Positions 1-64,000 are shown, counted from the stretch's first letter. The stretch is DNA of 64,000 nucleotides from Bacteroidota bacterium (GCA_023251555.1 JAHEYN010000001.1:75433-139432), one strand, 5' to 3'. Made by a program: numbers and translations. Notes: generated by a model not told the origin, from the sequence alone.

Positions 1-1112
1 CCAGCTCACAGCTTTTAAAGCAATTGCAGGCTATCAGCGGTGTTTTGAACACGAGTAATCCCCTTCCTATCCTTGATAATTTTCTTTTTGATATATATAA
101 AAGTGAACTGGTTGTTTCTGCTTCGGACCTTGAAACAACCATGACTACCAGGATCTCGATTGAAGCTAAGAAAGCCGGCAGGATTGCCGTTCCTGCCAGG
201 ATTTTGCTTGATACGCTCAAAACATTTCCCGAACAGCCTCTTACCTTCAGCGTGGATGAAAGTACATTTGCCATAGAGATTGTGTCTGATAACGGAAAGT
301 ATAAACTGGCGGGGCACAACGCAGAAGACTATCCCCACATCCCGGAAGTGGCAGGCGCCAAATCGCTTGAACTGCCCGGAGCAGTACTTCTTTCTGCAAT
401 TAATAAGACAATTTTTGCAACAGGAAATGACGAGCTCAGACCTGTAATGTGCGGAGTCTTCTGCCAGATCGGGAAAGAAGCCCTGACATTTGTAGCTACC
501 GATGCACACAAACTGGCACGCTACAGGAGAAAAGACATCGCCGGGCCTGCCGAAGCCGCCTTTATTCTCCCTAAAAAACCGCTTAACCTTCTGAAAAACG
601 TACTTGGAGCCGAGGATACGAGGGTTAAGATAAATTATAATGACTCGAATGCCTTTTTTGAAGCAGGCCAAATTAGCCTGATATGCCGCCTCATAGACGG
701 GCGCTATCCTAATTACGAAGCTGTGATTCCTTCAGATAACCCCAACAAACTTGTTATTGATCGCATGGCTTTTCTTAATTCCATAAAGAGGATTTCAATC
801 TTTTCCAATAAAACAACCTACCAGATAAGGCTAAAGATTGCCGGGAGCGAATTGGAGGTTTCTGCCGAAGACCTTGATTTTTCCAATGCTGCCAATGAAA
901 GACATACCTGCCAGTATAAAGGAAGCGATATGGAAATCGGTTTCAATGCCCGCTTTCTTATGGATATGCTTTCCAATATTGATACGGCCGAGGTACTCCT
1001 CGAAATGTCGGCTCCCAACAGGGCCGGAGTACTTTTCCCTTATGGCAGCCCTGATTCCGCCAAAACCGAAGATTTGCTTATGCTCGTGATGCCTGTGATG
1101 CTCAATGCGTAA
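1..1112 (+). CDS. dnaN: DNA polymerase III beta subunit (sliding clamp), partial at 5' end. The frame is open to the window start and only a few N-terminal residues are missing.
   Basis: The N-terminus SSQLLKQLQAISGVL and the overall beta-clamp sequence pattern are visible in the translation. It is 362 aa from a TTG at 24, with no upstream stop in frame. Confidence 0.9.
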   Translation, partial: SSQLLKQLQAISGVLNTSNPLPILDNFLFDIYKSELVVSASDLETTMTTRISIEAKKAGRIAVPARILLDTLKTFPEQPLTFSVDESTFAIEIVSDNGKYKLAGHNAEDYPHIPEVAGAKSLELPGAVLLSAINKTIFATGNDELRPVMCGVFCQIGKEALTFVATDAHKLARYRRKDIAGPAEAAFILPKKPLNLLKNVLGAEDTRVKINYNDSNAFFEAGQISLICRLIDGRYPNYEAVIPSDNPNKLVIDRMAFLNSIKRISIFSNKTTYQIRLKIAGSELEVSAEDLDFSNAANERHTCQYKGSDMEIGFNARFLMDMLSNIDTAEVLLEMSAPNRAGVLFPYGSPDSAKTEDLLMLVMPVMLNA

Positions 1113-1317
1113 CTTCCTTTTGCAGGCTGGCTGCTAAGGCTTGAGCCGCTTGCAGGTACTCCCCGGTCAGAGGAGTCGTCTATGACCTAGATCATCCTAA
1201 AATATGACGGCCATCATAATCGGCGTTTTCAATTTTCATGAATTTTACAAGCGGAGAAACGGGCGACTTATCTTCAATTCCCCGCCCTGACATAAAGCAA
1301 CAGATGTAAATCTGTTA

Positions 1318-2133
1318 ATGAATGCGGCGGCGGGGTTTACCGGAGTGGTAGTTATTTCCACGCGTATGAAGGCGTGGGGCCCGCAGGATGAAAAAATAAA
1401 TATACCCCCTATGAACTCAAACAGCAAAAAAGGCCATGCCCATGCGGATTGCATGGATTGCCATTCCAGGTACCGTTCGGTATTCTGTGAACTCACCCCC
1501 GAGGAACTGGAAGAAGTGAACAGCTATAAAAGAAGCACAGTATACAAAAAAGGGCAGGTGATTTTTAAGCAGGGTTTTTACCCCCACGGGCTCTATTGTA
1601 TTAATACCGGGAAAACGAAGCTTTACCAGATGGCTGAGAACGGGAGGGAGCAGATTGTAAGAATGGCAAAGCACGGGGATGTTATAGGTTACAGGGCGCT
1701 TCTGAGCGGAGAAAAATATACGTCTTCTGCCGAAACGATTGAGGAGTCGTCTGTTTGTTTTATCCCGAGGGATTTGTTTTTTAAGTTCATCGAAAAGAAT
1801 ACGTCCATCTCTTTCCAGCTGATGAAACTGCTCTCCAGCGACCTGAAAAATGCCGAACACAAGATTACTGATCTTGCCCAGAAGCCTGTCCGGGAAAGAA
1901 TGGCAGAAGCTATCCTTTATATGAAGGAGATATATGGCCTTGAGCCTGACAATGCCACACTCAGCGTGGTTCTTACCAGGGAAGAGATGTCAAATATTGC
2001 AGGAACGGCAACTGAAACGGCTATCCGGATACTTTCGGACTTTAAACAGGAAGGTCTGGTTGAATTTGTCGGGAAGAGGATAAAGGTTGCTGACATGAAA
2101 AAGCTGCTCCAGGCGGCCAACGTGAATGATTAA
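1318..2133 (+). CDS. Crp/Fnr-family transcriptional regulator with a cNMP-binding domain and a C-terminal HTH. An N-terminal Cys cluster (CMDCHS...C) suggests an FNR-like redox sensor. The true start may be the internal Met at about 1411.
   Basis: The translation shows a cNMP-binding-like core (GQVIFKQG...GLYCINTGKTKLY) and an HTH region (REEMSNIAGTATETAIRILSDFKQEGLV). There are three Cys near the N-terminus. Confidence 0.75.
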   Translation: MNAAAGFTGVVVISTRMKAWGPQDEKINIPPMNSNSKKGHAHADCMDCHSRYRSVFCELTPEELEEVNSYKRSTVYKKGQVIFKQGFYPHGLYCINTGKTKLYQMAENGREQIVRMAKHGDVIGYRALLSGEKYTSSAETIEESSVCFIPRDLFFKFIEKNTSISFQLMKLLSSDLKNAEHKITDLAQKPVRERMAEAILYMKEIYGLEPDNATLSVVLTREEMSNIAGTATETAIRILSDFKQEGLVEFVGKRIKVADMKKLLQAANVND

Positions 2134-2136
2134 AAA

Positions 2137-2598
2137 ATGAACGCAGCGCCCCTTGTCCGGATTACCAAAACTTTTGGATTTGAAATGGCGCATGCTTTAT
2201 ATGGCTATGATGGTCCCTGCAGGAATATTCACGGGCATTCCTATGAACTTTCGCTGACAGTTTCCGGCAAACCGCTCCGGGATCCCGGGCACCCCAAGGC
2301 GGGAATGGTTATGGATTTCTCTGTGCTCAGGAGCATTGCGGAAGAGCGGGTGCTGAAACATTTTGACCATGCACTGGTTGTCAACGGGTTATCCCCGCAC
2401 CGGGAAATCAAAAACAACGGCGGCTTGTTTGAAAAGCTGATCAGTGTGGATTACCAGCCCACCTGCGAAAATCTCCTGCTTGACTTTGTTGAAAGAATCA
2501 GGCCTAACCTCCCGGAAGGTGTGTCACTTCATCACATGACGCTCAAAGAAACAGCTTCGTCCTATGCCGAATGGTTTGCTGAAGACAATAACGCCTGA
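2137..2598 (+). CDS. queD: 6-carboxy-5,6,7,8-tetrahydropterin synthase / 6-pyruvoyl-tetrahydropterin synthase family (QueD-like).
   Basis: It has the Cx5HGH zinc motif (CRNIHGHSYEL), a PTPS-like length of 153 aa, and the motif LVRITKTFGFEMAHAL. Confidence 0.8.
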   Translation: MNAAPLVRITKTFGFEMAHALYGYDGPCRNIHGHSYELSLTVSGKPLRDPGHPKAGMVMDFSVLRSIAEERVLKHFDHALVVNGLSPHREIKNNGGLFEKLISVDYQPTCENLLLDFVERIRPNLPEGVSLHHMTLKETASSYAEWFAEDNNA

Positions 2599-3952
2599 GA
2601 GCGCGCTCATTAAAAAATATAATGTCAGCGGGCCGCGGTACACGAGCTACCCCACTGTCCCTTACTGGTCTGATAATCCTTCCCGGGAGCAGTGGGCAGA
2701 AAAAGTGAGAATTGCATATAACGGGACAGCTTCCGGCCAAGGGATCAGTCTTTATATTCATCTTCCTTTCTGTGAAAGTCTCTGCACATATTGTGGCTGC
2801 AATACGCGCATAACAACAAATCACTCCGTAGAGAACCCATATATCAGGGCGCTTGCAAGGGAATGGAAAATGTACCTCGGGATTTTCGGGAGCAGGCCCC
2901 GCATCAGCGAAATTCACCTGGGAGGAGGCACCCCGACTTTTTTCAGCCCTTCGCGGCTGGAGGAACTTATGGATGAAATTCTTTCATCATCCGAGCTGCT
3001 TCCCTCTGCAGAGTTAAGTTTTGAAGCTCATCCCAACAGTACCTCGCTTACGCATTTAGAGGTATTACACCGCCTTGGCTTCAGGAGAATGAGTCTCGGT
3101 ATACAGGATTTTGACCCCCGGGTGCAGGCAATTGTGAACCGGGTACAAACCTTCGGCCAGGTTGAAAAGGTGGTTAATCATGCCAGGGCTACAGGATATA
3201 ATTCAATAAATTTTGATCTTATTTACGGGCTGCCTCTTCAGCAGGAGAGCAGTGTCGTTGGAACCATAGAGAAGGTTAACAGGATCCGCCCCGACAGGAT
3301 CGCATTCTACAGCTATGCCCATGTCCCCTGGATAAAACCCGGGCAGAGAAAGTTTACCGAAGCCGATCTTCCTGCCGATGATGTAAAACGGAAACTTTAT
3401 GAGAGCGGCAGAAGGATGCTCGAAGATGCCGGCTATACGGAAATCGGGATGGATCATTTTGCGCTCGCAACAGACGCACTGTATGCGGCTTCTGAAAAAG
3501 GAACCCTTCACAGGAATTTCATGGGCTACACTGCTTCTTATACCGGCCTTATGATAGGCCTCGGTGTTTCTGCCATAGGTGATACATGGGATTGCTTTGC
3601 ACAGAATGTAAAAAAGGTGGAAGATTATTACCGGATTTTGGAAAATGGCCGGCTCCCTGTGTTCAGGGGACATCTTCTCGACAAAGAAGATCTTGTTCTC
3701 CGAAGGCACATCCTAAATATTATGTGCAGGCTTGAAACCTCCTGGGGAAAAAATGATATGAAAGTTCCTGTTTTAGATGATTGTATATCAAGGCTTTCGG
3801 AGCCTTTATCCGACGGGCTCATTACGCTTTCCCACTCTTCCCTCCGGGTGACCGGGAAAGGAAAGGCTTTTCTCAGGAACATCTGTATGGCTTTTGATGC
3901 AAGGCTGTGGAGAAACATTCCTGCATCTGAAATATTCAGCAAAGTGGTCTGA
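2564..3952 (+). CDS. hemN: Oxygen-independent coproporphyrinogen III oxidase, a radical-SAM HemN.
   Basis: It has the radical-SAM motif YIHLPFCESLCTYCGC, HemN-like length (462 aa) and the N-terminal YNVSGPRYTSYPT motif. It overlaps the upstream gene by about 35 nt, so the true start could be an alternative codon. Confidence 0.85.
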   Translation: MPNGLLKTITPESALIKKYNVSGPRYTSYPTVPYWSDNPSREQWAEKVRIAYNGTASGQGISLYIHLPFCESLCTYCGCNTRITTNHSVENPYIRALAREWKMYLGIFGSRPRISEIHLGGGTPTFFSPSRLEELMDEILSSSELLPSAELSFEAHPNSTSLTHLEVLHRLGFRRMSLGIQDFDPRVQAIVNRVQTFGQVEKVVNHARATGYNSINFDLIYGLPLQQESSVVGTIEKVNRIRPDRIAFYSYAHVPWIKPGQRKFTEADLPADDVKRKLYESGRRMLEDAGYTEIGMDHFALATDALYAASEKGTLHRNFMGYTASYTGLMIGLGVSAIGDTWDCFAQNVKKVEDYYRILENGRLPVFRGHLLDKEDLVLRRHILNIMCRLETSWGKNDMKVPVLDDCISRLSEPLSDGLITLSHSSLRVTGKGKAFLRNICMAFDARLWRNIPASEIFSKVV

Positions 3953-4069
3953 TATCCCTGTAAAAAATCAAAAAGGGTATCAAACAATGGAGTTAAAAGT
4001 ACTTGACTCTTCCCGTTTTTTTTTCTATATTTAAAGCATGTTGAATTTTAACTTAAAACCGGTAAGATT

Positions 4070-7027
4070 ATGAAATACAATGAAAAAATTATCAGGGTTG
4101 CGGCCCTGTCTTTAGTTTGTGCATCCGTACTCCTGTTTTTCCGCGAAAAAGGAGACTCCTTTTCATCAGGAAAAACCGCACACAGTTTTGATCCGTTTGA
4201 AAAGCATGCTGCCCCTGCTTACATAAAATCCCCCCTGAAAAAACCGGGCGTGAAGCCCGGTGAAAGAAGCAATGTAAAGATGGTGGAAAACTTCTTATCA
4301 CTCCCCCTGATCTTCAGGAAGAATATGGGGCAGTGGAACCCTGACGTTTTGTTTTGCGGGATGACATCAGGGGCTTCGGTCGCTTTTAAAAAGAACGGAC
4401 TTGCTTTTTGCGCTTCAAGGGAAGATGAAACTGCAAAGCATGCTGTTTCTCCAAAGGAGAACCAGGAAGATGTGTATGAATATCTGCAGTGGGATATGAC
4501 TTTTTCCGGTGCCAGGTCATCAGTAAAAATTTATGCTGAAGGCGAAGAGGACAGCCGGACAAATTATATTTTTGGCCAGGACGCTTCAAAATGGGTGATG
4601 AATGTTCCGGATTACCGGAGACTGAGATATGACGGCATCTATAAGAATGTTGACCTGCGTTACTATGGCTTGCAAAATAACCAGCTTAAGTATGATTTCG
4701 TGGTTAACCCCGGGGGCGATATCAGGGATATCCGGCTTTCTTTTACAGGGATAGAGTCGCTTTCCCTGAATGATGCGGGAGAACTTGAGATTACAACCCG
4801 CTTTGGTGTGGTGAAAGAGGCTGCTCCTTATTCTTACCAGGCTGCCGGTGGTGTTTCTGCACCTGTGGCGGTGAGGTATGAAATTAAGGATGATGGTAAG
4901 TCTTTCGGGTTCCGGGTTGACGAACAATATGACAAGACGCTCCCGCTTGTGATTGACCCTGTCTCCCTCAAGTGGAGCACATATATGAAAGCCACCGGGA
5001 ATAACTTTAATAATTATTCTTACGATGTGGCTGTTGACGCCTCTAAAAATGTTTATATAGTGGGTAAGTGCGACAATACTTTTCCTACTACCACGGGCGC
5101 AGCATACGGCGGGTCCACCACTGATGCTTTTGTAAGCAAGCTTAATTCTTCGGGTACGGCCCTTGTTTACTCTACCTACCTTGGCGGATCCAATGTGGAT
5201 GGGGCCATGAGCGTTATGGCAAACAGCAATGGGGAGGCTTATGTGGCGGGTTACACTACATCTACAAATTTCCCCACTACTGCGGGAGTTAAGCAAACTG
5301 CCTACGCCGGAGGCTTTGGGAATGATTGTTTTGTAACCAAACTCAACAGTGCGGGAGGTATCGGGTTTTCCACCTACCTCGGGGGAGGGGGAGAAGACCA
5401 GGCATGGTCACTTTTCTTAGCCAGCGGGGGAGAAATATATCTCACAGGGTTCTCTTCTTCAGTGAATTTCCCTGTTACTGCGGGTGCCTACCAGACTACA
5501 AACGCCATGGCAGGTATGAATGATGCGATTATTGTAAAACTTAATTCCTCGGCCAGCACCCTGTTGTATTCCACCTATCTGGGCGGAGCCGGACAGGTGG
5601 TTGCATGCCCCCAGGTCGACTGCGACAATATGTTTTGTTATGACAATGTCGCCTGTACAAATTTCAATGTGCTGAATGACTGGGGCTATGGTATCTGGGT
5701 GAACTCTTCGGGCGAAGCTTATGTTGCAGGAACTACCGAATCTCCCGAATTCCCTGTTACTGCGGGTGCGAAGCAGACTGTATTCGGAGGCGGGACAAAG
5801 GACGGGTTTGCAGTAAAACTGAACTCTGCCGGCACAGCTCTTTCCTATGCTACTTTCCTCGGCGGTTCCGCTGACGATTTTGCCGCTGATGTGTATGTTA
5901 ACGGCAGCGGTGAGGCTTATGTGGCCGGCAGGACGGAGTCAGGTAATTTTCCCACTACAGCAGGCGTTTACCAGACATCGCTCGGGGGAACTTCAGACGC
6001 TTTCGTTGCGAAACTCAATGCAACGGGAACGGCTTTAACATATTCTACCTATGTTGGAAAGTCGGGCTGGGATTATGCCACGGGAATCACAGTGAATACC
6101 AATGGAGAAGCGTATATCGCCGGGCGGACACAGTCCACCAACTTCCCTACTACGAGCAATGCATACCAGGCGGCATGGGGAGGGGGGAGCTGGGATATTT
6201 TTGCCTCGGTGCTCAACTCCACTGCCTCGTCTCTTCTCTGCTCATCTCTTATGGGCGGAAATGCAGATGATTATATGACCTGCCAGCTTGGAATAGATAT
6301 TACAGGTACTGTTGATACCATATACATCAATGGTACGACACACTCGACTAACTTCCCTACCACTACAGGAGTTTACCAGGCTACCAAGCTTAATTCCACG
6401 GGAGACCAGCCTGCGCTTTTTAAGATGGCAAGCTGCACCAACTCTGTACTTCCGGTCGAATTACTTGACTTTAAAGGAAATAATAACCAGGGCATAAACA
6501 TACTGCAGTGGCGGACAGTGTCGGAAACCAACTGCAATTCGTTTACCCTTGAGAGGAGCCTGGATGGTAATTCTTTTGAGCGGGTTGGAATGGTTTCATG
6601 CAGCGGTACAAGCAGTATTCCGCATGCTTATGAGTACAGGGATGACGTCGTTTCTTTTATGACAGAAGACAATACTTTTTATTACCGCCTCCGGCAGTTT
6701 GATTATGACGGCAATTATAAATATTCCGGAACCATCGCTATTGATGTGAAGGCAAGGCGCGAACTTCCTTACGTGCTTAATGTGAGCCCTGTCCCTGTTA
6801 CGAAGGAACTGAATTTTACTTTCAACAATCCTTCTGACGGACCGCTTTCTGCGGAGATTGTGGATATTGTCGGGAAGGTAGTTTACCGGCAGGACATGCC
6901 CGCCGTAAAACGGGGAATATCCGTTTCAAAAGTTACTGTTGATTTTCTCCCCGGAGGCTTATATATCCTCAGGATTGCCCGACAGGGAAGTGCAGGGGGG
7001 AGCGGAGCAAAATTTATAAAGGAGTAA
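4070..7027 (+). CDS. Large secreted protein (985 aa) with multiple SBBP beta-propeller repeats and a C-terminal T9SS sorting domain.
   Basis: An N-terminal signal/TM segment is present. Repeated units of the form YSTYLGG..D.A..V..SGEAYVAG.T.S.NFPTTAG occur about 8 times. The C-terminal ~80 aa (…VDIVGKVVYRQDM…LPGGLYILRIA…) match the T9SS CTD pattern. Confidence 0.7.
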   Translation: MKYNEKIIRVAALSLVCASVLLFFREKGDSFSSGKTAHSFDPFEKHAAPAYIKSPLKKPGVKPGERSNVKMVENFLSLPLIFRKNMGQWNPDVLFCGMTSGASVAFKKNGLAFCASREDETAKHAVSPKENQEDVYEYLQWDMTFSGARSSVKIYAEGEEDSRTNYIFGQDASKWVMNVPDYRRLRYDGIYKNVDLRYYGLQNNQLKYDFVVNPGGDIRDIRLSFTGIESLSLNDAGELEITTRFGVVKEAAPYSYQAAGGVSAPVAVRYEIKDDGKSFGFRVDEQYDKTLPLVIDPVSLKWSTYMKATGNNFNNYSYDVAVDASKNVYIVGKCDNTFPTTTGAAYGGSTTDAFVSKLNSSGTALVYSTYLGGSNVDGAMSVMANSNGEAYVAGYTTSTNFPTTAGVKQTAYAGGFGNDCFVTKLNSAGGIGFSTYLGGGGEDQAWSLFLASGGEIYLTGFSSSVNFPVTAGAYQTTNAMAGMNDAIIVKLNSSASTLLYSTYLGGAGQVVACPQVDCDNMFCYDNVACTNFNVLNDWGYGIWVNSSGEAYVAGTTESPEFPVTAGAKQTVFGGGTKDGFAVKLNSAGTALSYATFLGGSADDFAADVYVNGSGEAYVAGRTESGNFPTTAGVYQTSLGGTSDAFVAKLNATGTALTYSTYVGKSGWDYATGITVNTNGEAYIAGRTQSTNFPTTSNAYQAAWGGGSWDIFASVLNSTASSLLCSSLMGGNADDYMTCQLGIDITGTVDTIYINGTTHSTNFPTTTGVYQATKLNSTGDQPALFKMASCTNSVLPVELLDFKGNNNQGINILQWRTVSETNCNSFTLERSLDGNSFERVGMVSCSGTSSIPHAYEYRDDVVSFMTEDNTFYYRLRQFDYDGNYKYSGTIAIDVKARRELPYVLNVSPVPVTKELNFTFNNPSDGPLSAEIVDIVGKVVYRQDMPAVKRGISVSKVTVDFLPGGLYILRIARQGSAGGSGAKFIKE

Positions 7028-7169
7028 AAATTGATTACTTCTTGAAAATATTGTAGTCGTTACAAAAGGCCATGAAAAAGTGTGGCCTGAGGAAGCTTAC
7101 TTCTTCAAGTTTTCCATAATAAATTTCTTTTATTGTGTTTTGGCAATATGAGTTTCGGTTTATTAATAA

Positions 7170-7481
7170 TTGCAATTTGTTTCTATCATAGTAAAAATTC
7201 AAAAAAAAGTAATGCAGACAATATTTTACGCATATCAATTCTATTCAGCATTAGGCCTAATTTTAGACATAATTGGCGTTTTAATTTTATTTAAATATGG
7301 ACTTCCGAGCAAAATAAAAGAGTACGGGGGAGGGCTGTTACTTGAAGAAAATTTTGAAGAAGAAAAATTGAGAGTTTCAGAAAACAAAAAGATAACTAAA
7401 CGAGCATACCTTGGTTTGAGTCTTTTATTAGCTGGTTTTTTATTTCAATTTATAGGGACATTGTTATCGGTGAACAGTTAA
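7170..7481 (+). CDS. Hypothetical small membrane protein with two predicted TM helices. The start is uncertain and may be at about 7212.
   Basis: Hydrophobic stretches LGLILDIIGVLILF and LGLSLLLAGFLFQFIGTLL are the evidence. It lies in an A+T-rich region and nothing else supports it. Confidence 0.3.
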   Translation: MQFVSIIVKIQKKVMQTIFYAYQFYSALGLILDIIGVLILFKYGLPSKIKEYGGGLLLEENFEEEKLRVSENKKITKRAYLGLSLLLAGFLFQFIGTLLSVNS

Positions 7482-7547
7482 TTTAATATCAGAAACGGAG
7501 GACAATGAAGAAAAGAAAAACGAGTGCTAACAAGGGTTTTTAATTAT

Positions 7548-7627
7548 GCGGGAGTGGATAATTATTACTATAGAGTTTCAATTGACGGGCAAGCTATTAT
7601 AAGTAAAAAAATAGTTATTATCAAGTA
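7548..7627 (+). pseudogene. 3'-terminal remnant of a fourth member of the tandem T9SS-cargo paralog family (last ~25 codons only).
   Basis: In frame it translates to …GVDNYYYRVSIDGQAIISKKIVIIK*. This is homologous to the C-termini …GVYFYELKINNASILIDKIVIIK* and …GIYFYQITIDKQAIINDKIVIIK* of the downstream paralogs. Confidence 0.45.
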
Positions 7628-8599
7628 ATGAAAAATATATGTATTTACACATCATTATTTTTATTGCCATTTCGTCTTTGGTCTCAAACCAACTTAGTAC
7701 CCAATTATAGTTTTGAAGATACTATGAGTTGCCCGTCTATTTCTAAACTTGGAATGGTAAATGTAGTTGCTTGGTACTCTCCAACAAAAGGAACTCCAGA
7801 TTATTATAATCAATGTAGCTCTACTAATTATGCCAGTATCCCTAATAATAGGCATGGAGGTCAAGTGCCTTATTCAGGGGTTGCTTATGTTGGTATAGCT
7901 ACATTTAATTTATCAGCTCAAGAATTTAGGGAATATATAGAAGTGTTACTAAATGACAGTCTTAAATCTGGTAAAAAATATCATGTAGATTTTTACTTAA
8001 GTTTAGGAGATAGTGAACAATATATTTGCAATGATATAGGAGTTTATTTTTCGAATAATTCTATTAATGCAGGTAATTATAGTGTACTGCCGTATATACC
8101 ACAAGTTAGTAATGCAAATAACAATATGTTAAGCGATAAACTAGGATGGACAAAAATTTCAAAAAGTTTTATAGCTAATGGAGGAGAAAAATACATCACT
8201 ATTGGTAATTTTAAAAATGATGCTAATTCAGATACAATGTATGTTGGAGGAGCATGGGGGTATGATGTTGCTTATTATTACATAGACGATATCTCGGTGA
8301 TAGAAGATACTGCAACTGGAGTTGGTAAGATAAGTAATGAAAAAGAAAAATATAAGATAAAACTGTATCCTAATCCAAATGATGGGGGAATGCAGTTGGA
8401 TTATAACTTATCAGAGGGACAAACAGGCGAATTGATAATTTATAACATGATGGGAGAAAAAATAAACACTTATCATTTACTAAGCTCAAAGAATAATATA
8501 AAGATAAGTGAAGCTGCCTTAAAGAATGGGGTTTATTTTTATGAATTAAAAATTAATAACGCAAGTATTCTCATAGATAAAATAGTAATTATAAAATAA
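7628..8599 (+). CDS. Secreted T9SS-sorted protein, paralog 1 of 3. It has a signal peptide, an N-terminal ~210-aa jelly-roll/CBM-like domain and a C-terminal T9SS CTD.
   Basis: The signal peptide and the NLVPN.SFED…YYYIDDISV pattern resemble CBM4/9-type modules (inference). The C-terminal ~85 aa (KIKLYPNPNDG.MQ.DYNL.EGQTGELIIYNMMGEKINTYHLL…) are nearly identical in all three copies. Confidence 0.7.
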   Translation: MKNICIYTSLFLLPFRLWSQTNLVPNYSFEDTMSCPSISKLGMVNVVAWYSPTKGTPDYYNQCSSTNYASIPNNRHGGQVPYSGVAYVGIATFNLSAQEFREYIEVLLNDSLKSGKKYHVDFYLSLGDSEQYICNDIGVYFSNNSINAGNYSVLPYIPQVSNANNNMLSDKLGWTKISKSFIANGGEKYITIGNFKNDANSDTMYVGGAWGYDVAYYYIDDISVIEDTATGVGKISNEKEKYKIKLYPNPNDGGMQLDYNLSEGQTGELIIYNMMGEKINTYHLLSSKNNIKISEAALKNGVYFYELKINNASILIDKIVIIK

Positions 8600-8604
8600 C
8601 ATTA

Positions 8605-8637
8605 AAAGCTCTCCGATTTACCGGAGAGCTTTTTTAT
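8605..8637 (+). terminator. Rho-independent terminator candidate after paralog 1.
   Basis: There is a hairpin aaagctctccg-attta-cggagagcttt followed by a T-run. Confidence 0.5.
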
Positions 8638-8643
8638 TAAATC

Positions 8644-9618
8644 ATGAAAAAGATTTTATATTTTTCATTTTTTATTTTACATTCTGCATTTTACATTCCT
8701 TCTTTTGCTCAAAACATAGTACCCAATCCAAGTTTTGAGGATACTGCTAGTTGTCCTGATAATTTAGGAGAAATCTATAGGTCGCTTTATTGGTATTCTC
8801 CAACAACAGGTTCTCCAGATTATTATAATCAATGTAGTTCTTCTGTTTATTGTGGGGTTCCAAATAATTGGTATGGAAGTCAAATACCTAACACAGGTGT
8901 TGCTTTCGTTGGGATGGGCACATTTGTATTAGGAAATACAAACCTTAGAGAATATATACAGACAGTGCTAATTGATACGCTAAAAGGAGGCAAAAAATAT
9001 AATGTAGAATTTTATGTAAGTTTATCTGATAGTTCGCAATATGCTTGCAGTAATATAGGAGCATATTTTTCTATCAATCAGGTTACGAGTGGAAATGATA
9101 AGAATTTACCCGATACTCCACAAATCAGCAATCCCCTCAATAATATCTTATCAGAAAAAATAAATTGGACAAAAATTTCGGGGAGTTTTATTGCATCAGG
9201 GGGAGAAAAATATATTACTATTGGAAATTTTAAAGATGATGCTAATTCGGACACCCTCTATGTTGGAGGGCCTTCTTGGTATACTCTTGCTTATTATTAC
9301 ATAGATGATGTATCAGTGATAGAGGATACTACGACTGGGGTGCGGGAATTCAGTAATGAAAAAGAAAGGTATAAGATAAAACTCTACCCCAACCCAAACA
9401 ATGGTACTATGCAGATGGATTATAATTTAACGGAGGGACAAACAGGTGAATTGATAATTTATAACATGATAGGAGAAAAAATAAACACTTATCATTTACT
9501 AAGCTCAAAGAATAATATAAAGATAAGTGAAGCGGCATTACAAAATGGAATTTATTTTTATCAGATAACTATTGATAAGCAAGCAATTATTAATGATAAA
9601 ATAGTCATCATAAAATAA
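8644..9618 (+). CDS. Secreted T9SS-sorted protein, paralog 2 of 3.
   Basis: It has the same architecture as 7628-8599. The N-terminal domain is diverged and the C-terminal CTD is near-identical. Confidence 0.7.
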   Translation: MKKILYFSFFILHSAFYIPSFAQNIVPNPSFEDTASCPDNLGEIYRSLYWYSPTTGSPDYYNQCSSSVYCGVPNNWYGSQIPNTGVAFVGMGTFVLGNTNLREYIQTVLIDTLKGGKKYNVEFYVSLSDSSQYACSNIGAYFSINQVTSGNDKNLPDTPQISNPLNNILSEKINWTKISGSFIASGGEKYITIGNFKDDANSDTLYVGGPSWYTLAYYYIDDVSVIEDTTTGVREFSNEKERYKIKLYPNPNNGTMQMDYNLTEGQTGELIIYNMIGEKINTYHLLSSKNNIKISEAALQNGIYFYQITIDKQAIINDKIVIIK

Positions 9619-9630
9619 ATTACAAATTAC

Positions 9631-9672
9631 GAAAGAACCTTTGATAAAACTTCATCAAAGGTTCTTCCGTTT
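9631..9672 (+). terminator. Hairpin terminator candidate after paralog 2. This is the intact version of the hairpin that is split by the IS after paralog 3.
   Basis: The hairpin is gaaagaacctttgat - loop - atcaaaggttcttc, followed by a T-containing tail. Confidence 0.45.
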
Positions 9673-9681
9673 ACAATAGGT

Positions 9682-10659
9682 ATGAGAGGAAAAAAATTTG
9701 TTATTTACTGTATATTGTTTATTGTTTGCCATTTGGCATTTTCTCAGGCTAATTTAGTGCCTAATACAAGTTTTGAAGATACTATTGGATGTCCTAATTG
9801 GGTGGGGCAAATCAATAAGGTAACTAGTTGGTACTCTCCTACAACAGGTACTCCCGATTATTATAATAAATGTTGTACTTCCACTTATTGTACGGTTCCT
9901 AATAATTGGTATGGGAATCAAGCGTCTAATGTAGGCGTTGCATACATTGGAATAATTTCATTTTCTTTATCGGCTTCACAATTTAGGGAGTATATTCAGG
10001 TACTACTAAACGATAGTTTGAAAAATGGTAGAAAATATCATGTAGAGTTTTATGTAAGCTTAGCGGATAGTATGAATTATGCTTGTAATAATATCGGAGC
10101 TTATTTTTCAGTAATACCTATTAGTAGCAATAATTATTTATATTTACCATATACACCTCAAGTAAGTAACCCAGATAGTAATTTATTAACCGATAAAATT
10201 TCTTGGACTGAAATATCAGGAAATTTTATTGCAAATGGAGGAGAAAAATATATTACGATAGGAAATTTTAAAAATGACGCTAATTCAGATACGCTTTATG
10301 TTGGGGGTCCAACATGGTCTAATGCTGCTTATTATTTTGTAGACGATGTATCGGTAATAGAAGATACAGCAGCAACAGGATTAAAGGAATTAAGTAATGA
10401 AAAAGAAAAATATAAGATAAAACTGTATCCTAATCCAAATGATGGTACTATGCAGATGGATTATAGTTTAACAGAGGGACAAACAGGCGAATTGATAATT
10501 TATAACATGATGGGAGAAAAAATAAACACTTATCATTTACTAAGCTCAAAGAATAATATAAAGATAAGTGAAGCTGCATTAAAGAATGGTGTTTATTTTT
10601 ATCAGATAACTATTGATAAGCAAGCAATTATTAATGATAAAATAGTCATCATAAAATAA
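9682..10659 (+). CDS. Secreted T9SS-sorted protein, paralog 3 of 3.
   Basis: Same architecture as the other two. Its last ~250 nt and the first ~27 nt of 3' flank are identical to paralog 2. Confidence 0.7.
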   Translation: MRGKKFVIYCILFIVCHLAFSQANLVPNTSFEDTIGCPNWVGQINKVTSWYSPTTGTPDYYNKCCTSTYCTVPNNWYGNQASNVGVAYIGIISFSLSASQFREYIQVLLNDSLKNGRKYHVEFYVSLADSMNYACNNIGAYFSVIPISSNNYLYLPYTPQVSNPDSNLLTDKISWTEISGNFIANGGEKYITIGNFKNDANSDTLYVGGPTWSNAAYYFVDDVSVIEDTAATGLKELSNEKEKYKIKLYPNPNDGTMQMDYSLTEGQTGELIIYNMMGEKINTYHLLSSKNNIKISEAALKNGVYFYQITIDKQAIINDKIVIIK

Positions 10660-10784
10660 ATTACAAATTACGAAAGAACCTTTGATTGTAAATCTTCAGC
10701 GAAAGTTGGATAATTAAAGGTAAAGAAATAAGGTGGTATTTAAAGGGAAATAGTAATTAAATTTAACCTTTAAAATCACTAAAA

Positions 10785-11132
10785 ATGAAAGACAAACAAA
10801 GTGCAAGCTCCTATGTAAGGGAGATCAAAAGAAGAACCCGCAGGAGATTTTCATCAGAAGAAAAAATAAAGATCATTATAGAGGGATTACGGGGAGAAGA
10901 CAGCGTAGCAGCTATCTGCCGTAAGTATTCGGTCCATGAAAACCTGTACTATAAATGGAGTAAAGAATTCATAGAAGCAGGGAAGAGACGTTTGAATGGA
11001 GATACTGTAAGGGAAGCAGGAAGCGATGAGGTAAATGATCTGCGTAAAGAGAACGTGCAGTTGAAAGACGCTGTGGCGGACTTGACAATAGAGAATCGTG
11101 TGCTCAAAAAAAGCTTGAATGGGCTGGAATAA
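10785..11132 (+). CDS. IS3-family transposase OrfA with HTH and leucine-zipper-like regions.
   Basis: It has the typical IS3 OrfA features (RRFSSEEKIKII…ICRKYSV…YYKWSKEF) and a C-terminal heptad Leu region. Confidence 0.85.
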   Translation: MKDKQSASSYVREIKRRTRRRFSSEEKIKIIIEGLRGEDSVAAICRKYSVHENLYYKWSKEFIEAGKRRLNGDTVREAGSDEVNDLRKENVQLKDAVADLTIENRVLKKSLNGLE

Positions 11133-11149
11133 GGGAAAGGAAAAAGCAC

Positions 11150-12157
11150 ATGAGATTCAGTCAAAGTGAAAAGATGGAAATCATCAAGATGGTTGATGGT
11201 TCCAATGTAAGTGCTAACAGGACATTGAAGGAACTGGGAATAAATCCAAGCACGTTCTACATCTGGTATAAACGGTATCTGGAGGGAGGCATTGATGCAC
11301 TTGCCACAGGCAAGAGAGAGCAGAACCGGATATGGAATAAAATACCTGTTCAGGAAAAGAACCGTGTAATTGACGTAGCCTTGGATAAGCCCGAGCTTTC
11401 TTCGCGGGAACTTGCCTGGCATATCACCGATAAGCATAAGCGATACATCAGTGAAAGCAGTGTTTATAGGATACTTAAGGAAAGAGGACTTATAACAGCT
11501 CCGGCACACATTGTTTTATCGGCCGGCGATGAGTTTGAAAAGAAAACAGGATTTGTCAATGAAATGTGGCAGATCGATTTTACTTACTTCAGGATCATTG
11601 CATGGGGTAATTATTACCTGTGTACCATTATCGATGATTATTCCCGCTTTATCGTGGCCTGGGAGCTAAAGGAAAGCATGAAATGGGACGATGCACGGTC
11701 AACAGTTGATAAGGCTGTTTTTAACACCGGATTGACACAAAATCAAATGCCTAAACTTTTATCCGATAATGGCCCCTGTTTCATTGCACATCAGTTCAGG
11801 GATTACCTGAGCGATATGGGTATCAGGCAAATTAACGGAGCTCCATTGCATCCTCAAACGCAAGGAAAGATTGAACGCTATAACAGAACGATGAAAAACG
11901 TTGTAAAGCTTGATAATTATTACAGCCCTGAAGAGCTCAAGCGGGCACTGGATGAGTTTGTTCATCATTACAACTATCACCGCTATCATGAATCGATCAA
12001 CAATCTTACCCCATCTGATGTTTTTTTTAAACGGGGAACTGCTATCATAAAACAGCGTGAAAAAATCAAACTGCAAACAATCAAAAAAAGAAAGGAGGAA
12101 TACTTCAAACTCAAACAAAAATCAACAACACAAAAAATTAACTTAACTTTGAATTGA
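11150..12157 (+). CDS. IS3-family transposase OrfB (DDE integrase core), in the -1 frame relative to OrfA.
   Basis: It has the rve-type motifs WQIDFTYF, IIDDYSRFIVAWEL and SDNGPCFIA. OrfB is in frame 2 and orfA in frame 0. An A7G run lies near the orfA end. Confidence 0.85.
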   Translation: MRFSQSEKMEIIKMVDGSNVSANRTLKELGINPSTFYIWYKRYLEGGIDALATGKREQNRIWNKIPVQEKNRVIDVALDKPELSSRELAWHITDKHKRYISESSVYRILKERGLITAPAHIVLSAGDEFEKKTGFVNEMWQIDFTYFRIIAWGNYYLCTIIDDYSRFIVAWELKESMKWDDARSTVDKAVFNTGLTQNQMPKLLSDNGPCFIAHQFRDYLSDMGIRQINGAPLHPQTQGKIERYNRTMKNVVKLDNYYSPEELKRALDEFVHHYNYHRYHESINNLTPSDVFFKRGTAIIKQREKIKLQTIKKRKEEYFKLKQKSTTQKINLTLN

Positions 12158-12200
12158 TGGCCCGAAATGCCACCTTATTTTTTAAATCAAATTCTCCAAT

Positions 12201-12980
12201 TTACCTTGAAGACGTACACCATGCTATTCTTCTACCCATTATAGGTTTACCATCACTTAGAACATGAACTGGAAAATTTGATGAGACTTTACTGATATCC
12301 AACTGTTGTTTTAATAAATAATTGACAGCACCATTTAATAACATTATAGTTTTTTCATTATAAATATCTTTTATAAATACTTTGCTTAAAAAAACTATTA
12401 CGCTTGACATTCCATGAGCAAGTCCTAAATCGCATCCTTGTATTTCTTTTTCGAAATCAATAATGGTGTTCCATTTTATTGAACCATCTTTATTTTTTAT
12501 ACTTTGTTTTTCTAATTCATCTACTAATTCTTTAATATAATTTATACATTGCTTTTTATATACCCTATTAATTAAATATACTCCGTTTCCAATTGCACCA
12601 TGAAGAAAATCAAAATTTCCATTTTTGATATCATACATCATTTTCCTATAAATAAATTCATCTAAATCATCCAAAAACAAAACATCTTCTTTCTTCATAA
12701 AATTGTTTTGAGTTAAATGCTCCATTGCCCAAGCCAAGCCACCTATTCCATCACAAAAAGTATGAAAGTTATATCCTTTGTTAATAGAGTTTAATACATC
12801 AATAATTAAATTCCGCGCTTTTTTTGCGTAAACTTCTTCTTTGATAAATTTAGAATAATAATAATAAAATAAAGCAATACCACTTTTTCCTGTTAATAGG
12901 CCAATGTTGAGATGCTCCAAATTTTCACTTTCAAGACTTTTGGTAATATTTTTCAAAGTATTTTTTAATTTGGTTATCAT
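12201..12980 (-). CDS. LanC-like (lanthionine-cyclase fold) domain protein, apparently C-terminally truncated. The reading frame runs about 15 nt into the right end of the IS and stops there.
   Basis: It has the LanC-type repeats GLLTGKSGIALFYYY, FLHGAIGNGVYL and GLAHGMSSVIVFL and ends …IAWCTSSR*, just where a WCxG motif would begin. At 259 aa it is much shorter than the ~400 aa typical of LanC. Its composition is extremely A+T-rich. Confidence 0.45.
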   Translation of the reverse strand: MITKLKNTLKNITKSLESENLEHLNIGLLTGKSGIALFYYYYSKFIKEEVYAKKARNLIIDVLNSINKGYNFHTFCDGIGGLAWAMEHLTQNNFMKKEDVLFLDDLDEFIYRKMMYDIKNGNFDFLHGAIGNGVYLINRVYKKQCINYIKELVDELEKQSIKNKDGSIKWNTIIDFEKEIQGCDLGLAHGMSSVIVFLSKVFIKDIYNEKTIMLLNGAVNYLLKQQLDISKVSSNFPVHVLSDGKPIMGRRIAWCTSSR

Positions 12981-12994
12981 TGTTTCATTACTAT

Positions 12995-14731
12995 TTATTT
13001 TCCTGTTCTTATAAACTCCAAAGCGCGTTCTGAAACTTCATCTCTATGTTCTCGAATTCCCTTGATTGTTGGCACTGCATAAATATCAGGTTTTATTCCT
13101 ACCCGTTGAGTTGGTCTTCCATTAGGATAAAAAACAGCATCGGCAGTAAAATATGTAAGAAAATTATTTTGGATAAGAAATGATACAGCTTCTCCATCAG
13201 TGCCTGAAGTATTATTTCCAACTAAATTTATTTTGTATAATGCCTTCATCCCCATAAGTGTCCATTCTTCAGCACTTTGAAGATTTTCATCAATTAATAA
13301 TACCACTTTCCCTCTATATTTTTTATGGAATGCTGGCAATCCCAATAAAAACATATATTTTTGTTTGGTCAATAAATATGTTCCCGGGTATTTCCAATTT
13401 CTAAAATAATAATTTGTAAGTTGTACATTTTTCTTATGTAATTTGGGCAATCTTAACAACACACTATACCATAACCAAACATTATCAACATTTCTAATAT
13501 CAAAAATCAGTGCTTTTGAATTTTTTAAATTTTTATATTTTTTTCTAAAATTTTTCATTGTCCCGATACCCGATAAATTTATATATCCTATTGAATCTTC
13601 TGATGAATATGTAAAATTATTTATTGCCGAACCGGTCATCCACTGTTCTTTTTCAGATAGGTTATTTAGATTAAAAGAGACAGCCTTTGTTATATTAGTT
13701 GAATCAGAAACTGTAATTGTAATATCTTTTCCTTCAGGAACAAAATGAGACATAAATATCCCGTTATCTATTTCACGATCAACGGAAAGTTGATGCGAGC
13801 AACCGCAATACTTTCTCAGATCATTTCTTATTTCATCAATAGGAATTCTATTAATTGAAAGGATTATATCACCCTGCTTTAAATTCGTTTTGACGGCAAC
13901 AAACGAATCAATGTCAGAAATTACGGTTTTATTTTCAATAAATTTTACGATAAATGGAATACTTCTCCAATCTATGTAAGATTTGAGCATGCCTACTTCA
14001 TGATTAAAATTATAATTATCATAATAACCATGACAGTCATTAATTTTTGTTATCAGTTCTGCAATTGTTGAATAAAATTTGGAACTATTTGCGCTCTCAA
14101 GTATTTTGGGAATAAATTGGTTAAGAATGTTATTCCAATTTTCATCTGTTATTTTCTTGTACGCGAAAAAATAATTTATGGCATTCCAATAACGAAAAAA
14201 TGCAAGTAAAGCATGAGCAGTATCCGGATAGTAATCACTTTCATAATAGTATTTATCTTTTCCATTTTCATCATAATATTTGTTTAATTCTCTTTTTAGA
14301 TATATATTTTTCCGCGGTTTGTAATTTTCTATTATTTCCCAAAGCAATCTACTATTATCTTTAGTAAATAAATTTTCATTATTAATCCATGAGAAATCAA
14401 AATTATTATATGATGTGTCTTGAGGTAAGTATTTGTAAGGTCTGTCAAGTTTTTTAACTCTACCCGGCAGCAAGATAAGTTGGTTAATCTTTTCATTATA
14501 CTCTTCGTTATTATTATCTATCAATATTTTGGGTATATATAAAATCAATGTTGTATCCCAATCAATTTTTCCTTTTTGAATTTCATGATGGTAGTATTTT
14601 AAATATCCCCATATTCGACATAATCCTTCAAGTTGCTGAATTTTTAGTGAATCAATAGTATAGATATTTTGACAATATATATGTAATATTGAAAAAAGAA
14701 ATACTAAAGAAATCAATATTTTTTTTTTCAT
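12995..14731 (-). CDS. S41-family (C-terminal processing/tail-specific) peptidase with a PDZ-like segment and a signal peptide.
   Basis: It has the S41-like motifs LIFDIRNVDN, VVLLIDENLQSAEEW and PNGRPTQRVGIKPDI, a PDZ-like LKQGDIILSINRIPIDEI and an N-terminal signal. Confidence 0.6.
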   Translation of the reverse strand: MKKKILISLVFLFSILHIYCQNIYTIDSLKIQQLEGLCRIWGYLKYYHHEIQKGKIDWDTTLILYIPKILIDNNNEEYNEKINQLILLPGRVKKLDRPYKYLPQDTSYNNFDFSWINNENLFTKDNSRLLWEIIENYKPRKNIYLKRELNKYYDENGKDKYYYESDYYPDTAHALLAFFRYWNAINYFFAYKKITDENWNNILNQFIPKILESANSSKFYSTIAELITKINDCHGYYDNYNFNHEVGMLKSYIDWRSIPFIVKFIENKTVISDIDSFVAVKTNLKQGDIILSINRIPIDEIRNDLRKYCGCSHQLSVDREIDNGIFMSHFVPEGKDITITVSDSTNITKAVSFNLNNLSEKEQWMTGSAINNFTYSSEDSIGYINLSGIGTMKNFRKKYKNLKNSKALIFDIRNVDNVWLWYSVLLRLPKLHKKNVQLTNYYFRNWKYPGTYLLTKQKYMFLLGLPAFHKKYRGKVVLLIDENLQSAEEWTLMGMKALYKINLVGNNTSGTDGEAVSFLIQNNFLTYFTADAVFYPNGRPTQRVGIKPDIYAVPTIKGIREHRDEVSERALEFIRTGK

Positions 14732-14774
14732 TGCATATTAAATATGCCAGTAAAGTTATAGTATTTAATTAGAA

Positions 14775-15181
14775 TAAGAATAGTATCAGGCAAATTAACG
14801 GAGCTCCATTGCATCCTCAAACGCAAGGAAAGATTGAACGCTATCACAGAACGATGAAAAACGTTGTAAAGCTTGATAATTATTACAGCCCTGAAGAGCT
14901 CAAGCGGGCACTGGATGAGTTTGTTCATCATTACAACTATCACCGATATCATGAATCGATCAATAATCTTACCCCATCGGATGTTTTTTTTAAACGGGGA
15001 ACTGCTATCATAAAACAGCGTGAAAAAATCAAACTGCAAACAATCAAAAAAAGAAAGGAGGAATACTTAAAACTCAAACAAAAATCAACAACACAAAAAA
15101 TTAACTTAACTTTGAATTGATGACCCGAAATGCCACCTTATTTTTTAAATCAAATTCTCCAATTTACCTTGAAGACGTACA
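14775..15181 (+). mobile_element. 5'-truncated second copy of the same IS3-family element (3' ~400 bp only: the orfB C-terminus plus the right IR).
   Basis: The sequence is near-identical to 11820-12218. The orfB C-terminal 103 aa are identical apart from an H/N and an L/F substitution, and the same right terminus …gaagacgtaca is present. Confidence 0.8.
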
Positions 15182-15208
15182 ATTAGTAATTACCGACTGA
15201 CACGGGCC

Positions 15209-15595
15209 ATGAAAAAGTATTTTCTTTCTGTTCCTTTGTTTATTGCGGCTTCTCTCTTCATTATCTCCTGTAAAAAAAACGGGACCGGGGGGGAGGCTGT
15301 TGTTACTGCATCCGTTAAACACCACGATAAAAATATTTACGGGGCCACCGTTTACCTTAAGTTTAATGCAAAAGAGATGCCATCCGATCCCGCCGTTAAT
15401 TATGATCTGAAGCTTACGGCTGACTCAGCCGGGGAGCATGTGCATTTTAAAGGGCTTTTGTACGGTAATTATTACCTGTATGGGCGGGGCTACGACAGTT
15501 CTATTGCACAGACTGTTAGCGGAGGTATTCCTTTGAAAATAAAATGGAGTGAAAGGAAACAGGAGATTGAAGTGACTGTACCGGTAACGGAATAA
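15209..15595 (+). CDS. Hypothetical lipoprotein.
   Basis: It has a signal peptide with a lipobox (…LFIISCKK) and is small (128 aa). Confidence 0.5.
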   Translation: MKKYFLSVPLFIAASLFIISCKKNGTGGEAVVTASVKHHDKNIYGATVYLKFNAKEMPSDPAVNYDLKLTADSAGEHVHFKGLLYGNYYLYGRGYDSSIAQTVSGGIPLKIKWSERKQEIEVTVPVTE

Positions 15596-15611
15596 CCAGA
15601 TGGCTTCCAGG

Positions 15612-16595
15612 CTACTCTTCCGTATGCCCCTTCAGCAAAAGTTTTCCTTTAAATGATTTTTCATCTCCGGAAGTTGTATCTGCAGGATTTTTGTTTTCTA
15701 TGTCACTAAGGTCCGGCTGCCCTGCATTTACCCATGCAGTATACCAGAAGCAGCCCGTACTGTGAATAGCCTGAAGCATCCTTCTTTCTATCATGCCGCC
15801 CAGCAATTTGCTGTATGCTTCTGAATAGGATTCTGAATAAGCCTTTTGCATTTTCTCTCCTTTCTGCACGAAAGAAAATTTCCTGTCATCTGGAAATTCA
15901 AGGCTTAGTTTTTTTTCCAGTGCAAGCACAGAATCCTTTTTCAGGTGGCTTTCCCGTATGATGTTCCATATTTTTACGGCAGGCTTGTCAAGATATTCCG
16001 CCTGTCCTGCAAAAAAATCATAATGTTCACCCATCAGTTCCGGGATTCTTGACTCCCATAACCCGTGGATGCCGGTTTGCCCCGTGAACTGCCCGTTGTA
16101 GTTGCTTGTTGTGTGCAGGGGGACATGGGCATCGGCAATATAGTGGCCGATGTTGGCAGACAGGTATAGTATTTTATCCACATCTTTTGCCTTGAATGCT
16201 TCTGTAAGTTTATAAAGAATGCGGTCAAGATACCAGGGAAGAATTCCATGTTGCACCATGCTGTCCATGGAATATTTTTTTACTGCCGCGTTCCATTGCC
16301 TTGGGATGCTGTCAATATTTTCAAACCTGTAAAATTCCATATCCATAAAATGTCTCGGAGCTTCATTTTTGTCGCTGTATCTCCTGCGGTCTGCGTCCAC
16401 AGCGTGTGCGGACAGGTACTCAATATGTTTTTTGTAAAATCCGAAAAGCTCCGGCGGCATGGTGAAAACAGCCATGTAATTGATTTTTTTATGCCCCCAG
16501 AATCCCCATGGATAAGTAACGGAGGTGAAGATAACCGGAACGATGACAATACATGCGGCAACAAATATTTTCAGAATAGGAAACCTTTTTTTCAT
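15612..16595 (-). CDS. S1/P1-type zinc-dependent nuclease family protein.
   Basis: It has an N-terminal signal followed by WGFWGH, then HFMDME, GHYIADAHVPLH and HGLWESR. These match the conserved metal-ligand blocks of P1 nuclease. Confidence 0.55.
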   Translation of the reverse strand: MKKRFPILKIFVAACIVIVPVIFTSVTYPWGFWGHKKINYMAVFTMPPELFGFYKKHIEYLSAHAVDADRRRYSDKNEAPRHFMDMEFYRFENIDSIPRQWNAAVKKYSMDSMVQHGILPWYLDRILYKLTEAFKAKDVDKILYLSANIGHYIADAHVPLHTTSNYNGQFTGQTGIHGLWESRIPELMGEHYDFFAGQAEYLDKPAVKIWNIIRESHLKKDSVLALEKKLSLEFPDDRKFSFVQKGEKMQKAYSESYSEAYSKLLGGMIERRMLQAIHSTGCFWYTAWVNAGQPDLSDIENKNPADTTSGDEKSFKGKLLLKGHTEE

Positions 16596-16655
16596 ATGAT
16601 ATAAAAACCGGAGAAAAAATTTTACTGCTTATCAGTCTCCTGCTGTCTGCCTGTT

Positions 16656-17384
16656 TTACGAATTTAAATTCACGAGAAAATCTCCTTCCAATACCGGGAT
16701 AACTGAAGTCTGGTCAGGGGTGAGGCAGTAGGCAATGTCTTTTTCTATATGTAATCTCTGTAATCTTTTCCTGTGGGAAGAATTCTCAAGGAAGTTATAA
16801 AGGTCAGGCTTTGCTTTTTCATATAAGTGTGATGCTGCGAGCGCGGAATCGCATTCGGTATAAAAGCCGGCCTTACCTGTCAGATAGCTCACTACAGCAC
16901 CTGCAAAAAGGGTGTCTTCAAGGTTAAACTTATTTTTCCAGCCTGCACACAGGCAGATTACATTTTTTCCCTCCCCGGCCATCCAGCGGCAGAGTGCGCT
17001 GATATTCAGGAAAGATCCAATTGCAACCTTATATGATCCGGCAGCCGCCCTGATCGCCCTTGTCCCGTTGGTGGTGGTCAGGGCAATGGTTTTTCCTTTA
17101 AGGTCCCGGGACATAAAACTGAAGGGGGAATTTCCAAGGTCAAACCCGGGAACCATTTCTCCTTTGCGTTCGGCAGCCACAATGAAACCCTTATTACGGT
17201 ATGCCATGCTCTCTTCCGTGGTCTCAACAGGAACAATACGCCCGGCCCCATGTTCAAAAGCCACGCAGATGGATGAGGTGGCACGCAAAACATCAGCCAC
17301 TACCACTATGCAGTCTTTACTGTCGAACAGCCCGAACAAAGCGGGAGAAAAGCAAACCTCTATTGTGTTTCCTGCTTTCTGCAT
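16656..17384 (-). CDS. 2-phosphosulfolactate phosphatase (ComB) family protein.
   Basis: It has the IVVVADVLRATSSI block characteristic of ComB and a ComB-like length of 242 aa. Confidence 0.6.
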   Translation of the reverse strand: MQKAGNTIEVCFSPALFGLFDSKDCIVVVADVLRATSSICVAFEHGAGRIVPVETTEESMAYRNKGFIVAAERKGEMVPGFDLGNSPFSFMSRDLKGKTIALTTTNGTRAIRAAAGSYKVAIGSFLNISALCRWMAGEGKNVICLCAGWKNKFNLEDTLFAGAVVSYLTGKAGFYTECDSALAASHLYEKAKPDLYNFLENSSHRKRLQRLHIEKDIAYCLTPDQTSVIPVLEGDFLVNLNS

Positions 17385-17386
17385 GA

Positions 17387-18472
17387 TTAGCTTTTTATAT
17401 AGAAAGGCATTTTCACCACCCTGGCTCTGAGCGCTTTATCGCGTACGGGGATAAATATTTCAGCACCTTCATGTGCAAAGGAAGAGTTTACATATCCCAT
17501 GCCAATGCCTTTCTGAAGGGTAGGGGACTGTGTCCCGGAAGTGGTTACCCCGATAGTGTTTCCCCCGCTGTCTTTTATTTCATAACCATGGCGCGGGATG
17601 CCCCTGTCAATCATTTCAAAGCCCACAAGTTTTTTTTCCGTTCCTTTTTCTTTCTGATTCTTTAATGCCTGGCAATTGGTGAAATCCTTTGTAAACTTTG
17701 TAATCCAGCCCAGGCCTGCTTCAATGGGAGAGGTGGTATCGTCAATATCATTTCCATAAAGGCAGAACCCCATTTCGAGGCGGAGGGTATCCCTGGCTCC
17801 GAGACCTATAGGCCTGATACCAAACTCCTCCCCGGCTTTCATGACAGCACTCCATATTTTTTCTGCATGTTCATTAGGGAAATAGATTTCAAATCCTCCT
17901 GAACCGGTATAGCCGGTGTTGGAAATTATTACTCCCTCAACACCAGAGAACACACCGCGCCTGAAGCAGTAGTATGGAATTTCCGCGAGATTGACAGGCG
18001 TAAGTTTCTGGAGTGTAGCCTGTGCCTTCGGGCCCTGCACTGCAAGAAGCGAGGTTTTGTCCGAAATATTTTTCATCTCCGCGCCCATGGTATTGAAGGA
18101 GGAAATCCATTGCCAGTCCTTTTCAATGTTGGATGCATTCACTACCAGCATGTATTCATCATGCGTAAGCTTATACACAATCAAATCATCTACAATCCCG
18201 CCCTGCTTGTTAGGGAGGCAGGAGTACTGGGCTTTTCCTTCGGAAAGCTTTGAGGCGTCATTAGAGGTGACTTTTTGTATGAGATCAAGGGCATGCGGGC
18301 CTTTTATTATAAATTCTCCCATGTGGGAAACATCAAAGATACCTGCGCTTTTCCTGACTGTTTCATGTTCGGCATTAATGCTGCTGTACAGAACAGGCAT
18401 ATTGTATCCGGCGAAGGAAACCATCTTGGCTCCAAGAGCTATGTGGGTTTGTGTTAAAGCAGTGTTTTTCAT
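17387..18472 (-). CDS. gcvT: Glycine cleavage system T protein (aminomethyltransferase).
   Basis: It has the N-terminal [37 protein letters not shown], and GcvT length and pattern throughout. Confidence 0.9.
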
Positions 18473-18477
18473 AATAA

Positions 18478-19071
18478 TTATTTTTTCCGTCCTGTTTTTT
18501 GTACCCGGTTATTGCGGAGCTCATATTCTTCATGACTTTCAGGGCAGTATGCATAGCCATCCCTGTTAAAGTCAAGGCGGTGCCCGGATTCGCTCATCCA
18601 GCCTGTTTGGCGTGCAGGGTTGCCGACCACCAGTGCATAGGGAGGCACTTCCTTTGTTACCACGGCTCCTGCGCCTATGAACGCATATTCTCCTATATTA
18701 TGCCCGCACACAATAGTGGCGTTGGCTCCTATGCTTGCACCTTTTCTGACAAGCGTTTTTTCGTACTTGTCTCTTCTCACCACCGCGCTTCTCGGGTTGG
18801 TAATATTTGTAAAAACCATGGAAGGGCCGAGGAAAACATCATCTTCGCAGGTTACCCCGGTATAGATGGAAACATTGTTCTGTACCTTCACATTGTTGCC
18901 GAGTATTACGCCGGGGGATATCACCACGTTTTGTCCTATGTTACAGCGTTCTCCTATGGTGCATCCGGGCATCAGGTGAGAGAAGTGCCATATTTTTGAG
19001 TCTTTGCCGATGGTGCAGCCTTCATCAACCACCGCCGTCGGATGAGCAAAGTATTCCTGGTTTTTCTTCAT
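18478..19071 (-). CDS. Left-handed beta-helix (hexapeptide-repeat) sugar N-acetyltransferase (WbpD/WxcM-like). This is the first gene of the glycan locus.
   Basis: It has repeated [LIV]-G-x-x-x-x-I hexapeptides ([26 protein letters not shown]) and a 197-aa size typical of NDP-aminosugar acetyltransferases. Confidence 0.7.
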
Positions 19072-20045
19072 GAGAAACGGTGTTCTTTTTTAAACAAGTC
19101 TTCCCGGGAGAGCTCTTTGAAGTAGTTGTATGTGATTTTCAGTCCTTCGGAGCGGGAAACCCGTGGTTCCCACCCGAGTATTTTTTTTGCTCTTGAAATA
19201 TCCGGCTGCCGTTGCCTGGGGTCGTCCTGAGGCAGGGGTTTGTATATTGCTTTTTGCTTTGTGCCTGTAAGCTTTATTATTTCTTCCGCAAACTGACTGA
19301 TAGTGATTTCATCCGGATTTCCCAGATTTACAGGCAAGGCGTAGTCGCTCATGAGCAGCCTGCAGATACCTTCCACGAGGTCATCCACGAAACAAAAAGA
19401 CCGTGTCTGGGAGCCATCCCCGAAAATGGTGAGATCTTCTCCCCTGAGTGCCTGTCCTATGAATGCGGGAAGTACCCGGCCGTCATTAAGGCGCATACGG
19501 GGGCCATAGGTGTTGAATATCCTGGCTATCCGTGTTTCGAGCTTATGGTATGTATGGTAAGCCATGGTAATCGCTTCCTGGAACCTTTTGGCTTCGTCAT
19601 AAACACCGCGCGGCCCGACAGGGTTCACGTTGCCCCAGTATTCTTCATTCTGGGGATGAACCAGCGGGTCGCCGTACACTTCGGAGGTGGAAGCGACAAG
19701 AATTCTTGCATTTTTTGCTTTGGCGAGGCCGAGAAGGTTATGTGTCCCTAGGGAACCTACTTTTAATGTTTGTATGGGTATTTTCAGGTAGTCAATGGGG
19801 CTTGCGGGGGAGGCGAAATGAAGAATGTAATGAAGATCGCCGGGGACGTGTACGAACTTCGTGATATCGTGGTGAAAAAATTCAAATGTTTCCAGGTGGA
19901 AAAGATGTTCCACGTTTTTCCGGTCGCCTGTGATGAGATTGTCCATCCCGATCACATGGAATCCTTCTTTTGTGAAGCGTTCGCAGAGATGGGAGCCGAG
20001 AAATCCGGCGGCCCCGGTAATAAGGATTTTTTTCTTTGCCGGCAT
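19068..20045 (-). CDS. UDP-glucuronate decarboxylase (UDP-xylose synthase) / NAD-dependent epimerase-dehydratase.
   Basis: It has [42 protein letters not shown] (a UXS signature) and a YxxxK motif. Confidence 0.8.
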
Positions 20046-20050
20046 GAGAT

Positions 20051-21373
20051 TCAGTTTTTGTTCGCAGCAGGGTTGTCACGGCCTATGCTGCTGTACAAGA
20101 AGCCCATCTCTTTCATGTGGGCAGGGTCATAGAGGTTTCTTCCGTCGAAAATAACTTTCTTCCGGAGGAGTTTTTCCACTTTCTCAAAGTCAGGTGTACG
20201 GAATTCAGGCCACTCGGTGGCAATGATGAGGGCATCGGCTCCTTTCAGGGCTTCGTATTCATTTTCAGCGTATTCAATCTTATCACCGAGGATGCGTTTG
20301 ACATTGGGTATGGCTTCGGGGTCAAAGGCGGAAACGGAGGCTCCGCCGGCAAGAAGAGATCTGATGATGTGCAGGGAGGGGGCTTCCCGGATGTCATCGG
20401 TATCAGGCTTGAAAGCGAGACCCCATACAGCGATCTTTTTCCCTTTAAGGTTTCCCGAAAAAAACTTCCTGATTCTTTCCGTAAACAGTTCTTTCTGTTG
20501 CGCGTTTACTGTCATTACGGATTTCAGAATGCGGAAATCATAATGGTATTCTTCTGCAGTTTTGACGAGGGCCTGCACGTCTTTCGGGAAGCAGCTGCCT
20601 CCGTATCCGATGCCGGCAAAGAGGAATCTTTTTCCTATTCTTTCATCTGATCCGATGCCGATGCGCACTTTGTCCACGTCTGCCCCCACGCGCTCGCAGA
20701 GGTTGGCGATCTCGTTCATGAAAGAAATTTTGGCTGCGAGGAAAGAGTTGGCTGCGTATTTGGTCAGTTCTGCAGAACGTTCGTCCATGAAATAGATAGG
20801 ATTTCCCTGACGGACAAAAGGAGCATAAAGTTCATTCATCAGCTTGTTCGCTTTTTCCGAGCTGCTTCCAACGATCACCCGGTCAGGCTTCATAAAATCA
20901 TCTACTGCAAAGCCTTCCCTGAGGAATTCCGGATTTGAAACCACATCAAAAGTACACCTGGCATTTTCAGCAACAGCCTTTTTTACTTTTTCGGCGGTGC
21001 CTACGGGGACAGTGCTTTTGTTTATAATTACTTTATAGCTGTTGATTATTTTTCCGAGCTGAGTAGCGACGCCAAGTATGTAGGAAAGATCCGCAGACCC
21101 GTCTTCTCCCGGGGGGGTTGGGAGTGCGAGGAATATGACGTTTGCTTCGCTTACGGCCTCTTCGATCCTGGTGGTAAAGTGTAGCCGCCCGAGTTTGATG
21201 TTGCGTTCAAACAATCCGCTGAGATGAGGTTCATAGATAGGGATCTGCCCGCTGCGAAGCTTTGATACTTTTTCCGCATCTATATCCACGCAGGTAACAT
21301 CATTACCGGTTTCAGCAAAGCAAGTTCCTGTAACCAGTCCTACATACCCGGTGCCCACTACGGCTATTTTCAT
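20051..21373 (-). CDS. ugd: UDP-glucose 6-dehydrogenase.
   Basis: It has [21 protein letters not shown], the catalytic GGSCFPKDV block, and a length of 440 aa. Confidence 0.85.
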
Positions 21374-21375
21374 AA

Positions 21376-22521
21376 TCAGTGTGTAAAATATTTAAGGACA
21401 GAGGAAGTGATATATTCAAGGGTGTTCCCGTCCAGCTCGGTATGCATGGGGAGGGAGAGCACGGAAGAACATAAATTTTCTGTTACGGGGAAATCCCCCT
21501 GCTTATACCGTTTGTTCTGATAGGCCTTCTGAAGATGGAGGGGAACAGGGTAGTAAATCATAGAAGGGATTTCCATGGATTTCAGGTAATCCCTCAGGCC
21601 GTCGCGCCTGTTATCCTGTATTTGTAATGTATACTGGTGAAATACATGCGTTGATTGCGGATTCCGGACCGGTATTTTTATTATTTCCGGATGGCCGGAA
21701 AAGGCTTTGTCATAGCAGTCGGCGGCACGGTTTCTTGCTCCGGCGTATTCGTCGAGGTGTTTTAATTTAACCCTGAGGACGGCGGCCTGGAGGCTGTCGA
21801 GCCGGGAATTTACACCAATCTCGTCATGGTAATACTGTACAGCCTGACCATGGTTGCATATCATTTTTATTTTACCGGCGAGGCCGGCATCGCGGGTAAA
21901 AAGAGCGCCCCCGTCGCCGAAGCACCCCAGGTTTTTGGAAGGAAAAAAGGAAGTGCAGCCTATGGTTCCTATGGTTCCTGCTTTTTGTCTTTGTCCACCG
22001 GCAAAGATGTAATCTGCGCCTATAGCCTGGGCAGTGTCCTCAATGACATAAAGGTTATGGCGGCGTGCAATATTCATAATCTCTTCCATATCCGCGCATT
22101 GCCCGAAGAGATGAACGGGAACGATTGCTTTTGTATTGGGGGTAATGGCTTTTTCGATTGCCCCGGGCGAAATGGTAAAAGTGCCTGGGTTCACATCCAC
22201 AAGCACCGGTGTTAGTTTGAGCAGGGCTATCACTTCGGCAGTAGCGGCATAGGTGAAGTCAGCGGTGATTACTTCATCTCCCGGCTGCAGGCCGAGAGCC
22301 ATCATAGCCACCTGCAGGGCATCAGTGCCGTTGGCGCAGGGAATCACATGGATTCCTCCAAGGTAATACTCAAGCTCAGACTGGAAAGCCTTTACTTCGG
22401 GTCCGTTGATAAATGCGGCGGAGGCGATAACTCTGCCAAGGGCCTGATCGACCTCCGGCTTTATCTTCTCATACTGCCCTGTAAGGTCAACCATTTGTAT
22501 TTTCCGGAGCACTTTTTCCAT
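21376..22521 (-). CDS. DegT/DnrJ/EryC1/StrS-family PLP-dependent sugar aminotransferase.
   Basis: It has the DegT-type fold blocks (…GTDALQVAMMALGLQPGDEVI…, …SFFPSKNLG…) and a length of 381 aa. Confidence 0.8.
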   Translation of the reverse strand: MEKVLRKIQMVDLTGQYEKIKPEVDQALGRVIASAAFINGPEVKAFQSELEYYLGGIHVIPCANGTDALQVAMMALGLQPGDEVITADFTYAATAEVIALLKLTPVLVDVNPGTFTISPGAIEKAITPNTKAIVPVHLFGQCADMEEIMNIARRHNLYVIEDTAQAIGADYIFAGGQRQKAGTIGTIGCTSFFPSKNLGCFGDGGALFTRDAGLAGKIKMICNHGQAVQYYHDEIGVNSRLDSLQAAVLRVKLKHLDEYAGARNRAADCYDKAFSGHPEIIKIPVRNPQSTHVFHQYTLQIQDNRRDGLRDYLKSMEIPSMIYYPVPLHLQKAYQNKRYKQGDFPVTENLCSSVLSLPMHTELDGNTLEYITSSVLKYFTH

Positions 22522-22624
22522 GCCTGAATTTTGAACTGCGAATATAATGAATTTTGGGTGAGGGCAGGCGGTTTTACCCTAACTTCAGGCGGGAAGGGAT
22601 ATGGATGAAAAGAAGAAAGCTATA

Positions 22625-24448
22625 TCATGAAAAAATTCTGAAAAGGGGGGAAAGCAGCTTGTTGAGCAGGTAGTCGTTTGATTTTCCGTCAATGGCGATG
22701 ACTGTTTGCCCATTCCATTCAATGGTATGCAGGTGGTGGCCGCCGGTGTTATTCCAATATTTGTTTCTCCTGAGTATATCATGCTCTGCCGGCTCTTCCC
22801 TGTATGAGAACGGAGAAATCTCCTTCACCTGCATAAGATGCAGTTTTTTGCCGTAGCTTTCCGAGCAATCCTGTACCGGCCTGAAGAGGCGGCCTTCGTG
22901 CATAAAGAGTACGCCTCCCGGCTGGGCATATTTCTTATTATCAGTAAGCGGACTGGATGGATGTTCTTTCCACCCTTCTGTCAGAGAAGGGGAGAAGAAG
23001 AGGCGAAGGTAACCACTGGAATCCATGGTGAAGAGATACCATGTTCCTTCGTGGAAAAAGGGAGAAGGATCAATGAAGTCTCCTTCAATAATACGTTTCA
23101 CAAAAGTCCATTTCAGGATGTTTCCCGATGCTTTGTATAAGCGTATGGATGCATCGTCGAGTGTTTCGGGAATCATATAGATGTCCTCTCCGTGTTTAAA
23201 TACATAAGGATAGGAGAGGTGAAAATTTTCTTCAAGGACTATCCCGTGGGAGTTCCAGCTGAGGAGATCCCGGGTGCTGTGTGCGGTTATTTTTCCTATC
23301 CCGCCGTCCATCTGCTGCTCGGAGAACATGTACAGGATCTCACCGTTTGCAAAGAGAAACGGGTCTGCAATGATGTGAGGATGTTTTTTTCCCGTCCTGA
23401 TTTTTTTTGAGGAAAACAGGGCAACGGGCTTTGTTAATGACTGCCCGGGAACATAAGATTTTTTTTGTCTGAAAACTGCTGCTGACCATATTGAGCTCCT
23501 CCTGAATTTGCTCATGAGCTTATTAAGTATTCTTGAAAGAAATGAAAACGGATAACGGAAAAGCAGTAACAGCAGTATTTCCCGGTTGAGGCCGGTTCTT
23601 CCTGCCAGTGCATCCCTGTAAAATAATTTATCATAGGTCAGGTAAAATTTTATTTTTCCTGCCATCCCGGTGAGGGGTTTGAAATCTATGCGGAAGAAAA
23701 GGCTATTGTCGTCATGCTTTGGATCACTGCCCATTGCCGAAAACAGTGCGCTGTATATGCGCGTGCTGTCCTCCTGAAATTTTGCGAGGTCTCTGACCGA
23801 CTTTGCATCATCATGCATCAGCACGCAGGCGAGGGTATCGTCAACATATTTCACACCTTCATAACCATACCTGCATATATATTTCAGCCAGGTGTACTGA
23901 TCCATCATAAAGTGAAGACTCTCATCAAGAGGCGTAAGTTCTTCGAAAATTTTTTTTCTGAAGAAAGTGGCCGGCTGCACAAAAATTTCGAGACCGAGTG
24001 CCCTGGGGATATTTGCAGGTCCGGGGGTTCTTTTCCGGTAGCGGGTTCCTTTAAAAGTCAGGTAGTTGGCATAGCCGCACACGATATTCGTTCCGGGATC
24101 TTTAAAGGCTTCTGCAAGCTTAAACAGTGCTTTATAGCCAAGCTTGTCATCGGAATTGAGCCAGTTGATGATATCGCCGGAAGCATGACTTAATCCTTTG
24201 TTGATCGCGTGGCTCTGCCCCCTGTCGGATTCGCTGATCCAGAAAGAAATATGCTGCTCATATTTCCTGATGATGTCAATGGTATTGTCGGTACTTCCTC
24301 CGTCGATAATTATAAATTCAAGATTGGGATATCCCTGCCCGATAACCGAAAGAATGGTACGCTCAATATATTTCCCCTGGTTGAAGGAGGGCGTGATGAC
24401 AGATATTTTGGGGAGAGATTCCAAAAGGGCTGTGTTATCGGGAATCAT
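22625..24448 (-). CDS. Two-domain protein with an N-terminal family-2 glycosyltransferase fused to a C-terminal beta-propeller (GH32/43-like blade) domain.
   Basis: The GT2 blocks are ISVITPSFNQGKYIERTILSV…IIIDGGSTD…NSDD. The C-terminal ~270 aa have DP…F..G…Y and SYPYVF…G.YMIPE blade-like motifs. Confidence 0.6.
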   Translation of the reverse strand: MIPDNTALLESLPKISVITPSFNQGKYIERTILSVIGQGYPNLEFIIIDGGSTDNTIDIIRKYEQHISFWISESDRGQSHAINKGLSHASGDIINWLNSDDKLGYKALFKLAEAFKDPGTNIVCGYANYLTFKGTRYRKRTPGPANIPRALGLEIFVQPATFFRKKIFEELTPLDESLHFMMDQYTWLKYICRYGYEGVKYVDDTLACVLMHDDAKSVRDLAKFQEDSTRIYSALFSAMGSDPKHDDNSLFFRIDFKPLTGMAGKIKFYLTYDKLFYRDALAGRTGLNREILLLLLFRYPFSFLSRILNKLMSKFRRSSIWSAAVFRQKKSYVPGQSLTKPVALFSSKKIRTGKKHPHIIADPFLFANGEILYMFSEQQMDGGIGKITAHSTRDLLSWNSHGIVLEENFHLSYPYVFKHGEDIYMIPETLDDASIRLYKASGNILKWTFVKRIIEGDFIDPSPFFHEGTWYLFTMDSSGYLRLFFSPSLTEGWKEHPSSPLTDNKKYAQPGGVLFMHEGRLFRPVQDCSESYGKKLHLMQVKEISPFSYREEPAEHDILRRNKYWNNTGGHHLHTIEWNGQTVIAIDGKSNDYLLNKLLSPLFRIFS

Positions 24449-25560
24449 ACCTGGTTGTTTTTTTTATTAAAAGCATAGTTGAAGGAAGCGCTGTTGACAG
24501 TGCTGTATTTTTCTTTGATGGAGAGAAAGCGTTTCTCGAAAACTTCGTATGAGATGTATGCAATAATGACAGTGGCTGCGGGTACGCCGGAATATACAAG
24601 CAGCTGTATAGAAAAAGGTGATAAGAAATTATTAAAAGAGGAGAATATTTTTGAAAGGAGGAAAAGAATTAATGGGTGGTAAACATATATCCCGAACGAA
24701 ATTTTTCCGAGGAAATCAAAAGGCCTGGTGTTAAGGTTAAGAATGCTTTTTTTATTTGATGAGACATTGATGATGAGCAGTATTGTTAATACAGCAATGA
24801 TCTCATGGTCAATTACAGAAGCGATATGAAACCGGTTGAGGGCCATAAGCGTGATTGTAACCCAGCAAACAGCCTGGGTAATAACTGAACAGGCAAGAGT
24901 TAACAGCAATTTGTTTCCCGAATGAAACAGCACGGCCCCCAATGCACCTATGGCCATACAGTCAAAACGGCTGACATGAGCAAGGAGATAGGGCTTATGA
25001 AAGTCTGTAGCAGAGTCAAGTATGCGAAACAAAAATCTTGCAATGAGAAATGCGGATATAAATAAGACGAGCGTACGCAATATGTTTTTTGACTTGCTTA
25101 CTATCCATGGCCAGAAGAGATAAAATTGCTCTTCTACTCCTAATGACCAGTAATGATCAAGGAAGGGGAGGGGGGTGTAAAAAACATAAGGAATATTGGC
25201 AGATAAAAGCAGGTAAAAAACAAGGCTTGTAGCGGAAATGTTTTTCTGATAAAGAAAAGCACAAATCAAGGCCATGAAAAAATAAAAAAAATACAATGGC
25301 CAGATTCTGAGTATGCGTCTGATATAAAAATTTTTTACATTGATATTTCCGGATTTGTTTTTTTCTATTATTAAAAGGTAGGTGATCAGGAATCCGCTGA
25401 GGGAGAAAAAGATGGTTACACCGAACCCGGCCAGGTCGAGGCTTTTCCCTTTTGGCAAACCGAAAGATTCCAGCCCCAGTTCAATATGAGAAAAGACAAC
25501 TGCGAGGGCTGCTATTGCCCGGAGCCCGTTAAGCCCGGCAAGATGTACCCGGCTGTTCAC
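24445..25560 (-). CDS. Acyltransferase family 3 (integral membrane O-acyltransferase).
   Basis: It has LNGLRAIAALAVVFSHI and about 10 hydrophobic helices over 371 aa. Confidence 0.7.
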   Translation of the reverse strand: MNSRVHLAGLNGLRAIAALAVVFSHIELGLESFGLPKGKSLDLAGFGVTIFFSLSGFLITYLLIIEKNKSGNINVKNFYIRRILRIWPLYFFYFFMALICAFLYQKNISATSLVFYLLLSANIPYVFYTPLPFLDHYWSLGVEEQFYLFWPWIVSKSKNILRTLVLFISAFLIARFLFRILDSATDFHKPYLLAHVSRFDCMAIGALGAVLFHSGNKLLLTLACSVITQAVCWVTITLMALNRFHIASVIDHEIIAVLTILLIINVSSNKKSILNLNTRPFDFLGKISFGIYVYHPLILFLLSKIFSSFNNFLSPFSIQLLVYSGVPAATVIIAYISYEVFEKRFLSIKEKYSTVNSASFNYAFNKKNNQV

Positions 25561-25632
25561 GTTATGGTAATAAAATTATAATAGCTAAAAGTAGTAAATA
25601 TTCGACTGCTTCACGGTTTGGTTATGGGTTAT

Positions 25633-26850
25633 TTATTTTTTCAGGATAACTTCCCCATAGAGGTTTTCGTAGGCAGCATACATTGTACGTACATCGTATC
25701 TTGTTTTTACAGTCACGGATGCTTTTTCACCGGTCTTTCTTGCCTCATGTAAATTCTCAAGGCTGGCTTTAGTTATATTTATTGCTTCTTCCGGGTTATC
25801 CGGATTAAAGAGTATGCCATTCCCATCCTGTAGCTGTTCGGTGATCCCGCCTACAGATGAGCCGATAACACAGACTCCGCAGCTCATAGCAGCGAGCACT
25901 GTCAGCGGAAAATTTTCGGCCCGTGAGGAGAAAAAGAGAAAATCAATTTCATTAAACAGATTACACAGGTCGGTTTTATTATTCATATAAGCATGATACA
26001 CCGCCTTTTTCGAGTTGGGTTTTGTCCGCAGCGGAGGGCCGATTATATGCAAATCAAAATCGCCCTTTATCCGGGAAAACACAAAATCGAGAATATCGGA
26101 TCCTTTAAAGGGGCTGTCAGAATTGATTATAAGTACTCTGGGAGTTTCCCACCTTCTCCCGTGTTTATTGATGAATGCTGAACTGTCAATGCATTCATGA
26201 ATCATTTTCACGTTCATGGAGTGATCATAGACGGATGAAGCGGTTAAACATTCCCTGAGCCAGTTTGATCCGGGCACGAAAACGATATTCCGGGAGATTG
26301 ATTTGTATATCTTTTTTTTCTTTTCTATGTAGTGCTGTCTCCGGTCAATTAAAGGATTGTAAAGGGGATAGGCATAGTCATAGGGGGTTGTCCCGATTCC
26401 CTTCCGGTAGTTTTCATCGCCAAATGTAAAAGCTTCTCCTCCCGTGAGCGCCCACATGTCATGAAGTGACCATACAATGGGTTTTTCTGCAGCAATGTCA
26501 ATCAGCGCATCCAGGTCGAAGTACCCTCCATGTATGTTATGAAGGTGGATAATTCCGGCCTCCCGGTAGGCCTTCATTTCTCTCAGCTTACGCACTGTGA
26601 AATTAAACTCTTCTCCAAGAGAAAATATTTGCCGGAGAGTCTTTTTTATGCCTGCCTTCCAGAGCACTTTATCCGCTAAAGAAAGGCTTTGATCCAGCAG
26701 TGAGGAGGGGAGTTCGATGACTTTTTCAGAAGAGGTTCTTCTGGATTTCACCAGCAACCTGCAATCCATTCCGGAAAAGTGTACAAAATCGTACGAAAAT
26801 TGTTCAGCGCCCCCACCGCTATCGTAGGTATTTACATGTAAAATCTTCAT
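25633..26850 (-). CDS. Glycosyltransferase family 4 (GT-B, group 1).
   Basis: It has a C-terminal E-x7-E-type block (FFSSRAENFPLTVLAAMSCGVCVIGSSVGGITEQL). Confidence 0.7.
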   Translation of the reverse strand: MKILHVNTYDSGGGAEQFSYDFVHFSGMDCRLLVKSRRTSSEKVIELPSSLLDQSLSLADKVLWKAGIKKTLRQIFSLGEEFNFTVRKLREMKAYREAGIIHLHNIHGGYFDLDALIDIAAEKPIVWSLHDMWALTGGEAFTFGDENYRKGIGTTPYDYAYPLYNPLIDRRQHYIEKKKKIYKSISRNIVFVPGSNWLRECLTASSVYDHSMNVKMIHECIDSSAFINKHGRRWETPRVLIINSDSPFKGSDILDFVFSRIKGDFDLHIIGPPLRTKPNSKKAVYHAYMNNKTDLCNLFNEIDFLFFSSRAENFPLTVLAAMSCGVCVIGSSVGGITEQLQDGNGILFNPDNPEEAINITKASLENLHEARKTGEKASVTVKTRYDVRTMYAAYENLYGEVILKK

Positions 26851-27809
26851 TTCCCCGAATACTCTTCCAGAATTCTTTTTTGCTCTTTCACCCAGTCTCT
26901 GAATCTGTATCCATACGAATAGCGGGTCATCTGTTCTATTGCTGAGGAATCAAAAATGGTATCTCCCGATTCTGTTTCCAGGGACAGCGGCGGCCAGGGG
27001 CTATGTATCACCCTGACCCCGTAAATGCGGGCAATGGCTTTTGCGACATTTGAAATACTCAGTGTGTCGGGTCCCCCGATGTTCAGAATCCGGTTTCTCG
27101 ATTTGCCGGACAGAATGGCGCTAAGAAGTATATTTATTAAGTCTTCAATATGAATAAAAGATCTTTTTTGCAGTCCGCTGCCAAAAATTACAATGTCTTT
27201 CTTTTCCGCTGCCTGTGATAAAAAATGTCCAAGTGTCCCATACGAGGTTTTCCCGTCTATTTTATTCCCATACGGGACACAGATCCTGAAGATTGAATAA
27301 GTCATCCCGAAACAGTTATGATAAATATGAAGGATGTTTTCGCAGAAAAATTTATTCAGGGAATATATTGTCTTGAAGGCCAGTTCCCCATCCTCTCTGA
27401 CAGGAATATTCTTTTTCCCTTTGTAAACAAGTCTTGTAGACGGGAAGATGATACGGGACTTACTTTTTGTCTTTCTCATTGCAGAAAGTATATTCAGAAG
27501 TCCTTTCTCGTTTACATCAATAAAGTCGGCATATTTTTCAAATCCGGCAGTAGTTCCTGTAAGTCCCGAGAAAACAAAAGTATAGTCAGACCGGAAATTT
27601 ATTTTCTCAACGGAAGCCGGTTCTCTGATATCAACGGAGGCGTAATGTTCGTGGTGGTCAATAGAATTTTGCTGAAGATCATACAGAAAGCATTTGCACT
27701 CTAAGGCTTTTAATGTACTGACAATGTGCCTTGCAATGTAGCTGTTGGCGCCGATAACAGTGAATGACTTTCCTTTTAACTTTCTTCGGACGGAGGGCGT
27801 AAGCATCAT
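26847..27809 (-). CDS. NAD(P)-dependent epimerase/dehydratase (SDR) family protein. It is a candidate NDP-sugar 4-ketoreductase or epimerase.
   Basis: It has an N-terminal Rossmann block (FTVIGANSYIARHIV) and a YxxxK motif. It overlaps its neighbour by 4 nt. Confidence 0.6.
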   Translation of the reverse strand: MMLTPSVRRKLKGKSFTVIGANSYIARHIVSTLKALECKCFLYDLQQNSIDHHEHYASVDIREPASVEKINFRSDYTFVFSGLTGTTAGFEKYADFIDVNEKGLLNILSAMRKTKSKSRIIFPSTRLVYKGKKNIPVREDGELAFKTIYSLNKFFCENILHIYHNCFGMTYSIFRICVPYGNKIDGKTSYGTLGHFLSQAAEKKDIVIFGSGLQKRSFIHIEDLINILLSAILSGKSRNRILNIGGPDTLSISNVAKAIARIYGVRVIHSPWPPLSLETESGDTIFDSSAIEQMTRYSYGYRFRDWVKEQKRILEEYSGK

Positions 27810-27810
27810 G

Positions 27811-28788
27811 TCATTTTTTTAACACCTTCTCGTACAGGCCTGAGATGATTTTCATCCTGTTTATTATTTCTTCGCCCTGGTTGATTTTGCCTGCTTGTCC
27901 AGGTTGATTGACTTTAAGTGCAAAATCATCAAGCATGAGCTCAAACTGGTTAGCTGCTTCAATGGGAATCAGCTTCCTTTCATTTTGTTTTATGACTACA
28001 ATGTCTCCCTGTTCTTGGGGAGGTCTTGAAAAGACCCGTTCGGCGGACAGGTATCCGCTGCTGCCCCAAAGGCAATAGCTGTTCCTGTACATAAGCCCGA
28101 ACCCGTATACAATGTGAGCGGTGATATCGCCTAAGACAAGCTGAATGGCACCCCGCTCATCAATACCCATCCTGGAATTATATTGTATAGCCGGGAATAT
28201 CCCGGACGGGGTGCTGCCTGTAATATTCATGCAAAAGCTCAGGGGGTATATCAGGTTGTCGAGAATGGCACCCCCGCCCAGTTCCGGTTTATTCCTGATA
28301 TCTTCTGCCGGCGGGTAAGGGAATCCAAAATAAGCATCAATATGCCTGAGGTTGCCAATTTCATTACTGTTTACAAGGGAGTGTACTTTTTTGTAAAGAG
28401 GATGATAAATGTAGACCAGGGCTTCCATTGCGACGAGTTTTTTTGCGGCCGCCAGGTCAATTAAATGTTGTGTTGTTTTGAGGCTGTGGGTAAAAGGTTT
28501 TTCCATCAGCAGGTGCTTTCCGGCATTTAATACCTTAAGCCCCCATTCATAGTGAAGGGCTGCGGGAAGAGACACGTAAACCGCAGTTACTTCCGGGTCA
28601 TCAAGGAGGTTCTCATAGGTTCCGGGTTTGCAGGAGTATTTCCGTGAAAACTCAAGGGCCTTTTCCGGGCTTCTTGAAGCTACGCATGCAAGTTCCAGTT
28701 TTTTGCTGTTGCATATCGCAGGCAACACCAGCCTGTCTGCTATAGAGCTGCATCCCAGGACACCTATTTTTATTTTATTGTTATTCAT
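27811..28788 (-). CDS. Gfo/Idh/MocA-family oxidoreductase, possibly an NDP-hexose 3-ketoreductase acting with the adjacent 2,3-dehydratase.
   Basis: It has KIGVLGCSSIADRLVLPA…LLMEKP, the classic Gfo/Idh/MocA N-terminus. The ketoreductase role is an inference from gene context. Confidence 0.7.
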   Translation of the reverse strand: MNNNKIKIGVLGCSSIADRLVLPAICNSKKLELACVASRSPEKALEFSRKYSCKPGTYENLLDDPEVTAVYVSLPAALHYEWGLKVLNAGKHLLMEKPFTHSLKTTQHLIDLAAAKKLVAMEALVYIYHPLYKKVHSLVNSNEIGNLRHIDAYFGFPYPPAEDIRNKPELGGGAILDNLIYPLSFCMNITGSTPSGIFPAIQYNSRMGIDERGAIQLVLGDITAHIVYGFGLMYRNSYCLWGSSGYLSAERVFSRPPQEQGDIVVIKQNERKLIPIEAANQFELMLDDFALKVNQPGQAGKINQGEEIINRMKIISGLYEKVLKK

Positions 28789-30166
28789 GGTAGCTGATGC
28801 ATGAAATAAGGCTTCTCGCCTCTATATTTACGTATCCCGGCTGCATTACCAGTTGTTTTATCTGCCTGAGGGTTGCCCACATAAAGCCCGGCTGCAGAGG
28901 AATGTCATCTGTTGTTAAAACAACCATATGCAGGTTTTGGACCCTGTAAAAACGGCCTCCTTCATCTGACTGCATGGATGATATAATAATATTTTTCTTT
29001 TCCGGTGCGATAAAATACTTTGCAAACAATTCGGGTGAAGATGCGAGATATGACAATGGAATTCCCTGGATCGTCGGCCCTATCTCTGCTCCATTAATGC
29101 TGCCCGGTTCCTCTTTACCCCTTACAAGGAAATGCAGAATATCATTTATTTTTTTGGCAAGCATTCCATGAATCCGGATATGAGAATCGCAGATGACAGG
29201 CTGGGTCCAGGATCCGACTTCTCTTTCAGCCATAATGCTTAATGCGATAATTTTAAAATCCGGATCAGGACCGCAGGAAAACTCCATATCAGTCCGGTTA
29301 ATATGGGCCATGTTTTTTATAGATTTAAGCTTCGCTTTTATCTCAGAATGTGTCTTCATCTCGTCTATCCATGACTTAAAACCTGCTGCGTCTGTGTATG
29401 TCCCGTCCAGGTTTAAAGAGGAAATGAATAAGTCTTTTCCATGAGGGGAAGGAGTGTTTTTTCTGAAGGAATCATATAATAAGCCGGCGTCTTTTAACGT
29501 ATATTTTTCTTCTTCCTCACCTAACAGGATACCTGAAATAATACTGCGGGCGTTCATGTTTACCACATTATCCTCCTTAATAAATCTGAGAATTTGAGAC
29601 AGCGTCATCCACTGAAACCCGGGGAGCAGCTCAATATGTTCGCTTTCGTCGTATATACGGATAGAATTCCTGTTCTCTTTTTTGAAAAACCTGCTTGCCT
29701 GTTCAGAAAGAGGAAGGTCAAACAGGGTATTTTTATCCGACAGGAAATAATCCAGGTATGGAACAGGTTTTCCCTTATGAACCGCAGTGTAGTTGCTTTT
29801 GGTAGCTTGTACGGTGGGGGAGAGCTGAACTTCCCCGATGTTTCCGGGTTCAAATTTAAATTGCATCAGAAAGTGAAGAATGCCATTGACCTTTTTACCT
29901 AGTATTCCAAGTATTCCTGTTTCAGGTTGATTTAATATAAGCTGCTCTCTTCTGCCCGGGCCGGAGGTTTGCCCGTAGCTTAGACCCTGTACGGTAAAAA
30001 ATTTTCCCGACTCATGCACAAGATTTCCGTTAGCGTCAAAATGCCATTTCAGAAGCTTGCTAAAAGGGATGCGTATTGTTTTAGAGTGCTTTATTTCATG
30101 GGCTGTGCGGGTGGTTGAAGAATCTGAAAAAATGGAGGAAAGAATATCCACGTTGATTTTTCTCAT
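28781..30166 (-). CDS. NDP-hexose 2,3-dehydratase family protein (EvaA/TylX3-like) with two tandem homologous halves.
   Basis: Internal duplication is visible: GILGILGKKVNGILHFLMQFKFEPGNIGEVQLSPTVQATKSNY is echoed by HGMLAKKINDILHFLVRGKEEPGSINGAEIGPTIQG. Its length of about 460 aa is typical for this family. Confidence 0.55.
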   Translation of the reverse strand: MRKINVDILSSIFSDSSTTRTAHEIKHSKTIRIPFSKLLKWHFDANGNLVHESGKFFTVQGLSYGQTSGPGRREQLILNQPETGILGILGKKVNGILHFLMQFKFEPGNIGEVQLSPTVQATKSNYTAVHKGKPVPYLDYFLSDKNTLFDLPLSEQASRFFKKENRNSIRIYDESEHIELLPGFQWMTLSQILRFIKEDNVVNMNARSIISGILLGEEEEKYTLKDAGLLYDSFRKNTPSPHGKDLFISSLNLDGTYTDAAGFKSWIDEMKTHSEIKAKLKSIKNMAHINRTDMEFSCGPDPDFKIIALSIMAEREVGSWTQPVICDSHIRIHGMLAKKINDILHFLVRGKEEPGSINGAEIGPTIQGIPLSYLASSPELFAKYFIAPEKKNIIISSMQSDEGGRFYRVQNLHMVVLTTDDIPLQPGFMWATLRQIKQLVMQPGYVNIEARSLISCISYHE

Positions 30167-30184
30167 GACTGCCTGGGGAGTACG

Positions 30185-30994
30185 CTATTGTTTTGTGCGA
30201 AAGGCAAATATGTTGAACTGAAGGTCAATTCCCATGTAACTGTGAATTTCCTTAAAGGGCTGCGGAGAATGGCCAACGGGTAGTGCATGCACCCGGAACC
30301 CGGCCTTGTGAAGGACAGCCAGCAACTCATGCAGCGACTGTTCTTTTCCTTCAAAAGAATGGTATTCAATGAACAGGTGATCCACATTGATAAGCATACC
30401 GGCACAATCTTTTAAGACTGTGGTTTCTGCTCCTTCGATATCTATTTTCAGAAAATCCACTTTTTCATTTTCAAGAAAATTTCTCAGGCGTAATGTCTTT
30501 ATGAAACTGTTACCGGGTTTGTTGTCTGAAAGGGATGAAATTCTTCCTCCGTCAGCGCCTTCAGAAGTGAAATGCAGTGTTGTTTCTTCATTCCACACGC
30601 CGTAATTCATCAGCTTTACATTATCAAGTTTGAAGGAATTAACATTAGAATCAAGGGCGGCAAAGATTAAAGGGTCTGGTTCAAATGCAAGGATCTTTGC
30701 CTGCGGGTACAACCGTTTGAAGTAGATAATGCTGAGCCCTATGTTGGCTCCGCAGTCGATAATATAAGGAGCATTACTCCGCGCAGAAAAATTATAAATG
30801 CATTTCCTGAAGATTTCATGGTAAGTGAAGACAAAAGATGCCCCATCCGTAAGCGTGAGCTCATGTCCGAGTATGTTGGTTTTCAGCGTGGTGTATCTCG
30901 GCTTTCCGGAAATTCTTGATAGTTCACGGAACTCAGGGTCAAAGAGATATTTGGCCGGATTAATTAGCAGCTTACGCAGAACATTTTTCAACAT
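30185..30994 (-). CDS. FkbM-family SAM-dependent methyltransferase.
   Basis: It has IIDCGANIGLSIIYF, FEPDP and FLKIDIEGAE. Confidence 0.7.
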   Translation of the reverse strand: MLKNVLRKLLINPAKYLFDPEFRELSRISGKPRYTTLKTNILGHELTLTDGASFVFTYHEIFRKCIYNFSARSNAPYIIDCGANIGLSIIYFKRLYPQAKILAFEPDPLIFAALDSNVNSFKLDNVKLMNYGVWNEETTLHFTSEGADGGRISSLSDNKPGNSFIKTLRLRNFLENEKVDFLKIDIEGAETTVLKDCAGMLINVDHLFIEYHSFEGKEQSLHELLAVLHKAGFRVHALPVGHSPQPFKEIHSYMGIDLQFNIFAFRTKQ

Positions 30995-31025
30995 ACAGGG
31001 TCAGTTAACAGGAACATGGAGACTT

Positions 31026-32171
31026 TCAGAAAGTCAGGAAAGATACAAATTCATTTACTCTTTTCTGAAAGGAATGTGTGCTGCATGTTTTTTTCTGTCC
31101 TTCAAGGGCAATTTTTTTTCTTTCAGATTCATGCCTGAGCAGGTAATTTACCTTCTCTATACATTCATCTATGGTTTTGTAGGTCACGACTTCTTTTCCG
31201 GGTTCGAAAAAATCACGGATGTTTTCTTTCCAGTCAGTGATAAGGCAGGTGCCTGCTCCTGTTGCTTCGACCATCCGGATATTGGCGGCATTTTTTCCTG
31301 CAGCGTCAATGTGGGAGTTAAAGGTGAGCCTGGAGTCAGCAAGTGTCTGATACATTGCCAGGCCGAACAATCCGCCATGGTTTTTTCCCTGGAGGCGGAG
31401 TACATCCCTGTACTCTTTAAACCGCAACTGCTTTAGTCTTGAAAGTTGTTCGCGTGAAAAATAATTTTTTTTCGTATCAAGCATGTTAATCCACAGCTCT
31501 ATCGGCGTTTTACGGGCAAGATTTGTGATGTCACGAAAGCGTTTATGGTGTGCATTCTGATAAAAGCTGATTGAGCCGACAAAGCTTAATTCGTGTACAG
31601 GCGGCCTTGAAATAATATGATCTAAGATGGAACTTTCAAAACCAAATTTAAAGTAATAGCCTTTATACCCTGTTGTTTTATTATAAAACTCTGCACAGTC
31701 TGATATGCATGACAGAATAATATCACTGCCTTCATATTTCTCCGGGTTATTGTATTGCAATCCATCCCATCCAAGGATGATTTTAACTGAGGGGCAATTT
31801 TTTCTTATCCTCTTTCTGAACGAAGGATTTATTATTTCATAGTCATGTGCAAAAAATATTTCAGGCTCGAACTCCATAATCTGCGCTTCAAGGATTTCTT
31901 GCTGCCATTTCTCAGGGTTGTACTTTAAATTCCGCTCTTTTGCCCACTGCTTTTGGAGTGTCCCGGCGTTGGTAATTATTTCCAAGGCTTCAAACTTTCC
32001 GGTCAGTTCCAGGTTTTTTTTCCAGAAGTTGCTCCATCCAAAGCAGTCAGACATGATTTCCTCAAGCTGAAGTGTATAGTTCTTTTTTCCGAGCTCCGGC
32101 CTGGTATTATATAAAAAACTAAGGTATTGCGGATAGAAAGAAGAAGCCTTTAAAAATTTCGTTTTCCCCAT
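31026..32171 (-). CDS. Putative glycosyltransferase of the GT1/CgeB-like type. The GT-B C-terminal half is recognisable.
   Basis: The C-terminal block RMVEATGAGTCLITD…FEPGKEVVTYKTIDECIEKVNYLL resembles group-1 GT C-termini. The N-terminal half is not assignable. Confidence 0.4.
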   Translation of the reverse strand: MGKTKFLKASSFYPQYLSFLYNTRPELGKKNYTLQLEEIMSDCFGWSNFWKKNLELTGKFEALEIITNAGTLQKQWAKERNLKYNPEKWQQEILEAQIMEFEPEIFFAHDYEIINPSFRKRIRKNCPSVKIILGWDGLQYNNPEKYEGSDIILSCISDCAEFYNKTTGYKGYYFKFGFESSILDHIISRPPVHELSFVGSISFYQNAHHKRFRDITNLARKTPIELWINMLDTKKNYFSREQLSRLKQLRFKEYRDVLRLQGKNHGGLFGLAMYQTLADSRLTFNSHIDAAGKNAANIRMVEATGAGTCLITDWKENIRDFFEPGKEVVTYKTIDECIEKVNYLLRHESERKKIALEGQKKTCSTHSFQKRVNEFVSFLTF

Positions 32172-32234
32172 GAATTACACATTGTCAGTCAGCAAATTCC
32201 GGATTAAGGTTATCCCCGATGCGGGGCATATCAT

Positions 32235-33176
32235 ATGTTATCCAAAATAAAAAAAGAAATTGAGATGAACAAATGGGATACCTCATACCCATTTTTTCAC
32301 GGGAGGCTTTACCCCTTAAAAAAAACTATCTTTGCTGGTAACAATTCTGGCTATATGTTATCGCGCAAGACTGTCATTGACAGCAACAGGGCCGGCTCCC
32401 ATGTGAGTATCAGAGAACTATACCGCTACAGGGACCTCTTCATTACGCTTGCTTACCGTGATTTCAAGGTCCGCTACGCCCAGACCTTCCTTGGGTTTTT
32501 ATGGGCAATCCTCCAGCCGTTGGTAACGCTGCTTATTTTTATCGTGGTTTTCCAGAGAGCAATAAAAATAGAAACAGGTAATATTCCTTACCCGGTATAT
32601 GTCCTTGCAGGAATGACGATATGGTCCTATTTTTCTTTTGTCATGGTGCAGGCAGGGCAATCTATCATATCTGCCCAGCAGATGGTACAGAAAATATTTT
32701 TCCCCAGGCTGGTCATACCGGTTTCAAAAGCTGTAGTCGGACTGGTAGATTTTCTCATTTCACTTATGCTTCTTTTTCTGGCCATGTGGTACTATCATTA
32801 TATTCCTGCGGCACATGCCGTTTTTATTCCGCTGGTGGTCGTATTACTAATAATGTTTTCTCTTGGTATCGGCATCTGGCTTAGTGCACTGACAGTCCGC
32901 TTCCGGGACTTTCAGCATATCATTCCTTTTGTTGTCCAGATTGGACTATATGCCACCCCGGTTGCTTATCCGTCTTCAGTAATCCCGGAAAAATATCATC
33001 TTATATATTACCTGAACCCTGTGACAGGTATTGTGGACATTTTCCGGTGGAGCCTGCTGGGTACGGAAATGAACAGGTTTTATGTTTGTATTTCCATGTC
33101 TGTTGCCGTACTGATCCTCCTGACATCCTTTTGGTATTTCAGGAAAACAGAACGTGTGATGGCGGATATAGTATGA
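32235..33176 (+). CDS. wzm: ABC-2 type polysaccharide exporter permease (Wzm/TagG/KpsM-like). The start is probably an internal Met near 32355.
   Basis: It has RELYRYRDLFITLAYRDFKVRYAQTFLGFLWAILQPL (a Wzm signature) and 6 TM segments. Confidence 0.75.
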   Translation: MLSKIKKEIEMNKWDTSYPFFHGRLYPLKKTIFAGNNSGYMLSRKTVIDSNRAGSHVSIRELYRYRDLFITLAYRDFKVRYAQTFLGFLWAILQPLVTLLIFIVVFQRAIKIETGNIPYPVYVLAGMTIWSYFSFVMVQAGQSIISAQQMVQKIFFPRLVIPVSKAVVGLVDFLISLMLLFLAMWYYHYIPAAHAVFIPLVVVLLIMFSLGIGIWLSALTVRFRDFQHIIPFVVQIGLYATPVAYPSSVIPEKYHLIYYLNPVTGIVDIFRWSLLGTEMNRFYVCISMSVAVLILLTSFWYFRKTERVMADIV

Positions 33177-33183
33177 TGCATTT

Positions 33184-34428
33184 ATGAGCAACATTTCTTT
33201 ACAGATAGAAAATATCTCCAAGCGCTATCTTATAGGCAGGAAGGTCAGTGCTTCCCTGAGTGAGACGGCAGGGAAATTTATCAATTATTTTTCAGGTGGG
33301 AGGGATAGAAAAAGTACTTCCGTTTTCTGGGCGCTGAAAGATGTTTCTTTCTCTGTGAAAGAAGGAGAGGTTGTTGGGATTATTGGAAAAAACGGTGCAG
33401 GGAAGAGCACCCTCCTGAAGATTCTCTCGAGGATAACGGAACCCACAAAGGGTAGAATAGAAATCAACGGAAGGGTGGCTTCTCTTCTTGAGGTTGGAAC
33501 GGGATTTCATCCTGAGCTTACCGGCCGGGAAAATATTTACCTCAACGGAACCATTCTGGGAATGAGCCGCAGGGAGGTGAAAAGCAAGTTTGATGAAATA
33601 GTTGACTTCAGCGGGGTGGAGCGTTTTATCGACACCCCTGTCAAGAGGTATAGCAGCGGCATGTACGTGCGTCTTGCTTTTGCCGTTGCAGCCCACCTTG
33701 AACCTGAAATACTGCTTGTAGACGAAGTGCTTGCAGTGGGAGATGCGGAGTTTCAGAAAAAATGCCTCGGGAAAATGAATGAAGTCTCCCAAAGCGGGAG
33801 AACAATTCTATTCGTAAGCCACAACATGGGGGCCATCAGCGAACTATGCTCTAGAGCTGTTTTCCTGCAGAACGGAGGTGTAAAAATGGATGATGAGGTA
33901 AATAAGGTATTAGGGGCTTATCTGGAAGATTATGAGGATGTCGCTAATTCGGTGGAGATAACCTCCCTTCCTGACAGCATTTGCGTTTTCAATAAAGTCA
34001 TGGTTGCCGGGGAAGACGGGAAAAGCAGGTTCGAATACCTTCTCGGCGATCCTATACAGGTGCATATTTCATATGCCATCCGGGGGGATTACAAAGATTT
34101 TAATATTGAGTTTAATTTATTCAGGGGTGTTAACTGCGTTTTCACAACTTTTAATACAGACACGGGTGATCCTGTTGAATACTGGAGGAAAGGAAAATAT
34201 TCGGCTGTTGTCCAAATCCCCGGCGGATTGCTGAAAGCAGGGCATTATGTTATCAGCCTTAAGATGAGAAGAAACAGTGATGGAGCGCATTTACACGGAT
34301 TACATGAGGTGGTCGGGTTTAAAATTTCTGAGGTGAATGTGAATCTCACACACGTAGGCTACCAGCAGGACAGGGCAGGGGATATTATTTTCCCGGGTAA
34401 CTGGAATATCATCAAACAGGAAAAATAA
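33184..34428 (+). CDS. wzt: ABC transporter ATP-binding protein Wzt with a C-terminal ~170-aa extension, putatively a glycan-terminus-binding domain.
   Basis: It has Walker A GKNGAGKST, the ABC signature YSSGM, Walker B ILLVDE and a non-NBD C-terminal domain. Confidence 0.8.
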   Translation: MSNISLQIENISKRYLIGRKVSASLSETAGKFINYFSGGRDRKSTSVFWALKDVSFSVKEGEVVGIIGKNGAGKSTLLKILSRITEPTKGRIEINGRVASLLEVGTGFHPELTGRENIYLNGTILGMSRREVKSKFDEIVDFSGVERFIDTPVKRYSSGMYVRLAFAVAAHLEPEILLVDEVLAVGDAEFQKKCLGKMNEVSQSGRTILFVSHNMGAISELCSRAVFLQNGGVKMDDEVNKVLGAYLEDYEDVANSVEITSLPDSICVFNKVMVAGEDGKSRFEYLLGDPIQVHISYAIRGDYKDFNIEFNLFRGVNCVFTTFNTDTGDPVEYWRKGKYSAVVQIPGGLLKAGHYVISLKMRRNSDGAHLHGLHEVVGFKISEVNVNLTHVGYQQDRAGDIIFPGNWNIIKQEK

Positions 34429-34437
34429 TTTACAAAA

Positions 34438-35232
34438 ATGCTGTCTCGTATTATCCTGCCATTAAGAATGTTGCGATCTGATATGGCGATCTATTGGAGG
34501 AGAAAAAATTATACCCCTTTGCTCCCCCTTAGTGAGAAGCAGAAAAAATGCCTCGATATATTGAGGAGAGACGGCATCTGCACAGTTGAGAATTACTGGA
34601 CGGCAGAGCGGTGCACTGAATTCAGGGAATTACTGGAGAAGGAGGTGCAGGAGCAGAAAGACCGCAATTATGATAATGGTGCATATATACGCTTTAACCG
34701 TGGCAAGAACCCCAAAGACCAGGGTGTGGTGAGAATCTATCATGCAGAAAAGTTCCTCCCGCCGCTCGGGGATTTCAGGAATGACCCGTTTATTCTCGGG
34801 ATTGCATCTGCGTATTTTGGTATCCCCATGTTCAGCGGTTTTGTTGCATTCCAGCACAACCTTCCTTCGGTTTCCGATACCCGCGAATATCATGTTGACT
34901 GGTGGGAAAAAGAATTCAAAGCGTTTATATATCTCGGGGATGTGGATTTGACTAATGGTCCTTTTGCATACATCCCCGGTTCACACAGGGCTTATTTTTC
35001 CCGGTATAGAAAAGTCTTTTTGAGCGGAAAGGGATTGGCAGACACCAGTTTCTTTGCCAGAGATCTCGGAGGGTGGATGGATCGTGAAAAAATTATGACA
35101 GGTAAGGCGGGAACCCTTCTTCTCGCCGATGTTACAGGTTTTCACCGCGGCCTTCCGCAAACAGGGAGGACAAGGTCATTGCTGTACAACAATATTTATC
35201 CGAAAAAGGAAGATATTTTTCCTGATCGTTAA
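34438..35232 (+). CDS. Hypothetical protein, possibly a PhyH-like Fe(II)/2-oxoglutarate oxygenase.
   Basis: It has an HxD (YHVDW) and a distal His (GFHRG) with spacing reminiscent of PhyH. The assignment is weak. Confidence 0.3.
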   Translation: MLSRIILPLRMLRSDMAIYWRRKNYTPLLPLSEKQKKCLDILRRDGICTVENYWTAERCTEFRELLEKEVQEQKDRNYDNGAYIRFNRGKNPKDQGVVRIYHAEKFLPPLGDFRNDPFILGIASAYFGIPMFSGFVAFQHNLPSVSDTREYHVDWWEKEFKAFIYLGDVDLTNGPFAYIPGSHRAYFSRYRKVFLSGKGLADTSFFARDLGGWMDREKIMTGKAGTLLLADVTGFHRGLPQTGRTRSLLYNNIYPKKEDIFPDR

Positions 35233-35310
35233 GGGGTCATAAAAATAATTAAGACAACTTTTGAATAGCTCTCTGAGTGTACAGGTGATTACCTTTATTT
35301 CCTGTGCAGG

Positions 35311-35390
35311 TTAAATCCTGCCTTCGCATTCCGCTACGGCAGACAAGAGAGTCGGGCCTTGCCCTGAGGTTAATGCCAACTTATAAACAA
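35311..35390 (+). repeat. Palindromic intergenic repeat element, copy a (diverged).
   Basis: It shares the …ctgccttcgcattccgctacggcagacaagaga-gtcgggccttgccctgaggttaatgccaac… consensus with the copies at 51.0, 56.8, 57.7 and 64.0 kb. Confidence 0.7.
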
Positions 35391-36656
35391 TTCTTTGAAG
35401 GCACTGATAATTTTTTCCTGCACTTCATTCCTGAACTTCCCTTTAAGGCTGAAAAGAGGAATAAAACCATCGGCCTCATAGCCTCCTTCCTTAACCTGCC
35501 TGTCGGTGGGAAGATAGAGATGTACCGAGTCTGTATAGCCGCACAAAAGAGTACCTTTTCCGGCGATACCTTTCAGCAAATCCTCGTATTCGATCAGTGG
35601 TTCGGCAGAGATACAGGCTATACTTAACTGGTCAGAAAACTGTACTGCCTGGAAATACAGGTATTTATTGACTGTATTTTCTCCTTCAAAAATTTCAGAA
35701 AGAGGTTTCTTTATGATTGCAGTTTCCATGCGGGAGACTGCAATCTCCGGTGAGTTGACGTTCAGACATTCTATTACAGCGCGGGAAAGGGAAAGTGTCC
35801 ATTCTGCATATATTTTTTCTGTTGAGGCAGGGATCTTCTGCGGTAACAGCAGTAGGCTTTTAAGGTAATCCCATCTAGTCAGCTTTCCAAACCTTGGCCG
35901 TATATCGCCTGCAAATCCCTGCAGGAAGCAAACGGAGATATTTTTTCCCGTGCTGTTGCGAAGTTTAGTTCTCACCGCACCGGGAAAGTCTGCACTCAGG
36001 GTGTTAAATTCGTAAAAGGCTACGGGGTGGCATGCAAAATGCCATATTAATCCAACAGTCTGGCTTTCTCTGTTCTTAAATTCTATTACAGAGCCATTGC
36101 GGTTTTTTTTGCCCAAAGGGGCATAGGCATTTTTATAAGATATGGATGGAAAACGCCTGAGCGACAGGTTAATAATTTTTCTCCGGCGATTAATAGTGTG
36201 ATCTGTATTAAAGTGGTGCAGGTGCATTGTAACGGGTGTTCCCGGCTCGCTTAACACTTGTTCAAGGGTATGAAAAAGTTTTTCTTTTACCGAGAGCAGG
36301 TATTCATTATTTAACTCCCCGAGCATTGGTTTCCCGGCTTCTACCGGAGGGGCAAAATGAGTATGGCTTGCATTAAAAATAAAATCCTCCTCCCTGATAT
36401 TTTCACCATGTTTCCGGTTCAGTTCCCGGATAGCCTCCGTTTTCAATTCATGGCTTGTAAAAAGCGCATCAATGCTTACAATAAATATTTTTCTTTCCTG
36501 GTGGCGGAGCAGAATTACATTGATTTCGAGAGGGTCATTGATACGGTCAAAGGGGGCGTTTCTCACTACCTGATAGCCGGCAAGGTGAACGGGCTTTACA
36601 GGAGTGATGTCAGCGGTAGAACCGGAAAATAAAACCGGACTATTCAGGCTCTCCAT
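35370..36656 (-). CDS. Neutral/alkaline ceramidase-like hydrolase family protein (N-terminal domain pattern).
   Basis: It has GSTADITPVKPVHLAGYQ and NASHTHFAP, which match the conserved G.ADITP…GY and THTHSGP blocks of neutral ceramidases. The last codons lie in the repeat element. Confidence 0.35.
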   Translation of the reverse strand: MESLNSPVLFSGSTADITPVKPVHLAGYQVVRNAPFDRINDPLEINVILLRHQERKIFIVSIDALFTSHELKTEAIRELNRKHGENIREEDFIFNASHTHFAPPVEAGKPMLGELNNEYLLSVKEKLFHTLEQVLSEPGTPVTMHLHHFNTDHTINRRRKIINLSLRRFPSISYKNAYAPLGKKNRNGSVIEFKNRESQTVGLIWHFACHPVAFYEFNTLSADFPGAVRTKLRNSTGKNISVCFLQGFAGDIRPRFGKLTRWDYLKSLLLLPQKIPASTEKIYAEWTLSLSRAVIECLNVNSPEIAVSRMETAIIKKPLSEIFEGENTVNKYLYFQAVQFSDQLSIACISAEPLIEYEDLLKGIAGKGTLLCGYTDSVHLYLPTDRQVKEGGYEADGFIPLFSLKGKFRNEVQEKIISAFKELFISWH

Positions 36657-36657
36657 T

Positions 36658-38166
36658 TCATAAAGGTTTATTTAGACCGCATAACTTTTCAATCTGCGAT
36701 TTCATATACGTGCAATCTGCTATGATTTTTTCATCATCATCCAGGATTTTTCCGGCAGGCTGAGCTATTTTTTTCAGCAGGGCATCGGGCGATGTTATAT
36801 ATTCAATGTAATCCCGGCTGATAAAGTCATAAAAACATTCGTATCCGTTTTTAGTGAGCACTACGCTTGGTACATTAAATGAGAGGGCCTCCATTGCCAC
36901 GGTGGAGTCGAGGGTTACATGCAGGTTTGCTTTTTCAAGTAAAAGATAAAGGTTAACCCGGGAAGATTGATGCACCAGGATATTTTCGGGGAAGGGATAC
37001 CCAAATTCTGTTTTCAGCCAGTCTTCAACTTCGGGGAAATGGGGATGTAATCGTATAATCCAAAGTATTTCACTGCCTGACTTCCTGATAGTATTAATAA
37101 CTACGTTGCTAAAAATAAGCTTGTCATACCCCGGCATATTGTTTAGGGTAATGAGTATCATTTTTGAGGATTTATTAATACTCTCTTTTAGGCTTTGCGG
37201 GAAGGAACAAAGGCTGCGGTTATTTCTGATAAAGCAGAGGTATGGATTTCCGCCAAGGATAGGTTTATGTTTTGATAATGACGCATTCCATTTCTCCAGG
37301 TTTCGTAAGGAGTTCCTGTCCCAAACCCAAAAATAATCGGGTAAAAGCTGATATCCTTCAGGAGGGACATTCAGCCATTTGACGTATGCGAAGTGAGTAT
37401 TGCCATGCACTCCATGCTGGATTTCTATACTTTTTATTTTTAATTTTCCGGCTGCGAATATAGCGGCCATGTTTTTTTCGGAGTAATAAATATCCGTAAA
37501 AAGATGTTCAGGCCGGATCTCCGAAAAGAGTTTCTCGAAAGCTTCCGAATACCGGTAAATGAGTTCTGTTTTCTCGGCACACGCTTCCTCCGGGAAATCA
37601 AACACAATCAATTTTGACGAAAGAAAATCAATGAATTCAGGATACCGGTTTATTGTTTTTTGCCTGAGTGAAGGAAAAGAGAAGAGCAGATTCCGGAACA
37701 ATTCTTTCTCAAGAAATTCGTCTGCATTGAAAACATCTGCCCTTCCCGGCTTTTCAACATCTCCGTCATAGGCAAAAGATTCCATGTAAAAACATTTTCC
37801 GTAACCATGCAACAGGTAACCAATGCTTTCCGTGCAGCGGTTAAAAAATTTTTCATTAATCAGTTCGGATCTGTGGCTGGAAAGTCCGTACAGAATAAAC
37901 CTGGCTGAAAATGGCCTGGATCTTTTTCCCCTGTGCCGGAAGCGTTTTCTGAGAAGCCAGAAAAGGTCGGCATAATGTTTCCTCAGTCTCGAGAGTGGAG
38001 TGCGGTTACCTGTATTTTTCCGCGGGCTCTTTTTCAGATGGTTATAAAGTTCGAGCCTGATAACGGGCCAGGCGTAGAGTTCTTTGTATTTCAGACTGTT
38101 GACATCGAAATTCAACTCAATATCATTGAGGATCCTGATAATTTCCTTTTCATCAACGCTCTGCAT
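36658..38166 (-). CDS. Putative polysaccharide-modifying transferase (TagF/KpsC/KpsS-like GT-B fold); hypothetical.
   Basis: It has IIRLHPHFPE and a C-terminal VTLDSTVAMEALSFNVPSVVL block like CDP-glycerol glycerophosphotransferase and capsule-synthesis families. The match is low-specificity. Confidence 0.3.
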   Translation of the reverse strand: MQSVDEKEIIRILNDIELNFDVNSLKYKELYAWPVIRLELYNHLKKSPRKNTGNRTPLSRLRKHYADLFWLLRKRFRHRGKRSRPFSARFILYGLSSHRSELINEKFFNRCTESIGYLLHGYGKCFYMESFAYDGDVEKPGRADVFNADEFLEKELFRNLLFSFPSLRQKTINRYPEFIDFLSSKLIVFDFPEEACAEKTELIYRYSEAFEKLFSEIRPEHLFTDIYYSEKNMAAIFAAGKLKIKSIEIQHGVHGNTHFAYVKWLNVPPEGYQLLPDYFWVWDRNSLRNLEKWNASLSKHKPILGGNPYLCFIRNNRSLCSFPQSLKESINKSSKMILITLNNMPGYDKLIFSNVVINTIRKSGSEILWIIRLHPHFPEVEDWLKTEFGYPFPENILVHQSSRVNLYLLLEKANLHVTLDSTVAMEALSFNVPSVVLTKNGYECFYDFISRDYIEYITSPDALLKKIAQPAGKILDDDEKIIADCTYMKSQIEKLCGLNKPL

Positions 38167-38193
38167 TGTATAAATGATTAGCGAAGGGGAAAG

Positions 38194-39033
38194 TTATTTT
38201 CCGGGGCACACAAATGTATAGATGGTAAACTTTCCGCTGGGTTCTTTACAGCGTTCAACGGATAGTACTTCATACCCGCATATATTACATAACATGACCA
38301 GGCTTAAGGGCGAATATACATGGTAGTGTCCATAGCCGAAGGCTTCGTTATCGGGCCCATCTTCAAAAAAACTCAATGTATCAGGAAGTTCGATGTACAG
38401 GATACCATTGCCGGCGAGATATTTTTTTACTTCTTTCAGGAATGATACGGGGTCGAAAATATGTTCAAGTACCCGGTTGAGCGTAATCAGACTGAATTTT
38501 CCGGTTGTGCCTACATCGCTGAGATAACCTTTTACCACCCTGGCTTCCGGCATGTGTTTCTGAATATGCGCAGATGCGTGGGGGTCAGGCTCTACCGCTG
38601 TTCCCTGCCATTTTTCAGCTGACAGGAATTTGTACAGGAAAACACCCATCCCTGCGCCGATATCAAGTACTGTATACTGTTTTTCTTTTTGCAGGGGCTG
38701 GTAATTTTCAATGAAAGCATTTATGCGCTTCACTCTTGCATGGTTGTCTGATTTTTCTTCGGGGAGATTAATTACAAAGCTGAATCGTTTCTCAAAAAAC
38801 TCTTCAGGTGTTCCTTCTGCCCCGTAATAAAATCCTTCAGAGTAAACATTTTCATAGTCAGGAGTGTCGTGCAGGTACATCAACCGGCAGAAACTGCATT
38901 CGCTGTAACGTGCAGGGGTTTTACGCCTTGTTTCAGTTATTGCGAACTTGTCTTCGCGCGAAACAGTAAAATCTCTTATTGTTTCTTTAGTGCCGCATAC
39001 AGGGCATGAGGAAACGGGTTTAGTTTCTTTCAT
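38194..39033 (-). CDS. Class I SAM-dependent methyltransferase with an N-terminal Cys4 zinc-ribbon.
   Basis: The ribbon is CPVCG…CSFC. The MTase motif I is VLDIGAGMGVF and the post-I acidic residue is in TAVEPD. Confidence 0.65.
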   Translation of the reverse strand: MKETKPVSSCPVCGTKETIRDFTVSREDKFAITETRRKTPARYSECSFCRLMYLHDTPDYENVYSEGFYYGAEGTPEEFFEKRFSFVINLPEEKSDNHARVKRINAFIENYQPLQKEKQYTVLDIGAGMGVFLYKFLSAEKWQGTAVEPDPHASAHIQKHMPEARVVKGYLSDVGTTGKFSLITLNRVLEHIFDPVSFLKEVKKYLAGNGILYIELPDTLSFFEDGPDNEAFGYGHYHVYSPLSLVMLCNICGYEVLSVERCKEPSGKFTIYTFVCPGK

Positions 39034-39364
39034 CGAGCCATTCTATAAGGGTTTCCCGGTGTTTACGGAGGTAATTTTTAAATGAACCTGTTTTACCATA
39101 TTCCACGAGCATTATAAAATACCTGTTTGTACTGTTTTTTACGAGAGCTGTTTTGTAGCCTTCCTTCATCAGGCGGGAGTTTATAGAAGGAGTTGCATAA
39201 TATCCCCATGATTTAGCCACGATATCATAGTTGGCGCCTTTGCTGCTGCGAAGTGTAATTTGTTCATCAGCCTCTATGGTTATGGATCCGAAATCTCTTA
39301 TAACGACCCTGCCTTTTTTGTCGGGCTTGAATTTTCTTGGACTCCTGAGAATATTCAGCTTCAT
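39020..39364 (-). CDS. Hypothetical protein (114 aa) with no recognisable motif. It is translationally coupled into the operon.
   Basis: It is an ORF only, with a 4-nt gap or overlap to its neighbours. Confidence 0.3.
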   Translation of the reverse strand: MKLNILRSPRKFKPDKKGRVVIRDFGSITIEADEQITLRSSKGANYDIVAKSWGYYATPSINSRLMKEGYKTALVKNSTNRYFIMLVEYGKTGSFKNYLRKHRETLIEWLDERN

Positions 39365-39367
39365 TGT

Positions 39368-40525
39368 TCAGATGGGAGTATTGGAAAACCTGTCGGGAAC
39401 TTTATCTCCTCCAATCCATCCTTCAATATACCATTCCCCGTTTGAATCCTTTTTCCATATATTTTTATTGCGGAATTTTTCCGCAGTTTCCCAGAAACTT
39501 TTTTCAGTAATATTAATTTGCCTGCAGAAGGCGGCAATATATTCCTTAGGCGGCTTCACGCCATCTCTTTCTTTTACCAGCCTGACCGCTTCCTCTCTTG
39601 TCATACGCCCTTTCCTGATTTCATTGGAGGCATTGTCGGTAATCCTGTTGAAGCCGAATTTAAGCCACTTGAAATAGTGATGAATGACAATATTCATGCA
39701 GTCCAGGTCGGCATAATCATAAAGCCCCATGACAGGCCCCTTCTCTCTTACTTTAAACCCATAGCGCACTGCCACTTCCATGTTTGTTTTTGCATCCCAT
39801 GGAATATAATACCCAAGGAAGATGGGATGATACCCGATACTCTCCAGTTCATTATCCTCTGGATAAATCATAGATTGAATTTCAAAAGCAGAAAGGTTAT
39901 CGCTGACCCAGTCTTCCCACGATCGCCCTTTCAGGATATCATGTTTTTTCAAGAAATCCCTGTTAAGCCTTGCTACTTCAAAATCTGATTCTGAGCCCCC
40001 GTATTCCATGAGCGGGTTTTCTCCCCATATTATTAATGGAATTCCAAGTTTTACAGCAAGGTTTGGGATGATACTGTATATGGCAAGGTGATCTACAAGT
40101 GAGCAATCTCCAAGTTCGTTGAAAGCTTTTTTTGTGAGTTTGTTTATTCCCACAGGATTGGGAGAGAAATCTACGTGGTCAACTCCTATGTTTCTGAGAG
40201 CCTGGAGGTTTTCCTCTCCTCTCGGGGTTCGTGCAAGTGTTCTGAAAGTGATACAGAGCGGATTCATACGGTACTCGTTTTTTACCATATGAACCTGATA
40301 GGTGCTGTCCTTTCCGCCGCTTACGGGTACAATACAGTCATATTTTCCCGGTATATTTAAGCGATACTTGTCAAATATTTCACCGAGAGACTTTTTTCTT
40401 GCGTCCCAGTCAATGGATGCCATCTTTTTTTCCGATGCAATACATGCGCTGCAGATACCATTTTCATTAAATTCAATGTGCGGACGGGAGTCAGGGGTTA
40501 CGCACCGTTTGCAATACTTTAGCAT
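39368..40525 (-). CDS. N-acetyl sugar amidotransferase (PP-loop ATP pyrophosphatase; WbuX/PseA-like).
   Basis: It has an N-terminal CxxC…CxxC ribbon (CKRCVTPDS…CSAC) and a PP-loop SGGKDS. Confidence 0.65.
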   Translation of the reverse strand: MLKYCKRCVTPDSRPHIEFNENGICSACIASEKKMASIDWDARKKSLGEIFDKYRLNIPGKYDCIVPVSGGKDSTYQVHMVKNEYRMNPLCITFRTLARTPRGEENLQALRNIGVDHVDFSPNPVGINKLTKKAFNELGDCSLVDHLAIYSIIPNLAVKLGIPLIIWGENPLMEYGGSESDFEVARLNRDFLKKHDILKGRSWEDWVSDNLSAFEIQSMIYPEDNELESIGYHPIFLGYYIPWDAKTNMEVAVRYGFKVREKGPVMGLYDYADLDCMNIVIHHYFKWLKFGFNRITDNASNEIRKGRMTREEAVRLVKERDGVKPPKEYIAAFCRQINITEKSFWETAEKFRNKNIWKKDSNGEWYIEGWIGGDKVPDRFSNTPI

Positions 40526-41418
40526 AAATCAGTTGTTTTTTTGCAGTATAAAATTACTGTCCTTCCGAGCCCGAGCCCGGAAAGAACTTTATAAAATAAT
40601 CTTCTTACAGGGTTAAGATGATTTCTGTACAAAAAGATTTCAAATTTGATCCTGATATTATGAGCGCTCCTGCCTTTGGCTTTATGGCGGATAAAATTAT
40701 ATCCCAGCAGGAGGAGGGCATAGATGGGGAATGTAGTTGCCTGAGCAGAGATCTTAAAGCCATTCCGCCGCATCAGCTTTTTAAGGCTCCTGAAGTTAAA
40801 GTAATTGATGTGATCAGGGATAGCCAGCCATGACTTTTTTTCACGAAGCAGGAAAACCCCGAGGCGCTGGGTAAACTCGTAGTCATTTGGAACCTCTGCG
40901 TAAAGAATACCTCCCTTAACCAGGATCCGGTAGCATTCTTCTATAATTTCAATGGGGTTCAGAACATGTTCCAGTACATTCTTCAGGTGGATAACATCAA
41001 ATTTCCTGTTGTTGTTCCTGATAAAGTCATTGAAGGTGGTGTTTAGTATATCCAGGTTATTTTTTCTCCCGTGTTCCGCAGCAGAGTCCGACGGTTCTAT
41101 ACCAATGCAGCTCCAGCCTTTCTTTACAGCATAGCTCATAAACTCTCCGGATCCGCACCCGATATCAAGAAGGTTTTTTCCGGGGGCATATTTTTCAAAC
41201 ATTCTTATACGGTCCTCATATGCAATTTCCCAGAAAAGGCGGTCCCTTTGGTCTTCCTCGATGTAAGATGGTTTATGTGTATCATAGTACTGGGTCCTGT
41301 AGAATTCATCCAGGACTTTCTGGTCGGGAATCGGATGCAGATGTTTAAACCCGCAAACATCACACTCAAGAATCCCGTACCCGCTTACTGTGTCTGTTAT
41401 GTTCCCTTTGTGGTTCAA
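40519..41418 (-). CDS. Class I SAM-dependent methyltransferase with an N-terminal CxxC motif.
   Basis: It has ECDVCGF, then LLDIGCGSGEF (motif I) and IGIEPSD. Confidence 0.65.
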   Translation of the reverse strand: MNHKGNITDTVSGYGILECDVCGFKHLHPIPDQKVLDEFYRTQYYDTHKPSYIEEDQRDRLFWEIAYEDRIRMFEKYAPGKNLLDIGCGSGEFMSYAVKKGWSCIGIEPSDSAAEHGRKNNLDILNTTFNDFIRNNNRKFDVIHLKNVLEHVLNPIEIIEECYRILVKGGILYAEVPNDYEFTQRLGVFLLREKKSWLAIPDHINYFNFRSLKKLMRRNGFKISAQATTFPIYALLLLGYNFIRHKAKGRSAHNIRIKFEIFLYRNHLNPVRRLFYKVLSGLGLGRTVILYCKKTTDLC

Positions 41419-43235
41419 TTCTGCTCCAGGAATATTTTAGCGTTGAGGAAGTTAAAAACAAATTTACTATAACTATTGGAATCGGTCATTCCCTGCAGCA
41501 GTTTCAGCAGTTTTTCCCTGTCCACATAATCAAAAATCCTGGAGGGCTCCATCAGGTAATCCATATTTTTTGAAGATTTGAGGTCAATGATGGAATTAAT
41601 AGATGCATTGAATCCTTTTTTCTGTTTGTCCAGCCGGACAAAGTCATTCAGGATACCTTTCATAGCCTCCCTCAGCAGGTACTTGCCAAGACCCTTCTGA
41701 ATCATATGCTCAGTGGGGATGGAGTATGCAAACCTGAAAAGCCGCGAGTCAAGGTAGGGGCAGCGGTTCTCTATAGAAAACATCATGGCGTTGAGGTCGT
41801 CTTCATGCAGGATAAGTCTTACACCTTCATGAAACAACTCGTTTAGCATGCGGCTTCTGAGCATTGAGGAAGAAGCATATTTTGTTTCATAAAACTCTTC
41901 ATAAAAAGGAATTTTAAGGATGGACCTGAATTCCTCATTGTTCAGGTAAATATGTTTGCGGTTATTCGGATCGCTGAAATATAATTCCGGATTTTTAAGA
42001 TATGGATTTCTTACAATTGTACCAATATTTTTATGCCAGTCAGACAGAAATTCCCTGTATCGCGGATGGTTCCGCATTTCATAAAGATAGAGGTTGAAAT
42101 GGTCGTAATAGCCTGTAAAAAGCTCATCCGCAGCATGTCCGGAAAAAATCACTTTATAGCCATTCCTGGCTACCGCCTCGGTGATAAAAGAGTGCACAAA
42201 AAAAGTAATAGTGGCAAGCGGAACGTCATGGTATTCTATAAGATCTGTCAGGCGCTCAAGCGTATTTTCATGAGACACATGAATGATGGTATTCTTACAG
42301 TTGATGTCTTTAATAGTATGTTGAATGTTTTCGTATTCGTTATACCGTTCATCATTATCAATAATTGAAAAGGTATGAATATTGAGGTTGAAAATTTTTG
42401 CGGCGATGGAAGCAAGAGACGAGGAATCAATTCCTCCGCTCAGGCAGAAAGCAATAGGCACATCACTTCTGAGGCGGATTTTCAGGCTTTCCGTAAGATG
42501 GTGTTTAATCCCCTCGATGGCATCTTCTGATGACATGGGAACCGGCATATAGCGGGGGAACCAATACCGTGTGATCTTTTTTTCCAGTTCCGGTCCTATG
42601 ATCAGATTAGAGGCATAGGGGACTTCGCTGATCTCATTGAAAAAAGTCTCATCATTCTTATAGAGTGATTTATATCCATTGGTAAGATAGCGCAGCACCT
42701 GGTTATCATTTACAGTGAGTCTCTTATTGCAGAGGGAACGTACTGCTTTTATTTCCGAACCAAAATAAAAACCGTCGGAAGTTTCAAGATAATAAAACGG
42801 TTTCTCTGCAAACCGGTCACGGGAAAGGAACAAATTCTGTTTTCTGCTGTCGTAAATTGCAAAGCTCCACATGCCTTCAAAATAGTCCACGCAATTTTCG
42901 CCATAGAGGGCATAATAATGCATGAGGACTTCGGTATCGGACGAAGTGGAAAGGCGGATACCTTTTTTTACCAGTTCCTCCCGCAGTTCGAGGTAGTTGT
43001 ATATCTCCCCGTTATACACAATGGTGTTGTCTCCTATGGTGAGTGGCTGGTTGGCACGCTTGTCGAGGTCAATAATGCTGAGGCGGGAATGAAGCAGGTA
43101 GATATGACAGTCTTTTACTGAATTCTTTGTGTAGGAACGGGCATCAGGGCCTCGTTTTCCCATCAGTGAAAGCGTTCGCTCAAGGATATTTTCCTCAATA
43201 ACCTGTTTGCCGATATAACCTGCTATTCCGCACAT
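41415..43235 (-). CDS. asnB: Asparagine synthetase (glutamine-hydrolysing) homolog, likely a glycan amidotransferase (WbpS-like) in this context.
   Basis: It has the N-terminal MCGIAGYIG (Ntn Cys2), a PP-loop SGGIDSS and a length of 606 aa. Confidence 0.85.
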   Translation of the reverse strand: MCGIAGYIGKQVIEENILERTLSLMGKRGPDARSYTKNSVKDCHIYLLHSRLSIIDLDKRANQPLTIGDNTIVYNGEIYNYLELREELVKKGIRLSTSSDTEVLMHYYALYGENCVDYFEGMWSFAIYDSRKQNLFLSRDRFAEKPFYYLETSDGFYFGSEIKAVRSLCNKRLTVNDNQVLRYLTNGYKSLYKNDETFFNEISEVPYASNLIIGPELEKKITRYWFPRYMPVPMSSEDAIEGIKHHLTESLKIRLRSDVPIAFCLSGGIDSSSLASIAAKIFNLNIHTFSIIDNDERYNEYENIQHTIKDINCKNTIIHVSHENTLERLTDLIEYHDVPLATITFFVHSFITEAVARNGYKVIFSGHAADELFTGYYDHFNLYLYEMRNHPRYREFLSDWHKNIGTIVRNPYLKNPELYFSDPNNRKHIYLNNEEFRSILKIPFYEEFYETKYASSSMLRSRMLNELFHEGVRLILHEDDLNAMMFSIENRCPYLDSRLFRFAYSIPTEHMIQKGLGKYLLREAMKGILNDFVRLDKQKKGFNASINSIIDLKSSKNMDYLMEPSRIFDYVDREKLLKLLQGMTDSNSYSKFVFNFLNAKIFLEQN

Positions 43236-43243
43236 AGATTTAT

Positions 43244-44257
43244 TTAATTGAAATGATTCATACTTACCGGTTCTCCTGCTGCTATGCCTTTTGTGATTTT
43301 CCTGCCGATGATGTTATTTTCCATTCCTGCGGGGAGTTCTCCTTTTATTCTCAGCCAGGTAATGTCGTTCGTGGAAACAATATGGCCGGGCATGAGATTT
43401 ATTTTTGCCACGATAAACCGGCGGATGTTATTCTGGAGTTCCTTCTTTTCGGCATCCCGGGGTTCTTTTATCCCTGTTCCCATCAGGATTTCAATGTCAC
43501 GAATGGTTTTTACCATACTTTTCATTTCAGCGGGATCCGCCGAAAGACGATGGTCGCGGAAGTCGGAATAATTTTTATCCAGCGTAAAGTGCTTTTCGAT
43601 AATTCTTGCGCCCATTGAAACGGCAGCCGTTACGGCAGTTGTTCCCATGGTATGGTCAGAATACCCTATGGTACACCCGAATTCTTTCTGAAGGTGCCGG
43701 ATGGCATTCAGGTTTGCATCTTCCGGGAGGGTGGGGTAGCTTGTAACACAGTGTAACACGGCTAATTCTCCGTTTATATTCCTGTTGTTCCAGATAGTTT
43801 CGATATAATTTTTTGAATGCCTGATTTCATTTATATCTACCAGTCCTGACGAAATAATAACAGGTTTTCCTGTCCCTGCAACAAATTGCAGAAGAGGGAA
43901 AAAATTGTTATCCGCAGATGCAATTTTGAAAGCAGGAACGATTTTATTCAGGAACTCTGCGCTTTCCAGGTCAAAAGGAGTGGAAAGAAATAACACACCC
44001 GCTTTTTGGGCCACATGGTAAAGCTTCATAAAAACCTCCTGGCTGAGCTCAAATGATTTCAGTCTCTCAAACCTGGCAGTATTGTTCCTGTCAATGAAAA
44101 GTTCTGTTTTGAATGTCTGGAACTTTACCGCATCTGCCCCGGCCGCAGCAGCTTCCAGAATCATTTTCTCGGCAGTGTCAGGATTGCCTTCATGATTATT
44201 GCCTATCTCGGCGATAACCAGTACATTCTTATCAGTATTAAATCTGTTGATCCGCAT
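43244..44257 (-). CDS. NeuB-family nonulosonic-acid synthase homolog (sialic/pseudaminic/legionaminic acid synthase family) with a C-terminal SAF domain.
   Basis: It has IAEIGNNHEGN, KFQTF, FKIASADNNF and YSDHTMG, then a C-terminal SAF-like segment. Confidence 0.8.
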   Translation of the reverse strand: MRINRFNTDKNVLVIAEIGNNHEGNPDTAEKMILEAAAAGADAVKFQTFKTELFIDRNNTARFERLKSFELSQEVFMKLYHVAQKAGVLFLSTPFDLESAEFLNKIVPAFKIASADNNFFPLLQFVAGTGKPVIISSGLVDINEIRHSKNYIETIWNNRNINGELAVLHCVTSYPTLPEDANLNAIRHLQKEFGCTIGYSDHTMGTTAVTAAVSMGARIIEKHFTLDKNYSDFRDHRLSADPAEMKSMVKTIRDIEILMGTGIKEPRDAEKKELQNNIRRFIVAKINLMPGHIVSTNDITWLRIKGELPAGMENNIIGRKITKGIAAGEPVSMNHFN

Positions 44258-44260
44258 AGG

Positions 44261-44929
44261 TTAGTAGAAACTGTCTGGCCCGCAGTTCATGGCATAGTCA
44301 AGGATACTTAAGCCCGGGATGAAAGGGCCGTGCATCTGAGGGTATGTTTGATTGGTAGCAGTAAAGTATTCAAAGTCAATGCCGCCATTTTGAAAATATT
44401 CTTTAGGATGATATTCTTCTGTGCCGGGTTTTACTATAAATTTTGTTGCTCCGAAGTGGTGGCAGAGATTGATAAGTTTATCATTGGCTGTTCCTTCGAC
44501 TGTTATTTCAGATGATCGGTAGCAGGGCGTTTTAATTCCCAGGTAATTTCTGAAGCTTTCAATAAAAGCGATATTGAGATCGGCGAGGGTTTCATATTGT
44601 TTAAAAAGAATTTCTTTTACCATTGCTCCGGCCTCCCAGAAAAACGGAGATTTAGCATAGCTGTACTCGATTGATTTCCAGTGTTTGGCTTGCCAGTTCT
44701 GTTTGTAATCAATATTTATACTGTTAATAAATTTTTTACTGTTACCGCTGTACAAAACAGGAACAGTCAGGGTAAGCGGGCCGTTTGATGTTTTTATCCT
44801 GTTCCTGTTATGGAAACTGTTCTTTGAATATTCCACATCATCAAGGTAGATGAAAACATCAGACTTTTTGACCCTTTCAAGAAAGGGAATCCATGCCAGG
44901 TAAGACGGTTGTATACTGCCGAGGATCAT
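44261..44929 (-). CDS. WbqC-like family protein.
   Basis: Its N-terminus MILGSIQPSYLAWIPFLERVKKSDVFIYLDDVEYSKNSFHNRNRI matches the WbqC-like family pattern. Confidence 0.6.
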   Translation of the reverse strand: MILGSIQPSYLAWIPFLERVKKSDVFIYLDDVEYSKNSFHNRNRIKTSNGPLTLTVPVLYSGNSKKFINSINIDYKQNWQAKHWKSIEYSYAKSPFFWEAGAMVKEILFKQYETLADLNIAFIESFRNYLGIKTPCYRSSEITVEGTANDKLINLCHHFGATKFIVKPGTEEYHPKEYFQNGGIDFEYFTATNQTYPQMHGPFIPGLSILDYAMNCGPDSFY

Positions 44930-45999
44930 CGCATTTTCCTCCTGCGGGGCTTCGGGTTCTGTGGGCTTTCCTGCTTCGGTTGGAATTGTTGCAGGTTTTT
45001 CAGGGATAACATCCTCTGTGCCTTTTGTAGTTGCGTAAGATTCTGAAATAAGTAGAGAGGTTGAAGTATCCTGAACTTTTCAGGATTGGTCATATATTCT
45101 TTTATCTCATTCAATCCTTTTGCCAGGTTGAACACAGGGGAATAGCCCATGACTTTTTTTGCTTTGTCAATGGGATAGTTGTTCCGGTTAAGGTCTTCTT
45201 TTTTTTCTATGTATTTTATTTGGGTGCGGGTTTCCGGAAATAATTTTATTATTGATTCGGCAAGATGTTTCATTGACACAGATTCTCCTCCTGTGATGTT
45301 GAATACTCCCGTGATTTGCTTTTCTATGGCAAGCTGACAGGCCATGCCTATATCCTGAACGAAGGTAAAAGTTTGTTCCCTTTCACCTTTGCCATATAAA
45401 ACAAGTTCTTCCGACAATTGAATTTTTTTCAGGAAGAGAGGTATTACTGCATTGCTGGTATTAAGGTATCCGTAAGGAGCGCTTATTCTGAGAATACTGC
45501 AGGGGAATGTCTTTTGCAGGATGTACTGATTGCATATCAGTTCTGCGCAAAGTTTACTGGTGTCATAGCAGCTTTTGTTGTTATACGGGACTTCTTCGGG
45601 TGTAATATTTTCTTTTAATGAAGACAGCCTGGTTCCTGAAATATAAACAAAAGGCCGGGAATATTTTTCACACAACTGCAGCAGCCGGAAGGTTCCAATG
45701 GTATTAGCCTGAAAATATTCATTGAAAACATCCATGCTTTCTTTCTCTCCTTTGGGAATTTTTGCGGCATTGTGGATAACTGCATCCGAAGATGCCACGA
45801 AGGATTCAAGATTGGCGATACTCTCCCCGGATAAGAGGTCGAGCTTTACTATTGAAAGATTTGGGTGAGCAGATTCGGTATTATTTCTGCTGGTTCCTGT
45901 TACTGAGAACCCTTTGTTCAGAAGATAGTAGGTGATGCCGTGACCTACAAGTCCGTCACATCCTGTTACGAGGATTTTTTTTTCTGTCACTACCTGCAT
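44926..45999 (-). CDS. NAD-dependent epimerase/dehydratase (SDR) with a basic C-terminal tail.
   Basis: It has ILVTGCDGLVGHGI (Rossmann) and a YxxxK motif. It ends with …PKPRRRKMR. Confidence 0.6.
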   Translation of the reverse strand: MQVVTEKKILVTGCDGLVGHGITYYLLNKGFSVTGTSRNNTESAHPNLSIVKLDLLSGESIANLESFVASSDAVIHNAAKIPKGEKESMDVFNEYFQANTIGTFRLLQLCEKYSRPFVYISGTRLSSLKENITPEEVPYNNKSCYDTSKLCAELICNQYILQKTFPCSILRISAPYGYLNTSNAVIPLFLKKIQLSEELVLYGKGEREQTFTFVQDIGMACQLAIEKQITGVFNITGGESVSMKHLAESIIKLFPETRTQIKYIEKKEDLNRNNYPIDKAKKVMGYSPVFNLAKGLNEIKEYMTNPEKFRILQPLYLFQNLTQLQKAQRMLSLKNLQQFQPKQESPQNPKPRRRKMR

Positions 46000-47117
46000 C
46001 CGGGAAGTTCTTTTTTGAGAGCGTTTGTAACCCTTTTCAGGTCATTGTCTGAAAGGGCGAGGTGAGTGGGCAGGCATATGAGTCTTTCCATGCAGTATTC
46101 TGCAACCGGGAAATCTCCTTTTCGGTGTCTGTGTGATTTTCTGAACAGAGGCTGAAGATGACAAAGTGGCTCGTACATCCATGTAATCCTCACTCCATGG
46201 TTCCCGGCCATAAGTTTCTGGAGTTCTTTTCTTGCAGATGGGTTTTTTAACAGAACCGGGAACCGCCAGTAGCTGTGTTGCAGTCCCCGGGCAGACTGGG
46301 AGAGGAGCTGGATCTCTTCCACGCCGCGCAGTTCATGCGTGTAATAAGCTGCAATTTCATTTCTCCGCCTGATGTTTTTTTCCATTGCAGAGAGCTGATG
46401 CCTTCCCAGTATGGAAGGAATTTCGGCAAGCCTGTAGTTGTTGCTGACAAGTTCGAATGTGTCGCCTTCAAGGCTTTTTCCGTGGTTTCTCAGCATCAGG
46501 ATTTTTTTATAAAGATCTTTGTCATTAGTGGTAATGACACCGCCCTCTCCCGTTGTGATTACTTTGGTAGCGTAGAAAGAAAAACAGGCTGCATTTCCGA
46601 TGGATCCGGCCATTGCGTTTTTGTAGGAGGCGCCGTGTGCGTGGGCTGCATCCTCAATCAGGAAGAGACCATGTTTTCTGCACAGAGCCTTTATGCTATT
46701 CATATACCCGGGAATGATTCCGAACATATAGACAATCATAATTCCCCTGGTCCTGGGTGTTATCCTGTTTTCAATACTTTTTATGTCAAGAGCCAGCGTA
46801 TCGCGATTAATATCGGCAAAGACAACTTTTCCGCCCCCAAGTATCACGGAAGATGCGGACGCGACAAAGGTGTTGGTGGGAACAATGATTTCTCCTCCCT
46901 GCAGGTCAAGTGCCCTCACTATAAGCTCCAGCCCGCTTCCGCCGGAATGGACGCCCGCCGCATAACGGGTTCCTGTAAACCGTGAAAATTCTTTTTCAAA
47001 GGCCTCGAGGTGAGGGCCCTGTGTAAGCTGGCCGGTTTTTAAAACAGATTTGACATCACGAAGAATGGGACCGACAGCGCTTCCGAAATAGGGTTGTGCG
47101 CCTAGTATGTCTTTCAT
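45990..47117 (-). CDS. DegT/DnrJ/EryC1/StrS-family sugar aminotransferase.
   Basis: It has the DegT fold blocks, a PLP-Lys region (…SFYATKVITTGEGG…) and a length of 375 aa. Confidence 0.8.
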   Translation of the reverse strand: MKDILGAQPYFGSAVGPILRDVKSVLKTGQLTQGPHLEAFEKEFSRFTGTRYAAGVHSGGSGLELIVRALDLQGGEIIVPTNTFVASASSVILGGGKVVFADINRDTLALDIKSIENRITPRTRGIMIVYMFGIIPGYMNSIKALCRKHGLFLIEDAAHAHGASYKNAMAGSIGNAACFSFYATKVITTGEGGVITTNDKDLYKKILMLRNHGKSLEGDTFELVSNNYRLAEIPSILGRHQLSAMEKNIRRRNEIAAYYTHELRGVEEIQLLSQSARGLQHSYWRFPVLLKNPSARKELQKLMAGNHGVRITWMYEPLCHLQPLFRKSHRHRKGDFPVAEYCMERLICLPTHLALSDNDLKRVTNALKKELPGCR

Positions 47118-48139
47118 TGATGTAAAGGCTTTAAAAAGCTCCGGTACCAGTCAATGTATTGTTTCAGGCCCTTTTCAATCGGGTGCTGGGGATTATACCC
47201 GATCATTTTTTTTGCTTTATCAACAGAGAGTGTGCCGCGTTCAGGCATCAGTTTATCTTTCGGGAGGTAGTTTATTTTGATGTCCGGGAAATGCTGGTGT
47301 ACGATCTTTGCCATGTCATTCAGAGAGCGGCCATCGCCATAGGTGAGGTTAAAAGTCTGGTTGATGGAGTTCTTGTTTTCAATCACATTCACCACGCCGC
47401 CGACGAGATCTTTGATATATGTGAAGTCGAGGCAGTCAGTGCCGTCGCCTTTGATATTGATATCTTTTCCCTGGATAGCATTTTCAATGAATATTTGCGC
47501 TACCCGCATGCTCACGCAGCGTTCCCCGTAAAGGGCCGATGGTCTTACGATGGTATAAGGAAGATCAAATACCTGGTTATACGCGATGACTAATTTTTCT
47601 CCTGCAAATTTCAGGGCTCCATAGATTCCAATCGGGTTACAGTTGGTGTCTTCATCAACTTTTCCTGCGGTAAAGTTTCCATATACCATACTGGATGAAA
47701 AATAGACGAAGTGTTCCACGGTACCTCTTGCATTGTCGAGGGCATTCTCAAGTGTCCTGAAGCTGTGGTCGAAGGTGGAGTAAGGGTCTTTGTTGGACCG
47801 GTCAGCATGGGAAACTGCGGCCAGCAGCACAATGACCTGGGGTTTTATCTCTCCGAGAGTTTTGGAGAGCAGGTGGTAGTCCCGGGCATCCTGTACATAA
47901 ATCGGTATCCCGGCATTCTCAAGCAGTTTCATCCGCTCGTTGAGCATGGCAAGGTACAGCGTCCTGTTTTTTACCTGCTTGTCGGTAGAGGAGAAATGAA
48001 GAAAATTATTGACCTGCAGGCTGTCAATAATACTTACTGAAGCACCCCGGCTGTGAAGTTCCAGTGCCAGGTTGTGGCCGATAAAACCGGATCCGCCTAT
48101 GAGAGTGATGCGCTTGTCTTTTAAAGGTATTACAGGCAT
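47114..48139 (-). CDS. NAD-dependent epimerase/dehydratase (SDR).
   Basis: It has ITLIGGSGFIGHNL (Rossmann) and YGALKFAGEK (YxxxK). Confidence 0.65.
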   Translation of the reverse strand: MPVIPLKDKRITLIGGSGFIGHNLALELHSRGASVSIIDSLQVNNFLHFSSTDKQVKNRTLYLAMLNERMKLLENAGIPIYVQDARDYHLLSKTLGEIKPQVIVLLAAVSHADRSNKDPYSTFDHSFRTLENALDNARGTVEHFVYFSSSMVYGNFTAGKVDEDTNCNPIGIYGALKFAGEKLVIAYNQVFDLPYTIVRPSALYGERCVSMRVAQIFIENAIQGKDINIKGDGTDCLDFTYIKDLVGGVVNVIENKNSINQTFNLTYGDGRSLNDMAKIVHQHFPDIKINYLPKDKLMPERGTLSVDKAKKMIGYNPQHPIEKGLKQYIDWYRSFLKPLHQ

Positions 48140-48177
48140 AGTTATATAGAATTATTTTTGAGTTTGGTGAGAGTGTC

Positions 48178-49323
48178 TTATGCAAGGCTTTTGAGGGCAT
48201 CTTTCATTGTTGTTGCTATGTAATCCATGTCCTCCGTGTTTAGGTGAGGCCCTACTGAAAGAGCGATGGAGCTGTAGCTTATCTTAGAAGCAACGGGGAA
48301 AGCGTTTTCCGGGTGCTTGTATTTCTGGCGGTAATAGGTGAAATGCGGGACAGGCCTCGGGTAATAAACACTGGTGCCCACTCCTTTTTTGTTAAGGTAA
48401 TCAACGATTTCAAACCGTTTGGGCGTAAGCCTGTCATTCAGCATTACGGAAAGGCAGTAGTAGCTGCTTTTGAAATCTCCATGCGTAGAATCGAAGAGGC
48501 TTACTTCGTCAATTTCCCTGAGGGCTTTGTCAAGGCAGAAATAATTTTCTTCTCTCTGGCTGAGGAATCCGGGTATCTTCTTAACCTGTTCTATCCCGAT
48601 GGCTGCATGGATTTCGCTCATGCGGTAGTTGAATCCAAGCATAGTTACGTCATAAATTCCGGGTATGCTTCTTTCGGAAGGAGTCCTGTCCACGCCAAAG
48701 GCCCTCTGCCTGGTGATGCCGGCGGCCACGCTGGCATGTTTGGTGATGATCATTCCTCCCTCTGCGGTGGTGATATGCTTGACAGGGTAAAAGGAAAAAC
48801 ATCCCACATCCCCGAACAGGCCGACATGCCTGTTTTTGAAATAAGTGCCGATGGCAAGGGCACAGTCTTCTATGACAAGGAGTTTATGCTTAGAGGCGAT
48901 AGCCATGATTTTGTCCATATCCACGGGCATTCCGAGGTAATGAACAATCGAAATGGCTTTGGTGCGGGGTGTGATGGCGGATTCAACCTGGCTGATGTCA
49001 ACATTGCCTGTTTTTATTTCTGCATCAATGAAAACCGGCTTGCCACCTGCGAGCTCAACCGCATGTACTGTGGCATTGTGTGTCTGGGCGGGAACAATCA
49101 CCTCGTCTCCCGGCCCTATTCCATAATGAAAATAAGAAAGATGCAGGGCGGCTGTGCAGGAGGAGAGGGAAACAGCATGCGGGGCTGTGGTAAATGATGC
49201 AAATGAGGTTTCAAACTCTTTTGATACAGGTCCGTGGACAAGAATATCGCCCTCCAGTACTTTTTTTACCGCACTTTTTTCTGCTTCGCCGATCATGGGT
49301 TTCCCGAACTTGATATTGCGCAT
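48178..49323 (-). CDS. DegT/DnrJ/EryC1/StrS-family sugar aminotransferase. This is the first gene of the operon, at the right edge of the locus.
   Basis: It has the DegT fold, FSFYPVKHITTAEGG (PLP-Lys) and a length of 381 aa. Confidence 0.8.
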   Translation of the reverse strand: MRNIKFGKPMIGEAEKSAVKKVLEGDILVHGPVSKEFETSFASFTTAPHAVSLSSCTAALHLSYFHYGIGPGDEVIVPAQTHNATVHAVELAGGKPVFIDAEIKTGNVDISQVESAITPRTKAISIVHYLGMPVDMDKIMAIASKHKLLVIEDCALAIGTYFKNRHVGLFGDVGCFSFYPVKHITTAEGGMIITKHASVAAGITRQRAFGVDRTPSERSIPGIYDVTMLGFNYRMSEIHAAIGIEQVKKIPGFLSQREENYFCLDKALREIDEVSLFDSTHGDFKSSYYCLSVMLNDRLTPKRFEIVDYLNKKGVGTSVYYPRPVPHFTYYRQKYKHPENAFPVASKISYSSIALSVGPHLNTEDMDYIATTMKDALKSLA

Positions 49324-49645
49324 AATTAACAGAGTTGAATGGTTTTTAATTTCTTTTTACCGGTTTCCGGCAACGGGTCACAAAGATAAAAATTTATCTG
49401 AACCTGTATGAGCCGGGAGTAAGGGCGAGCCCTGAACAAAACAAGAGCCCGGATCGCATTTACCCGGGTCCTTTTTCACACCCCTGTCAGGAGCAGTTAT
49501 TTCACCTTCTCCATTCTCGTTGATATCAGGGATTTAGGATACTGCAGGTCTGAAATTCGCTTGTCTTGCTTCCTGCAAACACCTGGAATTATCCCGAACC
49601 CGCTTTCCATTTACAGTTCCATATAACTCCCGGCTTGTACCTTTT

Positions 49646-51016
49646 TTGTATCTTCACGGCATAGAAATAATCATGGATCTGAACGAACTTACAACTATTT
49701 CTCCTGTTGACGGCCGGTACAGGAATGCCTGTGAGGAGCTTGCTCCCTTTTTTTCGGAGTCGGCGCTCATCAGGTACAGGGTGCGGGTGGAGGCAGAATA
49801 CTTCATAGCGCTTTGCGAATGGCCGCTCCCCGAGCTGCGGGGTGTAAAAAAAAGTGTTTTCCCCGGACTGAGAAAACTGTATACCGGTTTTTCTCTTTCT
49901 GATGCACGGGAGATAAAGTCTGTCGAAAAGACGACCAACCACGATGTAAAAGCCGTGGAGTATTTCCTGAAGAAAAAATTTGACAGCATGGGGCTTTCTT
50001 CTTACAGGGAGTTCATCCATTTTGGCCTTACTTCGCAGGATATCAACAATACTGCCATGCCCCTGCTAGTGAAAGAAGCTGTGGAGCATGTGTATCTTCC
50101 GTTGTTGGCCCGCTGCGTTAATAAAATAAAACAGCTTGCTGCGGAGTGGAAGAATATAGCCATGCTGGCCCGTACCCACGGGCAGCCGGCTTCGCCTACG
50201 CGCCTCGGGAAGGAATTTCTCGTATTTTCCGAACGCATGGAGGCGCAGTTGAATCTTCTGAGGCAAATCCCTTATTCTGCCAAGTTCGGAGGGGCTACCG
50301 GGAATTTTAATGCCCACCATGCAGCCTATCCCGGAACAGACTGGAAAAAATTTGCCGACCGCTTTGTTAATGTCAGGCTCGGGCTTCACCGCTCGCAGCA
50401 TACTACGCAGATTGAACATTATGATAATTTTGCAGCGCTCTGTGATAATCTTAAAAGAATCAACACCATACTTATTGATTTTAACCGTGATGTATGGCAG
50501 TATATTTCCATGGGGTATTTCCGTCAGCAAATCAGGAAAGGGGAGGTGGGTTCTTCTGCCATGCCGCATAAAGTAAACCCCATTGACTTTGAAAATTCAG
50601 AGGGTAACCTCGGGATTGCAAATGCCTTGTTTGAACATCTTTCTGCGAAACTCCCGGTGTCCCGCCTGCAGCGGGATCTCACGGACTCAACTGTACAGCG
50701 TAACACGGGAGTTCCTTTTGCACATACGGTAATTGCATTCAAGTCATTACTCAAAGGCCTGGATAAACTCCTGGTGGATAAGGAGGTTATAAAGAAAGAT
50801 CTTGACGGGAACTGGGCTGTGGTTGCTGAAGCAATACAAACGATCCTCCGCAGGGAGGGTTACCATGAGCCTTATGAGGCGCTGAAAGGCCTCACAAGAA
50901 CAGGGGAAGCTGTGTCGGAGAAAAGTATTTCCCGTTTTATTGATACCCTGAAAATAAGCCCCGGGCTGAAGTCTCAGCTTAAATCAATTACTCCGCATAA
51001 TTATACCGGTATTTAG
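49646..51016 (+). CDS. purB: Adenylosuccinate lyase. The start is probably at the internal Met near 49673.
   Basis: It has LTTISPVDGRYRN…, the fumarate-lyase signature region GSSAMPHKVNP, and a length of about 447 aa. Confidence 0.9.
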   Translation: MYLHGIEIIMDLNELTTISPVDGRYRNACEELAPFFSESALIRYRVRVEAEYFIALCEWPLPELRGVKKSVFPGLRKLYTGFSLSDAREIKSVEKTTNHDVKAVEYFLKKKFDSMGLSSYREFIHFGLTSQDINNTAMPLLVKEAVEHVYLPLLARCVNKIKQLAAEWKNIAMLARTHGQPASPTRLGKEFLVFSERMEAQLNLLRQIPYSAKFGGATGNFNAHHAAYPGTDWKKFADRFVNVRLGLHRSQHTTQIEHYDNFAALCDNLKRINTILIDFNRDVWQYISMGYFRQQIRKGEVGSSAMPHKVNPIDFENSEGNLGIANALFEHLSAKLPVSRLQRDLTDSTVQRNTGVPFAHTVIAFKSLLKGLDKLLVDKEVIKKDLDGNWAVVAEAIQTILRREGYHEPYEALKGLTRTGEAVSEKSISRFIDTLKISPGLKSQLKSITPHNYTGI

Positions 51017-51024
51017 CAGGGTCA

Positions 51025-51100
51025 TTAATCCGCCTTTGCGTTCCGCTACGGCGGACAAGAGGGTCCGGGGCCTGCCCCGGGGTTAATACCAATTTATTAA
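51025..51100 (+). repeat. Palindromic intergenic repeat element, copy b, between the convergent purB and peptidase genes.
   Basis: ttaatccgcctttgcgttccgctacggcggacaagagggtccggggcctgccccggggttaataccaatttatt. Confidence 0.75.
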
Positions 51101-51109
51101 GAAGCGGAG

Positions 51110-51868
51110 TTATTTTTCACCGGCACATTCACCGTTAATTCCTTTTACATAAGACTCTATGGCTCTTACATCTTTTGCGTATGCGGATCCCGTAAACCCC
51201 GTGATGTCACTATAGGATATTTTTTCTATGTAAGACGAATAAAAAACAGCGGAGAGGGGCATATACGACCAGTGCCACTTTTCTTCTTCATATCCATCGG
51301 GACGTTTTTCGTTTTTCTCTGTGTAAGGCTGGCAGAAGCCAAATTCGTGTGCATGATCATGCAGCCACAGGTATACCTTCCTGCCGGCGGGCGTATCAAA
51401 ATATTCCTTATTCAGGTTCACAAGGTCAACCTCCGTACCCCAGTGGTGGCGGGATGTTCCCGGCATGGAGCTGTAATGCATAATTGCCCTTGCCCTCACT
51501 GAAGGATCTTTTATCGTTTCGGAAAGATCCTGTCCGTTCACTTTTGTTTTCCCGCTCCATTTATTTTCCCAGATTGTTTTCTGGTCAGAGAATGTGCGGG
51601 TGGAAGAAAGGACGGTCAGTATGATACCATCTTTCGCAGCGGCTTCGTACATTTTAACAAAGGAAAGGTATGCTTCATTGCGGAGATAATGCCCGCTTCT
51701 TGCGCAGTACCTGTTTCCCAGTAAGGTGAAACCGCTGTCGCGTGCAGGATTGATTTTACCCAGAAGGTCGGCTGCCGTAATCAGGGATTCATGAGGAGGA
51801 GCAAAGGCTACACTGCTTATCATCATGATGGCTGTGAAGGCAGGGAAAAGGAAGGTTCTTGTTTTCAT
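51110..51868 (-). CDS. Peptidase M15B/VanY-like D-alanyl-D-alanine carboxypeptidase family protein with a signal peptide.
   Basis: It has SRHHWGTEVDL (Sx-H-x-x-G-x-A/E-x-D) and EKWHWSY (E-x-WH-W) zinc-peptidase blocks. Confidence 0.55.
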   Translation of the reverse strand: MKTRTFLFPAFTAIMMISSVAFAPPHESLITAADLLGKINPARDSGFTLLGNRYCARSGHYLRNEAYLSFVKMYEAAAKDGIILTVLSSTRTFSDQKTIWENKWSGKTKVNGQDLSETIKDPSVRARAIMHYSSMPGTSRHHWGTEVDLVNLNKEYFDTPAGRKVYLWLHDHAHEFGFCQPYTEKNEKRPDGYEEEKWHWSYMPLSAVFYSSYIEKISYSDITGFTGSAYAKDVRAIESYVKGINGECAGEK

Positions 51869-53629
51869 TCAGAAATAGCTTATGATCCCGAAGTGCACTT
51901 TCCCCGACCTGAACTGCAGGGCGTTTGCGAATTCCTTCCCGATGGCATAGTTTACCGAAAATATTCCCGGTTTGGTTTCAAAGGTAATACCGGCCCCGAA
52001 TCCGTAAGGCATATCATAGCGGTCGCCGGTGAAGTTCGTACTCCGGTTTTCATAATAGGCGCCGTTTGCAAATAGGCATAAATAAGAGTTTTGCTCAAGC
52101 AGGTACCTGTATTCCATCTTCATGATGTCAAACGAAGATGCAAAGATAGATTCCTCATCAAATCCCCGGATTGTTTTTAGTCCGCCGATACGGAACAATT
52201 CATTCTGCATGATTGAACGGGAGATGAGATGCGCTCCTTTCAGCCCGAAATTGATTACGTTTCTTTCGCGCACAGGGAAATAAAAATCAAAGGTATAGTC
52301 GCTGTGGTACTGGGTAGCGTTTAGAAGCAGGCTGTCATACAGTTCCGGTTTAATTTTCCTGTTTTTTTCAATGTGCTTGTTCCCGGCTCCTGCATTGACT
52401 TCTATTGAGTAACCCTGTCTTGGATTCATCCGGTAATCTACCTTTTCCGATTTGATACCCATACCGTATATCGTGGAGCTTAGATCTGCAAACGGGAGAT
52501 TCGCGGAGAGCGATTTGGTTGAAAGAAGACTGGTGGTTTTATTATTTACGAAAACTTTCAGGTAGTTTCCTCCCGTAAGGAGATACTGTATCCCTATATT
52601 TTTAATCACATCTATGTATGAGGTGTCTTTCTTATACAATGAAAAATCAATATTAAGTCCGTACCTCAGCACCACAAAGGGATAAGTGAAGTGTGTTCTG
52701 AGATCCTGTGTTTTGTACGATGGATTTTTCCAGTTGATATCAATTAGTTCTCCGTTGCCCAGGGCGTTATGCAGCTTCATGTGGGCTTCCCCTGTCAGCA
52801 GAACTTTTCCGGTGTTCTGCTTGTCTGATACAATACCTACAATCCCATCGAGCTGGTTAGCTTTTTTTGTTTCGAGAAAAAGATTTATCCTGCATTTCTT
52901 TTCAAAGAACACCACGTTAAAAGGCTGCTTTTCCCGTACAAACGGGAGTTCCCTGATCCGGTTACCGATCCTGCTTACGACGGCTTCATTATAGTAATCG
53001 CCCTGTTTTATCCCCAGGTAATTCTGCAGGTATATTTCGGAGATATTCGCCTGCCCTTTGTCCGCGATACTGTCTATAATTATGAGGTTGTTTTTTTCGA
53101 GGCGTATTCTGGCGTTCAGGAGGGTATCGCCGAAGGTTACACTGTCGAGCCCGGCTGCGGCGAACGGGTATCCGTGATTTTCATAGTAATGCACAAGGGT
53201 CCTGAGTAATGCTGATACATTCTTATAGGAGACAGGTTTCCCCGTAAAAAGTTTCCGGCCGAATCCTGATTCGGCAAGGGCTGCGTCATCTGCATTGCCT
53301 TTTTCAAGAGATGCCCAGAGGTAAGCGTTTCCTGCATGGAGGAAAGCTTTTGTGCCTGCCGAATCCTGCACAATGCTGTCGAAAGAAGCTGCGAGATATC
53401 CGTTGTCATACATTTTCAGCAGCATTCCCGACAGTTCCTTTCTTGCATCGCCGGCGGAATGGGTGTTTTTTCTGAAGGAGAATTCTTTGAGGAGGAAGCT
53501 GGGAGAAGATGTTTGGGAGCTGTCGCTGCAGAGGATTTCCAGCGTGTGCTGGGCTGAAGTATGTATGGAGATGCCCGTAGCAAGGAGGATAGCAGGAAAT
53601 ATTTTTTTCTTATAAGGTGAGCAGGACAT
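51869..53629 (-). CDS. Omp85-superfamily (BamA/TamA-like) outer-membrane beta-barrel protein.
   Basis: It has a signal peptide. The C-terminal barrel ends in an aromatic residue (…GIISYF). Its length is 586 aa. The match is not specific. Confidence 0.4.
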   Translation of the reverse strand: MSCSPYKKKIFPAILLATGISIHTSAQHTLEILCSDSSQTSSPSFLLKEFSFRKNTHSAGDARKELSGMLLKMYDNGYLAASFDSIVQDSAGTKAFLHAGNAYLWASLEKGNADDAALAESGFGRKLFTGKPVSYKNVSALLRTLVHYYENHGYPFAAAGLDSVTFGDTLLNARIRLEKNNLIIIDSIADKGQANISEIYLQNYLGIKQGDYYNEAVVSRIGNRIRELPFVREKQPFNVVFFEKKCRINLFLETKKANQLDGIVGIVSDKQNTGKVLLTGEAHMKLHNALGNGELIDINWKNPSYKTQDLRTHFTYPFVVLRYGLNIDFSLYKKDTSYIDVIKNIGIQYLLTGGNYLKVFVNNKTTSLLSTKSLSANLPFADLSSTIYGMGIKSEKVDYRMNPRQGYSIEVNAGAGNKHIEKNRKIKPELYDSLLLNATQYHSDYTFDFYFPVRERNVINFGLKGAHLISRSIMQNELFRIGGLKTIRGFDEESIFASSFDIMKMEYRYLLEQNSYLCLFANGAYYENRSTNFTGDRYDMPYGFGAGITFETKPGIFSVNYAIGKEFANALQFRSGKVHFGIISYF

Positions 53630-53632
53630 GTG

Positions 53633-54313
53633 TTATAGTCTCCAGTCAATTTCTTCCTTGCCCTGGCTGCGGAGTATTTCGTTTGTCCTGGAGAAATGCC
53701 TGCAGCCGAAGAACCCGTTGTTTGCGGAATAGGGGGAAGGATGGGCGGCCTTGAGTATATAATGTTTATTTGCGTCAATTATTGCCTCCTTGGATTTGGC
53801 AAAATTTCCCCAGAGCAGGAATACAAGCCCTTTTTTTTGTGCAGACAGGTTTCCTATAACGCTGTCGGTGAATTGTTCCCATCCTTTTTCCTGGTGGGAT
53901 CCCGGCTTGCCTGCCCTTACGGTGAGCGTGGCATTTAGAAGAAGCACCCCCTGCCTTGCCCAGTGTTCGAGGCTTCCCTTAGCGGGGATGGGCAGTCCGA
54001 GGTCGCTGTGTATTTCTTTGAAGATATTCACGAGCGAAGGCGGGGGTTTGGTTCCTTCCTGTACCGAGAAGCAGAGCCCGTGTGCCTGGCCCTTGCCGTG
54101 GTAGGGGTCCTGTCCTATGATTACTGCCTTAACTTTATCGAAAGGAGTGAGGTTGAAGGCTGAGAATATCTGGTTTCCGGGAGGATAGACGGTTTGCCCC
54201 CCGGATTTTTCCCGGAGCAGAAAATTTTTCAGTGTGCCGAAATAATCGGAATGAAAATCCTTTTCGAGAATTAGTTTCCAGCTGTCTTCAATCTGCGGGT
54301 TGACCTGCGTCAT
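53633..54313 (-). CDS. ung: Uracil-DNA glycosylase (family 1).
   Basis: It has GQDPYHG (the water-activating loop), a HPSPYS C-terminal motif and a length of 226 aa. Confidence 0.85.
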   Translation of the reverse strand: MTQVNPQIEDSWKLILEKDFHSDYFGTLKNFLLREKSGGQTVYPPGNQIFSAFNLTPFDKVKAVIIGQDPYHGKGQAHGLCFSVQEGTKPPPSLVNIFKEIHSDLGLPIPAKGSLEHWARQGVLLLNATLTVRAGKPGSHQEKGWEQFTDSVIGNLSAQKKGLVFLLWGNFAKSKEAIIDANKHYILKAAHPSPYSANNGFFGCRHFSRTNEILRSQGKEEIDWRL

Positions 54314-54917
54314 CGGGATCAGGGGGATAAGCGGGTTATGCCGTATTAAAACAATACACCTGTTTGCGTTCTAAGTCAAAGCCTTTCCATGGTCTCCTTC
54401 CGGGTTTTACCGGGTTCCTTGTCTTCATAGGAAATAATCAGAATGCCAGGTTATGTTACTGGTGCCGAAGGTAAGTTACTTACTTCAAAAGCGCAAAGCC
54501 TGTTTCAGGTAAACTGTGAATATTCCTGTATTGAGGTCGCAACGGAGGACTCATTTTTATGATTGCAGGAAACGCCTCAGGGATAAATGAAGTTTAAAAA
54601 AGGGGGATTAGAAGCGATGTCTGTCCGTGTTAGCGCTGTGCGTTTGGGTTTTAATTTTTTTTGCTTTTTATTTTCTGTTATCCAATTCAATTTTCTCAAT
54701 GTCTTTGATGCGTATGTTTTCATTTTCTTTAAGCACCAGAATTTCTGAATTGAATACTTTGTGTTGATGTAAAACTTGTCCGCTTTTCAAAATCACTTTC
54801 ACAATCTCATACCCATTCCGCTATCGGGAACATTGACAAGAATATTTATAAAACTGCAGGGCAATTTTAAGTCTCTTGTTATCATGATGAAATATTTTTA
54901 GTAAGAGATTTGCTTTT

Positions 54918-55730
54918 TTATTGTAGTTTCTTCTTTTCTTTTGAAGGAGGTAAAAAATTTTCTCCTGTCACCACACTTTTACCTGTTTTTGCCTCTAATT
55001 CTTTTCTTGCATTTTTAGCTACGGCACCGCCTTTAGCGTTTTCAATCACACCCTTTGCCTTTTCGGTTTCGGCTATCTGTCTTGTTGAAAGTTCTGCCAA
55101 TGCAGTAAAAATTAACTCAGCTTCACTCATGTGGTCTCTCAAGTTTTGAGATTTCAATCCTTTCAAATCCTTATGATTTTTTACAGTTAATCCTGTCCAT
55201 TCCTGATGAATGATATTGGTGAGGAATGCAAACTCATCCGATTTTTGAACACCGCTTTCTTTCCAGTAGTCGGTTAATTTATTTCTGGTTTCCTGCCCCG
55301 TCATTCGTTGTTGAATCCACTTTTCGCTTCTGCCCAACTTCTGCCAATTCTCTCTTGCTCTTTCCAAACTCTGTTCCGGGTTGCTGATTTCCTGCATCCG
55401 CTCATAACCAACTTTTGCCAGCCACTGTTTGAAGGGCTCTGCTTTGGGGGATGGGATGGATTGAATGATGCGTAATAAAGTTTCGGTATCGGCCACATCA
55501 GTTTCTCTTAGTTTACCATCAGAGGCTTCCATTTTCAAGTGTCCGATTTTTTCGGACACTTTAGATCCTTCCTTTGTCAGCTTGGATTTCAGATCACTCC
55601 AGTATTTTCTGGCTCTTTTATTATCAACCAAAATTTCAATCACATCAATGATGCTGAAATACCATTTTTGCTCTTCTTCATTAAAGGCAGAACGAACCTT
55701 TTTGCTTTCAAATAATTTTATGTTGCTCAT
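54918..55730 (-). CDS. DNA-damage-inducible protein D (DinD)-like, with a Bro-N-like N-terminal domain.
   Basis: The N-terminus IKLFESKKVRSAFNEEEQKWYFSIIDVIEIL has a Bro-N pattern. The C-terminal …RDHMSEAELIFTALAELST…KAKGV… region is collinear with E. coli DinD. Confidence 0.5.
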   Translation of the reverse strand: MSNIKLFESKKVRSAFNEEEQKWYFSIIDVIEILVDNKRARKYWSDLKSKLTKEGSKVSEKIGHLKMEASDGKLRETDVADTETLLRIIQSIPSPKAEPFKQWLAKVGYERMQEISNPEQSLERARENWQKLGRSEKWIQQRMTGQETRNKLTDYWKESGVQKSDEFAFLTNIIHQEWTGLTVKNHKDLKGLKSQNLRDHMSEAELIFTALAELSTRQIAETEKAKGVIENAKGGAVAKNARKELEAKTGKSVVTGENFLPPSKEKKKLQ

Positions 55731-56203
55731 ATCAGTAAATTTGTGTGTGTGTGGGCTTTTTATCCTTCTGTTTCAGTAACGGATTCTTTCTTGTTTATTC
55801 TTTCAAACAATTCGCTTACAATGTTGCGTTGGTTCTCTCCTATTTTGCGATATTCTTGATACGCTACAATATAATTTTAAAGCTGCTTTCGGTTATGAAA
55901 TGCAACATACTTTTTTGCTTGATGAATCAATACCATAACTGTAAGTTTCAAGTCGTCAGTTGTATAGCTATACTCCGATTGGTCAAAGTGGTTGAAGTTA
56001 CGAATAAAGCGGTGGCTGGTCGTTAAAAAGATATGTTTTTTGTCTTGTGTCAAGTTGATTAAAAGCTCGTCAGTTTCGGGTTAGCAGTGTTGTCCCAATA
56101 AAGTTGCATGAAACAGGAAACACAAGGCTTCACAAACGATACGTTGTGTATTAAAAATAAATAATTACCTTTGACATGCGAGAAAAAACCCTTCGTGAGA
56201 ATT

Positions 56204-56326
56204 ATGAAAAAGTTTGTTTATACCCTTGTTGCCCTGTTTGTTATGACAGTTTTCTTTTCCTGCAAGAGCCAGGAAAAATGTCCTGCTTACGGCAAGGTGA
56301 ATGTGAAGACTGAAAAACTAAGCTGA
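56204..56326 (+). CDS. Small putative lipoprotein (40 aa), below the ORF-track length cutoff.
   Basis: It reads atg…MKKFVYTLVALFVMTVFFSCKSQEKCPAYGKVNVKTEKLS*. It has a signal peptide with lipobox FFSC. It may be spurious. Confidence 0.25.
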   Translation: MKKFVYTLVALFVMTVFFSCKSQEKCPAYGKVNVKTEKLS

Positions 56327-56734
56327 GTAGTTAAAGATCACTGTTTGCTTCAGTTCCGGGTGCAGGCTTTTCGCTACCGGGCAGTTTACAGCCGCGATTT
56401 TCAGCATTTTCTTCTGCTCTTCCGAGTATATATTTTCCGGCATATCAAATTCCACAATTATTTCTGAAACCCTTCTTGGGTTGGATTCCATTATCTTGGT
56501 TACTTTCAGTTTCATCCCGTCAATGCTGAAATTATTTTTGCCGGCATTGATACCCATGATGGTTGCCATACAGTTCCCGAGCGAGGTTGCAAGGAGGTCA
56601 GTGGGGGAGAATGCTTCTCCTTTTCCCTGGTTGTCGAGGGGGGCATCGGTGATGATCTCCTGTCCGGACCTTACATGAGTGGCTTTTGTCCGGAGTCCGC
56701 CGGTGTATATTATACTTGAAGTTTCCATAGATGC
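56318..56734 (-). CDS. OsmC/Ohr-family peroxiredoxin-like protein. The ORF-track start at 56806 is probably an over-extension into the repeat element; the likely start is METSSIIYTGG.
   Basis: It has OsmC-like blocks FSPTDLLATSLGNCMATIMGI and AAVNCPVAKSL with two conserved Cys. Confidence 0.6.
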   Translation of the reverse strand, partial: ASMETSSIIYTGGLRTKATHVRSGQEIITDAPLDNQGKGEAFSPTDLLATSLGNCMATIMGINAGKNNFSIDGMKLKVTKIMESNPRRVSEIIVEFDMPENIYSEEQKKMLKIAAVNCPVAKSLHPELKQTVIFNYSA

Positions 56735-56756
56735 AAAGATATGAAACCGGAAGTTT

Positions 56757-56873
56757 TTTAATCCGCCTTCGCGTTCCGCTACGGCGGACGGGAAGGCCTG
56801 GTTCAATTCCCCGCAGCTTGCTGCGGAAATCTGAGTCCGGAACTTGTTCCGGGGTTAAGACCAATTTATTTAA
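56757..56873 (+). repeat. Palindromic intergenic repeat element, copy c, with a ~35-bp internal insertion carrying an extra hairpin.
   Basis: ttaatccgccttcgcgttccgctacggcggacgggaaggcc-[tggttcaattccccgcagcttgctgcggaaatctgag]-tccggaacttgttccggggttaagaccaatttatt. Confidence 0.7.
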
Positions 56874-56957
56874 GATTTGTCGTGTGTTTAAGAAATTACA
56901 ATTACTACAAGATCATTTCAACAAAAACGTTCAGTTTATAGGGGGTTAGTACAATTG

Positions 56958-57284
56958 TTACGCAATTAGCAAACTAATACGTCTGCCAAGTCCGAATTCA
57001 AAAATGCGGTACAGTGTGGATAATTGAATATCACACTTTCCATTTTCGATTCTGGAGATATAACTTTTTTTTGTTCCCAACTTTTCAGCCAGTTCGTCTT
57101 GCGTCATGTGAGCTGCTTTACGTCCTTCTCTGAGCATTTCGCTTATCACAAAATACTGTGCTTTCTCCTCGAACTTGTCGCGTTTGCTTGTCCCAATTGC
57201 ACCGTATTTAATATTTAGTAATTCGTCTACGGAGCGGGCATCTTTTATATTCTTTGTTTTCATGATCTTATTTTTTTGTTGCAA
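56958..57284 (-). CDS. XRE-family HTH DNA-binding protein, a putative HigA-like antitoxin. The likely start is at 57263.
   Basis: It has the HTH MTQDELAEKLGTKKSYISRIENGK. It sits immediately downstream of the RelE/HigB-like gene and overlaps it slightly. Confidence 0.6.
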   Translation of the reverse strand: MQQKNKIMKTKNIKDARSVDELLNIKYGAIGTSKRDKFEEKAQYFVISEMLREGRKAAHMTQDELAEKLGTKKSYISRIENGKCDIQLSTLYRIFEFGLGRRISLLIA

Positions 57285-57609
57285 AGTATTCTTTTTTTAA
57301 TTTTTCAGCCAAATCAATTTCTTGTTTTGGCGTCTTTTGTGTTTTCTTTTGAAATCCATTAAATAATACAACCAAATTACCTTTGTCGAAGCAACAGAAT
57401 ATTCTAAAGATATTGCTTCCGTATTCAATCCGGATTTCATAAATCCCATCAGTCCCGGTCATGTGGTCGAGAAATTTTTTGGGAACCCTTTCCACTGTAC
57501 GGAGTAAAATGAACACGTAATCTATCTTTTCCTGAACACCTTTCGGTTGAGCCGCATAAAACCCGGTGAAATAGTGTCTGTAGAAAATAATAGTTCTTTC
57601 GGTTTTCAC
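57268..57609 (-). CDS. RelE/ParE-superfamily toxin, HigB/Gp49-like. This is the upstream gene of the two-gene TA module.
   Basis: It is 113 aa with IYEIRIEYGSNIFRIFCCFDKGNLVVLFNGFQKKTQKTP, a pattern typical of phage-Gp49/HigB-like toxins. It has the toxin-first gene order. Confidence 0.55.
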   Translation of the reverse strand: MKTERTIIFYRHYFTGFYAAQPKGVQEKIDYVFILLRTVERVPKKFLDHMTGTDGIYEIRIEYGSNIFRIFCCFDKGNLVVLFNGFQKKTQKTPKQEIDLAEKLKKEYFATKK

Positions 57610-57650
57610 AATACAAAGTTAACTTTATAGTTAACACAATACAAATTTAT

Positions 57651-57726
57651 TTTAATCCGCCGTAGCGGAACGCTACGGCGGACGAGAGGGTCCGGGGCTT
57701 GCCCCGGGGTTAATACCAATTTATTT
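57651..57726 (+). repeat. Palindromic intergenic repeat element, copy d, with the best-preserved palindromes.
   Basis: ttaatccgccgtagcggaacgctacggcggacgagagggtccggggcttgccccggggttaataccaatttatt. This gives two perfect hairpins, ccgccgtagcg/cgctacggcgg and ccgggg/ccccgg. Confidence 0.8.
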
Positions 57727-57788
57727 GAAAATTGCCGTGTGTCCTGTCTTTTTCTCTTCTCCCTGAAAATATGTAATATTGTATAACG

Positions 57789-58532
57789 ATGAAGGCCCTG
57801 TATTCCATTGCATTTTTTCTTTTTTCCGTTTCACTTTATGCCCAGCAGCAGAGCGAGCTTTATGAAGAAGACGTGCCTCTCATCTATCATCACGAAATGA
57901 GCATCGGGTGGAATGTTCATTCCAACGGGATGGGTGCTGTGTTCAGGAAGGGGAAACAAAAGACAGTGAGCCGGAAACATTACTATGAGGTGGAAGCGGT
58001 GGGTATGCAGCATCCGAAGGAATACAAGTTCACGTATTATGAAGACGGCGGGAAGTTTGTGTTCGGCAAGCTGAATTCGCTTATGCTTGTCCGCACAGGC
58101 CTGGGTGTGCAGCGCATTATCTGCGGGAAGGGGGACAGGCTGGGGGTAGAGGTACGCTTTAATAACTTTGCCGGGATTTCCTGGGGTTTTGCCAAGCCGG
58201 TTTACCTGTATGTGCTTGTTCCTGCAAAGGATGGATCGCAAAAAAGAGAGCCCGAGATAAGAAAATACGACCCGTACAGATACAATGTTGATGACATCTA
58301 TGCCCAGGCTGATTATAAGTACGGGCTCAGCGAGCTGTCTGTATACCCTGGCCTTTATGCAAAGACAGGTTTCAGCTTTGACTTTGCTTCTTTTGATACA
58401 GGGATAAAGGGTCTCGAAACCGGTGTGGTTATTGATGCCTTCCCGAAAGTTATACCTGTCATGGCTTTCACGAGGAATCCGCAGGTATATTTAAGTTTTT
58501 ATTTTACGGTGTACTTCGGAACGAAGTGGTAA
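57789..58532 (+). CDS. Hypothetical secreted protein, possibly an outer-membrane beta-barrel.
   Basis: It has a signal peptide (…SVSLYAQQ), alternating hydrophobic beta-strand-like segments and a C-terminal aromatic (…YFGTKW). Confidence 0.4.
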
Positions 58533-58542
58533 TGCCTATCCT

Positions 58543-59412
58543 ATGAGCGAAACAGGTATCCGTCCCGGTGATGTTAAAAGGAAGCCGTCCTGGCTGAAAG
58601 TGAAATTGCCTGTAGGAAAGGAGTATGCATCAGTGCGTGAGATCGTAGAAACCCATCGCCTTCATACCATCTGTGAGAGCGGGAATTGTCCCAATATGGG
58701 TGAATGCTGGGGGGCCGGTACGGCTACTTTCATGATACTCGGGAATGTGTGCACCCGTTCGTGCGGCTTTTGTGCTGTGGCTACGGGCAGGCCTTCGGCT
58801 GTTGACAGGGGAGAGCCGGCAAGGGTAGCAAATTCCGTCCGCCTCATGAAAATAAAACACTGTGTCATCACTTCGGTTGACCGTGACGACCTTGAAGACG
58901 GAGGCTCCGTAATATGGGCGGAAACAATCCTGGAAATCCGGAAACAGTCGCCGGGGACTACCATGGAAACACTGATTCCCGATTTTCAGGGCAAATGGGA
59001 AAATCTCCGCAGGATTGTTGATGCCGCCCCGGAGATTATCTCCCATAATCTTGAGACCGTAAGGAGGCTTACAAAGCAGGTGAGGGTACAGGCAAAGTAC
59101 GACAGGAGTCTTGAGGTGCTTGGAAAAGTAAAGGAGGCGGGTATTCGGACCAAGTCCGGCATTATGCTGGGCCTGGGGGAAACAAAAGAAGAAGTGCTGG
59201 AAACAATTAATGATATCAGGAATGCCGGCGTGGAGATATTAACGGTAGGGCAATACCTTCAGCCCACAAGAGAGCATCTGCCGGTGGCTGAATTTATCCG
59301 CCCAGAGGTTTTTGAAGAATACCGGAATACAGCATTAGGCATGGGTTTCCGTTATGTTGAAAGCGGCCCCCTGGTGCGCTCTTCCTACCACGCAGAACGG
59401 CATATCGGCTGA
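58543..59412 (+). CDS. lipA: Lipoyl synthase.
   Basis: It has the two Cys clusters [13 protein letters not shown] and [10 protein letters not shown] (radical SAM) and a length of 289 aa. Confidence 0.9.
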
Positions 59413-59441
59413 TGCGGTATTTTGTTTAGCCAAAGTGTATT

Positions 59442-60671
59442 TTATTGTATTGTTGTTTTGATTGCCCCACTGTATTGATGATCGCAAATGATAGAGATAA
59501 AATACGATCCATCTGATAAATCGTCCCGTTCAATATTTATTTCAGAAGTGTCGTATGCTGTCAGTTTTTTTACAATTTGCCCGAAGGTGTTGTAGATGAA
59601 AACCATAATGTTTTTGTACTGTTTGTCTAAAATTATTTTAGACTTGTCTGTAACCGGATTCGGGGAAAAGCTGCAAATGTTACTATTGTTTTTATAGTCT
59701 TGTATTGCCTCAGCGATTGTTCCCCAATGCACCGCGTAAAAAATTCCTGTTAAACTGTCCGCTTCTGACATAAGTACATTTTCACCGGGATTGGGAAGCA
59801 CAGGAAAAATCGGATTAGAAATTATATTACCTGTTAGTGCATCAACTGAATACAAATAGGAGTTTCCACTATTGTCACCACCTGTAAAAATGTATCGCTT
59901 GTTCAAATCATCAAAAGTTGTGTTGCTATTAACAATCCACGTAACGCCAGATAAGCTATTGATATTTGTGAATGCTCCGGTAGTTGTATTTATTGCAGCC
60001 AGGTACTCTGTACTTGAAGAATTGTCCCAATGCAGTGCGTAAAGTGTATCCATTGAATTACTGTATTGTAATCCAATAAAATTTCCCGGAATTGGGGGAT
60101 TTGCAATTACACTCCCATTATTTGCGTCTATTGAATACAAATACCAATTACCGTTGTCGCCTCCAATGAAAATGAAACGATTGTTTATATTGTCAAAAGC
60201 TTTTTCACCTTGTAACCACTTAACTCCGGGTAAGCTGTCAATGAGTGTAACGGCACCTGTGGTCGTGTTAATAGAAATAAAATATTCGGTAGATATAGAG
60301 TTGTCCCAGCGGAGGCCCAATAATTTATTCATTGAATTGGAATATTCCCAACAAGAAACATTAGCGGGAAACGGTGGATTTGAAATAATGTTTCCTGTAT
60401 TGACATCTACGGAATAAAGTCCCCAGTTGTTATTTGCATCCGCCCCCCTGAAAATATAATGCTGATTTACATTGTCAAAAGTTGATGATGGCACAGATAC
60501 CCATTTAACACCTGGCAAACTATCCACTTTGGTAAAGTTGCCGTTGCCTGGATTAACTGTCACCAAATATTCCGTCTGCGCCTGGACAGCTGTCAAGGTG
60601 AAAAAGGTTACCATGATTAATAAATACGACTCGTCCTGAAATAAGTTGACACATTTTAGAAGCCTTTTCAT
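59442..60671 (-). CDS. Secreted repeat protein with three ~90-aa internal repeats and a C-terminal T9SS sorting domain. The ORF-track start at 60788 is probably over-extended; the likely start is MKRLLK….
   Basis: It has repeats of the type SLPGVKW…FDN.N..YIF.G.D…N..LYS.D..TGN.ISNPP.P, and a C-terminal …FSPNPVTDKSKIIL…GSYFISI… CTD. Confidence 0.6.
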   Translation of the reverse strand: MKRLLKCVNLFQDESYLLIMVTFFTLTAVQAQTEYLVTVNPGNGNFTKVDSLPGVKWVSVPSSTFDNVNQHYIFRGADANNNWGLYSVDVNTGNIISNPPFPANVSCWEYSNSMNKLLGLRWDNSISTEYFISINTTTGAVTLIDSLPGVKWLQGEKAFDNINNRFIFIGGDNGNWYLYSIDANNGSVIANPPIPGNFIGLQYSNSMDTLYALHWDNSSSTEYLAAINTTTGAFTNINSLSGVTWIVNSNTTFDDLNKRYIFTGGDNSGNSYLYSVDALTGNIISNPIFPVLPNPGENVLMSEADSLTGIFYAVHWGTIAEAIQDYKNNSNICSFSPNPVTDKSKIILDKQYKNIMVFIYNTFGQIVKKLTAYDTSEINIERDDLSDGSYFISIICDHQYSGAIKTTIQ

Positions 60672-60883
60672 CGTTTTGATTTTTTTTGAAATACTGTGAA
60701 TCGGGACAGTTTGCGATGTGCGGGATTTTGAAATACAAAATTGTCTGCCATTAAGATACAATTTTAAAACTAAAACGTCAGCCCGCATAGAGCAAATGCG
60801 CTGTTAGCTCAAGTGCATTTCTGTCTTGCGAAATTGCCTACCGAGTGCAAAATGTTTTAAAAAAACAATTGTCAAGCAAGAAA

Positions 60884-61798
60884 TTATTTGTCCGCTATTA
60901 CTAATTTTTTTGTCGCGATTAATTGGTTGTCCTGTGTCACGTGAACGAAATACAGTCCGCCTGCGAGATTGTCACGCGAGAAAGTAACTGTTTGCCCGCT
61001 GATGTTTTTTATTTGTTTTACTGTCTGCCCGAAACAATTGTCTACCGTGATAGTTGCGTTATTTAAAGTCATGTATGTCTGCAAAGTTGTCTGTATGGAA
61101 AAAGGGTTGGGATAGATTGCTAATGCTCGGTTGTCGTTTTGTTCTGCGACATTTAGAGGAGGAGATTGGCAATAGCCCACTACAGAATCCATATAAAGAT
61201 TTTGACTATTTTGTGTATAGCAATTAAGCTTAGAACCATGTTCTACGCCCTTGTCCATGGGGAGGAGTAGTCCATATGAGCTACCAATGCCTTCAATTAA
61301 AATTTCTATGCTGTCAATTCCGGCAATATGGAATCGCTTCCGATAAGTTGCCCCAATCAAAATTGAATCAATCGAATAAATTGTATTCCAAGGATAGAGC
61401 GGATTAACATACCATCGAGGAATTGTGTCCCCTATTGAAAGATTAAAATCGTATAGAAGAGTGTCCGCTGTCGCAGATGGCAACCTAAGAAATATTTGTC
61501 TCTGAGAAGTATCTTGTCGAAATGCACCAACATATCCAAAAGATGTTGCACCGTCATTTTGTCTGTAAGTGTATTCTTGAATTTTTTTGTAAGTATAAAT
61601 TCCAATTATTGTGTCGCCTGTAATCCAGTTCCAAATATTTACTTGTATGCCAACATAAGGTGGACAAGGGCACCAACCTTTCCCTGAAAACCAAGTTGCA
61701 TTACTATCTGGGAATGGATGATACTTTGCTGTCTGACTGAACGAAACAGTGAAGGTTAGAGAAACTGTCAAGCCGAGAAGAACTTTTTTCATTGACAT
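60884..61798 (-). CDS. Secreted hypothetical protein with a T9SS C-terminal sorting domain.
   Basis: It has a signal peptide and a C-terminal LAIYPNPFS…GGLYFVHV…KLVIAD CTD pattern. Confidence 0.55.
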   Translation of the reverse strand: MSMKKVLLGLTVSLTFTVSFSQTAKYHPFPDSNATWFSGKGWCPCPPYVGIQVNIWNWITGDTIIGIYTYKKIQEYTYRQNDGATSFGYVGAFRQDTSQRQIFLRLPSATADTLLYDFNLSIGDTIPRWYVNPLYPWNTIYSIDSILIGATYRKRFHIAGIDSIEILIEGIGSSYGLLLPMDKGVEHGSKLNCYTQNSQNLYMDSVVGYCQSPPLNVAEQNDNRALAIYPNPFSIQTTLQTYMTLNNATITVDNCFGQTVKQIKNISGQTVTFSRDNLAGGLYFVHVTQDNQLIATKKLVIADK

Positions 61799-62378
61799 GG
61801 ATACTGTAAAGATACAAAGTTACTGTCGAAAGTCAAGTCGCTGTCCGGCTGTTGGGTGTTTTTGCTAACTATTAATTATCGCTACTTTTTATGCTCAAAG
61901 GTAGCGTTATCATGCCAACTAAGGCGGCTTACGCTACCTGCTCCAAAAATATACGCTACCTCATTTTTCATCGTTCTTCTGATTTTTTATGTCAAGATTT
62001 AACTTGTCCAATGGACTTTGTACTACTATGCGCTTTTCCCATGGAGTTTTATTTAAGAGAATAAGGATGAGATAAATTTAAATATAAATTTTAAATCCAT
62101 ATTTCAGTGTGCCTTTCAGGAAGTATTCATAGGTGGCTGATTTGTCATGTTAACAGCAAATTTTTCCGATACTGTTCCCGTAGCAAAAATGAAAGGGATT
62201 GTGATATTTTTTTCTTTTCAAATAGCAAGATCACCGGCGGAGCTGAAGACCGGAGCCGGTGGCCGGAGGGCCAATTTTCAATGCCCCGGAACATGATAAT
62301 AATCATGGTTCCCGGTGATGCCTGTCATTCAGTCTGAGGGGATGCCCGGGTAATTTCGTATCATAAAATCGGGATCTT

Positions 62379-62801
62379 ATGATGCTTCATGTATATAATG
62401 AAATTGCCGCCAGTTTCACTGCGAGGGTATTTCTGGGACTTTTGTTCTTTTTTCAGGGATATGATGCTGTGTTCCGCGTGAAGGTGAAGGGTGTGATTGA
62501 GGCATTTGAATATCCTGCCGGCCTTAAGCACCTCGGCTTCTTGCTTGTCCCCGCTGCCTATTATACTTCTTATGTAGAATTGGTGGGAGGGCTTTTTCTT
62601 ACTGCGGGGTTGTGCAGGGATTACGCACTATACCTTCTCGGAACAGACATACTGATAGCCTCCGTTGCTTTCGGCATTGTGAGGCCCATGTGGGATATGA
62701 AATATGTGTTTCCGAGGCTGGCGCTGCTTCTCTTCCTGCTTGTTATCCCGTCGGAATGGGATGTTATTTCCCTGGATCACTACCTGCTTCACATTAAATG
62801 A
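62379..62801 (+). CDS. DoxX-family membrane protein.
   Basis: It has 3 to 4 TM helices and FLGLLFFFQGYDAV, a DoxX-like N-terminus. Confidence 0.45.
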   Translation: MMLHVYNEIAASFTARVFLGLLFFFQGYDAVFRVKVKGVIEAFEYPAGLKHLGFLLVPAAYYTSYVELVGGLFLTAGLCRDYALYLLGTDILIASVAFGIVRPMWDMKYVFPRLALLLFLLVIPSEWDVISLDHYLLHIK

Positions 62802-63091
62802 AAATGAAGAACAATCTTTTCCCGTTACTGATGGCTGCACTTTTTACCTGTGTATTATTTTCCTGCATGCCTGACAATGGAGCCGGGAGTGGCGCAGGTG
62901 ACAGCCTTGGAATAGAAAATCCTGCTGTCGAAGAGCCTTTTGAAATAGACTACAATAAGGTTTATGCCTGCCCTGATCATACGGATCAGCACAGCGTTTC
63001 ACCCGGAAAATGTCCTGTATGCGGGAAGGATATGAAACTTGTAAAACCTGCTGAGGGAAAAGGCAGCAGCGATTCATCATCGGCAAAATAA
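62798..63091 (+). CDS. Lipoprotein with a heavy-metal-binding domain (HMBD) of the type found at the N-terminus of copper/silver efflux adaptor proteins.
   Basis: It has lipobox LFSCM and YACPDHTDQHSVSPGKCPVCGKDM, which matches the YxCPMHP…GKCPxCGMxL HMBD signature. It overlaps the DoxX gene by 4 nt. Confidence 0.45.
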   Translation: MKMKNNLFPLLMAALFTCVLFSCMPDNGAGSGAGDSLGIENPAVEEPFEIDYNKVYACPDHTDQHSVSPGKCPVCGKDMKLVKPAEGKGSSDSSSAK

Positions 63092-63095
63092 GAAT

Positions 63096-64000
63096 ATGAA
63101 GAGGATACTTGTCCCCATCGATTTTTCTTCCAATGCAGGCGATGCGCTCCGCTTTGCGTCGGAGATTGCACATCGTCTGGGTCTTGGCATATTTTTATTT
63201 CATGCATACCATGAAGCCTTGCAGGACCCCGATGTTTCCGAGGCTGCCATCGGCAGGATCCGGATCGGCGAAAAGAGAAAAATATATAAACGTCTTCATA
63301 AGATCCGGGAGGGCATACTTGCGGAGTTCATGCGGAAAAAATCCGATATAAAATGCTGGGTGGAAGGTGGAATAGGGCTTGCCGCAGAAGAGATTCTTGA
63401 TTTTGCAGGGAGCAGAAAAGTACCTGTGATTGTTATGGGTGCAAGGGGAGAAAGCGCGGCAGCCCGTTTTTTTTTCGGGAGTGTATCAACCAGGGTTGCC
63501 GCCGGAGCGGCTTGTCCTGTAATGGTTATTCCGCCGGGGTACAGGGCAGGGAAAAAAATAAAAATGCTTTTTGCCGTGGGCGACGTCCTCCCCCCGGCGG
63601 GCATTATACGGCATTTTTTTGATTTTGCAGACAGGTTAGATGCCGCGGCCGAATTTGTTCATGTGTGCAGGCCGGGAGAAGAAAATGCTGCGGCCCGGGT
63701 AGAGGGTGCTTTCAGGGAAATGCCGGAGAGGCGTTCGAACACCCGCCTGAGAATAATCAAAAGCCCGGATGTGGCGGGCGGACTTAACAAATACGCTGTT
63801 AAGTGCAGGGCAGGAATGTTAATTATGTATGCCCGTCACGAGGCACTCCTGAAAAAAATACTGAACCGGAGTGTGAGCACTTCCATGATATACCATACAA
63901 CTATCCCTCTTCTTATTTATCCTGCTGATTTCAGGGAAGAGAACAAGCGGAAATATTCAATCCGCCGTAGCGGAACACGAAGGTCCGGGGCTTACTCCGG
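63096..64000 (+). CDS. Universal stress protein (tandem UspA domains), 3' partial. The frame is open to the window end, and the ORF track omits it because it has no stop in the window.
   Basis: My own translation from the ATG at 63096 gives MKRILVPIDFSSNAGDALRFASEIAHRLG…VIVMGARGES… for the first Usp domain and …KMLFAVGDV… for the second. About 301 codons have no stop. Confidence 0.55.
   Translation, partial: MKRILVPIDFSSNAGDALRFASEIAHRLGLGIFLFHAYHEALQDPDVSEAAIGRIRIGEKRKIYKRLHKIREGILAEFMRKKSDIKCWVEGGIGLAAEEILDFAGSRKVPVIVMGARGESAAARFFFGSVSTRVAAGAACPVMVIPPGYRAGKKIKMLFAVGDVLPPAGIIRHFFDFADRLDAAAEFVHVCRPGEENAAARVEGAFREMPERRSNTRLRIIKSPDVAGGLNKYAVKCRAGMLIMYARHEALLKKILNRSVSTSMIYHTTIPLLIYPADFREENKRKYSIRRSGTRRSGAYS
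63958..64000 (+). repeat. Palindromic repeat element, copy e, truncated by the window end.
   Basis: tcaatccgccgtagcggaacacgaaggtccggggcttactccgg. Confidence 0.6.

Follow-up and report, generated by a model that had tools for sequence, protein, structure and literature searches.

Related nonulosonic acid systems

The LPS O-antigen locus of Legionella pneumophila (poly-legionaminic acid with a 5-acetamidino group) combines a NeuB-family synthase with a PP-loop N-acetyl sugar amidotransferase (NASAT); it holds NeuA, NeuB, NeuC, a 466-aa NASAT and HisH/HisF (L080), and the O-antigen is exported by Wzm/Wzt. Acetamidino formation of the PseA/WbuX type on a nonulosonic acid also occurs in flagellin tailoring of Campylobacter jejuni (PseA, PtmG; N-methyl-acetimidoyl legionaminic acid). 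The methyltransferase PtmH then acts there, giving Leg5AmNMe7Ac. The acetamidino formation itself reportedly takes place on the CMP-sugar (PMC5378307).

The locus described here lies in a 64-kb stretch of DNA (called the window) from a Bacteroidota bacterium. It also joins a NeuB-family synthase with a PP-loop NASAT of the PseA/WbuX type, and on balance would be an operon for building and decorating a sialic-acid-like surface sugar. In Legionella, NeuA and NeuC adjoin NeuB, whereas the window is without both; the Legionella NeuB belongs to another clade, its amidotransferase partners are HisH/HisF homologs instead of a 114-aa protein, and no AsnB follows it. The Campylobacter core consists of canonical PseBCHGIF and LegBCHGIF, without AsnB, the 114-aa partner, WbqC or the GFO oxidoreductase.

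Organization of the operon

The operon contains 13 genes on the minus strand, from 49323 to 35370, and adjoins the Wzm/Wzt genes. Gaps between the 13 genes run from -14 to +38 nt, which points to a single operon. The features are as follows.

48178..49323, minus strand: DegTa, DegT-type aminotransferase, first gene of the operon, conserved partner of the NeuB clade (PF01041, 364 bits)
47114..48139, minus strand: SDRa, conserved partner; its Ser-Tyr-Lys site is GalE-like and a 4,6-dehydratase signature is absent (PF01370)
45990..47117, minus strand: DegTb, second aminotransferase, part of the DegT-SDR-WbqC trio (PF01041, 349 bits)
44926..45999, minus strand: SDRb, second SDR, member of the trio (PF01370, 121 bits; syntenic in L083-L087)
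44261..44929, minus strand: WbqC-family protein, predicted BshC-like nucleotide-dependent ligase acylating a sugar amine (PF08889, 234 bits)
43244..44257, minus strand: ulosonic acid synthase of the NeuB family, from clade A, an uncharacterised group (PF03102, 248 bits, with SAF)
41415..43235, minus strand: AsnB-type glutamine-dependent amidotransferase (TIGR01536, 395 bits against 267.1)
40519..41418, minus strand: MT1, class I SAM methyltransferase (PF13489, 101 bits)
39368..40525, minus strand: NASAT of the WbuX/PseA type, predicted to convert acetamido into acetamidino (TIGR03573, 343.8 bits against 203.2)
39020..39364, minus strand: s114, 114-aa protein of a new small family (no Pfam or NCBIfam match)
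38194..39033, minus strand: MT2, class I SAM methyltransferase (PF13489, 61 bits)
36658..38166, minus strand: 502-aa protein with no family assignment, tentative candidate transferase for the activated sugar
35370..36656, minus strand: 428-aa protein, function unassigned, last gene of the operon (one sub-threshold match, ceramidase N-terminal domain)
32235..34428, plus strand: Wzm/Wzt ABC transporter for glycan export (ABC2_membrane, ABC_tran; weak Wzt_C match)

The sequence-only reading had described seven of these ORFs, in the minus-strand order WbqC, NeuB-family protein, AsnB, methyltransferase, WbuX-type amidotransferase, 114-aa protein and methyltransferase. All seven were confirmed in position and order with strong family matches, except s114, which matched no family and is regarded as a real gene because 153 homologs exist in the protein database. 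The limits drawn for the module were wrong, since its true start lies four genes further upstream and the DegT (48178) and SDR (47114) genes there are conserved partners of the clade.

The NeuB homolog

The window NeuB scored 247.9 bits with PF03102 (gathering score 22.1), and its C-terminal SAF domain was borderline (21.7 bits against 21). Neither equivalog cut-off of NCBIfam was reached, with 294 against 399.65 bits for TIGR03569 (NeuB_NnaB) and 231 against 340.25 bits for TIGR03586 (PseI). Metal and PEP residues are conserved. The metal ligands of N. meningitidis NeuB are Glu25, His215 and His236 (1XUZ work); the aligned motifs give E17 (AEIGNNHEG), H202 (YSDHT) and H223 (EKHFT) in the window protein, all invariant among 20 clade members.

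Placement of the homolog by phylogeny had been proposed before, and the neighbour-joining tree put it in a group, clade A, apart from Legionella-type NeuB, C. jejuni PseI, B. subtilis SpsE, N. meningitidis NeuB and Leptospira NeuB. Clade-A proteins are distributed over many phyla; identity of the window protein was 46% with the NeuB of the Azospirillum cassette, but only 33-36% with RefSeq-named pseI and Sinorhizobium NeuB homologs. Assignment as N-acetylneuraminate/legionaminate synthase was rejected (TIGR03569 missed, 36% identity to Legionella NeuB, separate clade), and so was assignment as PseI (TIGR03586 missed, 33-34% identity to plasmid genes that RefSeq names pseI).

The clade-A cassette in related loci

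In related loci the clade-A NeuB is part of a contiguous cassette of CTP_transf_3, GFO oxidoreductase, DegT, SDR, GNAT, NeuB, AsnB, amidotransferase, 114-aa protein and methyltransferase, whose order is conserved across phyla. The cassette is widespread and biochemically uncharacterised, and RefSeq gives its proteins generic names only. Among 41 clade-A loci with sufficient upstream flank, the cassette-type cytidylyltransferase and GFO were each present in 38, DegTa and SDRa each in 36, and GNAT in 27; downstream, AsnB was found in 38, NASAT1 in 23 and s114 in 24 of the 43 loci with sufficient flank. The cassette cytidylyltransferase matches the PDB cytidylyltransferase 6oew (3e-26) and KdsB, and its presence in nearly all relatives indicates that the product would be a CMP-activated ulosonic acid.

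Undibacter mobilis (GCA_003367195.1, L087) has the same families as the window in near-identical order: DegTa, SDRa, NeuB, MT, WbqC, DegTb, SDRb, AsnB, NASAT, small protein and MT. It contains both cytidylyltransferase and GFO, while the window copy has neither. The cassette on plasmid p5 of Azospirillum brasilense MTCC4039 (L090) also carries the gene families of the window in nearly the same order, with a split GFO and no cytidylyltransferase listed in the stretch examined. Unlike these two cassettes, the window copy lies within a Wzm/Wzt locus, and it has the WbqC trio at the position where most copies have GNAT.

Absence of activation genes

No NeuA, NeuC or PseG homolog was found in any frame of the window, in agreement with the sequence-only reading. 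CTP_transf_3, Epimerase_2 and PseG-type domains were absent among window ORFs of at least 150 aa; tblastn with six cytidylyltransferase and two NeuC-type queries gave no window match at E <= 10, and HMMs made with 63 cytidylyltransferases and with 26 Epimerase_2 proteins matched none of the 710 stop-to-stop segments in the six frames. Cassette-type GFO was also absent from the window, and the 8.7 kb to its left was likewise without cytidylyltransferase, NeuC-type gene or cassette-type GFO.

The canonical legionaminic/sialic acid pathway is thus not encoded in the window, as both Epimerase_2 and a NeuA/LegF cytidylyltransferase are absent, and neither is the canonical pseudaminic one, with no PseG-type or CTP_transf_3 domain. 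Every PseB/C/I and LegB/C/I equivalog cut-off was missed: SDRa scored 20 against 408 bits with the PseB model and 84 against 475 bits with LegB, the PseC models gave 294 (DegTa) and 243 bits against 423, and LegC gave 212 against 420 bits.

The missing partners had been viewed as an oddity of this locus. For NeuA this is right: absence of the cytidylyltransferase, a type present in 38/41 relatives, is a peculiarity of the window locus within its NeuB clade. For NeuC it is not; Epimerase_2 (NeuC-like) was seen in only 1/41 clade-A loci, by a weak match, compared with 22/24 legionaminic-type clade-B loci, so its absence is a property of the clade.

Aminotransferases, SDRs and WbqC

DegTa and DegTb retain the PLP lysine (K183 and K186, respectively). 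DegTa and SDRa are 55-72% identical to their counterparts in most clade-A loci (DegTa 55-70%). The motif SSSM(V/A/I)YG...YGALK was found in 41/41 SDRa orthologs, against STSEVYG or STDEVYG in clade-B SDRs, and the Asp/Glu pair of 4,6-dehydratases, present in legionaminic-type loci, was seen in none of the cassette SDRa. In clade-A loci DegTb is always accompanied by WbqC (L083-L087).

No function has been assigned to the WbqC-like family (PMC5532660), and WbqC had been a mere label in the sequence-only reading. The window protein far exceeds the PF08889 gathering score of 21.3, and its predicted fold and gene neighbourhoods now give a concrete role, a predicted BshC-like, nucleotide-dependent acylating ligase. 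WbqC replaces GNAT in 5/5 clade-A loci that hold it with NeuB. A PIG-L deacetylase adjoins WbqC in L077, L088 and 10 of 18 viral loci, a neighbourhood that parallels the BshB/BshC (bacillithiol) and MshB/MshC (mycothiol) pairs; in the window, by contrast, the amine would be made by an aminotransferase instead of a deacetylase. The likeness to BshC is at the level of fold, with no sequence-level match and no membership in the BshC family, and WbqC (222 residues) is without the extra domains of BshC. BshC ligase activity itself is not known to have been reconstituted in vitro.

Amidation and methylation genes

AsnB has an N-terminal MCGI and a PP-loop SGGIDS at residue 266, which assign it to the asparagine synthase family by sequence. 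Among the genes downstream of clade-A NeuB it is the most constant neighbour, and it was found in 0/15 clade-B loci. The window NASAT, which has a Cys cluster near its N-terminus and the PP-loop SGGKDS at residue 69, matches Legionella NASAT (PDB 8wex, 1e-46; PMC10607449). HisH/HisF-like (WbuY/WbuZ) partners were absent from the window; this NASAT subtype pairs with the 114-aa protein rather than HisH/HisF.

The 114-aa protein had been thought a carrier or accessory subunit, of which only the latter was retained. It neighbours the amidotransferase in 23/27 cases, and in five loci it forms an in-frame fusion with the methyltransferase that follows; by its sequence context it is putatively an accessory to the amidotransferase-methyltransferase pair, as a partner or as a domain. 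The MT2 start overlaps the s114 stop by 14 nt, and an MT2-type methyltransferase follows s114 in 18/43 loci.

Proposed pathway and alternatives

We read the operon, with slightly better than even confidence, as a rearranged copy of the clade-A cassette that would make and decorate an amino-ulosonic (sialic-acid-like) sugar for an ABC-exported glycan, with activation genes elsewhere. The steps are drawn throughout from family membership and gene context. Amino groups would be put on a sugar precursor by the two SDR and aminotransferase pairs, then one amine may be acylated with a nucleotide-activated carboxylate by WbqC, a small BshC-like protein of HUP fold, standing in for the acetyl-CoA-dependent GNAT of most copies; both aminotransferase/SDR pairs are present in WbqC-type loci, so a simple replacement of GNAT by WbqC may be an oversimplification. 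The amino sugar could be condensed with PEP by the clade-A NeuB, a carboxylate amidated by AsnB, and an N-acetyl group converted into acetamidino by the PP-loop amidotransferase, with which s114 and a methyltransferase would work, probably in N-methylation of the amidine. The earlier suggestion of a module for an amidated or acetamidino keto-acid sugar fits this evidence. Cytidylyltransferase and GFO, the opening genes of the cassette, are most likely encoded at another site of the genome. This was one of two alternatives put forward before; the other, a different, non-ulosonic condensation, is unlikely because the cassette cytidylyltransferase accompanies NeuB in nearly all related loci, including the syntenic WbqC-type sister loci L083, L086 and L087. 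For the same missing step WbqC itself could be proposed as a HUP-fold cytidylyltransferase activating the sugar in NeuA's stead, which is very improbable.

The cassette might instead be decayed or repurposed, having lost cytidylyltransferase and GFO on insertion next to purB with no other copy left, so that the pathway is dead or stops at a keto-acid sugar or intermediate that is free and not activated. Two among the most conserved cassette genes are indeed gone exactly at the 5' boundary of the operon, where DegTa and the divergent gene for adenylosuccinate lyase (purB) have only a 322-bp intergenic region between them, which holds no remnant. However, frameshifts would be expected in a dead pathway, whereas each of the 13 ORFs has its full length, retains its catalytic motifs and overlaps or abuts its neighbour (translationally coupled), and the operon belongs to a glycan locus that is complete, transporter and glycosyltransferases included. 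Relocation of the cytidylyltransferase also appears common, as it stands after NeuB in L083 and before NeuB in L087. Decay or repurposing is considered improbable.

Counted against the preferred reading, an amino-ulosonic acid cassette with relocated activation genes, are the absence of cytidylyltransferase and cassette-type GFO from the window and the 8.7 kb to its left, and the lack of a canonical 4,6-dehydratase signature and of a known NDP-sugar hydrolase in the cassette. The clade-A product could be a different ulosonic acid made by a non-canonical route, not the Pse/Leg-type 5,7-diamino-3,5,7,9-tetradeoxy-nonulosonic acid; possibly GFO frees the sugar from the nucleotide by NAD-assisted oxidation-elimination, like GH109/glycoside 3-dehydrogenases, or amination and acylation occur after condensation, on the CMP-sugar. 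The GalE-like SSS...Y...K site of all cassette SDRa, the missed Pse and Leg equivalog cut-offs, the absence of PseG and Epimerase_2 from all eight clade-A loci whose Pfam domains were listed in full, and the best sub-threshold matches of GFO, which include inositol 2-dehydrogenase, UDP-GlcNAc 3-dehydrogenase and glycoside 3-dehydrogenases, are in line with such a route. But these are motifs and absences, GFO enzymes are very diverse in function, and a dehydratase or hydrolase could lie elsewhere in the genome, so this route seems rather unlikely; it refines the preferred explanation and does not exclude it.

Candidate transferase

The only match of the 502-aa protein was a sub-threshold one to DUF6716 "putative glycosyltransferase" (E 0.0016). 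An HP motif is a mark of CMP-sugar glycosyltransferases, and LHPHFP is present in this protein, which is noted as a lead only.

Operon organization and the surrounding glycan locus

All seven ORFs that the sequence-only reading had named, from the WbqC-like gene to the distal methyltransferase, were recovered on the minus strand at the positions assigned to them. They were part of an operon of 13 tightly packed genes, which ran from 49323 to 35370 on the minus strand with intergenic gaps of -14 to +38 nt, and the family assignments of its proteins were strong.

Genes of the window operon, in operon order
48178-49323, minus strand: DegTa, first DegT aminotransferase (gene 1)
47114-48139, minus strand: SDRa, first SDR (gene 2)
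45990-47117, minus strand: DegTb, second DegT (gene 3)
44926-45999, minus strand: SDRb, second SDR (gene 4)
44261-44929, minus strand: WbqC (gene 5)
43244-44257, minus strand: NeuB family (gene 6)
41415-43235, minus strand: AsnB (gene 7)
40519-41418, minus strand: MT1, methyltransferase (gene 8)
39368-40525, minus strand: N-acetyl sugar amidotransferase (gene 9)
39020-39364, minus strand: s114, 114-aa protein (gene 10)
38194-39033, minus strand: MT2, methyltransferase (gene 11)
End of the operon, minus strand: proteins of 502 aa and 428 aa without family assignment (genes 12 and 13)

AsnB carried an N-terminal MCGI and the PP-loop SGGIDS. The amidotransferase had the SGGKDS motif and matched 8wex, the solved structure of the Legionella amidotransferase (PMC10607449), at 1e-46. 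Downstream of the operon, the plus strand carried Wzm/Wzt; next came another operon, again on the minus strand, with glycosyltransferases, an NDP-hexose 2,3-dehydratase and further sugar-modifying genes, which points to the whole region being a glycan locus dependent on an ABC transporter.

Wzt (33184-35232 region) was extended at its C-terminus, where it matched Wzt_C weakly, suggesting that a terminal glycan cap is recognised, and was followed by a gene for a PhyH-like Fe/2-oxoglutarate dioxygenase. At 22625-24448 a 607-aa protein combined a GT2 glycosyltransferase with a GINT1_N domain (glucosamine inositolphosphorylceramide transferase N-terminal domain, 163 bits), an unusual pairing in a bacterial glycan locus.

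The NeuB homolog and its clade

Metal ligands and PEP-binding motifs were intact in the NeuB homolog, which scored under the curated cut-offs for NeuB/LegI (294 vs 399.65 bits) and PseI (231 vs 340 bits). Thousands of relatives existed in the protein database, the best just 50-58% identical and from many phyla, and the fullest name that these bore was 'N-acetylneuraminate synthase family protein'. A scan of one genome per species gave at least 80 NeuB-homolog loci, on which the tree and the locus counts were based. The neighbour-joining tree of the catalytic domain divided the loci among the matches listed into two groups: clade A, with the window protein and its sister from locus L083, and the legionaminic-type clade B, with NeuB of Legionella pneumophila. 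A phylogeny against known synthases had been proposed in the sequence-only reading, and in the tree PseI of C. jejuni, SpsE of B. subtilis and the NeuB proteins of N. meningitidis and Leptospira, all of solved structure, were placed outside clade A.

On plasmids, the cassette NeuB of Azospirillum brasilense was 46% identical to the window protein, and RefSeq-named pseI genes and Sinorhizobium NeuB homologs were only 33-36% identical. The known Rkp pseudaminic pathway, which the cassette would have matched if Sinorhizobium RkpO were a GFO/IDH/MocA oxidoreductase (GFO), was rejected as the identity of the cassette, since RkpO and FlmD are PseG homologs (PMC7591256) and the Sinorhizobium NeuB homologs showed only about 36% identity to the window protein.

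A conserved cassette across phyla

Genes around the NeuB homologs were mapped by tblastn over all listed loci; upstream counts required at least 5.5 kb of flank (41 loci), and 43 loci served for downstream counts. A contiguous ten-gene order was repeated across phyla: cytidylyltransferase, GFO, DegTa, SDRa, GNAT, NeuB, AsnB, type-1 amidotransferase, s114 and MT2, with a formyltransferase and deacetylase pair interposed after NeuB in some copies.

Cassette genes in clade-A loci with enough flank, among the matches listed
Cassette-type cytidylyltransferase: 38/41
GFO: 38/41
DegTa: 36/41
SDRa: 36/41
GNAT: 27/41
Epimerase_2: 1/41
AsnB: 38/43
Type-1 amidotransferase: 23/43
s114: 24/43

Clade B mirrored clade A among the matches listed, with Epimerase_2 in 22 of 24 loci and a Legionella-type NeuA in 19 of 24, while GFO and AsnB were mapped in none of the clade-B loci counted. 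Pfam-annotated clade-A gene lists were consistent with the cassette, as was the Azospirillum copy as annotated in RefSeq, and neither contained PseG. The cassette was found in Planctomycetota, Bacteroidota, Alphaproteobacteria (including a Pelagibacteraceae MAG), Actinomycetota and anammox bacteria such as Scalindua. Its genes bore generic names only in RefSeq, and a search of the available literature library found no paper specific to the cassette or to WbqC function.

The cassette cytidylyltransferase had the cytidylyltransferase 6oew as best PDB match (3e-26), followed by KdsB. With this enzyme normally present in the cassette, the clade-A NeuB product is predicted to be a CMP-activated ulosonic acid. 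The earlier suggestion that the NeuB homolog might serve a different aldol condensation was made unlikely by the cytidylyltransferase in 38 of the 41 listed clade-A loci.

Two copies were irregular. In L090, the Azospirillum brasilense MTCC4039 plasmid p5, the cassette GFO gene appeared as two separate CDS in RefSeq (6675-8981) and no CDS was listed in the expected place of DegTa (7681-8981), which could mean that this copy is in decay or that pseudogenes are left out of PLSDB. Locus L084 had the order cytidylyltransferase, GFO, DegTb, SDRb, WbqC ... AsnB, MT, amidotransferase and an s114-MT2 fusion; in this otherwise syntenic locus, a 78-aa and an 80-aa ORF (10697-11188) stood in the place of NeuB, and no NeuB homolog was found within 10 kb to either side.

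Missing partners and the form of the window copy

The sequence-only reading had recognised no NeuA or NeuC partner at the locus, and within the window this was confirmed by domain, tblastn and profile searches. CTP_transf_3, Epimerase_2 and PseG-type domains were found in no window ORF of at least 150 aa; six cytidylyltransferase and two NeuC-type queries gave no tblastn match in the window at E <= 10; and profiles of 63 cytidylyltransferases, 26 Epimerase_2 proteins and 31 cassette GNATs had 0 matches in its 710 six-frame stop-to-stop segments. Likewise, no cytidylyltransferase, NeuC or other relevant gene was present in the 8.7 kb adjoining the window on its left.

The two absences have different explanations. 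The missing NeuC/PseG partner is a feature of all clade A and not special to this locus, because Epimerase_2 occurred in only one of the 41 listed loci and PseG in none of the annotated lists. The missing NeuA of the window probably reflects a split pathway, with putative cytidylyltransferase and GFO genes elsewhere in the genome; this is the simplest reading, and explains the absence more simply than new chemistry would. The GFO gene within the window (27811-28788) was rejected as the cassette GFO, as it reached only 39.9 bits against the cassette GFO profile and adjoined the NDP-hexose 2,3-dehydratase; it is probably the ketoreductase of another pathway.

The window copy lacked the cytidylyltransferase-GFO pair which opens the cassette; DegTa was the first gene, only 322 bp from a divergent adenylosuccinate lyase gene. 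It also lacked GNAT, whose place was occupied by DegTb, SDRb and WbqC. The same trio without GNAT was present in L083, L085, L086 and L087 (Undibacter mobilis). GFO was found in all four, the sequence of L085 ending just upstream of it, and the cytidylyltransferase was found in L083, L086 and L087, at a position that varied between loci. We read the window operon as a 5'-truncated, WbqC-containing form of an uncharacterised, widespread type of operon for ulosonic acid synthesis and tailoring.

Route to the NeuB substrate

SDRa orthologs (41/41) shared a GalE-like 'SSSM(V/A/I)YG...YGALK' site without the Asp/Glu pair of 4,6-dehydratases; clade-B loci instead showed 'STSEVYG' or 'STDEVYG'. The PLP lysine was kept in both DegTa and DegTb, which ruled out either as a PMP-dependent dehydratase. 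The best sub-threshold matches of the cassette GFO included inositol 2-dehydrogenase, UDP-GlcNAc 3-dehydrogenase and glycoside 3-dehydrogenases, and the PseB/C/I and LegB/C/I equivalog cut-offs were not reached. Together, these features indicate that the route to the NeuB substrate would differ from the textbook Pse or Leg route. Speculatively, GFO might free the sugar from its nucleotide through redox-assisted elimination; in a second speculative model, amination and acylation might follow condensation, acting on the CMP-sugar.

A more far-reaching proposal is that the clade-A cassette makes, by a non-canonical route, an undescribed class of amino-ulosonic acids in many phyla; taken jointly with all its parts, we consider it rather unlikely. 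The cassette would operate with neither a 4,6-dehydratase signature nor a PseG- or NeuC-type hydrolase, and GFO (38 of the 41 listed loci) would release the nucleotide-bound sugar by redox-assisted elimination or act after condensation. AsnB-type amidation would be obligatory. Sugar amines would be acylated by WbqC (PF08889), acting as a new minimal ATP-dependent ligase, a free-standing BshC relative and alternative to GNAT, and s114 would serve the pair that forms and methylates the amidine as a new adaptor domain.

WbqC

The WbqC family (PF08889) has no assigned function (PMC5532660). The AlphaFold model of the window protein was confident (pLDDT 95.5), and no sequence-level match to any solved structure was found. 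WbqC stood next to an aminotransferase in every case, and in the cassette it took the GNAT position. In clade-B and phage settings its partner was a PIG-L family deacetylase, as seen in L077, on the phage contig L088 and on 10 of the 18 viral contigs, and NeuB and cytidylyltransferase genes often lay nearby. BshB/BshC and MshB/MshC likewise combine a deacetylase with a ligase, and because the WbqC/PIG-L pairing parallels them, we infer from fold and context that WbqC may be a nucleotide-dependent ligase that attaches an acyl group other than acetyl, perhaps an amino acid, to a sugar amine.

Gene sets resembling nonulosonic acid synthesis were seen on phage contigs, namely L088 (GCA_947625305.1, contig CANQNW010000015.1) and the viral loci L091-L108. 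L088 carried cytidylyltransferase, methyltransferase, NeuB, hexapeptide transferase, DegT, WbqC and PIG-L, adjoining a head-tail connector and other structural genes. Among the 18 viral contigs with WbqC, PIG-L occurred in 10, a NeuB homolog in 10 and a cytidylyltransferase in 7.

The 114-aa protein

s114 represented a real family of 153 homologs with a strong motif, WGFYATPSINGRL..FKTALV, for which there was no Pfam model. The gene had been suspected from the sequence to encode a carrier or accessory subunit, and it was the accessory role that gained support: among the matches listed, 23 of the 27 cases had s114 following the type-1 amidotransferase, and in-frame s114-MT2 fusions were present in L025, L037, L041, L084 and L085 (gene calls of 391 aa in L084 and 406 aa in L085). 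In the window, its stop codon overlapped the MT2 start by 14 nt. Legionella-type amidotransferases had HisH/HisF in place of s114 and no s114 partner. The idea that s114 might be a fragment split off from the longer Legionella amidotransferase was rejected, as hhalign gave nothing (probability 0.3%). It is best described as a putative accessory subunit or domain of a predicted amidine-forming and methylating unit.

Relation to known systems

To our knowledge, the Neu, Pse and Leg routes are the only nonulosonic acid routes understood enzymatically. These acids shape how phages, lectins and immune systems recognise a bacterial surface. Among characterised systems, the closest are the Legionella O-antigen locus (NeuABC, amidotransferase, HisH/HisF) and the Campylobacter system that tailors Pse and Leg with acetamidino and N-methyl groups; both share a NeuB-family synthase and an amidotransferase with the window, which differs from them in NeuB clade, partners, AsnB, WbqC and s114. 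The window locus points to a fourth, phylogenetically widespread cassette, labelled only generically by annotation pipelines. It suggests a NeuB synthase clade that operates with neither the known dehydratase nor the known hydrolase partners, a function for the WbqC family and a 114-aa domain, outside all Pfam families, that acts as a partner in forming and methylating the acetamidino group. Experimental work would be worthwhile on the cassette, the predicted WbqC role and this new 114-aa partner, and since cultured carriers exist (Undibacter mobilis and Azospirillum brasilense MTCC4039), the predictions are directly testable.

Other features of the window

Several window ORFs carried a T9SS C-terminal sorting domain (Por_Secre_tail), which marks the organism as a member of the Bacteroidota; among them were three tandem paralogous ORFs of 323-325 aa at 7628-10659, all with the domain at the C-terminus and located in a low-GC stretch (31-39%). 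GC content was lowest in the window at 11150-14731 (29%), where an IS-type integrase (rve and HTH domains) was followed on the opposite strand by a LanC-like protein and an S41 peptidase. To the right of the glycan locus, in a lower-GC segment, 54918-55730 encoded a BRO-N domain protein, of a type often associated with phages.
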